Of a DNA stretch of 35,627 bases, positions 1-35,627 are shown in pieces. How positions within the stretch are numbered: the first letter of the stretch is position 1; each line of letters opens with the position of its first letter. Source of the stretch: a virus (lineage: Duplodnaviria; Caudoviricetes); the IMG/VR virus record IMGVR_UViG_3300036987_000044, positions 1 to 35,627 of that record; one strand, given 5' to 3'. The notes under the pieces were generated by a model. The model was not told where the DNA came from and did no database searches. It saw only the letters and a list, made by a program, of their open reading frames with translations. The position numbers and the translations under genes are program-made.

Positions 1-39
1 GAGTGCCACCTAGCGAGTACCATTCCAAAGTAGAACTGT
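1..39. repeat. Terminal direct repeat (assembly circularity overlap), copy 1
   Basis: GAGTGCCACC...GTAGAACTGT is identical to 35589-35627, and a reading frame continues across the junction. Confidence 0.95.
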
Positions 40-751
40 CTACATCTATAACGTCCGCTGTTGAGAATGTATGCACATGGCTTAAAGCCGCCGCATCTGT
101 TATTCCATAACCGCTTAATGTTGTTGGTTTACTTGTTAATTCACTAAAAGCAATTGTTGACCATGTAAGAGTGCCGCTACCATTATTTTTTAGATAGCCG
201 CTTGTAACATGCGCCGCCGGAAAACTGTAAGTTAAATTATTAAGCTTTGTTATGTTGCCGTTTGTATCAACATTAAATTTATTTGTGCCAATGGCAAGTG
301 TTGCCCCTTTTATATTCCCGCTCTCATCAATAACCCACAGCTCTTCAGATCCAATAGCGCGCGCCGCAATAGAAAATCCTTTTGCGGAAATTCCTTTTTC
401 AAAATGAGGGATATAAACAACATCATTATTTCCAACTATAAGACTTATTAACTCTGTGTCACTAACACCGGCGGTTATTAAAAGACTTTTAGAACTTGCT
501 GAAGTTGTACCACCTAAATTAAATGAGATAGTGCTATTTGTAACACCGCCTATAGTTGAAGCTACAACTTCACTTTTCAAAAAATTATATTCGAATTTAT
601 TGCGGAGATATAAAAAGTCCATCTCCATTCCTAATTTAGGAATATCAACTCCCACTTCCTCAACAGCCATAAATGAAAGCCCGTGCCCCGCTTCAATACC
701 TTCACTAAAGTGAGCGCTTCCCGTTCGTTCTATAAAGAATGCTCCTATCAT
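1..751 (-). CDS. Tail fibre protein, 5' part (joins 35588..35098; 413 aa total)
   Basis: ATG at 751 overlaps the upstream stop (ATGA). Frame MIGAFFIERTG... is open to base 1 and in frame with the 35098..35616 ORF. Two PTTLSGYGITDAAAL motifs typical of tail fibres. Absent from the ORF track. Confidence 0.85.
   Translation of the reverse strand, partial: MIGAFFIERTGSAHFSEGIEAGHGLSFMAVEEVGVDIPKLGMEMDFLYLRNKFEYNFLKSEVVASTIGGVTNSTISFNLGGTTSASSKSLLITAGVSDTELISLIVGNNDVVYIPHFEKGISAKGFSIAARAIGSEELWVIDESGNIKGATLAIGTNKFNVDTNGNITKLNNLTYSFPAAHVTSGYLKNNGSGTLTWSTIAFSELTSKPTTLSGYGITDAAALSHVHTFSTADVIDVDSSTLEWYSLGGT
87..127. repeat. 41-bp direct repeat inside the tail fibre gene (second copy 35438-35478)
   Basis: GCCGCCGCATCTGTTATTCCATAACCGCTTAATGTTGTTGG occurs twice and encodes the PTTLSGYGITDAA motif. 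Confidence 0.9.
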
Positions 752-3333
752 GTTACCGCCTCAATATTAATTCCTACCGGAGCGTTCGCGTCATAGTGCA
801 AAGTAGTATCAGCGTAAATGTCAAAGCTTACATATAAACCGGTGTAACTTGTATCAATTACTTTACTAAAGATGTATTTATAATCTTCATCATTTATTTT
901 TTTATCGGGCAAGGTTGCTATTAGATACCATTTACCATTGGCATCATCAACTGTAGGTCTTTTTGTTACGGGGAATTTTTCACCGGCTGTAGCAACAAAC
1001 ATATAAACATAATACCTTTTAGTTGTTTGCCATTGAGTAGTATCAACCACTTGCAAGTAAGTAGGTAGCAGAGTTATTAAAGGTAGTTGTCTTTCTACAC
1101 CGGTAATATCTGTAGCGGTTTCTTCAGAGCTTGCGTACATGTTATCAAACTTAAACTTAAATCTATCACCAACATATTGAGATAGATCATCAGCTGTATA
1201 TTCATCATCATTTTCATCAATATATTTTAAGTTGGTAACTTTTACCAAAGTTGCTATAACATTATTAATAGGTTTGGGATTGTTATAAATCTGAACTTGT
1301 TCTTCAGTTGTTGTAGTTATAGCGTCAACATCCCACAATTGAACCGTTAAGGTTATGTTGTTTTCTTTTGGATCTTTTTTAATTACTTCAAAAATTTTAT
1401 TGGTGTAATCGGTACCGTCATAGTTGGTAAATTCATCAGTGTTTAAGTAAACAAGTTGGCCTACTTTAATAGAACTATCTTTTAGTTCAACATCGAATGA
1501 GAATGAAGGGCGCGGCGTTCTTCTTTTAGCGAGTCTTGAATTACATAAAGTAGAAAGGAAAGTAGTAATAGCTGTTTGAGTTCCGCAATCATTATTAATC
1601 CAATCGGTTGTAAGTGGTTCAGCGTTAACTTCATTTTGTTCATTCGCACCTTCAGCATCAACATATATTTCTACATGCGCGTTATCATATTTGGTTTTGT
1701 CATCGGCTTCAGTTTTATTGTAGGTTAAAATGATTCTTGTTTTTAAGTCTTCAAGATTATATTCAACAGAACTGGAATTTTTTACAATGTTGGTTGCGTC
1801 TGTTATTGTATGACTTACGGTGTTGTCGGTTATGTACTTAAAATCTATTTTACCTAATTCGTTTACCCATAATTTACCATTCAGCATTCGGACCATATCA
1901 AAGACTATTTTGCCGAAATCGGTATCCTTAAAATTTGGGAGGTAGCTAAAGTTTATACCCGTGTAAGCATCTCTATAAGCTTCTAGTTTGGTTTTTTCAT
2001 AATCAGTTGCGGAGTAACCGGCAACAGTGAGCATACTCATTAAATGAGTGAATGGATTGCCCGGAGCCTTTGAGAAGATAGCTTGTATATTTGTACCTTC
2101 ATAATGCCTAGCACCTTTTGTATTGCCTTGAAGTCTTTTAATGTTGTTAATAGAATCGGCATCTTTACTAGCATAATAAATAGCTTCATCTTCAATTCTT
2201 ATATACCCGCTGGAATCTAAAAGAGAAGTATCATCTATTCCTAAATTAATAGCTGTAGCTATCGGGTTCCAAGCTTGCAAGTCCGCCGGATCCGTTCCGC
2301 TAAGTTGCATAATTCTATAAGCTTCAACCGGAGGGGTTCCATCTGTAGTAAACTCAAAATCGCCATCATCAGTAAAAGTAGTTTCTGTTGTTTGAATGTA
2401 CTTGGTAAAATCATCCCTTCCATAAATTCGGTAATAAGAAGCATTATCAACAGCATCCCAATCTAGTGTAAATTCATCATAGGGATTTTCATAAGCGAAC
2501 ATAATTTCGTTTGAACTCGCAATCGGGTTTCCGTTTACGTCAAAAGCTACCACGCGGTAATAATAATCTTGATCTAAATAGCCGTTAGTTCCAAGTGTCT
2601 GTTCAACTTTTATAAATAAGAAATCCGTTCTCAAAGCATAATCACCATTTAGCGCGGGTAGTTGTAGCATCTTTTCTTCACTTTCAACTTTGGTAATTGC
2701 GCCAAGGTCTTCAGTTATTTTTGCGTTTAACTTAATGGGATACTTTACACTCTCTAAAGCTTTGATATTATCAATACATCCTATCTTTGCGGTTCCGTTC
2801 CCGCGGCTGAAACTATTTATTTTACCAACATATCTCAGTTCAAAATCTTCTAAAGCTAATCCTTCATAACCCTCATAAACTTCGGCTGTACGTTTTCTTA
2901 TATAGGGATTTCGTTCAATCAATTTCTTAAAGTGAGTACCACCTACATTTAGTTGTGAGATTGCTCTTTCTGTAATGTATGGGTCTATCCCAATATCATT
3001 ATCGGGCACATCAGCAAAGGTTAAGTTTGCGCGGGAGGGAATAGTTTTATCATCTAAAAGCTCTGTAGGTAAATATTCAGCAACTTCCAAAAAGGGTTTT
3101 GCGTTCAATAGAGCAATGGTTGTAATGCTTGCGTTTGTATTAACATATCTATATTCTTTTGTGGTTTTAGCGTAAGCCGCTTTGTAGGTACATGTTCTGT
3201 AGGTGTTAAAACATTCGGTACCTTCAGCTAAACAAGGATCTACTCCAAAAACTTCAGAGCAAGAATCCAACTTTATAATTACCAGAGTTACGGGTTTTTT
3301 AATAAGTTCATTTTGCTTATCGCTAAAACTCAT
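748..3333 (-). CDS. Tail tip/hub protein
   Basis: 861 aa, two genes after tape measure; N-terminal Cys cluster (C..C..C..C..C) and an FN3-like segment (YYYRVVAFD...WDAVDNASYYRIY). Confidence 0.7.
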   Translation of the reverse strand: MSFSDKQNELIKKPVTLVIIKLDSCSEVFGVDPCLAEGTECFNTYRTCTYKAAYAKTTKEYRYVNTNASITTIALLNAKPFLEVAEYLPTELLDDKTIPSRANLTFADVPDNDIGIDPYITERAISQLNVGGTHFKKLIERNPYIRKRTAEVYEGYEGLALEDFELRYVGKINSFSRGNGTAKIGCIDNIKALESVKYPIKLNAKITEDLGAITKVESEEKMLQLPALNGDYALRTDFLFIKVEQTLGTNGYLDQDYYYRVVAFDVNGNPIASSNEIMFAYENPYDEFTLDWDAVDNASYYRIYGRDDFTKYIQTTETTFTDDGDFEFTTDGTPPVEAYRIMQLSGTDPADLQAWNPIATAINLGIDDTSLLDSSGYIRIEDEAIYYASKDADSINNIKRLQGNTKGARHYEGTNIQAIFSKAPGNPFTHLMSMLTVAGYSATDYEKTKLEAYRDAYTGINFSYLPNFKDTDFGKIVFDMVRMLNGKLWVNELGKIDFKYITDNTVSHTITDATNIVKNSSSVEYNLEDLKTRIILTYNKTEADDKTKYDNAHVEIYVDAEGANEQNEVNAEPLTTDWINNDCGTQTAITTFLSTLCNSRLAKRRTPRPSFSFDVELKDSSIKVGQLVYLNTDEFTNYDGTDYTNKIFEVIKKDPKENNITLTVQLWDVDAITTTTEEQVQIYNNPKPINNVIATLVKVTNLKYIDENDDEYTADDLSQYVGDRFKFKFDNMYASSEETATDITGVERQLPLITLLPTYLQVVDTTQWQTTKRYYVYMFVATAGEKFPVTKRPTVDDANGKWYLIATLPDKKINDEDYKYIFSKVIDTSYTGLYVSFDIYADTTLHYDANAPVGINIEAVT

Positions 3334-4082
3334 CTGCTCCCCTCCGCGTCAACCGTTAAAGTATCATAATAATTAGCATTACTGTAAGGGAGGCTTCCTA
3401 CATAACTTAATTTCATTCGGCAAAAGAAAACATCAGCGGCGTTTGTTAAATCTACAGCGTAAAAAAATGGTTTTAAGAACTTAGCATGATTGTGCCAAAA
3501 TGGGTTCCAATTAGTAGAAGCCCATGTTTTATCCACATCTTGAAAAGTATGATTAAATGATACCGGATTATAACGGTAAATAACTCCTAAAAGATTTCCC
3601 GTTTTACTTACAAAGTTTTCGGCTTCAATCCCCTCTTCATAATTTGAAAGAGGTCCATTAGGAGGATATGTAAAAGCGATAGCTGTTCCAAAGTATAAAA
3701 CACCAATGTAAGGTTCCCCGCTTGCGTTTACTATTTTAATTCGCCAATACTGTTTACTTACCGCGGTAAAGGAAAACATAATTGCGTTATTGTGTGTAGG
3801 TGTTACGGTTGCGGCTTCAGTCCAAGTTGAATTATCCGGGCTATGCTCAACACTTACAACACATCCTACACTAGATAAGTTATGCCCGCATAAAGCAACT
3901 TCGCTAATTGAAGTAGCTCCGCTAAAAGCTCCCTTAATAAAATTAGTACCGGCGGCATTTGCTTTCCAGAATGTATAATTTCTCATATCTAGAACACTGG
4001 TTACATCGTAACCCGCATAAGTGCCGGAGGCTGTAACAGTTGCGTCTAGTAATTTATTATACCACAATAATCTAGGTGTCAA
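3330..4082 (-). CDS. Distal tail protein-like
   Basis: 250 aa directly after tape measure; discoidin-like segment (SPDNSTWT...QYWRIKI). Confidence 0.6.
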   Translation of the reverse strand: MTPRLLWYNKLLDATVTASGTYAGYDVTSVLDMRNYTFWKANAAGTNFIKGAFSGATSISEVALCGHNLSSVGCVVSVEHSPDNSTWTEAATVTPTHNNAIMFSFTAVSKQYWRIKIVNASGEPYIGVLYFGTAIAFTYPPNGPLSNYEEGIEAENFVSKTGNLLGVIYRYNPVSFNHTFQDVDKTWASTNWNPFWHNHAKFLKPFFYAVDLTNAADVFFCRMKLSYVGSLPYSNANYYDTLTVDAEGSR

Positions 4083-6019
4083 TCGCCACCTCCGAAATTA
4101 ATAGTACCGTCATCAACAGCGCGTTTAATGCTACCGCTTAAATTTTCCCTTACCCATTTATCTAAATTGGTACCGGCTAAAACTTCACTATTAATAACTA
4201 GAGAGAAATTAACTGATCTTTGATTATTGTTTGTAGTTGCCATAGATCTAACAGAATCGGAAGGGAGAGAAGGGCGGGATATACCTCCACCCCCGCCGCC
4301 ACGCGAAGACGGTTGAGTAGAAGCAATCCGCGCCACTTGAGCTAAACCGCTAGTAATAACAGCCGCCGCCATTGCGAATCCAAAAAAACCGCCTTGCCCT
4401 AATGCTTTGGTTGCGCCTTCGTATGTGTTCATTATAGCTTGCGCTATAGAAAATCCTTTAGCCGCTTGAAATAAACCTTTGTTAGTATTCTCTGAAAGAG
4501 TTGCAAACTCCATGAGAGAATCACCCATTGAACCGAATATATTAGTGCCCGCCATTTCCATAATTTGAAAATGTGCCATGCTCTCATTACTGATATCGCT
4601 TACAACATTTAAGAATGATTGTTTATAAGAATCTATTCTCGATTGATCTATAGCGGGTGTAATTTGCATTTCAGTTTTTGGAGCGAACATTTCACGGGGA
4701 TCAGCTCCAAAGTTCTTTTCAATCATTGTTTGTAGGTGTGAATTTATTAACTGAGTAGCACCGGCAATGCCGTTAAATTTTTCTCGCAAACCTTCAGCAT
4801 ATCTATTTAGCTCTAAAAGCTTAACAGCTTGCGGGCTTAAACCGGCACTCATAATTTGGGATTTCAAAGTATCAGCAATACCTAGCCATTGATCATGTAA
4901 GGCTTTAGCTTTTCTTGTTTGTTCACCTAGAGCATCTTGCTCTCTTTGCCCGGCGTTTAACTTTGCGAGCATTTCTTGATAACCACTAGCATCTTGCCAT
5001 AATGCTTTAAAACCAGCACCGGCTGAAAGAGAAGTTTGTTTAATTCTTTCCATGCCAATTTTTATTACATCATCAATTTCACCCCAACTTAATGTAACTA
5101 TCTTACCTATTACAGCGCCGTATGTACCAACAGCTTGCGCATAAACCAAAAGAGCGGAGGCAACACCACCGGCTAATGTCATTACAACTTTAAGAGCTAC
5201 TCCAATACCTTGCGCCACTGTTTGAAGTGATTGGCCGTCTTGTGTTACAGTAACCATTGAAGATGATATAGCAACTAATGAGGGTAATAATTCGCTAGCT
5301 AATTGTACTCCTATTCCACTAACAGCATAACCTAAGCGAGTGAGATTATCATTAAACTCTTCAGCGGCTTTAGCAGTGTTGGTTGTCATTTCTAAACCTA
5401 ACCGGCGGGCTTCACTTTGTAAAGATTGAATTCCATCAGAGCCGCTGTTTAATAATGGTATTAGATTAGTGCCACTTTTACCAAATAGATCTTGTGCTAG
5501 CGCGGCTTTACGAGCGCCATCATTCATGTCCTTAAATCTATCTGCAACATCCATCATTAATGTTTCAGTTGATTTAAGAGTTCCATCATTATTTTTAATA
5601 GAAATGTTTAGAGCATCGAATGCTTCTTTAGAAGTTTCCATTCCGAGTGAAGCATCATAGATATTAGAATTGAATTTTCGGAAACCATTGTCTAACCCTT
5701 CCATTGAAACACCCGCTAGATCAGCGGCGTATTTTAGAGTAGAAAGAGATTCAACAGAAACGCCGGTACGTTGGCTCATCTTTGCGAATTCATCAGCGGT
5801 TTCAATTGTGTTCTTTATTAAAACACCAATACCCGCAACAACAGCACCAACTGAAACATTGAGAGCATTTAAGCCAAGGCTATCTGCTAAATTCCCGATA
5901 CCGGAACCGATACCTTTAGTTTTTCCTTTTAAGCCATCAAGTTTAGTTTCAACACCATTAATGGCTTTAATGGCAGTTACGTTGTTACCTTCAATTGTTA
6001 TTTCAACTTTGTTTGCCAT
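4079..6019 (-). CDS. Tail tape measure protein
   Basis: 646 aa, Ala/Gly-rich helical; KMSQRTGVSVESLSTLKYAA and DLFGKSG motifs; follows the chaperone genes. Confidence 0.92.
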   Translation of the reverse strand: MANKVEITIEGNNVTAIKAINGVETKLDGLKGKTKGIGSGIGNLADSLGLNALNVSVGAVVAGIGVLIKNTIETADEFAKMSQRTGVSVESLSTLKYAADLAGVSMEGLDNGFRKFNSNIYDASLGMETSKEAFDALNISIKNNDGTLKSTETLMMDVADRFKDMNDGARKAALAQDLFGKSGTNLIPLLNSGSDGIQSLQSEARRLGLEMTTNTAKAAEEFNDNLTRLGYAVSGIGVQLASELLPSLVAISSSMVTVTQDGQSLQTVAQGIGVALKVVMTLAGGVASALLVYAQAVGTYGAVIGKIVTLSWGEIDDVIKIGMERIKQTSLSAGAGFKALWQDASGYQEMLAKLNAGQREQDALGEQTRKAKALHDQWLGIADTLKSQIMSAGLSPQAVKLLELNRYAEGLREKFNGIAGATQLINSHLQTMIEKNFGADPREMFAPKTEMQITPAIDQSRIDSYKQSFLNVVSDISNESMAHFQIMEMAGTNIFGSMGDSLMEFATLSENTNKGLFQAAKGFSIAQAIMNTYEGATKALGQGGFFGFAMAAAVITSGLAQVARIASTQPSSRGGGGGGISRPSLPSDSVRSMATTNNNQRSVNFSLVINSEVLAGTNLDKWVRENLSGSIKRAVDDGTINFGGGD

Positions 6020-6668
6020 TGAGTGATCTCTGCTTTTAGTTGGCTAACATATTGCCATTGTTCAAGTGTTATGCTGTTAGGTTTAAGAGGATATCCGGCA
6101 TTTTGTAAATCAATTATGAACATCGCAAAAAGGAAGCGCGCGTCATAAACATATTCTTGTTTATCTCTTTCGTATGTTTCCCAAATTGCTTTAGCTTCAG
6201 CTTCAGAGGAATGTCTAGCTTTGCACTCCTCCCATGTTTCCGGGTAACTGCTAGAGAGATAGTTTTTTAATTCACTACGAAAGGGCGGGGTTCTTCCTTT
6301 ATAACAAAAGAACTTTCGCCAAAAATTGTTTTAATAACATTCATCAAAATATCGGAAGCGGTTTCTTTTAGAATACCAAACCACCCCGGATAATAATCAG
6401 AGTCATTTTTATCTGAAGAGATTTCTTTACCTTCAACAGTAAAATCACCTTTCCTAAAACCAGTAATAAACTTTTCAGCCCATGAAAGTTGAAGGTTAAT
6501 AACTTCTTCAAAACTATTTTTCTTGGTTAAGATATTAAGAGCGGCACTTTGATAGAGGATTCTATCTTGTGTAGTTGGTGTTTTGTAGTATAATTTGATT
6601 TTAGTACCGCTTAAAGAATCGAACAAAGTAATTTCGTTTTGTTCGGAGTATTTGAGTTCGCGTGGCAT
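5998..6668 (-). CDS. Tail assembly chaperone long form (gpGT-like, -1 frameshift, ~223 aa)
   Basis: In-frame slippery heptamer C CCT TTC at 6285-6279; the -1 frame is open for 93 further codons to TAA at 6000-5998, filling the gap to tape measure. Confidence 0.8.
6267..6668 (-). CDS. Tail assembly chaperone short form (gpG-like)
   Basis: 133 aa between tail tube and tape measure; GGAG RBS. Confidence 0.8.
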   Translation of the reverse strand: MPRELKYSEQNEITLFDSLSGTKIKLYYKTPTTQDRILYQSAALNILTKKNSFEEVINLQLSWAEKFITGFRKGDFTVEGKEISSDKNDSDYYPGWFGILKETASDILMNVIKTIFGESSFVIKEEPRPFVVN

Positions 6669-6676
6669 ACATTCTC

Positions 6677-7630
6677 CTATTTGAAAACAATTATTAAATC
6701 AGTGTTACCGGTTGCCATACTTGGCCTATATTGACCGGTTAAATCCCATGTAGCTATTCCATCACGTTCACCGGCTTTAGGCGCGTCCAGTGTAACCTTT
6801 GCGCTAGTAAGTTCAATTAAATTACCGGCGGTGTAAGTTGGTTTAGTTTCAATAGCTATTTCTGTTTGAGCTTGATGCAAAGTATAAGGGTTCAAGTTTG
6901 CGAGTGTATCTTGTTCGGGGTCAAAAGTATATTTTGTTTTTCTTTGAGAAATATAATATCTCGAAATTCCATAAGGTCCATTCGGGTCCGGTCGTTTTTT
7001 AGTTTCAAGACCTAAGTCAATTTCATACTTGCTAACTGTTGGTGTGTATTCGGTACCGGGGTTTATTTTGAAGTTAGCAATTTGCCATACTTGAAGAGCT
7101 GAAGTTTCGAAAGTTGGTGAAGGGAAAGTTACATCTTCAATAGCACCGCCATAAATTCCTATAATATCCATTTCAATGTAATTTAATTCACCGGCTTGTA
7201 ATGGAATCTTAAAAGCGGCGGCAACACATCCGAGTAGTTTATGTCTTTTGCCGTTATCCCAAAAATAAGCGGTAGCGGTTTCAGTATCGTATGAGGAGTG
7301 AGGAGTATAAGTAACACTAACACCGGCGCTAATTGTTTGAGTAAAACCCGCAATACGTAAAGGTACACCGCAACGTGGAGCAGTGCCCGCGGTTCCGCTT
7401 GCCTTAAATGGAATTTTAAGCCCACTAAGTTTATAAGCTTCACCAATTATTAAGGGAGCGCTTTCGCCAAAATGCCCTAATGGAATAGGTCTAGTTTTAG
7501 CTTGTGTAACCATTTCGAATGATGGAGTATCATGTAATTCCAGAGCATCATCAGCGGCGGCCGGAGTAGGATCCGTATTTAGCTGAGATTCAATTTTTAA
7601 GAATACTGTATGCCTAACTTTTATTGCCAT
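6677..7630 (-). CDS. Major tail tube protein
   Basis: 317 aa, beta-rich; KIES...DPTP N-terminus, SGTAGTAP motif; position before the chaperone; strong AGGAGG RBS. Confidence 0.85.
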   Translation of the reverse strand: MAIKVRHTVFLKIESQLNTDPTPAAADDALELHDTPSFEMVTQAKTRPIPLGHFGESAPLIIGEAYKLSGLKIPFKASGTAGTAPRCGVPLRIAGFTQTISAGVSVTYTPHSSYDTETATAYFWDNGKRHKLLGCVAAAFKIPLQAGELNYIEMDIIGIYGGAIEDVTFPSPTFETSALQVWQIANFKINPGTEYTPTVSKYEIDLGLETKKRPDPNGPYGISRYYISQRKTKYTFDPEQDTLANLNPYTLHQAQTEIAIETKPTYTAGNLIELTSAKVTLDAPKAGERDGIATWDLTGQYRPSMATGNTDLIIVFK

Positions 7631-7802
7631 GATCGACCTCCTTTTCTTTTAATTCTTTTTCAATTTTTTTTTCGCGCGCTTTCATAGCGGGGTCGTTTAA
7701 GTCCGGCACAATATCTTTACCTTTAATAATGTAGGCTCCCGGTTTACCAACGACTTGCACATCGGGTCTTGACACTGTTATGTTATCCATCATGTACTCC
7801 AT
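7614..7802 (-). CDS. Small hypothetical tail-region protein
   Basis: 62-aa ORF overlapping both neighbours. Confidence 0.6.
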   Translation of the reverse strand: MEYMMDNITVSRPDVQVVGKPGAYIIKGKDIVPDLNDPAMKAREKKIEKELKEKEVDHGNKS

Positions 7803-8224
7803 ATATTTTTCTTGTAAAAAACTTCTATATTAATTCGCCGTGTGGCAATTAAATTTCCTTGTTGATCTGTAACATCGCTTTCGGTATTAATGTACTCGCT
7901 ATTGATTGCAAGTCCGCTGAATGTATGATTAGAGCCTATGAGTTTTAGAATATCACTTACAACTAAACCTACATTCTTGGTTTTATTTTTATCCATTATG
8001 TCAATGATAATAGGAGTTTTGCAATACTCTAAAGTTTCAGATGAATCTTTGAACAGCTTTATCTCTTCTCCTTTTGTGATATTAATACCTTCATCAATTG
8101 GAGCGGCTGAATTTGTATAGACTTTTGTGTAAGTATAATTATACTCACTTGTGTCACTTATAGCTTTAATTTGATCTTTGAGAGAGTCGCTTAAGTTATC
8201 CGATATGTTTATAGGTTTACTCAT
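7790..8224 (-). CDS. Tail terminator (gpU-like)
   Basis: 144 aa; position before tail tube; C-terminal TFSGLA...IEVFY pattern. Confidence 0.6.
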   Translation of the reverse strand: MSKPINISDNLSDSLKDQIKAISDTSEYNYTYTKVYTNSAAPIDEGINITKGEEIKLFKDSSETLEYCKTPIIIDIMDKNKTKNVGLVVSDILKLIGSNHTFSGLAINSEYINTESDVTDQQGNLIATRRINIEVFYKKNIWST

Positions 8225-8531
8225 TTGCTGAAACTCTGCTAAGGTTTACGGTCGCGAACCCTTCCACATTTTGCGGAGGTTCTAACACATAAAATATTTC
8301 ATTTGAATATTTTCTTTTTACAGTACAATTCTGAGTTAAACTAGATACTATTGAATAAGGGAATTCAACACTTGGATTATTATTTATAACAGTAACTCCA
8401 TTAATTTCAGTTGGTGTATTTTCGGAATTCCAAATACCCATAACACTTTTTTTAGAGCCGTTTGAAAATGTAACCTCAAACGGCTCTGCAAAATCGAATT
8501 CATTAAAAAACACATCAACTTCTTGAATCAT
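8217..8531 (-). CDS. Head-tail joining protein (gpFII-like)
   Basis: 104 aa; FFNEFDFAE...GI pattern and position. Confidence 0.65.
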   Translation of the reverse strand: MIQEVDVFFNEFDFAEPFEVTFSNGSKKSVMGIWNSENTPTEINGVTVINNNPSVEFPYSIVSSLTQNCTVKRKYSNEIFYVLEPPQNVEGFATVNLSRVSANE

Positions 8532-9016
8532 TAGTTTTCATCTCGCTTAATAAAATAGATGCCTAAATCAAGTCTGGTTACGCGTCTGCCGGTTGCTAAG
8601 TTTGCAAGCTTAAATTTTACGTAAGGCGCTTTAACTGTAAACCTTAAACTAACGGCTCCGAATACTGAGGTAGTATCTTTTGTAAGTAAGCTATCATTAC
8701 CAAGTATCCAGTTTCCGTTAACTGTAGGATCACCATAACAAACGAAATAATCGAGCTTTAATTTAGGATTGCCCGCGGCTGTAGTAGCTTTACCGCCAAT
8801 GTAAACCCCGTCTGTAGTCCACGCGTAATTATCATAATTGGTGAGGTCGAGAGCTTGGCTGTAAATTGTTTCAACCGAATCTACAGTTATGGCATTCCAT
8901 CTAAGAGCAAGGCCATTCTCCCGCGCGTAAGCGGAAAGATTATCGGTTGTAGTTTGCGCCACTAATGGCAATGTAATAATCACCATCAGCGCTAAGATTG
9001 AGAATAATTTTTTCAA
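8531..9016 (-). CDS. Signal-peptide-bearing beta-rich protein in the head operon
   Basis: TTG start after AAGGAG; MKKLFSILALMVIITLPLVA-Q is a Sec-type signal peptide. Confidence 0.75.
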   Translation of the reverse strand: MKKLFSILALMVIITLPLVAQTTTDNLSAYARENGLALRWNAITVDSVETIYSQALDLTNYDNYAWTTDGVYIGGKATTAAGNPKLKLDYFVCYGDPTVNGNWILGNDSLLTKDTTSVFGAVSLRFTVKAPYVKFKLANLATGRRVTRLDLGIYFIKRDEN

Positions 9017-9071
9017 GGTAGTATCTCCTTATTTTTATTATGAATTATTTTTTCAAAGCCAGCGGAAAGGA

Positions 9072-9374
9072 TTATTTCCCTTTCCCTTTTTCATTTAAAG
9101 ATTTTTCAGCTTCTTGTTTAGTAGCTTCACGCTGAAATTTTTCCTTCTGTTCGGTTTCATATTTTACAACAGCTTCAAAATCCTTTGGATATAAGATTTT
9201 ATTTTGGAAGTATAGATCTTTTTTAACACCGCCCTTTAATGAAACAGATTCATTTTTTTTGAACGCTCTAGCCGGTTTACCAGCAACAGCTATTCTGCAA
9301 GGTTTGAACACAATAAATTCTTCTTCTTCATTGATCTTATCTTGGTTCCAAGGTGTGATTTTAGGCTTTTCCAT
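9072..9374 (-). CDS. Hypothetical head-region protein
   Basis: 100-aa charged ORF immediately after the capsid gene. Confidence 0.65.
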   Translation of the reverse strand: MEKPKITPWNQDKINEEEEFIVFKPCRIAVAGKPARAFKKNESVSLKGGVKKDLYFQNKILYPKDFEAVVKYETEQKEKFQREATKQEAEKSLNEKGKGK

Positions 9375-9400
9375 TTGTATTATCTCGCGTTAGTTTTTAA

Positions 9401-9428
9401 TAAATAATTAAGCCGGATAAGCTCCGGC
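9401..9428 (-). terminator. Possible intrinsic terminator after the capsid gene
   Basis: GCCGGA-GCTTA-TCCGGC hairpin followed by TTAATTATTT (weak U tract). Confidence 0.45.
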
Positions 9429-9436
9429 GGGCTTTA

Positions 9437-11413
9437 TTATTCTTCCCAATCTGTAAGCGGAGCATCATCAGCAATAGCAAAGGATTCTGATGTTCTTAAA
9501 TAGAAATTGGCTAAACGGTGAAGTGAGAATTCAACCATCCAGTTAAGATGCTTTGGCTGATCTGCAACAATCAATTCTTCTACACCCCATAGCAGTGTGT
9601 AGAACTCCGGCCAGTTTCCGAAAATGTTAACAGCATCCGGTATTTGGTTACTTGAAATAGATGGATAGCCTTGAATTGTTCCAGTTTTATAATCGTAAAG
9701 TTTTTCAATACCGCTAGAATCAACCGGACTAATTTTAAGAAGGCTTTCAACATCAACACTATTCACCCATTTCATATTTTGTTTCATGCCATTAGCTTTT
9801 GCAACCATGCGAATGAAGTTTACAATTTTCTTTTGGTTAACTATACTCATAGAAGGTGCACTCATACCGCTCATATTTAACAAGCCGGTAGGTCTGCCGC
9901 TTAAACCAGTTCCATTAATACCTTCATAATCAAGCTTAACATTCTGTTGGCTGTAAAGCTCACGGATTAGAATTTGGTCTAAACCACCTAAACCTTTATT
10001 TGTACGAATGAACTGTTCGCGTCCTAATTCAGTTGCGGTTGAAATTCTTTTTGGAGATACTTCATCAGTATCAACTACCATATAAGATTTATCAACTGCA
10101 ATATTTTCGAGCGGAGTGTAAGAAGTTAAACTTGTAACAATCTTTGGAACAACTAAAGTACCATTCAAGCCAGTAATAATAGTTGAACCGGCTTCACCAA
10201 GAACAGTTTGATTTCTAAGTGTTTCTTTGAGTAGGTCCGGGCGGAATTCATCCGTTTCAAAATATCCACCTTCTGAAGGTGTGCCGATTGAGTGAGCTCG
10301 TTTTGTAAGACTATCTAAAGCTCTTTTCTGAAAATCAGCGGCAAGGAAAAATCCTTTTTCGCTTGCGGGCTGTCCGCTGTATTTAGAAATCTGATCGGAC
10401 ACTTCGAATTCTAAACCTTCTCTTTTTTCGCCGCGTAAAATTTTACCAATAGCGCGACTTGGTGAATATTGATCAGCTTCACTCTTTGAAAAATCCATGT
10501 GCGAAACTGGTTTACTTGCGTGCCCGCCGTTTCTTTGGACTTCATCGTAAAGAGATTTGAAGTATTCTCCAATGTTAACATCAGCACCGGATTTAATTCT
10601 CAAAATCGCTTCGTCGGCTTTGTGTTTGAACGCGCCGTCAAACATCGATTTTGATTTTTCGATTTCCAAACAAGCTTCTTCTCGAAGTTGTTCAGCAGTT
10701 TTTGTTGTTGGTTCGCTCATACCAGAGCCTCCTTTTGATTGGTTAATTGTGATTCTATCTTCTAAGCTTTTTTGATTATTAAGAATTGTATTTAGGATTT
10801 GTTGTAATTCGGGATCATTAGATTTAATACCGCTTTGCATAGCACGTTTAATTTTTGCGGCATCATCAGCACCAATAGCAACAAGGGAAACTTCTTTGCC
10901 TTTCCACCATAATCTAACCAGTAAAGGCATATCATCTTCATACTCGTTTTTATATTCAACACCGTCAATAATTACAGTTGCGTTTTTAGGTATCTCAACT
11001 GTTTTAGATGAATCGGTCATGTAACCAAGCGAAACAGAATCAATAGTTTTTTCTTTAATCTTCTCTTTTACTTTTGGCTCTGATTCACTTATAAAAATTT
11101 TACATAGAAGTTCGCTTTCGGATGTTCTCCAATTACTAGCGGAGCCAAGAATATGATTAACCGAATAGCGCATGTGGCTATCGAGAACGGGAGCTTTATC
11201 ATTATCGGGCAATACGCAATATCTCATAGGGAGAATTTCCCGGACCATTTCCCAACGTTCCCAATCTATAACAACAGCGGCTTTATCTGTAGTAGCTATA
11301 GTTTCAAAACTTTCACCTTCAGCGCTGTTTACAACTGCAACACGCGAACACATACCCCCAAAGTTGCGCGGGTTAAGTTTGTCGAGTTCTAAACCTTTAA
11401 TTTCTATTTCCAT
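9437..11413 (-). CDS. Fused prohead protease and HK97-fold major capsid protein
   Basis: N-terminal protease motifs LDSH, DSVSLGY, EVSLVAIGADD; C-terminal capsid motifs SEGGYF, INGTG...PTGLLN, IFGNW. Confidence 0.9.
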   Translation of the reverse strand: MEIEIKGLELDKLNPRNFGGMCSRVAVVNSAEGESFETIATTDKAAVVIDWERWEMVREILPMRYCVLPDNDKAPVLDSHMRYSVNHILGSASNWRTSESELLCKIFISESEPKVKEKIKEKTIDSVSLGYMTDSSKTVEIPKNATVIIDGVEYKNEYEDDMPLLVRLWWKGKEVSLVAIGADDAAKIKRAMQSGIKSNDPELQQILNTILNNQKSLEDRITINQSKGGSGMSEPTTKTAEQLREEACLEIEKSKSMFDGAFKHKADEAILRIKSGADVNIGEYFKSLYDEVQRNGGHASKPVSHMDFSKSEADQYSPSRAIGKILRGEKREGLEFEVSDQISKYSGQPASEKGFFLAADFQKRALDSLTKRAHSIGTPSEGGYFETDEFRPDLLKETLRNQTVLGEAGSTIITGLNGTLVVPKIVTSLTSYTPLENIAVDKSYMVVDTDEVSPKRISTATELGREQFIRTNKGLGGLDQILIRELYSQQNVKLDYEGINGTGLSGRPTGLLNMSGMSAPSMSIVNQKKIVNFIRMVAKANGMKQNMKWVNSVDVESLLKISPVDSSGIEKLYDYKTGTIQGYPSISSNQIPDAVNIFGNWPEFYTLLWGVEELIVADQPKHLNWMVEFSLHRLANFYLRTSESFAIADDAPLTDWEE

Positions 11414-11426
11414 AATGCACCTTTAA

Positions 11427-13091
11427 TTAATTCACATTTACTAATGCTTTTTTATTTTTAGGAAGCTCTTCTTCTTTTGGTATTGGAGCTACTTGTTTAT
11501 AATTACTACCGGGGAATGGGAGTCCGGCTTCTTCAAACAATCTTCTTTCATAAACCATACTTTCGATAAACGATTCAAGGCTCCATCCTCTTTCCGCTAG
11601 ATACTCCTCAACTAGTCCAGCACCTTGACTTATCATAAGTAAGAATGCTTCAGCTTCATCTTTTGGAGATACCCATTGCCATGCGCGACCTTGGAACCAA
11701 GGCTTATTGAATTTATCGAACTTGCTATAAGGCAAATTAATTGCGCCATTCATTAACGCGGCTGAAAGCCATTCGCTAAAATTCCAATTAAGAAACTGAT
11801 CTCTAAACCAAGTGTGAAGAGTTTTCCAAGTATCTCTTTCATCTAAAAGATTAGTACGACTTGAAGTGTAGTTTACATCGCTATAATCATTTGCGAGAGT
11901 TATAAACGCAATCCCTATACCGGTAGCTATACCACGTAAAGCCCACTTTTGAAATTCACCTTCTTTGCCGGAGGGAGATTTATAATCAGCTACAGTTGCT
12001 TCCATACCTTTAGGAACTATAACATCTTCACCCGGCATACTTGTTTGAATCAGTAAGGAAGGATCTTTAACACCATTAGAATCTTTTGGATTATAAGCGC
12101 CGCCTCCAATGTTAGCGGTGTTTAATTCATCACCTACAGCATTATCTTTATATTTATAAATCAACCCTTTATTTGCTGATACTCTAGCATCTACAAGAAT
12201 AGCCTCTTCATAACCACTTAACATTTTTAATCGAATCATTGAAGGAGCGAACCATGGTATTCCACGTACTTGCGAAGGATGTTCTTTAACAAATAAATGT
12301 TTTATTTGAACTTGGCCATACTTATCATAAATAGGGATTCTTTCATTATCTGAAGATGAGAACGAACTATAAAGCATGTTCTGATATGGATTAGATTTTC
12401 TTAACCAATAGGCAACGGGCTTTCTGTAAGGTGTGAGTTCTACTCCCATTATTACAATGTTGCCATTGCTTAGGGTTGTATTTTTTGTTTCATCTAAATA
12501 ATCGCATTCAATCAGCTGAAGAGTATAGCGGAATTTATTATCTACCGTTCGAATTGGTTTTACAAGTATTTCCCCATCTGTAGCAATTGTTTTTAATATA
12601 AGCCCGCATTGTTCGCGGAATGCAATGTCTTCAGTTATTGAATTATATTTAGGAAGTTGCCACTCTTCAAAAGCATCTTGAATTAAAGTATTGGCAAATT
12701 TATCATAACGGGGTATGTATTGTTTTTTATCGGCATCGAATGTTAATTCCATCGCTTTATTTCGGAGGGTAAATCCATCCGGCCCGATAACGTTTTTATC
12801 TAATGCCCTTAAATAACCTTTTGCCCAAGGATCGTTAATTGCAAAATCTCTACTTCTACCAACTAGGCGGCGTAAAGAAATTCTTTGCATACCGGAAATA
12901 GTTTCATAAACATTATTCCAATCGCTTGTAAGGTGTGAAGTTTGCGCACCGGCAAAAGACCTTTCGGAATTCAATTCTTTGTTAAGGTTTTGAACGGTGT
13001 CTTTAAGTTCATTTAATTGCGAAGTTGTTTCATCCAACTTTGTAATTGGAATAAACCCAAACATTTGCCCTATGAATTCAAGCGGTTTCAA
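11427..13091 (-). CDS. Lambda-family portal protein
   Basis: 554 aa; RSRD...NDPWAKG, GVELTPYRKPVAYW, QVRGIPW, DYSDVNYTSSR, WVSPKDE motifs. Confidence 0.95.
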   Translation of the reverse strand: MKPLEFIGQMFGFIPITKLDETTSQLNELKDTVQNLNKELNSERSFAGAQTSHLTSDWNNVYETISGMQRISLRRLVGRSRDFAINDPWAKGYLRALDKNVIGPDGFTLRNKAMELTFDADKKQYIPRYDKFANTLIQDAFEEWQLPKYNSITEDIAFREQCGLILKTIATDGEILVKPIRTVDNKFRYTLQLIECDYLDETKNTTLSNGNIVIMGVELTPYRKPVAYWLRKSNPYQNMLYSSFSSSDNERIPIYDKYGQVQIKHLFVKEHPSQVRGIPWFAPSMIRLKMLSGYEEAILVDARVSANKGLIYKYKDNAVGDELNTANIGGGAYNPKDSNGVKDPSLLIQTSMPGEDVIVPKGMEATVADYKSPSGKEGEFQKWALRGIATGIGIAFITLANDYSDVNYTSSRTNLLDERDTWKTLHTWFRDQFLNWNFSEWLSAALMNGAINLPYSKFDKFNKPWFQGRAWQWVSPKDEAEAFLLMISQGAGLVEEYLAERGWSLESFIESMVYERRLFEEAGLPFPGSNYKQVAPIPKEEELPKNKKALVNVN

Positions 13092-13597
13092 AATGAATTA
13101 ATCATCCTTGGTTGTTTATAATAACCTAGCTTTACATTGTACCGGTGTATAGCTTGTTCAATTTCGAGTAGTGTTTTGAAGGTTGTAGTTTTACCATTTA
13201 CGGAAATGTTCACATAATCGCGGGAGGCTATTTTAATTTTAGCATCCTTAAGCGCGTCTAGAATCTTTTGGTCTTCAGTTCTTACATCTTGCGGATTGTT
13301 TAACAGCGGTTTTATTTCGAGCGCGGTTTCAACAACTGCAACAGTTCCATCGGAATGAGTAAAAAGATATTGAGCTTGAAAACTTCCAAAACCTATTTGC
13401 TTGCTTAAATCGGCATCCACATCAAAATCGAAAGAATCGCCATCTTTAGTAGGAGTTATTTCATGAGGTGAATTAATACCATTGCGGAGATATAAAACGC
13501 AATCATTAACTGAGGCGGGATAATCTGTAAATGTATCAGTCCATTTCCATGTAGCGCCGCTGTATAATGTGAAATCTGAAATCATTTTATAGCCCAA
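13088..13597 (-). CDS. Head completion protein with gpW-like C-terminus (start may be ATG 13585)
   Basis: ISVNGKTTTFKTLLEIEQAI resembles gpW; directly before portal. Confidence 0.6.
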   Translation of the reverse strand: MGYKMISDFTLYSGATWKWTDTFTDYPASVNDCVLYLRNGINSPHEITPTKDGDSFDFDVDADLSKQIGFGSFQAQYLFTHSDGTVAVVETALEIKPLLNNPQDVRTEDQKILDALKDAKIKIASRDYVNISVNGKTTTFKTLLEIEQAIHRYNVKLGYYKQPRMINSF

Positions 13598-13674
13598 TAA
13601 GTTAATGGGATTATTGGTTTATACACCAATTGATTTTTTCTAAGGGCTATTTATTTAAATATTTAGTGATAAAA

Positions 13675-13700
13675 TATGTCAGAGTATGTCAGAGTATGAC
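13675..13700. repeat. 10-bp tandem repeat upstream of the head operon
   Basis: TATGTCAGAG TATGTCAGAG TATGAC in AT-rich intergenic DNA. Confidence 0.8.
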
Positions 13701-13742
13701 ATAAAAAGAGGGAGATAATGAGGGAGGTATTTATTCAGCGTT

Positions 13743-13949
13743 TCATTTTTCTTGATTGTTTTGTGAAACTTTTTCAACAACAATTCTAATCCTAACGTGA
13801 TCAGAGCGGAGGAGTTCTTGCATAGAACTAACAAAATTATCTTGTTCGATATTTGACAAAAAATCATTAATGTAGCGATTAGGCGCGCCAAGGGCACGGC
13901 TCATACTAAGCGCTTTTTCTTTATTTTCTTTCCAGAGTTCAATGTGCAT
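13743..13949 (-). CDS. Small hypothetical protein, possibly DNA-binding
   Basis: 68 aa; GAGG RBS inside the upstream gene end. Confidence 0.6.
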   Translation of the reverse strand: MHIELWKENKEKALSMSRALGAPNRYINDFLSNIEQDNFVSSMQELLRSDHVRIRIVVEKVSQNNQEK

Positions 13950-13951
13950 AC

Positions 13952-14134
13952 TTACCTCTTTATTATTTGTCTGATACGTTTTGTAATTGCTGTAGCTGTG
14001 ACAAGTTTATCATGTTTTTTATTGTTGTAAACAAGAATGAATCTGTTAGTGAGAGTAGGCACAAGTTCTATTTTGTGCCTAGCTCCATTTTTACCTTCCA
14101 AAGTTATTTTCCAAAATGTATCTTGTTTTAGCAT
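13952..14134 (-). CDS. Small basic hypothetical protein
   Basis: 60-aa ORF adjacent to the next gene. Confidence 0.55.
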   Translation of the reverse strand: MLKQDTFWKITLEGKNGARHKIELVPTLTNRFILVYNNKKHDKLVTATAITKRIRQIIKR

Positions 14135-14181
14135 AATGAGTTAAATCAATTCTCCGTGTAATGATTGCGGGTTATGTAGTA

Positions 14182-14210
14182 GTTCTCCGGTCGCAAGGCG
14201 ACCGGAGAAC
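14182..14210. repeat. Perfect 13-bp-stem hairpin bounded by GTT...AAC
   Basis: GTTCTCCGGTCGC-AAG-GCGACCGGAGAAC. Confidence 0.9.
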
Positions 14211-14254
14211 GGACTTGGCGATTATGAGATGAATCGTTACCGTCGCTTTGCGCC

Positions 14255-14519
14255 GGAGAACTAACGATTCATGTCCGATGCCTGTAGGGCTAACTAACAT
14301 GTATAGAAACATTATTAATAAGCCAGATTATCAATTCAACTATTTTCCATATCGCAAATGGGATTGCTACTATACAAATGATTAGCAATAACTTTAAGAG
14401 TGCTGTAATTCCATCACCTATTCCACTTACCATTTAAAACCTCCTTTAGCGTGTTAAATAAAAACCTATGTGTCGTCGTTAACCCTACGGGCACGGCATA
14501 ATCGCCAAGTCCGTTATAG
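14255..14519 (+). mobile_element. attC-like recombination site A
   Basis: R'' GGAGAAC, 5 nt, L'' ATTCATGT ... L' GCATAAT, CGCCAAGTCC, R' GTTATAG. The left arm has unpaired C, T and A; the inner stem is TGCCTGTAGGGCTAAC/GTTAACCCTACGGGCA. Confidence 0.6.
14290..14433 (-). CDS. 47-aa membrane peptide inside the loop of attC-like site A
   Basis: AAGGAGG RBS; MVSGIGDGITALLKLLLIICIVAIPFAIWKIVELIIWLINNVSIHVS; below the ORF-track cutoff. Confidence 0.75.
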   Translation of the reverse strand: MVSGIGDGITALLKLLLIICIVAIPFAIWKIVELIIWLINNVSIHVS

Positions 14520-14533
14520 CGATGCGGTTGCTC

Positions 14534-14911
14534 TCACAATAAACACTTAAAACCAGTATGCTTATCATAAACACTTTTTGTAACTGGTTCGCCCGCTACA
14601 TCGCCAAAAATAAAATACCGCTTTTTCTTACCGTCAATTATTATGTAATGCTCTTCCGCAACCGCACCGTTCGCAGTTTGTTTATCTTGTAGAGCTGGGC
14701 AATCTTTACAATCTTTTAGTGCTTCCTTATATCCGTCTCTAAATTGCTCACTCGCTATAACTACGCAATCAAGCGGAACACTTTCTTTAATTTTTAATTC
14801 AAGCTCTTCTATTATATTATCAATATCATATTTAGAATTGCCAGTGTTGTGTATTTTTATATCCTCACAAATACCTTTTGCATCTGACAATCCATCTTTA
14901 TAGTATTTCAT
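14534..14911 (-). CDS. Hypothetical protein spanning attC-like site B
   Basis: 125 aa; GAGG RBS; residues VPLDCVVIAS are encoded by the L''/R'' boxes. Confidence 0.7.
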   Translation of the reverse strand: MKYYKDGLSDAKGICEDIKIHNTGNSKYDIDNIIEELELKIKESVPLDCVVIASEQFRDGYKEALKDCKDCPALQDKQTANGAVAEEHYIIIDGKKKRYFIFGDVAGEPVTKSVYDKHTGFKCLL

Positions 14912-14973
14912 TTTATGCCTCTGTTAATTTTGATTGTTCTGTTCGTGTCCGCTTATTGCCAACTCTGTTATTT
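14755..14973 (+). mobile_element. attC-like recombination site B
   Basis: R'' CTATAAC, 5 nt, L'' AATCAAGC GGAACAC ... GTGTCC L' GCTTATT, GCCAACTCT, R' GTTATTT. Extra C and extra A in the left arm, as in classical attC. Confidence 0.7.
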
Positions 14974-15361
14974 CAGCTCGCATCCGCTCGCTGAAATAAC
15001 GGCTCGCTTCGCTCTCACCAAACAATTCATAATTCTTTTTTTTATCGCGTCTTGTTGCCGCTGAATTATTTTTATGCTGTTTGCTGTCATATCTCAAATG
15101 ACATCTTTGGCACATTGCTTTTAAGTTTTCCTTTCTGCAATCTGATTCATTATGGTTTAAGTGTGCAACTGTTAAGACTATTTTACCTTTCGCATATTGC
15201 GCCAGTTCACCGTGGCGCTCGATACATCTTCCAGTTGTAGAATGTAAACCACATTCTCCATTACATTCGCACCTACCTTTTGCCCGCTCAAATCTTATTT
15301 CGTTTGAAATCTCTTTCCAATTTTTAGGATACTTATTTTTATTTTCTTTTTTAATTGGCAT
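14924..15361 (-). CDS. HNH-like zinc-binding protein
   Basis: RAKGRCEC...VLTVAHLNH...NLKAMCQRCHLRYD. Confidence 0.8.
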   Translation of the reverse strand: MPIKKENKNKYPKNWKEISNEIRFERAKGRCECNGECGLHSTTGRCIERHGELAQYAKGKIVLTVAHLNHNESDCRKENLKAMCQRCHLRYDSKQHKNNSAATRRDKKKNYELFGESEASRYFSERMRAEITELAISGHEQNNQN

Positions 15362-15376
15362 CTAACAAAACCTCAT

Positions 15377-17317
15377 TTATCTTTTCCAATCGTTCACCCA
15401 ATTTTTATTATTAGTTTGTATCGGTTCTACTTTCGGTTGTTCAAATAATGAACCTTCTTTTAGTTGTTCACTTTTACGGATTAGATCTTCCATTATTTTA
15501 ATGAGGTTTGCTTTGCTAATTCTAAGCGCGGCAAGGTTTTCAACTTCAACATCGAGATCATGATTTTCGCGGCCGGGTATTGGTTCCCATGAAGTTACAT
15601 AAGCTCCCTTTACTAATTTCTTTACCGGCTTTTCAGCGGTTAAACATTGGAAGTATTCAAGATCAGCATAATGATTAAAGTGCATATAACCGGGGCCGGA
15701 TTGTTCTTTGTTCTCAATTTGCAAACGTCTGAAGATCACTTCTTTAGCTGTATCAGTTCCAACAAAGTAGAGGGGAATTCCACCTTTATTATTCATACTT
15801 GGTTTTATTGGAGCTATAGGTTTTCCATGTTCATTAGATCCTTTAGTTCCATAAATGCGCCGGTGTGCTTTATCCTTTACAAATTTATAAGCTTGATCAG
15901 CATGGTGACCTTGTGTATCAATTGCGGCGGCTGAAATTTTAAGTGAAACACCTAATGGATGCTGATAGCTTTTAGTTAATAGCAAAGCATCTAATTCATT
16001 CCAAATATAATCAAGCGCGGGATTGCCCGGTAAAAGAATTCTTTCGAGTAGCCAACTTTGTTCACCAATCCCCCATCCTTTAATTTTTACATGAAGCCAA
16101 CTATCTTGTGTATCAATACCGGCGGTAATGTAACATATTGCACCGGGGATGATAGGATTATCTTCATTAAAATAATTTTCTACACGGGTTAAAAGCTGTT
16201 CTTCTTTTGGCTGTCCGTAATTCGGTTTCCACAATTCAGCGAGTGATTGTGTAATAAATGTTTTTAAGCTAGAAGTTTCACCGGCTTTAGCTTGTTCATT
16301 TGCTTTTATAAACTCCTCTACCATTTTAGGCCATTCAATGGAAGTATAAAGTTTGTTTATATGGAATGTAGGTTTGTTCAATACTTCGGGTTTCTTTTTT
16401 TGCCACAATCCGTTTATCATCATATAATAATGTTGGTCCGGCTCCGGCAAAATCCTTTCAGTACAGTTTTCATTTTTGCATTTATAATACACTGTTTCGG
16501 GTTTATTCAATTCCCATTTTACACCAAAGTTTTCAGAAGGGCCTCCCCATTTTAACCTTTGTATAGTTCCGCAATGAGGGCACGGTACATAATAATATCT
16601 TTGATCTCCATCCTCAAAAACCACCCATATAATTGATTCACCTTCATTGCCCGGAGTTGAAGTTACAACAAGCTTTCTATTCGGGAATGTTTCTTGCATC
16701 TTGCGCGCGGTTTCAAAAGGATCACCCATAAAACCGGAGCGCTTCCATAAATCCACTTCATCAAAGTGAGCATATCTTTTTGAAGCGGATGTTAAATCTC
16801 CGCTAGAGTTTGCACCAACTAAATCGAGAATAACACCGTTAAACTTTTTCATTAAAACGGAATCTATCTTTTTACTTTTTGACGCGCGAACTTCTTCAGC
16901 TATTTTACTTAAGAATTCATTATCTCTAATTGAGGGATCTATTCTCTCGCGGCTGAAACGTCCGGCTTTCATTTTACTTTCACTAATATAAATTATAGGG
17001 CCGGGGTCTTCAGCTATTTCATTGCTGATTGCAATTTGTTGAATTAATGATTTACCCCATTGCCTATTTCCAACAATACCAATTATTTGATTTTGAGGAT
17101 TGCCAATTTCATCTAATATTTCTTTTTGGAATGGTCGAGTAGAATAGGAATATAAACCGCTTTCGTTTGAATATTCGGGAGATAAGTGAAAGTTATTTAT
17201 AGCCCATGTACTTAATGGGATTCTCTCTTTAGTTCTTAATCTTAAAAAAACATTTTCAAGTTTTAGATTAAGATAATTTAGAGCTCTCGGTGAACTTTGT
17301 AATTGTTGATATTCCAT
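15377..17317 (-). CDS. terL: Terminase large subunit (lambda gpA family)
   Basis: 646 aa; Walker A-like RQWGKS, Walker B FDEVD, STP, YYVPCPHCG, nuclease GIDTQ, ENHDLD. Confidence 0.95.
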   Translation of the reverse strand: MEYQQLQSSPRALNYLNLKLENVFLRLRTKERIPLSTWAINNFHLSPEYSNESGLYSYSTRPFQKEILDEIGNPQNQIIGIVGNRQWGKSLIQQIAISNEIAEDPGPIIYISESKMKAGRFSRERIDPSIRDNEFLSKIAEEVRASKSKKIDSVLMKKFNGVILDLVGANSSGDLTSASKRYAHFDEVDLWKRSGFMGDPFETARKMQETFPNRKLVVTSTPGNEGESIIWVVFEDGDQRYYYVPCPHCGTIQRLKWGGPSENFGVKWELNKPETVYYKCKNENCTERILPEPDQHYYMMINGLWQKKKPEVLNKPTFHINKLYTSIEWPKMVEEFIKANEQAKAGETSSLKTFITQSLAELWKPNYGQPKEEQLLTRVENYFNEDNPIIPGAICYITAGIDTQDSWLHVKIKGWGIGEQSWLLERILLPGNPALDYIWNELDALLLTKSYQHPLGVSLKISAAAIDTQGHHADQAYKFVKDKAHRRIYGTKGSNEHGKPIAPIKPSMNNKGGIPLYFVGTDTAKEVIFRRLQIENKEQSGPGYMHFNHYADLEYFQCLTAEKPVKKLVKGAYVTSWEPIPGRENHDLDVEVENLAALRISKANLIKIMEDLIRKSEQLKEGSLFEQPKVEPIQTNNKNWVNDWKR

Positions 17318-17807
17318 TGAATAATGTATTTATCTCTTTTTCAATTGCGGTTTCTAAATCAGTTTTATTTTTTGAAATCATAACCACCGGTAATAAATTC
17401 TTTTTGAATGTAGTTTTTTGCCGCGTTAATATTTCTACAAACCTTTCCATAATTTCAACTACATCATCTACAAAAATTAACTTTTCTTCTAACTGAGCAA
17501 GTTTTAACTCTTCCATTTTAGCTTGTGCCATTTCCTTTCTATTCTTTGCGGAATTTTCGGCACTGGTTTTACTCTCTTCAATTTGTTTTCTAAGATGCTT
17601 AAACATTGCTTCCAAACTAACACCGGCAACATACTTACCGCGCTCAATTCTTTTAATGCCATAGAAGTTTTCATCTTTAGGATCACTGCCACGTTCAATA
17701 CTTCTAGTAGTAACTCCGCATAAATCGCTAAGTAATTTACCGGAGAAAGTATAGCGTTCATTGAGATCTTGTATTGAAGTAACATGTATCTTTTTCTTTT
17801 TTGGCAT
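17268..17807 (-). CDS. terS: Terminase small subunit (Nu1-like)
   Basis: N-terminal HTH (LSDLCGVTTRSI) plus coiled coil (RKEMAQAKMEELKL); overlaps terL. Confidence 0.8.
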   Translation of the reverse strand: MPKKKKIHVTSIQDLNERYTFSGKLLSDLCGVTTRSIERGSDPKDENFYGIKRIERGKYVAGVSLEAMFKHLRKQIEESKTSAENSAKNRKEMAQAKMEELKLAQLEEKLIFVDDVVEIMERFVEILTRQKTTFKKNLLPVVMISKNKTDLETAIEKEINTLFNGISTITKFTESSKLS

Positions 17808-17866
17808 ATCATGTTTGTTTTAACGAACCGAACCTATTTTTTTTTACCCAAAAATTTATCAAACTC

Positions 17867-17911
17867 TGCGGTCGTGAGCTACCCGTACTATGAAAGTGTG
17901 GAGAAGGACCC
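17867..17911 (-). other. Candidate cos site (cosQ plus cosN)
   Basis: GGGTCCT (the lambda cosQ sequence) followed 17 nt later by TACGGGTAGCTCACGACCGCA, resembling lambda TACG-GGGCGGCGACCT; just upstream of terS. Confidence 0.7.
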
Positions 17912-17915
17912 AAAA

Positions 17916-18473
17916 TCATTTGGTCTTAAAATATTTGTGTTCACTTGCATAGATACGTTCATAGTTATCTTTAACATATTTTTTAACAGCATTAGTTGAT
18001 TGCCTACTCCTCATTAAGTCTGGTGCACTCGGTCCGGTTCGTTCATGTATCTTTAATCTCTTTGGACTAATGCGATAAAATATTCCCTTGTGCCCGCTCT
18101 TCATTGTTGCCTTAAATGTTTTATTACCAAGTGTAAGATCACCGGGGATAGTTACACGCTTTCCCTTTATTATCATTGCGCTAGCGCCTTTCTTCTTACT
18201 CTGGAGCGCTCTATATAATCCTAATGATAATCTCTTTCCGGTTACTCTTATTATTGCGGCGGGGCGCTTAGGCTTTGCTGTTTGTATCTTGGTAGCTTCA
18301 TTTAGTTTATTAGCGGGTATAGTGTACTTCTCTCTAACAGCTTTCTTTGCGGCTGTTGAAGCTTGACGCGCTGTTTTATTTGTAGCGGAGATAGTAGCTT
18401 TATCAATAACTCTTTTCACTTCTTTGAGATATGTATTAACATACTTATCAATGTTTTGTTTTATACTAATCAC
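17916..18473 (-). CDS. Minor tail protein Z-like (gpZ)
   Basis: 185 aa, basic; ATNKTARQA...VREKYTI, FKATMKSGHKGIFYR, GPSAP motifs. Confidence 0.75.
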   Translation of the reverse strand: MISIKQNIDKYVNTYLKEVKRVIDKATISATNKTARQASTAAKKAVREKYTIPANKLNEATKIQTAKPKRPAAIIRVTGKRLSLGLYRALQSKKKGASAMIIKGKRVTIPGDLTLGNKTFKATMKSGHKGIFYRISPKRLKIHERTGPSAPDLMRSRQSTNAVKKYVKDNYERIYASEHKYFKTK

Positions 18474-18847
18474 CTTAACCCCGCTATAAGTTGTTGAAGT
18501 TCTTCTATTTGTTTTTCATAAAATATAACTGATGGTTTGAATGGAGTGAATGATTGCAACTTCATTACAGCCCATACATCAGCGCCTAACCTACTACTCA
18601 TTAAAGCATCCATGAGAGCATGTTTAATTGGTGAGTGATCTATCCCCAAATGACAAAAATGATTTAACCTCATTGTGTTATTAGGATGATACTTAAACAG
18701 CTCACGCTCTCTACTAATGCCATGTGCCCAATCGAGATCATAATTCTTACCGCAACCACAAACACATTTAACATCTCTAAGCTTTGTGTATTCGCGGCTT
18801 AACCTTTCCGCTTTAGCTTCATATTTCTTAAAGTTCATTTTAACCAC
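18470..18847 (-). CDS. NinG/Rap-like HNH nuclease
   Basis: RDVKCVCGCG...DWAHGISR...YHPNN...CH. Confidence 0.7.
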   Translation of the reverse strand: MVKMNFKKYEAKAERLSREYTKLRDVKCVCGCGKNYDLDWAHGISRERELFKYHPNNTMRLNHFCHLGIDHSPIKHALMDALMSSRLGADVWAVMKLQSFTPFKPSVIFYEKQIEELQQLIAGLR

Positions 18848-19020
18848 AAATATGAGTTATGTTTTTTTAAGGCGGCTCTTTTAGCCGCGTTTACTTTTGT
18901 CTTTTCTCTATTCATTTGCAGAGAGCATTTTGCACAATATAATTTTTGATTTCTACATTCAGTTTCTTTCATAAATGTTTTAGAACAATTAGGAGAGGCG
19001 CATATAGTTTCAACCTTCAA
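18835..19020 (-). CDS. Small zinc-finger protein
   Basis: CASPNC...YCAKC; start uncertain. Confidence 0.6.
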   Translation of the reverse strand: MKVETICASPNCSKTFMKETECRNQKLYCAKCSLQMNREKTKVNAAKRAALKKHNSYLWLK

Positions 19021-20209
19021 CTTTAACCCCCTTCTCTTCTAGCATTGCCTCAATAGTTCCTAATGCGTATTGAGCGCGTCCTTGCTTTATATATCCAAAT
19101 AATTTATTAAACTCTGAAGCGCTGAATAACTTTTTATTTTCCGCTAATAACTGAGAAGCTTTAAGAGCTAACTTCTCATTTTCTTTTTGGAGGGCATCCA
19201 CTTCACGTTTCATTTCAGTGTTCCTATTTATTGCGGCTTCTTTTAACTCTTCTTTTTTGCGGGCATCATTCCATTGTTCTACATAATCGTTTTTCATACC
19301 TCTCACTATCCCCAAAAGGTAATTAACCGATTGTTGTGCTTTTGGTAAGCCGGGGTATTTCTTAAATGCTTCATTGATAATTTCCCATACTACATCGCGC
19401 GTGAGCATAGGTCTAATATCAATCAATTCTTTTTTTACATTATCCACGTTTTGAAAATGAGGTACAGCTTCACTAACAAATAATCTGAATAACCTTCTCA
19501 CTTTTTTATCTAAGTCTTCCGGGTCGTTGAAGTTTGTTGGTAAAATGTCGCGGTCGTTGCTTTCTTCTTCTTCTTCTTCATTAGAATTATTATTAAAACC
19601 TTTCTTATGAGCTGGGAAATTTCCGAGCTCTGAGTTCGGAATTTTCCGAGCCTCACTTGGAATTTTCCGAGTCGAAACCTCATTTGGACTTGGAATTTTC
19701 CGAGTCGGGATTTCTAATTCTTCGTTTTTGGCTTCTTTTTGGATAGGGAAAAGTTCCTCTTCTTCTTGGATTCGGAAATTTCCGAGTCCATCTTCTATCT
19801 CATCAGTGGATTCAAGCCGCGTTGAAACATCAAACCAATCTTCTTCATTTACAAAAGCATACCATAACTTTCGGTCATTCTTAAACTTGTTAAACTTATC
19901 TGTAGTTATAATTACTTTCTGTTCAACAAGCTTTTCTACTATGTACCTTATCTGATTAGCCGTCCAAAACGGTAAAGACTCCTCAAGTGATTTTACTTTC
20001 TGATCACCCGCAGCACCTTCTATAGCATTATTATACTTTTTGCGGCAAACAGTATTGTACATCCACGTTCTACCTTCTCGATAATTCACCCCTTGCCGCT
20101 TATTGTATTCAATCCAACCTTTTAGGTGTGCAATAAATATAGCCGCGTCCGTTCCATAGTTTACAGCTACATCATAATCCAATAATATTTTTTTGCTCTT
20201 ATCAGACAA
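19010..20209 (-). CDS. Replication initiator (O-like, N-terminal winged helix)
   Basis: 399 aa; GRTWMYNT...LPFW...KLVEQKVI...KFNK...DRKLWY domain followed by an iteron-encoded repetitive linker. Confidence 0.8.
   Translation of the reverse strand: MSDKSKKILLDYDVAVNYGTDAAIFIAHLKGWIEYNKRQGVNYREGRTWMYNTVCRKKYNNAIEGAAGDQKVKSLEESLPFWTANQIRYIVEKLVEQKVIITTDKFNKFKNDRKLWYAFVNEEDWFDVSTRLESTDEIEDGLGNFRIQEEEELFPIQKEAKNEELEIPTRKIPSPNEVSTRKIPSEARKIPNSELGNFPAHKKGFNNNSNEEEEEESNDRDILPTNFNDPEDLDKKVRRLFRLFVSEAVPHFQNVDNVKKELIDIRPMLTRDVVWEIINEAFKKYPGLPKAQQSVNYLLGIVRGMKNDYVEQWNDARKKEELKEAAINRNTEMKREVDALQKENEKLALKASQLLAENKKLFSASEFNKLFGYIKQGRAQYALGTIEAMLEEKGVKVEG
19561..19786. repeat. Replication origin: five 13-bp iterons plus AT-rich tract
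   Basis: GGAAWTTTCCGAG at 19615, 19638, 19659, 19692 and 19774; AT-rich 19561-19610. Confidence 0.8.
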
Positions 20210-20524
20210 TTAAAAAGGTTCCTCAAAATTATTTTTGTTCAATGTGTACCAATTTGTTTTATCAAACTCATCATCATTAAAACGATCTTTTAACACTATG
20301 CCAAGTTTCACTAGTTTATCTAATAACCTTCGAACAGCACCACTATCAAACACCTCTATATCTTTAGCAATATTATCATAGGTTGAATGCAACCAATACT
20401 TACGATTATGATAATCCACGTTATGATAACGCGCTGAACTGAGTTGAGAGCGCAAATAATTAATCATCAGCGCCTCCGCAATCCCAAATTTTACAGCCTC
20501 TTTTTTTACTATAACTATGTACAT
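20210..20524 (-). CDS. Stand-alone winged-helix paralogue of the initiator N-domain
   Basis: AVKFGIAEA...KYWLHSTY...RRLLDKLVKLGIV...FN...DKTNWY parallels the next gene. Confidence 0.75.
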   Translation of the reverse strand: MYIVIVKKEAVKFGIAEALMINYLRSQLSSARYHNVDYHNRKYWLHSTYDNIAKDIEVFDSGAVRRLLDKLVKLGIVLKDRFNDDEFDKTNWYTLNKNNFEEPF

Positions 20525-20531
20525 TTTACCC

Positions 20532-20990
20532 TCACTGAATTAATAAATCATTGTGTTTTGCTAAATAGTTATTAAGAGCAGTTTCAAACTCACTAAATGA
20601 AAAGACTAAACCGGCTCCATATCTTTGTGGATAACCGCTTTGTGAATCGCTTAATAAGTATTCAGCGGCTACTACATTTAAGCTTAGGATTTGAAATTGT
20701 TGTACTAGGTAATCGTAAGGAGTTAGTTCATTAGGGCACATTGCACCCTTTAGGCAAGCGTTTTGGTTTGACATGTTGACCTCTGTTGTTTTTGAACAAA
20801 TAAAAATCCCGAGATTTGTTCCAGTTACAACAGCAACTGCCCAATCCTCACGGGTTTGGGAATCTCGGGAAATATTAGTTTTTTCTTTAAAACCAAAATC
20901 CCGCGTTGACGGAGCGGAAAAACCGCTGTTGTTTCTGAACGCCGGAAAATTAATACTTAGTATTTTTATTGTCAACAGATTTTTAATCAT
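20532..20990 (-). CDS. Ash/kil-like ORF: 152-aa long form and 80-aa short form from ATG 20774
   Basis: The long form starts at TAATG overlapping the helicase stop; the internal ATG has an AGAGG RBS. Confidence 0.6.
   Translation of the reverse strand: MIKNLLTIKILSINFPAFRNNSGFSAPSTRDFGFKEKTNISRDSQTREDWAVAVVTGTNLGIFICSKTTEVNMSNQNACLKGAMCPNELTPYDYLVQQFQILSLNVVAAEYLLSDSQSGYPQRYGAGLVFSFSEFETALNNYLAKHNDLLIQ
20807..20870 (-). ncRNA. CI/c4-like antisense RNA
   Basis: Outer stem TCCCGAGATT/AATCTCGGGA enclosing a GUGA-tetraloop hairpin and a CAGTTGC-TGTT-GTAACTG hairpin; complementary to two flanking direct repeats. Confidence 0.7.
20947..20975 (-). promoter_or_regulatory. Sigma70-type promoter for the antisense RNA leader
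   Basis: TTGACA-N17-TAATTT, 6 nt upstream of the first target repeat. Confidence 0.65.
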
Positions 20991-23515
20991 TAAATAGCTG
21001 CCTTATTATTTTTATTTTCGGATTGCATTAAATCAAATAGACTTGGAACGCTTATCTCTTCAACTACAGCTCTCATATAAGCCGCGCCATCTCTAAAGTA
21101 ATTTGGGTTAAGTTCACTTGCGTAACCTTTACGTTTTAATTTTACAGCTCGGTATGGTACTGTCATTAACCCGCCAAAAGGATCGAATACAACTTCACCT
21201 TCATTGCTAAATCTATTTATGGTCCGGTCAACAATATCAAACTGAAGCGGGCAAATGTGCATAGTTAAATTCTTTTTACTTTGAGCGGTGTTAAGAGTTA
21301 TCATTCGGTTCACATCATCCCACATGTACCAATTGCGGCTTTTTAAGCGGAGGGTTTCAAACGTTGCCGGTAGCCTACCTATATTCTCTAAATCAGTTGC
21401 GGTTTTAACGTGAGTTTCATAATCATAAACATTGCTTTCAAAGTAATCAGTAAACAAATGGTTTACGGTGTCTAAACCGGCTCTTCTAATTTCCTCCGGA
21501 GTTAAAAATCTATCACCGCTACTATTCCACTTAGCTCTAGCATCTATTTGCCACATTCCCCGCGTGTAAATGCTTTTATCTTTTGCCACCGGTATATCAC
21601 TATAAGCATCTTCACTGGTAGTTGGTTGCTTTCTAAAGAGTAAAAGATATTCGGGTGAACCTACCCCCATTTTACTTCCATCCTTGCACTGCTCAGTCCA
21701 TCCTAATCGGTAAGTCTGATTGTTCTCTCTAACAACATCCGTTTCAATTGTTACCATTCCTAAAAAGCCAAAACCATGTTTTAAGAAATGGAAAATAGTT
21801 TCAGCATGGAAAGGACTAACTGTAGGAAAGCTGAAATCAGTCATTGAACTAAAAAGAATTCTATCCTTTACATGTATTGCGGCAACTCTACCGGGCACTA
21901 ATATTCGTTTCAGCTCAGGGGTTAAAAAGTCCATTTGTTCAAAGAAGTGATTATTGTTTTCAGTGTGCCCAAAATCATTATAGCTTGGTGTGTACTCATA
22001 ATGATTGCTGAATGGTATTGAGGTTACAACTAAATGGACGCTATTATCTTTCATTTCGCGCGTTTCCATTACACAATCATTATTGCTAATTGTGTAATGT
22101 TCATTACTAATTACAGTTCTTTCTATTCCCATTGTTCGCACCAGTTTTTGTATTGAAGTTATTGAGCTAAGTCCATTCTCTTTAATTATGGAGGTCATAT
22201 TATCCACTAACTTGTAATGCTGTTCTTTTTTTAATTCAAGGGCTTTTAATATTTCCCTTTCACTTTCTGTATGGATAATGTGTATTTCTACTTTTTGATT
22301 TTGTAAGAAGCGGTAAATTCTATGAACAGCTTGAATGAAATCATTAAACTTATAATCTATTCCCAAAAAGATAGCTTTGTGGCAATAACGTTGGAAGTTG
22401 CAACCGCTACCGGCAATCTCCGGTTTAGTGCTTAGATATTTAAGCTTGCCATAACTAAATTCTAGTATTCGTTTTTCACGTTCCTCTATATCTTGGCTAC
22501 CATAAACATCATACCCTCTACCAATAGCCTTGTTAATGTTATCTCTCTCACTTTCTAAATGATGCCAAATTAACCAGTGAGCCTCCGGATCCGTGCTTAT
22601 AATCTCTTGCATCTTTTCAACTCTATTATCAATGCTATCTCTCTTTTCTTTTGAGGCATCCCTTAAAGAAAGAGCGGCATCTCTAAACATTTTACCTTGT
22701 CCATCATCTTCACTACCGGCGCTATTATGGTCAACCTTCAGCTCATGATAATGATATGTAATACTTGGAAGGTCGTATCCTTCATCGCTATATCCTAAAT
22801 CACTTGGCTTTGTTATAAATACACCCCAACTGCTAACCCAATACCAAAACTCACGCTCTTTATGTTCGTATAAAGTGAGCTTATTAGCTTGTGTACTATC
22901 TCGCTTAAAAAACCTAGTGAGAGCTTGCCCGGTGTCCATAATTCCTAAGTAACCGGCATAATGGATAAGTTCTTTGTATTTATTTGGTGAAGGAGTAGCG
23001 GTGCAAACAAATTTATATTTTACATTTTTGAACATCTGCAAAAAGGTTTGATAAGTTTTTGTGCCATAACCTCTTAATACAGATGCTTCATCTAAAGTTG
23101 TTACAGTGAAAAAGTTTACATCAATATCACCATCTCTAACACGTTCATAATTAGTGATTAGAATATCTGCCTTGCTGTTTTCAACTTCTTTTTGTGTTCG
23201 TACATACTCAATTTTTATTTTGAGAAGTTCTTTTGCGTCATGGCTAAATTCTTGCTTAATACCCAAAGGGCAAATAATAAGAGCCTTGCCCCCTTCACGT
23301 TTAATTATTTGTTTACAGATTTCTAACTGAATTACAGTTTTACCTAATCCGAATGAAGCAAATACCGCGCGCTTACCACCTTTAATTGCCCATTTAACTA
23401 TATCTTTTTGATGAGGTAAAAGTATCTTGCTTAGTTCCTTGGTTTTAATTTCAAAACCGTAATCCTTGCTAACTGCTATTTTCTTTTTCAAAAAATCAAA
23501 ATATCTATCTTGCAT
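20990..23515 (-). CDS. SNF2-like helicase fused to N4/N6 DNA methyltransferase
   Basis: GLGKT, LDEAS, TATP, GCNFQ, QAVHRIYRF helicase motifs; TSIPF (motif IV variant), HICPLQ and FDPFGG (motif I). Confidence 0.9.
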   Translation of the reverse strand: MQDRYFDFLKKKIAVSKDYGFEIKTKELSKILLPHQKDIVKWAIKGGKRAVFASFGLGKTVIQLEICKQIIKREGGKALIICPLGIKQEFSHDAKELLKIKIEYVRTQKEVENSKADILITNYERVRDGDIDVNFFTVTTLDEASVLRGYGTKTYQTFLQMFKNVKYKFVCTATPSPNKYKELIHYAGYLGIMDTGQALTRFFKRDSTQANKLTLYEHKEREFWYWVSSWGVFITKPSDLGYSDEGYDLPSITYHYHELKVDHNSAGSEDDGQGKMFRDAALSLRDASKEKRDSIDNRVEKMQEIISTDPEAHWLIWHHLESERDNINKAIGRGYDVYGSQDIEEREKRILEFSYGKLKYLSTKPEIAGSGCNFQRYCHKAIFLGIDYKFNDFIQAVHRIYRFLQNQKVEIHIIHTESEREILKALELKKEQHYKLVDNMTSIIKENGLSSITSIQKLVRTMGIERTVISNEHYTISNNDCVMETREMKDNSVHLVVTSIPFSNHYEYTPSYNDFGHTENNNHFFEQMDFLTPELKRILVPGRVAAIHVKDRILFSSMTDFSFPTVSPFHAETIFHFLKHGFGFLGMVTIETDVVRENNQTYRLGWTEQCKDGSKMGVGSPEYLLLFRKQPTTSEDAYSDIPVAKDKSIYTRGMWQIDARAKWNSSGDRFLTPEEIRRAGLDTVNHLFTDYFESNVYDYETHVKTATDLENIGRLPATFETLRLKSRNWYMWDDVNRMITLNTAQSKKNLTMHICPLQFDIVDRTINRFSNEGEVVFDPFGGLMTVPYRAVKLKRKGYASELNPNYFRDGAAYMRAVVEEISVPSLFDLMQSENKNNKAAI

Positions 23516-23604
23516 AATCCCTCATAATTTTAATTCAACAGCCTCATTATTATTCGTTGCGAGGCAAATAATAATTTGTTATTTAACTGAGGCTGTTGTA
23601 AATG

Positions 23605-23793
23605 TTACCAACTAAATCTTTTTAGCGGTGTGAACGTGCCAAAATACTTTACGCTCTTTGCTCTTTGTTTTGCGCTTTTGTGTATCGAGCGGCGGGCAAT
23701 TCCCTTTTTACGTTTGAATGATAGTTTGTTAAACTCTTTATCTTTATCCGAGAAGTGAGCTATAAACCCGTTTACTATTCTGTTAAAATTCAT
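23605..23793 (-). CDS. Small basic hypothetical protein
   Basis: Second ATG (MNFNRIV...) follows a GAGGG RBS. Confidence 0.6.
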   Translation of the reverse strand: MNFNRIVNGFIAHFSDKDKEFNKLSFKRKKGIARRSIHKSAKQRAKSVKYFGTFTPLKRFSW

Positions 23794-23962
23794 TTTGATT
23801 TCCCTCTTTAATTTCAATTTCAAATTCATCTATTAGAGCTATGTTAAGATCGAACCAAATCCAAAACCTAACCAGTATCTCATAAAACCAATTCTTACCT
23901 TCAATTTCATTTGTGTATCTGTTAAAGTAACATGGCACTTTGTGATATCTCGCCTCTTGCAT
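23783..23962 (-). CDS. 59-aa hypothetical protein
   Basis: MQEARYHKVPCYFNRYTNEIEGKNWFYE...; GAGGG RBS; fills the gap; absent from the ORF track. Confidence 0.7.
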   Translation of the reverse strand: MQEARYHKVPCYFNRYTNEIEGKNWFYEILVRFWIWFDLNIALIDEFEIEIKEGNQNEF

Positions 23963-23974
23963 TATGCCCTCAAA

Positions 23975-24283
23975 TTAAAAACGTAAGTTGTTTTTGTTAT
24001 TAGGTTTATATGAAGTTGTAGCGCACTGGAAGCCGCACCCTTTCATGGTTTTTTCGTAAATAACATCAATGTAAGAAAGCTGTTTAGGTGTTAACGGTTC
24101 TTTACATTCGGCAAATTGCAGAGCTGTCATTAAATACTTTTTACCGTTCAATACTCGCAAAAGCTTATCTTGATTGTTGATGATAAAATCCAACTGAGCT
24201 TTAGCCGACCTTTGAGCTTGCGCTAAATCATTATGAAATTTGCCGGTGTTAATTCTATCGAGCGGCATCATTACCCTCAGCAA
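23975..24283 (-). CDS. Hypothetical early protein
   Basis: Probably starts at MMPLDR after GAGGG; LTPKQLSYI motif. Confidence 0.65.
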   Translation of the reverse strand: MLRVMMPLDRINTGKFHNDLAQAQRSAKAQLDFIINNQDKLLRVLNGKKYLMTALQFAECKEPLTPKQLSYIDVIYEKTMKGCGFQCATTSYKPNNKNNLRF

Positions 24284-24629
24284 AAATATTTATTTGCGCG
24301 AACTGTTTATTTTCCTCTTCAGTCATATCTTCATAAATACGTTCGGAGTTATCAATTCTCACTATTTCCTTAGTGCCGGTAGTTGGAACGTTGTAAAAGA
24401 TTTCAACATCAACTAACTCTAGCTTAGTTTTAATAATTGTTCTAAGCTTATCAATAGTGAGATCAACAGTTTTAATTAAACTTTTTGAGCGGTTTTTGTG
24501 ATCTTCAAAATCAGAAATTAGAACATCCTTTTTGTCGAGTTCTTTCATTAATAAATTTTTACGGTCCAGTATTTCATCATCAGTAAGTTCAAATTCTTTG
24601 TAACTTTTTACAGCTTTAATCTCTTCCAA
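24255..24629 (-). CDS. Hypothetical coiled-coil protein
   Basis: 124 aa; GAGGTG RBS, TTG start. Confidence 0.7.
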   Translation of the reverse strand: MEEIKAVKSYKEFELTDDEILDRKNLLMKELDKKDVLISDFEDHKNRSKSLIKTVDLTIDKLRTIIKTKLELVDVEIFYNVPTTGTKEIVRIDNSERIYEDMTEEENKQFAQINIFAEGNDAAR

Positions 24630-24637
24630 TTTTCACC

Positions 24638-24853
24638 TCATCTATTTTTTTTAATTGTACTCGAACTTCTTTTAAACTTTGGAAATCTTGAAGAGTGTAT
24701 AAAAGTGCCATCTTTGTAAATGTTTGTATTTGAATAGGATGCTTCAGTTTTTGCATTCATACCCATTCTAACTAGCAAAGCGGCTTCTTTACTGTCTTCA
24801 GCTGTTAAACTGATTTCAAAAGCTCCATCATACTCTATAACTTCAATTTTCAT
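24638..24853 (-). CDS. Hypothetical protein
   Basis: 71 aa; AGGGG RBS. Confidence 0.65.
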   Translation of the reverse strand: MKIEVIEYDGAFEISLTAEDSKEAALLVRMGMNAKTEASYSNTNIYKDGTFIHSSRFPKFKRSSSTIKKNR

Positions 24854-24863
24854 ATTATCCCCT

Positions 24864-25079
24864 TTAACTTAATTTCGGTTCATTCTTAAAAATCAAATTC
24901 TCCGGCTCGGTTTTTACTACCTTGCCCATGTTAAAATGTATTACCCCTATTAGGAAATTATTATCCTTATTTATCTGCATAGTCTTAATAAGCTCACTTG
25001 CTTTATTGTAACCCATAATTAAAGAGCTAATAACTTGCCGGGTGTTTTCGCCATAAATCACATATCTAATTGTGCCCAT
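24864..25079 (-). CDS. Hypothetical protein
   Basis: 71 aa; GAGG RBS, abuts the upstream stop. Confidence 0.65.
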   Translation of the reverse strand: MGTIRYVIYGENTRQVISSLIMGYNKASELIKTMQINKDNNFLIGVIHFNMGKVVKTEPENLIFKNEPKLS

Positions 25080-25080
25080 A

Positions 25081-25449
25081 TTACCTCACTGCATAATTAG
25101 TATTTACCCGCTCTCCGAATAAGTTTATATCTCCATCCATAGCGGTAATTTGTCTTTTAATTTTTTTGCGTTCGTGCAAACTGGAAAGGATTGTTTGGTT
25201 ATAAGCTAAATACGCGGCAACTCTTTCCTCACTGCTTCTAGTTAACCAATAACCTTTTTTATCGGAACCGATAAAGAACTGCCCTTCATACATGTCATTC
25301 ATTGTACGAACATGCGCGGCTAACATTCGGTTATCAATTCCAAGACTAGCTTTAATTACACTTGCGGTTATTCGGGTTTTGTAAGTTGTATTTTTAAGAG
25401 CTTCATAAATCTTTTCATGTAGCTCATTGTGGAAGCATATCACGCTCAT
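25081..25449 (-). CDS. Winged-helix DNA-binding protein
   Basis: ITASVIKASLGIDNRML...IGSDKKGYWL. Confidence 0.6.
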   Translation of the reverse strand: MSVICFHNELHEKIYEALKNTTYKTRITASVIKASLGIDNRMLAAHVRTMNDMYEGQFFIGSDKKGYWLTRSSEERVAAYLAYNQTILSSLHERKKIKRQITAMDGDINLFGERVNTNYAVR

Positions 25450-25555
25450 AATACACCCAAAATGTTATAAGTTATTATTTTGCCTCAATTTAACTTTTAG
25501 GAACAGCGGGCAAAGTTGAGGGCTACTTCACCCGCTGATTGTGTGTGTGGACCTT

Positions 25556-25951
25556 CTACAACAATTCTAAAATCTGTATTATTACTTCGCGCTCGGTTGC
25601 GTATTGTATCTTTACCTTTATTAGTTGATGTCCGTTGAAATAGAGGAAATGATCACCCAAAAAGGATTTTAAGTTGCTAACAGAAAGTATATTATTACTT
25701 AACCCGCCGGAGCTATATTCCAAGCGGTAGTAAGTACCGTTAAAACCTCTATACTTTACGGTGTAATATTCATTCCAAAGCTTCCCTATAGTTACAGTCT
25801 GCTCATTCTTTACGCTAAAGCTTTCGGTTAAAATCCACTCCTCCGGCTCAGTAGGTTCATTGTTGCACCCCATAAAAGAGAATAGTAATAGAAGCGCAAT
25901 TATGGTGATCATCATTGCAAGGAAGGTACCTTTCCAATCTAAAGTTTTCAT
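25556..25951 (-). CDS. Lipoprotein
   Basis: Hydrophobic leader ending FMG-C, then NNEPTEP. Confidence 0.7.
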   Translation of the reverse strand: MKTLDWKGTFLAMMITIIALLLLFSFMGCNNEPTEPEEWILTESFSVKNEQTVTIGKLWNEYYTVKYRGFNGTYYRLEYSSGGLSNNILSVSNLKSFLGDHFLYFNGHQLIKVKIQYATEREVIIQILELL

Positions 25952-26172
25952 AACCCCGCCTCCATTAGTTTTAAGTTAAACTCATAGTTATCCATATCAT
26001 CGGCTTCAGCTTCAGCCTTGGTAAGATCTATATGCTCGTGAGTTTTAGCTTCTACAATGGCAAGAATAATATCAAAAGTCTGTTTGCTTATTTTCTTGGT
26101 AGTTTCACCACCTCTTTTATAAATGGTGTATTCGTTTTTTCCGCTCTGCACAAAACTCAATTCTTTTACCAT
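25948..26172 (-). CDS. Hypothetical protein
   Basis: 74 aa; GAGGTG RBS; overlaps both neighbours. Confidence 0.65.
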   Translation of the reverse strand: MVKELSFVQSGKNEYTIYKRGGETTKKISKQTFDIILAIVEAKTHEHIDLTKAEAEADDMDNYEFNLKLMEAGL

Positions 26173-26354
26173 GCTACACCTCTAACAACATCTTTACAAT
26201 ATCGCACGGTTGCCCTCAGCGCTAATTTGCATATCTCTTTCATAGTAATGTTGTCGCGGTTTACTTGATAAACGTTATTGCCTATTTGAATGCGAACTAA
26301 GAAAACATTGTTCGTTAAAGTATCTGTTAGCGGTATTGAACTTACTAGAAGCAT
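26166..26354 (-). CDS. Hypothetical protein
   Basis: 62 aa; GAGGG RBS. Confidence 0.6.
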   Translation of the reverse strand: MLLVSSIPLTDTLTNNVFLVRIQIGNNVYQVNRDNITMKEICKLALRATVRYCKDVVRGVAW

Positions 26355-26361
26355 AAGGCCC

Positions 26362-26667
26362 TCATTTATTGATTACTTGATAATTAGCTTTTTCGGTGGT
26401 TATGATGATGCTCTTCTTTGCCTCAATTTCTTGTTTCACGGCTGTTTTCACAGCGTTTAACCTTTGCTCTTTAACTTTATACTCTCGCGGCGTTTCAACC
26501 CTCTCAAAGCTCACTTTCTTAAAATTTTTGTTCCGAAATTTTTCGAGGTTTTCATGTACTTCTTTTTTGGTAAATAGCTTTGCGTATTCTCGGTTTGTAA
26601 CCCATCCTTTTTCAGCGGCAAACCGGTGGCTAATTAGGTCTACTATTATGTAGAATTCACTCTTCAT
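26362..26667 (-). CDS. Hypothetical protein
   Basis: 101 aa in the tightly packed operon. Confidence 0.6.
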   Translation of the reverse strand: MKSEFYIIVDLISHRFAAEKGWVTNREYAKLFTKKEVHENLEKFRNKNFKKVSFERVETPREYKVKEQRLNAVKTAVKQEIEAKKSIIITTEKANYQVINK

Positions 26668-27061
26668 TTTTCAGTTCCTCAATTATGCCAAGTTCTATTA
26701 ATTCGGCTTTTTGAGAAAATGTTAATTGGAATCCTTTGCTTTCATTATAGGTAAGTTTTAACTCCGGTAAGGTTATATCCATTTCGAGAATAACTTCAAC
26801 AGTGCTATTATACTCCGATACTCTTTGGGGGTCTATCTTATCCGGGAGGCGGCTGTTTTCACTATAAAAGTTTTTAACAATTTTATTTAATGTTCCATTA
26901 TAAATTGCTAGTTGTTTATTTACTTCCATTGCTAAAGTAGTGAGGGCATAATCTTTAACGCCGGGCAAATTTGGTACACTCTGATTAATTAGAGTGTTTA
27001 ATGTTCTTAGGTTTTTGTTTTTTACTACCATGGGTTTACTCCTTTCAATTGTTGCAAACAT
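26657..27061 (-). CDS. Hypothetical protein
   Basis: Likely start MVVKNK after AAGGAG. Confidence 0.65.
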   Translation of the reverse strand: MFATIERSKPMVVKNKNLRTLNTLINQSVPNLPGVKDYALTTLAMEVNKQLAIYNGTLNKIVKNFYSENSRLPDKIDPQRVSEYNSTVEVILEMDITLPELKLTYNESKGFQLTFSQKAELIELGIIEELKNEE

Positions 27062-27222
27062 TTTACTTTCCTTCTATACTTGTGTAATATCTGATCTACC
27101 CCGCCTACCGATATACCTTTCATTTCGGCTATCTCTTCACGGGAATAATTTTTTAACTGAAGGTCTGCCAGTTCTTGCTCATGCGCTGTTATCATATATT
27201 TGCGCTTGCCTACAAGAATCAT
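27025..27222 (-). CDS. LuxR/sigma region 4-type HTH protein
   Basis: TAHEQELA...YSREEIAEMKGISVGGV. Confidence 0.7.
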   Translation of the reverse strand: MILVGKRKYMITAHEQELADLQLKNYSREEIAEMKGISVGGVDQILHKYRRKVKCLQQLKGVNPW

Positions 27223-27632
27223 ATTGGAATTCCTAATGTTCTTTTTATCTGTTGAACTTGTTTCATGTTATTCTCTAATAGATCATCTAGCTTAATACCA
27301 ATTCTAAATTTTTCATTATCGGTAATTTTGCCATCTCTAATAGCTCTCATAACTTCAGAGCTAAAAAGGCTCATGTTATAATCGATAGTGCCCGATAATC
27401 CAATGGTAAGATTAGTGAGAAGTGATATTTCGTCCGGTGTGCCGCTTAAAATTCCTACTTCAACCAACAGCTTTTTAATCTTGAAATAATATTCATCATC
27501 AACATCTTTAGCGCCGTTCAGCTGATAGCTTAAAGTCTTTTCATTCAGTCCAACTTCGCTAGCAATCCAATTCTGTTTTAATTTGCGTTCGTTAAAAATC
27601 TTTTTTAGTTCAATTTGCCTTTCGCCGTCCAT
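27219..27632 (-). CDS. CII-like HTH regulator
   Basis: QNWIASEVGLNEKTLSYQLN HTH plus AIRDGKITDNE, reminiscent of phage 186 CII-type proteins. Confidence 0.65.
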   Translation of the reverse strand: MDGERQIELKKIFNERKLKQNWIASEVGLNEKTLSYQLNGAKDVDDEYYFKIKKLLVEVGILSGTPDEISLLTNLTIGLSGTIDYNMSLFSSEVMRAIRDGKITDNEKFRIGIKLDDLLENNMKQVQQIKRTLGIPI

Positions 27633-27806
27633 TGTTCCCTCGGTTTAGATTTATCCTAACGTTTCGGATTATTTGTCTAAGTATTTAATTGTAGCGTTTT
27701 GCAATTTACCCTCAGCAATTAGGAGGTTATATGTTTATAGAATTTATTTCCTTTCGAATTTCGGGCATTATGATTGTGCCCATATCTTTAGAAAAAAACT
27801 TTACCA

Positions 27807-28022
27807 TTAACTAACCAACTCTTTAATACGTGCCAACATGCTAGGCGCTTTTCTATTGAAAGCCATTGAAATAAAAGATTCGGTTACATCAAACTTATCA
27901 GCCAAGTCTTTACGGTACTTTTTAATACCATACTTCTTAATGGCTTTTAGCTCAATATCTTCTGAGTTTAATTTTTTGCCGACTTGCGCCAGTTTTAGTT
28001 TTTGCGATAATGTTAATTGCAT
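27807..28022 (-). CDS. Cro-like HTH protein
   Basis: 71 aa; RKDLADKFDVTESFISMAF; divergent from the repressor. Confidence 0.65.
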   Translation of the reverse strand: MQLTLSQKLKLAQVGKKLNSEDIELKAIKKYGIKKYRKDLADKFDVTESFISMAFNRKAPSMLARIKELVS

Positions 28023-28070
28023 GTTATGCCTACTCTTTATTATTTTAAGTGCTATGTTAAAGGAGTTACT

Positions 28071-28310
28071 ATGAAGATCGAATTAGTGAAGCTTTCCCCC
28101 GCTTCAGTTCCTAACAAGGTAAAAGCTGATTTGAAAATCACGGATGATATTCCCGAAACCGGACCGGTTGACAGCGCGGCTGTAACAATTTCCATCTTTG
28201 CGGATGAAAAAGATTTTAATGAGTTGGAACTTGACGCTAAAAAAGAGTGCATTAGATTTCTCTCCCGTTGCATTGACAACTTGGAAGGTCAATTATTCCA
28301 TCATTTATAG
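28071..28310 (+). CDS. 79-aa counter-oriented hypothetical protein
   Basis: AAGGAG RBS before ATG 28071 (MKIELVKLSP...). Confidence 0.65.
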   Translation: MKIELVKLSPASVPNKVKADLKITDDIPETGPVDSAAVTISIFADEKDFNELELDAKKECIRFLSRCIDNLEGQLFHHL

Positions 28311-28485
28311 CGCGGTTAATTGATGTTGCTAGGTATTTGTAAACAAGCTTAGTAAAAAAGCTTTGTAATTTTCTTTGTACATAACTTGTTTTTTTCATTC
28401 TCAGCGCGCGGGCAAGGCGGTCACTTTCTTTAATTGCGCGGCTGGTATCGAGTGTTATTTTTACTGTAACTGGTTTTTGTGGCAT
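28252..28485 (-). CDS. First gene of the leftward operon, hypothetical
   Basis: ATG 28485 preferred because ATG 28536 lies within the promoter. Confidence 0.45.
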   Translation of the reverse strand: MPQKPVTVKITLDTSRAIKESDRLARALRMKKTSYVQRKLQSFFTKLVYKYLATSINRAINDGIIDLPSCQCNGREI

Positions 28486-28531
28486 GTTGCGCTCTCTTGA
28501 AATTGTTAAGGGCTTTTTAATATCAAGGGCT

Positions 28532-28586
28532 AACATAATACAATTGTCATAATCTTGTCAAGAAAAAAATATTACAATTTTCATAT
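28532..28586. promoter_or_regulatory. Divergent promoter/operator switch region
   Basis: Leftward TTGACA (28561-28556) N18 TATGTT; repeats TACAATTGTCATA (28539-28551) and TACAATTTTCATA (28573-28585). Confidence 0.6.
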
Positions 28587-29024
28587 ATGAATAAAAAACT
28601 TGAAATAGGCGCTAAATTAAAAGAATTTGCCAAAAAAAAATTTGGTAGTATTGCCGCTTTAGAACGCGAATTAAACAAACCCGCCGCCTATTTTCAAAAT
28701 TATATCAATGGCCGGAGTTATTTAGGTGGCGATATTCTATGTCAATTGTCAGAATTAGGGTGTGATATAAATTGGCTGTTAACCGGAGAAAAAGGAGATA
28801 AACATATAATAAAAGAACCGGAGGGGCAATACAATATGGGTGAGTACACAAACCTTTTTGCGGAGGTACATGCACTTAGAGAAGAGATCAAAGAATATAA
28901 GATTATGATTTTTGACCTTCAGCGCGCAAATGAAAGACTTACAAAAGAGAATAAATCTCTTACCAAAACCAATACCGAATTAAAGAACGAACTAATCGAA
29001 ATTCAAAAACAACAAACAAATTGA
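28587..29024 (+). CDS. CI-like XRE repressor with coiled-coil C-terminus
   Basis: SIAALERELN...YINGRS...GCDINWLLTGE; no S24 peptidase domain visible. Confidence 0.8.
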   Translation: MNKKLEIGAKLKEFAKKKFGSIAALERELNKPAAYFQNYINGRSYLGGDILCQLSELGCDINWLLTGEKGDKHIIKEPEGQYNMGEYTNLFAEVHALREEIKEYKIMIFDLQRANERLTKENKSLTKTNTELKNELIEIQKQQTN

Positions 29025-29030
29025 GGGGTT

Positions 29031-29483
29031 ATGAAAACCTTATTAGCAATTAGCATTTTAGCTTTACTTACCTCATGTACAACTATGCAACCAATTACAA
29101 GTGAACAGAAACATCATGAAAGAGTTTTAACCCATGAACTAACAAAAGATCAAGCCTATGATGCCGCAATAGAATGGATTGCAAAAAAGTTTAATAGCGC
29201 AAATGACGCGGTTCAATTAAAAGATAAAGAGAATGGTAAAATTATTATTCAAGGTGTAGGCTCCTATTATTATGATGCTCTTCAATCTGTCCTACTAAAT
29301 TACAGATATACAATGACCGTGCGGGTTGCTGATAATAAAGTTAAATTCGAATTTGATACACTAAGCTTAACTAGCGGTAGAGATATTCAGCAAGGTGACG
29401 TTTATAAAATACAAGCTGATTATAATTTGATAATGGAAAACATGTTGCAATCATTTAAGAATTATAAGAATGATGGGTTTTGA
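29031..29483 (+). CDS. Lipoprotein (DUF4468-like), superinfection exclusion candidate
   Basis: LTS-C lipobox; WIAKKFNSA...QLKDKENGKIIIQG. Confidence 0.7.
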   Translation: MKTLLAISILALLTSCTTMQPITSEQKHHERVLTHELTKDQAYDAAIEWIAKKFNSANDAVQLKDKENGKIIIQGVGSYYYDALQSVLLNYRYTMTVRVADNKVKFEFDTLSLTSGRDIQQGDVYKIQADYNLIMENMLQSFKNYKNDGF

Positions 29484-29992
29484 TGAAACTTCGCAAAAGT
29501 ACACTACAAACAAAAGCGGCTCCGGCTTTCTATGAGAAAGTCGGGGTGTATATAGAACAATGGTTAAACAGTAACCATAAACTAAGACTTCGACCGGGTA
29601 CACAAAAAGAACTTTCGAGCGAATTAAAAAAATATGGAGTAGTCGCTACCCCTTCGCAACTCAGCCGCTACATAAATGGAATTAACGAAATGCCCGCGCG
29701 AGTTGTAAATGTTATAATAGATCAGCTAGGTTTTAAGGCACAAACCTTCTCAGATTATTACATAAAACAAAGGGAGAATATTAACCTAGAACTTCTCACA
29801 AAAGAAGATCTCTATAAACTGATAGCGGAGCAAACACTTATAATAAAAGAATGGAAGGATATCGCCAATAATTATAGCGGTAGAGTGCACAAGCTTTTAG
29901 ATGATAATGTAGCGTTAGTTAAAGCTATGCACAAAAGTATATCCGAAAATGAAGAAATGCGGAAAGAGATTAGAAGCTTAAAAAGAGATTAA
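29480..29992 (+). CDS. Second XRE-HTH plus coiled-coil protein
   Basis: TQKELSSEL...TPSQLSRYING..MP. Confidence 0.7.
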   Translation: MMKLRKSTLQTKAAPAFYEKVGVYIEQWLNSNHKLRLRPGTQKELSSELKKYGVVATPSQLSRYINGINEMPARVVNVIIDQLGFKAQTFSDYYIKQRENINLELLTKEDLYKLIAEQTLIIKEWKDIANNYSGRVHKLLDDNVALVKAMHKSISENEEMRKEIRSLKRD

Positions 29993-30099
29993 AAAAGCAG
30001 ATACGCAACCCCGCAACATTAACCACAATTCGCAATAATGCAAGTATCACGCTAACACCTTTCAAAAAAACAAAATACAATTTTCCAAAACCACCCATA

Positions 30100-30127
30100 A
30101 AAAGCAATAATATACATTATGTAATCA
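30100..30127 (-). other. dif-like (XerCD) site, candidate attP
   Basis: TGATTACATAA-TGTATA-TTATTGCTTTT; 15 contiguous nt identical to the E. coli dif core. Confidence 0.6.
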
Positions 30128-30303
30128 GTCTATCTAACTTTATCACTTAATCTATTTGGCATTAACAACTTATTTAATAATATTTTATGCAAGTTTAGTT
30201 ACCTGCTTTTAAATTGCCAAATACGCAATTTTTACGCAATAAATAATAATTGCAATCATGTACATCTTTTTCATATTTCTATACATGACCGGCTTATCAT
30301 GAA

Positions 30304-30660
30304 TCATTTTACTAAAAAAAGTATTGCAGTTACCACAATTACCGCCGCGGCAAAACCATAACCAAATTTATTATACCATGCGGGCTTAATGTCTAACTGT
30401 TCGCGGAGGTTTTCAATCATTCTATCTTTTAGTTCTATCAGAGTGTTTTTATCATCAATGCTCCGGTAAAGAATTCCAACTTCACTTATAAGTGAAGTAT
30501 TTACCTTTCTACATGATTCTAGCTCAATGCTAGTTTTGATGATGTGCTTAAACTCCGCTAAAGTTATTAAGACTTTACTGGAATCAATAGGATAGATTTG
30601 CGCGGTGTTTGTAGTATAAGCGAATAAGACTATCAACATTGTGAGTATTATTAACTTCAT
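30304..30660 (-). CDS. Spanin-like protein 2
   Basis: N-terminal hydrophobic signal, coiled coil and C-terminal TM; overlaps the upstream spanin-like gene. Confidence 0.55.
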   Translation of the reverse strand: MKLIILTMLIVLFAYTTNTAQIYPIDSSKVLITLAEFKHIIKTSIELESCRKVNTSLISEVGILYRSIDDKNTLIELKDRMIENLREQLDIKPAWYNKFGYGFAAAVIVVTAILFLVK

Positions 30661-30895
30661 TTTGAAGTTCCTTTTTTTCAATTATCCAATATTTAATTTC
30701 ATTCTGGTAAATCTTTACGCTATCTACCCGGCGGGCATCTCTCGCTTGAATGCTGTCAATTGCTAACTGAAGTTTTTCATTTTGTTTTTCGTACATCCGT
30801 TTTAAGTTACCTTCAGCGCTACAGCTTTTCATTTCGGAAATTACTAGTAAAGCTACAATGAATAAAAGAAGTCCAATCATTATTTTGTCTTTCAT
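30584..30895 (-). CDS. Spanin-like protein 1 (Rz-like)
   Basis: N-terminal TM plus coiled coil directly after the endolysin. Confidence 0.6.
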   Translation of the reverse strand: MKDKIMIGLLLFIVALLVISEMKSCSAEGNLKRMYEKQNEKLQLAIDSIQARDARRVDSVKIYQNEIKYWIIEKKELQNEVNNTHNVDSLIRLYYKHRANLSY

Positions 30896-31443
30896 AACAC
30901 ATCCACATGTAAACAGTTATTCTGTCGCTCCTCAACAAAACCTTTTATCATTGGAACCGCCCCGGCTTTTATAGCGGAGATTAGAGCTTGCTTTTCATCA
31001 GTAATAGAATTTGCGCCGCCGCCAATATCAAACGACTTTCCGGCAAAGTGTGGAGATGGATTAAATAAATCCCCTTTCCGGTCCTTTCCCGTTCTACCTA
31101 TGTATGATAAAAGTAACTTGGCTTGCAATGGAGGATTTATAATTACATTCGCGTTTAATAATTTGCTCCATGCTAACTGCCATGAGTAGATCTGTTCACC
31201 ATTATAAACGACTTTCGAATTCACATCATCATTTATAAATTCATCTTTGATGTTTTTTCTTGTAAGATAATCTTTGATTATTCTCAATTGATCATTCGCC
31301 GTTCTTATACCGGAGGTTACATAGGCAATTAGATTTACAGCTCTGAAATAAGGCTCCAGTTTATAAATAGCATCATCTAACTTTTCATTGAGAATAACAT
31401 TCTGTTTTACAATTAAATATTTATTTTGCTTCGATTTCATCAC
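30892..31443 (-). CDS. Endolysin, peptidase M15-like
   Basis: TSGIRT, SPHFAGKSFDI and CLHVD zinc-ligand motifs. Confidence 0.8.
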   Translation of the reverse strand: MMKSKQNKYLIVKQNVILNEKLDDAIYKLEPYFRAVNLIAYVTSGIRTANDQLRIIKDYLTRKNIKDEFINDDVNSKVVYNGEQIYSWQLAWSKLLNANVIINPPLQAKLLLSYIGRTGKDRKGDLFNPSPHFAGKSFDIGGGANSITDEKQALISAIKAGAVPMIKGFVEERQNNCLHVDVL

Positions 31444-31684
31444 TAGCCTCTTTCGGTTTTTTTATTGCCTCAACTACTTTAATACCAAACAAAAGATTTA
31501 AGCTACCCATTATTATTGCGGCGTAAGGTAGAATTAAATCTTTATAAGCGAATGTTACATACAAAAATGAAATAGTAATTGCGGGCACCCATTGAACAAT
31601 AGAATAAAAAACATTCACTCTAGATGAACTTGGCTCATTGTTTTTGCTTAATGCTTTTTTAAGGAATTCGTATAAGTCTTTCAT
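31421..31684 (-). CDS. Holin
   Basis: 87 aa, two TM segments, charged C-terminus, upstream of the endolysin. Confidence 0.7.
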   Translation of the reverse strand: MKDLYEFLKKALSKNNEPSSSRVNVFYSIVQWVPAITISFLYVTFAYKDLILPYAAIIMGSLNLLFGIKVVEAIKKPKEASDEIEAK

Positions 31685-31686
31685 TT

Positions 31687-32034
31687 TTACCTCTCAAATA
31701 AAGTTTCGTTATAAGGTACCCCGAACAGCATTTGTACGCCGGTAATAAGTAGATAAACCGGCAACCATAACCATCCAAACCAGAGCTGTTGTTTGTAATG
31801 TTTAAGTTCATGTTCGAAGTTTGAAGCCCATGCTTTCATTAAAATAAATTCCCCTAGGTTTATACCGTTCCCGATTGAAAGATTAGGAAAGTTTTTTACT
31901 GCCAAGGTAACAGCGTTTTTTGTGCTCCAATAAAACCTATCTACTTTTTTATTAGTTGCAATTAGGTAAATCCAAAACATTACCCCAAATAATGTTTGAG
32001 GCAATGTCCAAAGTATTTTAAGTATCAACATCAT
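31687..32034 (-). CDS. Membrane protein with HEXXH motif
   Basis: Hydrophobic ends; GINLGEFI...HELKHYKQ...FE. Confidence 0.7.
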   Translation of the reverse strand: MMLILKILWTLPQTLFGVMFWIYLIATNKKVDRFYWSTKNAVTLAVKNFPNLSIGNGINLGEFILMKAWASNFEHELKHYKQQLWFGWLWLPVYLLITGVQMLFGVPYNETLFER

Positions 32035-32255
32035 TTTCGTAATGCCTCTATTTCTTCATCAGTTAATTCAAAAGGTTGCTCGCCTAATACATAAGCCTTA
32101 TCGGTATAAATAATAAACTCTGTATCATTTTCGCATCCGAATAAATCGCAAGTTAATACGTCTTGATTCTGTGAATCTGTCTGAATAAATCTGCAATTAA
32201 CTTTCGTTACTTGATGCCCTAAAAATTCAAACGGTTGTTCGATTATCTTTTCCAT
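32031..32255 (-). CDS. Small acidic protein after the receptor-binding gene
   Basis: 74 aa abutting the upstream stop. Confidence 0.6.
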   Translation of the reverse strand: MEKIIEQPFEFLGHQVTKVNCRFIQTDSQNQDVLTCDLFGCENDTEFIIYTDKAYVLGEQPFELTDEEIEALRK

Positions 32256-34769
32256 TTAGTTGCCTACTTTTATGAGTTCCAATATTACATCTAAAGTTTG
32301 ACCTGCGGTTGCGTGTTCAACATAAAGAGTTCGCTCCGCTGTTTCTGAATACCCAGCATTGGCAGTTGCCGCTAAGGTTGCTAAGGTCGCTGTAGTGCTT
32401 GCTGTTGTTGCCGCAACCACTTGTTCGCCACCGCTTGAGCTACCTATCTTAATACCAGTTAAACTATCGCTACCTTTTAATCTTATTGAGGCAATACGAT
32501 AACCACGAGGTACAACTCCGCTTAATGTTGTTGCTGTATTAGCAATACTCTTTTTAATTTCTCGGTGTATAGGTGGTCTTGTAACGGTCGTTAAACAAAT
32601 AGGAGTTCCAGAAGTCGCACCACTTAATTGGTTACCACTTGCATCAATCCATCCTAAGTTCCCCGCATTCTGCGGCGGCAAGTCTAAGACGTTGCCAATG
32701 GAAATTAAGGAAACATTGTCTATTTTATAAACTGCCGCACCATTGCTTGATAAATAAAGCCTTGTTCCATTACTGCTATAAACCCAAGTAAATTCGGTGG
32801 TATGGGTACCATCGGCTAGAGGGAATGTGTGCAATATTGTACCATCAAAGGTCTGTAAATCTAACTTACCACTTGCATAATTAGAAAAGGTTACAGAAAC
32901 TTTATATTTTTTGCCTACAATTAAAGAAGGGATTGCTTGATACATTGAACCACTTGCAGTTACATCTATATTATCAGTACCATAAGCAAAACCTCCACCT
33001 AAAGTCCAACCAGTAGCAGAACCAGTAAACGTGCCATTAGTAATTAACTCCGTATTACTCGCTCCCTTATCGCTAAAGGGGATTGCGTATTCAGTCGGGC
33101 TTCCGTTGTTATAATATGCAAGAACTTCTGATAGAGTAAGTCCTTTATTGAAATGTTTAACATCCGCAATATTACCATTGGCAGTTGGGTTTTCGTTATA
33201 AGCACCAATAAAATAATTACGAACAAGGTTTTCCATCGCCACAAAAGAACCGCTGTTATCGTTTGTATCATCAACTCTAATTCCATTAATATATAACCTT
33301 ATACCAGTTGAAGCTCCACTACCGTCATAAGTCATAGCAATATGAATCCACTTACCCTCCAGTGAAGTGACTACCGTATTATATAATCTACCTATGTAAG
33401 CATTTGCGCTCGCATCCCACAGTTGAGTAACTAACTTATCGGCAGTATTCACCCGAAGGATATATTCTTTATTATTAGTTGAGCTTTCAAATTTACTGAT
33501 TATACCAAAATTTGTTGCATCAGTCATTTTTAACCATACCAGAATAGACATACCACCCGAAACAAACGATAGGTTATTATTGTCTGGTATAATAACGCCT
33601 TGCGATGGTGCTAATAAGTACCCTCCCTCATCCCCCTTGCTATGCACGGCGCGGTTGAAGATTGCATCGGTTATGTTTGTTACTCCGGTTATTACCGGGG
33701 CGCTTAATGTTTTATTTGTTAATGTAGCGGTGGCGCTGTTTTTTGTGGAATCGCTTGTATTGTCAACATTACCAAGACCTACTAATGTTTTATCATGGGT
33801 TACTTGGCTATGGTCGTATGCTGTTTTGCCTCTATCTCCGCGGTAAGCTGTAGAGCTTGTTTCACCTAAAGCTAATGATGCGGAAATTTCCACGTAAGCC
33901 GTACCGCTCCAACGATAGGTTAAATTAGTATCGAGTGTTACATATATTTTACCGGTTTCTCCGGTTACGGGAAGCGCGGCATAATTAGCAACCTCTACAA
34001 CATCATCAACGTAACTTGGTAATTGTGTGGAGGGAACTTTCCCTTCTACTAAATCAGCCTTTAATGTTAAATCCGGGAGGTTATCTAAATTACTGTAGGA
34101 ATGTTTGTGCAATGTTGTTGCGCCGGAATCGGTCAAATCTGTAGCATTAATATCACTTATATTATTTACTTCAGCTCCGGCTTCAATCCCACTTAATTTG
34201 TTTTTTTCTGTAGTAGTATAATCTTCAGTGCTTAACCCTTTGCCGGTTACTTTATCTACTTTATTGCCAAGTAATAAATCGGCGGCGGCGGTTGTATAGA
34301 CTAGAATACCTTCTACATCATCAGCTTCAGCATTTACTTTTGGAACTTTGCCCGCGCCAATTTCGCTAATTAAAATAGGGAAATAGCGCTCTCCATCCTC
34401 CGGTAAATCAGTACCATCATACGGGGTTCTAACATCGCCCAATAATTCTATTTCGGATTTCTCAATAAGTGTAACTTCGGGGTCACTATTTAACTGAGCT
34501 ACTACATCATAATAGAGTACATCTTCAGTTCTATCTTGTGTATCTGTAGCATCGAATATAAATTCTAATTTTGTACGTGTGCCAACTTTTGTAACTGTTA
34601 TACTTGTGCCACCGGCTAAATCATTTTTAAGTTCTATTATTCTATCGGCTGTTATAGAATCAATAGCTTTAGCTGTTAACCATATTTTATAAAGTGAATA
34701 ATCCCCATTTATAAAAACAGTTACTACATGCCGCGCGCCTCTGTAAAATTCTTTAATGTCATATTTCAT
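32256..34769 (-). CDS. Tail fibre/receptor-binding protein with LamG-like and carbohydrate-binding domains
   Basis: KVDKVTGKGLSTEDYTT.EK.KL and GKVPSTQLPSYVDDV fibre motifs; LamG WIHIAMTYDG...LYING; ELITNGTF...WT CBM-like segment. Confidence 0.85.
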   Translation of the reverse strand: MKYDIKEFYRGARHVVTVFINGDYSLYKIWLTAKAIDSITADRIIELKNDLAGGTSITVTKVGTRTKLEFIFDATDTQDRTEDVLYYDVVAQLNSDPEVTLIEKSEIELLGDVRTPYDGTDLPEDGERYFPILISEIGAGKVPKVNAEADDVEGILVYTTAAADLLLGNKVDKVTGKGLSTEDYTTTEKNKLSGIEAGAEVNNISDINATDLTDSGATTLHKHSYSNLDNLPDLTLKADLVEGKVPSTQLPSYVDDVVEVANYAALPVTGETGKIYVTLDTNLTYRWSGTAYVEISASLALGETSSTAYRGDRGKTAYDHSQVTHDKTLVGLGNVDNTSDSTKNSATATLTNKTLSAPVITGVTNITDAIFNRAVHSKGDEGGYLLAPSQGVIIPDNNNLSFVSGGMSILVWLKMTDATNFGIISKFESSTNNKEYILRVNTADKLVTQLWDASANAYIGRLYNTVVTSLEGKWIHIAMTYDGSGASTGIRLYINGIRVDDTNDNSGSFVAMENLVRNYFIGAYNENPTANGNIADVKHFNKGLTLSEVLAYYNNGSPTEYAIPFSDKGASNTELITNGTFTGSATGWTLGGGFAYGTDNIDVTASGSMYQAIPSLIVGKKYKVSVTFSNYASGKLDLQTFDGTILHTFPLADGTHTTEFTWVYSSNGTRLYLSSNGAAVYKIDNVSLISIGNVLDLPPQNAGNLGWIDASGNQLSGATSGTPICLTTVTRPPIHREIKKSIANTATTLSGVVPRGYRIASIRLKGSDSLTGIKIGSSSGGEQVVAATTASTTATLATLAATANAGYSETAERTLYVEHATAGQTLDVILELIKVGN

Positions 34770-35068
34770 TAGTTACCTCCATGCATAGCTTTACAAAAAT
34801 CTTTAGTTACATAATTCTCACGTAACTCTTCAGAAAGGCTGTCTATCTTTGTGTCGAGCTTTTCAGTAATCTTATCACCAAGCGCATGAATATTTTTATT
34901 GGTTTCCTCAAATCTTGTAAGATAATTTTTTTCTATCTCTACAGCTTTTTTAACGGAATCATTCAACTTTTTTTGAAAGCCGCTGAATATAACACTTGCT
35001 AAAAATCCAATTACAGCAAGCGCCGCCGTTACCATTGATCCGAAAACAATAAAAGTGTATTGGTCCAT
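34769..35068 (-). CDS. Single-TM coiled-coil protein (holin/antiholin-like)
   Basis: ATG 35068 after AGGGGAG; one TM then coiled coil ending YVTKDFC. Confidence 0.6.
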   Translation of the reverse strand: MDQYTFIVFGSMVTAALAVIGFLASVIFSGFQKKLNDSVKKAVEIEKNYLTRFEETNKNIHALGDKITEKLDTKIDSLSEELRENYVTKDFCKAMHGGN

Positions 35069-35097
35069 AACTACTCCCCTTCTCTGGATTATGATTA

Positions 35098-35627
35098 TTA
35101 AAATTGTGCCGCATACCAAGTACTTTCAGAACTTCTATATCTAAGTAATGCCGATTCCCCTATTGATAAAACTAAACTAGAATTGGTACCGTTTCTAACC
35201 GGTGTAATTGTAACCCAATCAAACGAATCTTTATCATTACTCACAAATAAGAATTGGCCATCAGTCGCGCCAGTTAGGGTAACTTCATAATTCACATCGT
35301 CTATATAAATGATTAAAGTGTTTTTACCACTTACAGATTGGTTCATATCGCTTGTAGGTGTTATTTCAACCTCCCCATCAAACATTATTGAGCCGGTTAA
35401 AGTGTTGTTACCGCTTAAAGCATTATTGCCACTTAGCGCCGCCGCATCTGTTATTCCATAACCGCTTAATGTTGTTGGAGTAGAACTAATCTTGCTCCAC
35501 GCTAAAGATGTTATCCAAGATGGGTTTGAATAACTACCTAATAATTCTGCGAAGTAACCATCCTTTACTCGCAATGCTTTATAAGTTGGAGTGCCACCTA
35601 GCGAGTACCATTCCAAAGTAGAACTGT
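35098..35627 (-). CDS. Tail fibre protein, 3' part (continuation of 751..1)
   Basis: Frame continuous across the terminal overlap. Confidence 0.85.
   Translation of the reverse strand, partial: SSTLEWYSLGGTPTYKALRVKDGYFAELLGSYSNPSWITSLAWSKISSTPTTLSGYGITDAAALSGNNALSGNNTLTGSIMFDGEVEITPTSDMNQSVSGKNTLIIYIDDVNYEVTLTGATDGQFLFVSNDKDSFDWVTITPVRNGTNSSLVLSIGESALLRYRSSESTWYAAQF
35589..35627. repeat. Terminal direct repeat, copy 2
   Basis: Identical to 1-39. Confidence 0.95.

Follow-up and report, generated by a model that had tools for sequence, protein, structure and literature searches.

An integrase-less attC cassette array in a complete phage genome, with a cassette that carries an inverted copy of its own attC site

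We describe an array of attC cassettes in the head-gene region of a complete phage genome which lacks an integron integrase. It appears to behave as an integron cassette array operating in trans; it falls short of a complete integron, and its cassettes depart from the canonical form. The explanation which best fits the data as a whole, and which we consider probable, is an array served by the integron integrase (IntI) of the host, in which one of the cassettes, cassette A, is a derived, self-inverted form. For the first part alone, a cassette hotspot served by IntI in trans, our confidence is high: the evidence comprises the geometry of the sites, their covariation with those of the host, the start of three arrays of different content from the same base and the absence of a phage integrase. 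Integrase-less attC arrays in phages were already known. What stands out here are the base-exact replacement of the array and the self-inverted modules.

The phage array, its attC sites and its genes

The stretch of DNA analysed here, called the window, is a whole phage genome of 35,627 bases with a 39-nt direct terminal repeat and a completeness rated at 100%. Its head genes lie on the - strand and include the terminase large subunit, an HNH endonuclease, the array, two small ORFs, the head-tail joining gene and the portal. A profile search for the tyrosine-integrase family PF00589 gave zero matches across the complete genome, as expected from the sequence-only reading, which had proposed an attC-like array in a phage without an integron integrase. 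Likewise, no integrase is present among the 55 window ORFs compared with PHROGs; in cis to the array, intI is absent and no attI was recognised by comparison with host loci. A repressor-like gene occurs in a divergent three-gene block (28587-29992), though no integrase was found in the complete genome.

The metagenome runs containing the stretch are labelled groundwater and coal, and no RNA dataset is listed among them. Runs X4-X6 and X8-X10, whose studies are possibly one campaign and of which X4 is possibly the source, have contigs in which the array shows 0 differing letters; contigs from X6 and X8, neither marked as a possible source, span the nested repeat of cassette A. An assembly artefact private to this record was rejected because the array is reproduced letter for letter in the contigs of these six other runs. 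The features of the region are as follows (window coordinates).

13088..14134, - strand: left flank of the array, with a 60-aa ORF, a 68-aa ORF and the head-tail joining gene (13088-13597)
14178..14184, + strand: array entry site; crossover probably between G14182 and T14183
14182..14210, no strand: perfect hairpin P_A at the 5' end of cassette A, 13-bp arms running from GTT to AAC, 3-nt loop
14208..14239, - strand: copy of attC A in inverted orientation and without the loop; it is predicted to prevent the attC from folding
14240..14261, + strand: small body hairpin of cassette A
14259..14515, + strand: attC site A, 257 nt, unpaired C14270, a whole gene in its loop
14290..14433, - strand: 47-aa ORF within the site A loop; it has a ribosome-binding site and a single hydrophobic segment
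14514..14967, + strand: cassette B, 454 nt, with complementary ends; as a circle, it is predicted to form a recombinogenic attC fold
14534..14911, - strand: 125-aa ORF with its start in the site B loop, continuing through the left arm of that site
14759..14969, + strand: attC site B, 211 nt, unpaired C14770 and a second unpaired A
14924..15361, - strand: HNH endonuclease gene, right flank of the array
14967..15000, no strand: perfect hairpin P_last, 11-bp arms, 12-nt loop, no attC after it
15377..17317, - strand: terminase large subunit, flanking the array

Both sites show the layout described in the sequence-only reading (AAC, 5 nt, L'', long loop, L', spacer, GTT), and every one of the ten strings which it quoted was found where it had placed them. 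In site A, the AAC (14259-14261) is followed by a 5-nt spacer and L'' (14267-14273), and a right spacer of 10 nt leads to the GTT (14513-14515). In site B, the AAC (14759-14761) is again followed by a 5-nt spacer, and the right spacer before the GTT (14967-14969) is 9 nt. The central spacers are unequal in both sites (5 versus 9-10 nt), the terminal loops are long and all 9 R- and L-box pairs are Watson-Crick (6/6 in the L box). The boxes fit the GTT/AAC core only, as had been noted: 1-2 of the 4 R-box flanking positions match the consensus in A and B, versus 3-4 of 4 in seven host sites described below. Site B is the only match of a strict scan in the 35.6 kb, where shuffled sequences give 0.05-0.2 matches each (20 shuffles per threshold), and none of 12 shuffles reaches its score of 36.5 in a scored scan. 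Because of three close bulges, site A was not picked up by the strict or the scored scan of the window; its support comes from folding and from homologous arms in an Ignavibacteria genome (G076).

At 211 and 257 nt, the two sites are longer than the attC lengths of 57-141 bp given in PMC5371416. This range is not binding in this lineage, since host-family sites measure 157-183 nt; the long loops, described earlier as unusually large, are in part a trait of the lineage. With two attC sites 244 nt apart and no intI in the complete genome, the array is a CALIN (an integrase-less attC cluster). Canonical cassettes carry a top-strand ORF upstream of attC. Here, both ORFs are antisense and start in the loops; a late - strand phage transcript would therefore read them. 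The 47-aa ORF lies with its ribosome-binding site wholly within the loop of site A and has a hydrophobic segment with a mean hydropathy of 2.6 over 19 aa. Homologue searches with the 47-aa and with the 125-aa ORF each returned only the query itself.

The array reading proposed from the sequence alone largely holds but was incomplete, as it had overlooked the second perfect hairpin (14182-14210), the inverted copy of attC A and the two - strand ORFs. It had also placed the unit 14967-15000 between sites, and this is wrong since no attC comes after it. This hairpin, P_last, is likely what is left of the 5' end of an older cassette. On the - strand, the stretch 14140-14175 upstream of the entry site shows a weak likeness to the left arm of site B (an AAC, then a short spacer and AAT C) and is possibly a relic site of opposite polarity.

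Replacement of the array and the likely host integron

A closely related phage contig (L001) is 99.3% identical to the window over 1640 nt on one flank and 98.5% identical over 413 nt on the other, and carries a different 1.6-kb array between them. The first differing base comes right after 14184, that is, after the GTT at 14182-14184. A contig from a further run, X11, whose flanks show 34 differences in 1185 nt and 83 in 949 nt (97% and 91% identity), connects 14184 to 15019 through 636 other letters. The sequence-only reading had suggested examining related phages for a change of content exactly at G^TT; L001 and X11 both break there on the left side, which indirectly supports recombination by IntI at G^TT. 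The right-hand junction is variable (14997 in L001, 15019 in X11). In L001, the last attC adjoins the end of the HNH gene and P_last is absent at the corresponding place, while in the window this hairpin lies in between; the HNH reading frame is 24 codons longer in the window than in L001 and the extra part passes through P_last. The first L001 hairpin has 21 bases in common with the end of the HNH gene, for which reason HNH may itself be the remnant of an old cassette.

A distant relative (L002, terminase 49% identical) carries three sites at this locus, alike in polarity, with the same seven entry bases ahead of them and other genes; its middle site has AAT in place of AAC. No cassette is shared among the window, L001 and L002 arrays, so reshuffling of a single unit was not seen. 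Neither excision nor inversion joints were detected in contigs of the seven runs with the phage; as contigs drop rare variants and depth ranged from 2 to 39, this absence carries no weight. The host integron integrase would likely insert cassettes at GTT 14182-14184, where the relatives diverge.

Two features lie near the array. One is a 34-base stretch containing short tandem repeats, upstream of the head-tail joining gene (13679-13713, and L002:9719-9752); it is 91% identical in phages which are otherwise about 65% alike, and possibly has a regulatory role. The other is a second variable slot, which separates the 68-aa ORF from the head-tail joining gene (L001:3654-3969). It holds an 86-aa ORF in L001 and other sequence in the window, and has no attC features.

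The L001 array comprises three further modules with unrelated cargo.

L001:1642-3243: modules M1-M3, with 190-aa (weak MmcB-like match), 77-aa, 70-aa and 50-aa ORFs

The 77-aa ORF of the second module (L001:2522-2755) shares 77% identity with a gene of another viral contig (L179:1501-1719) near which there is neither attC nor hairpin, and none of seven homologues of this ORF has an attC or a hairpin close by. It is possible that an ordinary phage gene was captured into a cassette here.

The distant relative L002 is a prophage in a genome titled Melioribacteraceae (G001), which encodes two IntI above the TIGR02249 cut-off. IntI over this cut-off were found in 61 of 121 genomes of the family and in 0 of 14 controls. 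The chromosomal array of the same genome (G001:C14) has seven attC sites, 157-183 nt long, whose geometry is that of site B: AAC, 5 nt, C at +9, a bulge at +16, a 9-nt spacer and GTT, together with long loops and complementary cassette ends as in the phage. The differences are that host cassette ORFs are sense, ending -2 to 36 nt before AAC in all seven, whereas those of the phage are antisense, and that, unlike in integrons, no intI or recognisable attI adjoins the phage array. We compared site B, two L002 sites and the seven host sites (n=10). In this set, 105 of 120 stem cells are paired and 9 of 12 columns have two or more pair types, a count which is partly circular because the scan that supplied 9 of the 10 demanded pairing. 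The unpaired C at +9 is present in all ten and the A at +16 in nine. The stems thus covary and the extrahelical base is kept, as an attC array should show by the sequence-only reading, with the same partial circularity. Judging from a relative with 60% portal identity, the window phage likely infects Ignavibacteria, and the Melioribacteraceae, positive in 61 of 121 genomes, are likely its host family.

The host intI locus (L061:10800-12290, in G001:C14) is arranged with intI in the same direction as its cassettes and an 86-aa ORF breaking into its 3' end; no attI was recognised there. In another contig, two compact attC-like sites of about 50 nt (L053:42-91 and 2728-2779) lie upstream of a distant terminase homologue.

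The array might instead act in RNA, in processing, stability or control of translation, its genes having arrived by homologous or illegitimate recombination. The hairpins do flank small genes of a transcribed operon and one loop contains a ribosome-binding site. Such a role would leave unexplained that the AAC/GTT boxes, the +9 bulge and the 9-nt spacer are the same as in the host integron attC sites, and that the breakpoints fall at G^TT; moreover, no Rfam family reaches its gathering score and no array hairpin scores as a terminator. We consider this reading very improbable. A known RNA family was rejected as well, the two weak matches to miRNA models being far under the gathering score.

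Cassette A and the self-inverted modules

Cassette A (14183-14513) consists, in order, of a perfect GTT...AAC hairpin, an inverted and shortened attC copy, a small body hairpin and the attC site. In the inverted copy, 19/19 bases are complementary to 14497-14515 and, after a 2-nt joint, 11/11 are complementary to 14262-14272. The 3' arm of the small body hairpin equals that of P_A minus one base, which falls 7 nt before AAC. The same order (hairpin, inverted attC, body, attC) recurs in all three L001 modules and in one module of G076, giving five modules in three genomes, all phages or prophage and two of them near-identical phages. The G076 module lies in the early region of a prophage, has arms like those of site A and also holds a gene in its loop. 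The inverted repeat is perfect over 14-20 nt in all five; in all five, too, the 3' arm of the first hairpin is that of the body with one base added, at 7 nt before AAC (in M3, at 7 or 8). The outer repeats and hairpins are perfect and the inner copy is decayed. The small loops are exact reverse complements in G076 and one base off in cassette A; this complementarity is absent in M1-M3. The bulge on the top strand is G, not C, in M1 and G076, and lies at +8 in M1. Next to the self-inverted module of G076 (L186:1528-2060, G076:C2) are a 138-aa ORF, flanked on both sides by a direct repeat of about 25 bases, and a compact attC-like hairpin.

Searches for further modules returned little outside this lineage. 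Among 248 sequences (1.46 Mb with overlaps), 68 hairpin calls were made and only the five distinct modules have a repeat of at least 11 nt. No such design was found in L002 or in the vicinity of the seven chromosomal attC sites of the host. Motif scans of viral contigs gave only the phage's own lineage or chance matches: one locus each for two patterns (the L002 contig and L001), 5 loci for a third (1 of its own lineage and 4 near-identical, unrelated ones) and 55 for a fourth (1 of its own lineage, none with attC at the match). BLAST of the array against Ignavibacteria genomes gave short, weak matches only, in 110 of 401. An arm of site A, with 2 mismatches allowed, occurs in 75 of the 401, near the control rate, with one exact match, in G076. 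The hairpin patterns occur in 2 of 401 Ignavibacteria genomes, G076 being real and G342 an intergenic match without a cassette, and in 23 of 261 in a further search, where no terminal repeat reached 11. No modules were found around 11 of 13 portal matches and 41 further terminase loci in Ignavibacteria genomes, and 50,697 annotated phage records gave no match. A Polaribacter phage record was not matched by the attC scan used here, which shows that the scan is tuned to this lineage.

The consequences of the inverted copy were estimated with pfold, the probability that the R and L boxes fold (the measure of PMC5371416), an equilibrium figure which ignores the order of folding at the replication fork. 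For site A, pfold is 1.8e-2 alone, 1.5e-14 with the cassette body and 6.5e-18 in the circle; it returns to 1.7e-4 to 1.4e-2 once the inverted copy alone is shuffled. The inverted copy thus cuts the predicted recombinogenic folding of A about 10^12-fold. The corresponding drop is 10^8 to 10^11-fold for M1-M3 of L001 and 4x10^9-fold for G076. For site B, pfold is 0.20 alone, 0.66 in the circle and 3e-4 integrated, and cassette B is predicted to be an ordinary, mobile unit. Site B has no bottom-strand folding preference (0.196 vs 0.192); this preference is present in just 4 of the 7 host sites.

In the competing fold of cassette A, the remnant pairs with both attC arms, leaving neither an unpaired spacer nor an extrahelical base. 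A lock is predicted because this fold resembles a site with a paired spacer and no extrahelical bases which, according to PMC2727003, recombined 8.5x10^4-fold less. On these folding estimates, the chances are about equal that the inverted copy does or does not lock cassette A and make it practically non-excisable. The swappable array of the sequence-only reading would accordingly be narrowed rather than lost: not every unit should be freely exchangeable, because the inverted attC copy of cassette A is predicted to block it.

The hairpin and inverted-repeat modules could, on the contrary, be an active second class of substrate: a recombinase would use the fully paired fold, a perfect GTT/AAC duplex alike on both strands, and the modules could insert or flip in either orientation between palindromes. 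The arrays are wholly different between 99% identical phages though the L001 modules and cassette A share a design, and perfect outer repeats and hairpins around a decayed inner copy suggest upkeep. In addition, sites lacking the extrahelical bases alone can recombine on both strands (PMC5027507). These points are met by the 8.5x10^4-fold loss caused by spacer pairing together with loss of the extrahelical bases (PMC2727003), by the intact classical attC with bulges retained in every module, by the same polarity relative to transcription in 5/5 modules and by the lack of a tyrosine recombinase in the phage. We judge active use of the duplex distinctly unlikely.

It is also conceivable that the inverted copies are accidental and have no selected role, having been left by template switching at a folded attC, or by an IntI exchange of top by bottom strand, in an ordinary, decaying CALIN. 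Top-strand recombination and inverted insertion occur at a low rate (PMC5027507), the inner halves are decayed, and the design is missing near the seven host attC sites and in L002. Yet the order of the parts and the position of the one-base indel are constant in 5/5 modules of unrelated sequence, and IntI exchange at AA^C is disfavoured because it should give an imperfect first hairpin and all are perfect. An accidental origin seems unlikely to us.

We return to cassette A as a derived form of a host-IntI cassette. A circle may have duplicated itself head-to-head through a hairpin-ended intermediate turning at the small body palindrome; the resulting dimer would have integrated through its attC and the inverted half would then have been trimmed by deletion. 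This route is put forward tentatively, as somewhat more likely wrong than right. A circle opened at the body palindrome, with its ends sealed, would give at one end a perfect hairpin whose two arms both have the extra base, and predicts that the other end lacks the extra base and that the loops are complementary. All five modules agree with the first two predictions, within what the decay of the inner arm lets us judge; the third holds exactly in G076 only.

Opening of a circle at a small palindrome, by a telomere resolvase or by cruciform resolution, leaves two perfect hairpin ends with complementary loops. G076 shows the same pattern of products, and the likeness to such hairpin-ended intermediates is one of product pattern alone; no gene of the telomere-resolvase type was found among the 55 window ORFs scanned. 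The palindrome formed on circularising a module was rejected as proof of a unit of movement, any module with a palindrome and terminal repeats giving one.

Relation to known elements and significance

The basic array is of a known kind, since integrase-less phage attC clusters have been published. Qi et al. 2023 reported 17 such clusters (CALIN) in 10,705 phage genomes, and IntI1 recombined 5 of the 6 phage attC sites tested (PMC9892861). The array described here shares with them two or more attC sites, the lack of intI and a phage location. Compared with the clusters as presented in the accessible part of that article, it differs in having sites of 211-257 nt (up to 637 in L001), genes which are antisense and start in or lie wholly inside the loop, a fixed entry base and inverted self-copies. 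IntI also inserts cassettes at double-stranded GWT sites outside integrons, attG, giving SALINs (bioRxiv 10.1101/2022.09.11.507474). The entry GTT fits the GWT motif; in contrast to attG/SALINs as far as that preprint was available, one site is reused here in four phage lineages and collects several cassettes. Within the mostly open-access literature covered, we found no account of cassettes carrying their own attC inverted, nor of genes inside attC loops.

Taken jointly, these elements would have Ignavibacteria phages running an integrase-less integron platform, in which a programmed, hairpin-ended, head-to-head dimer writes an antisense attC copy, locking the cassette against the host integrase and offering its cargo in both orientations. 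In this full form the proposal is doubtful. If true, it would explain how reversed phage cassettes arise from host-type ones and how an ordinary phage gene such as the 77-aa ORF of L001 came to be packaged.

The array provides base-exact natural evidence that an integrase-less phage refills one site with attC cassettes, and a host family can be named with a fitting IntI and a fitting attC geometry. The inverted self-copy would represent a built-in antisense switch on a single-stranded recombination site. The lock, if real, adds a way to regulate cassette mobility, and the self-inverted modules may then offer a candidate route for how cassettes are made and how phage cassettes gain reversed genes.

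Follow-up and report, generated by a model that had tools for sequence, protein, structure and literature searches.

Among the described systems nearest to the phage reported here is LME-1 of Legionella, a published temperate phage with a tail and a genome of about 30 kb, which inserts itself at dif by means of XerL (PMC9765430, PMC12407071). Like the phage that fills our window (the whole stretch of 35,627 nucleotides analysed), LME-1 is tailed, draws on a host Xer recombinase, as the window phage probably does, and has one intact and one modified dif, the modified one stabilising the prophage of LME-1. It differs in being T7-like and short-tailed, with the single recombinase XerL and a 22-bp att, whereas the window phage is lambda-like and long-tailed, has a dif of the classical XerC/XerD type and carries flanking motifs as well as a gene for a candidate activator; whether LME-1 has an activator is posed as a question in the work on it (PMC9765430, PMC12407071). 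Since LME-1 is published, a tailed IMEX (integrative mobile element exploiting Xer) is not new in kind, and an earlier sequence-only reading of the window, which had described elements exploiting host XerCD as mainly filamentous phages or satellites, somewhat overstated their rarity among tailed phages.

TLC-phi of Vibrio cholerae resembles the window in its strongly degenerate XerD arm, with 8 of 11 bases differing against 7 of 11 here, and in an XRE-HTH gene beside attP (PMC6744903, PMC9226527). The protein XafT combines an XRE HTH with DUF3653 (PMC6744903), and the XafT and XafV genes adjoin their attP sites (10.64898/2026.06.12.731946). Unlike the window phage, TLC-phi is a satellite; the second domain of XafT, DUF3653, is replaced here by a predicted long helix, and XafT works independently of sequence context, whereas the window attP has conserved flanking motifs. 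The gonococcal genetic island (GGI) is, like the window phage, a large element between an intact dif and a site altered in its outer XerD arm (PMC9226527, PMC6744903), but it is an island and not a phage, with four of six outer bases differing and no known activator. Among dif-type double jelly-roll prophages and inoviruses of Vibrio, integrase-types and dif-types coexist in one lineage and differ in their lysogeny module (PMC12715192). The window lineage shows the same split between sister clades, although the Vibrio elements, unlike it, are small non-tailed phages of Gammaproteobacteria.

In the window, and in a related prophage of the genome G446, the centre of the att site is identical to dif and the XerD arm is degenerate, as in TLC and GGI. 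The folded single strand with two inverted dif-like sites that marks CTX has no counterpart, the window being a dsDNA tailed phage with one site; nor does the VGJ overlap, which differs from dif and blocks XerD exchange, the centre here being identical to the host dif. Judged by sequence, the att geometry is TLC/GGI-like, not CTX- or VGJ-like, and the likeness to the degenerate TLC arm drawn in the earlier reading fits.

The open-access literature yielded no long-tailed phage integrating through XerCD, with the proviso that the supplementary data of two sources (PMC6744903, 10.64898/2026.06.12.731946) may list tailed cases, and no case of an Ignavibacteria phage with classical XerCD. This case contributes all att forms together with a second, independent prophage that is whole, a sister clade of the integrase type, and a candidate factor with flanking sites that lacks DUF3653. 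A missing integrase is widely taken as a sign of a lytic or defective phage; in this case a lambda-like phage is integrated without a detectable one. The system also offers a handle on the integration and excision of elements that combine a degenerate XerD arm with the lack of a DUF3653 protein, such as GGI (and LME-1 for XerL), and the host recombinases, both att sites and the candidate factor are all testable in E. coli.

Phage genome and dif-like site

The window is a closed 35.6-kb phage genome, as had been stated earlier: its ends overlap by 39 bases, and it is rated 100% complete with direct terminal repeats. It contains 112 ORFs of at least 50 aa, 59 of which were scanned against PHROGs and Pfam, the remainder being mostly overlapping alternative frames. 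The features relevant to integration are as follows.

4079..17807, minus strand: lambda-like head and long-tail module (PHROGs and Pfam matches)
28587..29024, plus strand: CI-like repressor that heads the operon ending beside attP (PHROG repressor matches, E 2e-8; 39% identical homologue in G446)
29031..29483, plus strand: DUF4468 protein with a lipoprotein-like N terminus (Pfam and sequence features; no counterpart in the G446 prophage)
29480..29992, plus strand: 170-aa protein with an XRE-like HTH and a long C-terminal helix, a predicted coiled coil (fold model; G446 homologue)
30004..30043, plus strand: four YGCAA motifs in the XerD-side flank (30004, 30012, 30031, 30039), candidate accessory-protein sites of putative function
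30100..30127, minus strand: attP, a 28-mer dif mimic (sequence match, junctions, comparison with host dif)
30107..30123, minus strand: 17-bp core common to attP and the empty host site, with the crossover within it (contigs L002, X4 and X1, see below)
30188..30255, plus strand: four YGCAA motifs in the XerC-side flank (30188, 30224, 30235, 30251), of putative function
30304..31684, minus strand: lysis cassette with a holin-like gene, a likely M15-type endolysin and two spanin-like genes (sequence features)

A gpA-type terminase, a lambda-family portal, a protease-capsid fusion, a tail tube and a tape measure (PHROGs, Pfam), with no sheath, point to a long-tailed lambda-like phage, its morphology being read from the genes. 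The plus-strand repressor operon spans 28587-29992. The CI label given earlier to its first gene stood, with no S24 peptidase found in the product (Pfam), whereas the Cro and CII labels rest on position, because the 'Cro' ORF (27807-28022) has no family match and the 'CII' ORF (27219-27632) has weak repressor matches. The lysis cassette ends at the XerC-side flank of attP; its labels are partly inferential, the endolysin call drawing on weak VanY/M15 leads and on an M15 peptidase at the same place in G446. Among the 59 scanned ORFs, PHROGs and Pfam gave no match to a recombinase, transposase or ParA family, nor to ParB, and six-frame searches of the window detected neither PF00589 (tyrosine recombinase) nor PF00239 (serine recombinase), in agreement with the earlier statement that no such gene is recognisable. 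Many ORFs of both the window phage and the G446 prophage have no assigned family.

Some further traits of the genome were recorded. Adjacent ORFs of 399 and 104 aa at 19010-20524 have a replication-initiator N-terminal domain in common, one such ORF being present in the relative, and two exact 20-bp repeats 33 bp apart at 19655-19707, within the replication gene, are iteron-like. An 841-aa helicase-methyltransferase fusion (20990-23515) has no match in the G446 prophage, which instead carries two separate methyltransferases and a ParB-domain gene. A 47-bp repeat (96%) at 81-127 and 35432-35478 falls within one tail-fibre-like gene, which crosses the join of the circle in a single frame of 416 codons.

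The 28-mer had been noticed between the immunity and lysis operons, and it is present as written, on the minus strand of a 311-bp gap that separates the plus-strand operon 28587-29992 from the minus-strand lysis genes ending at 30304. It has the IMEX layout of two 11-bp arms around a 6-8 bp centre. With arms named after the layout of E. coli dif, it comprises a XerC-type arm (30127-30117), a central hexamer identical to that of the host dif (30116-30111) and a degenerate XerD-side arm (30110-30100), in which the seven differing bases are all outer ones; in G446, 6 of 11 differ. The reported run of 15 contiguous bases in common with the dif of E. coli K-12 was found again in NC_000913.3.

The 14-base core occurs once in the window and, with one mismatch allowed, was matched in 9 of 100 shuffles. 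A 21-base matrix (XerC arm, centre and inner four XerD bases), built from 20 dif sites of the host family over a span chosen after the site was seen, gave 27.0 bits, a score reached by none of 300 simulated genomes. The full 28-base matrix was not significant (score reached in 30 of 200 simulations), because the outer XerD arm is degenerate. The sequence-only reading had attached a somewhat raised risk of a chance match to the AT-rich context; it is the junctions, not the motif score, that settle the question of integration. Only one dif-like site is present, with no long hairpin around it (no shuffle control); a look-alike at 25675-25700 lies within an ORF and was rejected, no second site scoring above the null. 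Neither the exact attP 21-mer nor the degenerate-arm pattern was found in viral contigs, and the latter occurred in one of 166 family genomes, G446 alone.

Integration at the host dif site

The phage integrates at the dif of its host. Four att forms, namely the circle, the empty site and both junctions, were recovered from other assemblies, each switching inside the 17-bp core. Over 11.3 kb, the IMG/VR contig L002 follows the window at 99.96-100% identity; at 30107 it passes into non-phage DNA with a full XerD arm, GTAAACA standing in place of the phage outer XerD arm TGCTTTT, and contigs of run X4 continue along L002 across its junction. The evidence for the second junction is a 13-letter loose end: an X4 contig departs from the window at 30123, and its remaining 13 letters match those to the left of the core in the empty site. 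The empty site itself was found on a 1480-bp contig of run X1 that has only the 17-bp core in common with the phage, one side continuing like L002 and the other with the letters of the X4 loose end. The circle is represented by an unbroken attP spanned in three of four runs (X1, X2 and X3) and in X5. Runs X1-X3 are possibly the window's own source, while X4 is marked as a different study; the best-matching runs are groundwater and coal metagenomes. Contig depth in X1, which is not a copy number, was 39 for the phage and 6.2 for the empty host site. A search of metagenome contigs for the merged junction pattern gave four matches, all dif-like sites of other organisms and none matching the window.

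Upon insertion, a full dif made of the phage XerC arm and the host XerD arm is rebuilt at one end; the site at the other end has a degenerate XerD arm. The host gene upstream retains its stop codon. The phage shows traits of an IMEX, being integrated at the host dif, which is rebuilt at one junction, with no recombinase of its own visible to the profiles used. Integration at host dif by a tailed phage had been the first of two alternatives in the sequence-only reading, and it is borne out by contigs that switch to host DNA within 30100-30127 (L002 and X4) and by the prophage in G446.

The core joined to the host XerD arm matched eight GTDB contigs: three from Melioribacter/Melioribacteraceae, one from BRH_c32, a further one with the same flank and three of Bacillota type. 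The motif is present exactly once in 112 of 166 Melioribacteraceae genomes (control, 1 of 166) and lies at 0.43-0.55 of the rounded genome size from dnaA, about opposite it, in all five genomes picked for a long first contig. GC skew is +0.09 to the left and -0.13 to the right of the G446 insertion, changing sign across the prophage. The host target site is the single-copy dif of Melioribacteraceae. A 3-hydroxybutyryl-CoA dehydrogenase gene of the contig L089 overlaps with its end the XerC arm of dif (5001-5023); read by hand, the left flank and core of the X1 contig give KTGIGFYQYTT-stop against KTGEGFYKYST-stop in L089, which makes a Melioribacteraceae host probable. From the XerD arm and a 30-letter flank, the host is likely a bacterium of the Melioribacteraceae (Ignavibacteria); the host-specific flank had no match in GTDB contigs, and the exact host genome was not found. 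We take Ignavibacteria to belong to Bacteroidota. The 3-hydroxybutyryl-CoA dehydrogenase gene runs into dif in some Melioribacteraceae, its last codons and stop overlapping with the XerC arm, and four genomes have a second tyrosine recombinase gene at a distance of 4-7 kb from dif.

A profile of the ORF at 29480-29992 identified G446, one of the 166 family genomes. Its 101-kb contig C6 carries a 38.9-kb prophage between ftsY and the 3-hydroxybutyryl-CoA dehydrogenase gene, bounded by two dif hybrids; the earlier reading had suggested looking for related prophages flanked by dif. Its gene order agrees with that of the window, of whose 56 proteins 27 have matches in it at 29-68% identity. The left end joins the phage XerC arm to the host XerD arm, and the right end joins the host XerC arm to a degenerate arm ending in CTTTT, as in the window; the shared core is 15 bp against 17 bp in the window, both centred on the dif central hexamer. 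Neither PF00589 nor PF00239 was detected inside the prophage, and no recombinase among its 44 ORFs (Pfam). The host genome encodes XerD (C2:30566-31453, above cut-off), FtsK and a XerC-like protein (C6:72067-72960, best match XerC, below cut-off), the gene of the last lying 5.5 kb outside the prophage, and has 16 PF00589 matches in all. The window phage and this prophage are the only two with att context.

Two more dif-like sites occur in G446 (C151:308 and C6:84118), one of them on a 2.8-kb contig after a similar gene end; they may belong to a second strain or element. KOPS octamers of the E. coli type are absent from the window and number three in the G446 prophage (C6:27740-66590), all on the strand towards the rebuilt dif.

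In the terminase tree, the window and G446 phages fall in one nine-row clade (100/99), and the sister clade includes two complete phages with integrases. Terminase relatives were found in 6 of 401 class genomes; each of the five checked has a tyrosine recombinase on the same stretch, and no dif core was found near them. The sequence-only reading had named as grounds for giving it up that relatives integrate elsewhere by an integrase lost from this genome, or that the 28-mer is not conserved; neither applies, for the closest relative with att context is integrase-free and has the same form of site, while more distant ones do carry integrases. That two phages whose proteins are about 30-70% identical agree in this form makes a recent integrase loss less likely. 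The clade is not uniform, however: another member is a partial contig (L009:1792-3337, G531; terminase 51%) with spanin and Cro-like genes, between which no att site, repressor, integrase or HTH-coiled-coil gene was found and four small same-strand ORFs lie; it is possibly a non-temperate derivative or a joined contig. Three other contigs of the clade do not reach the att region.

HTH-coiled-coil protein and flanking motifs

The gene beside attP ends 107 bp from it in the window and about 90 bp in G446. Its product was modelled as an HTH followed by a 62-residue helix (pLDDT 78.5, pTM 0.49). Foldseek gave no match at E 0.001 or better and XRE-type regulators at E 0.1 or worse; the HTH assignment draws on weak fold and feature matches, with Atlas neighbours that are unnamed or HTH_3 proteins. 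A homologue with 40% identity lies beside the same arm in G446, so that the gene adjoins the degenerate arm in both dif-type phages. The profile matched one of 207 loci and no other, integrase-bearing relatives included; it found one of 166 family genomes and one of 401 order genomes, and nothing in viral contigs, cultured phages or 401 class genomes. The protein database holds 12 homologues, and 25 were found at E<=0.001 among representatives, some of them long repeat proteins, all without genomic context. DUF3653 (PF12375) was absent from both genomes at E up to 1, and Pfam gave no match to it either. It agrees with XafT in being an XRE-type HTH protein encoded beside attP, but lacks DUF3653, and was not filed in that family. 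We read no relation to cer-type accessory proteins into a below-cut-off match to ArgR (E 7e-4). By analogy, we consider the protein a candidate Xer activator or synapse-building factor, a role to which we give not quite an even chance; with no DUF3653, it could be an ordinary regulator.

YGCAA occurs eight times on one strand of the 311-bp gap, against 0.94 expected and 0-2 in six other gaps. The G446 prophage has counterparts of the two inner copies on the XerD side, to within 1 bp, and of two copies on the XerC side, to within 2 bp; all four G446-flank copies thus lie at most 2 bp from a window copy relative to the core, an agreement reached in 80 of 100000 random placements. The motif has five bases and was picked after inspection in two phages, its enrichment in G446 being weak (P 0.01-0.05). 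The flanks of host dif sites hold 0-2 copies in 20 of 20 cases. The flanking motifs resemble the arm-type sites of integrases. As at plasmid Xer sites with accessory sequences (PMC6744903), proteins may bind here within about 200 bp of the core. Those plasmid sites, of the cer/psi type, serve multimer resolution with host accessory proteins, whereas the motifs in the window flank an integration site on both sides and the phage itself encodes the candidate protein.

Candidate mechanism and alternative explanations

Given that the dif hexamer forms the middle of both shared cores and that the phages yielded no recombinase match, the crossover is very probably made by XerC and XerD of the host, which would catalyse the attP x dif exchange within the shared core. 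The degenerate XerD arm would then protect the prophage from excision by FtsK-driven dimer resolution, as reported for GGI and TLC. PMC9226527 reports that FtsK acts only on XerD arms close to the canonical sequence and that excision is limited where the arm is altered; a helper is therefore expected, and the candidate activator is invoked because an arm as degenerate as this one serves FtsK-dependent recombination poorly. Controlled through the repressor operon, the HTH-coiled-coil protein would bind the motifs, in one flank at about 74-82 bp and in the other at 74-110 bp, and would activate recombination or build the synapse. On this basis, we propose tentatively, and with more doubt than confidence, that a clade of long-tailed Ignavibacteria phages swapped its integrase for a three-part Xer-hijacking module. 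Its parts, proposed with the same reserve, would be a dif mimic with a crippled XerD arm, arm-type motifs in both flanks and an HTH-coiled-coil protein that binds them. If true, lambda-style regulated and directional integration and excision would be carried out by host recombinases, and there would be a family of Xer activators unrelated to DUF3653 that acts through DNA sites.

A variant of this explanation, still with integration at dif, is that XerCD act through host FtsK or basal XerC activity and nothing more, the HTH protein and the motifs forming an unrelated transcriptional control unit. We regard it as quite possible, at somewhat under even chances: the fold matches XRE-type regulators (at E >=0.1), the Atlas neighbours are unnamed or HTH_3 proteins, DUF3653 is missing, and GGI has no XafT-like protein (PMC6744903). 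Against it, the gene lies beside the degenerate arm in two of two phages, with a profile matching no other of the 207 loci; motif positions agree in four of four cases (the 80 of 100000 placements above); and FtsK needs near-canonical XerD arms (PMC9226527), yet the arm here departs from dif at 7 of 11 bases.

The insertions could also stem from a divergent recombinase that the phage itself encodes, or from an integrase that another element provides in trans; the likeness to dif would then be just that of a duplicated target. The 16 PF00589 matches in G446, the many phage ORFs without a family, the use of own integrases by related phages and the likeness of the motifs to arm-type sites would suit it. 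It is nevertheless improbable, given cores of 17 and 15 bp centred on the dif hexamer in the two phages, a full dif rebuilt and no recombinase match in the unassigned ORFs common to both. Resolution of plasmid-prophage dimers, offered earlier as an alternative use of the site, is not needed to explain the data. That the phage is mainly a plasmid prophage, integrating as an occasional by-product, is very unlikely: the circular form dominates the X1-X3 contigs, with the X1 depths of 39 and 6.2, and the G446 relative has a ParB-domain gene, but no ParA/ParB match was found in the window, integrated forms occur in L002, X4 and G446, and a degenerate XerD arm makes integration stable and does not favour resolution (PMC9226527). 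Least credible of all is a chance match in AT-rich DNA with junctions mis-assembled on a short repeat. The 28-base score within the null (30 of 200) and the presence of the 17-base core in 105 viral stretches would allow for it; four complementary junction forms came from different assemblies, however, and G446 refutes it, since a single 101-kb contig there spans both junctions and retains the native order of ftsY and hbd.

Many of these 105 occurrences of the core fall within long ORFs. Among the 17 that were checked, four of five near-complete records with the dif core lack PF00589: L230, L183, L229 and L175 (G744, G745, G746 and G756), viral records rated 92-100% complete. In L230, L183 and L229, the dif site looks intergenic and has plausible arms.
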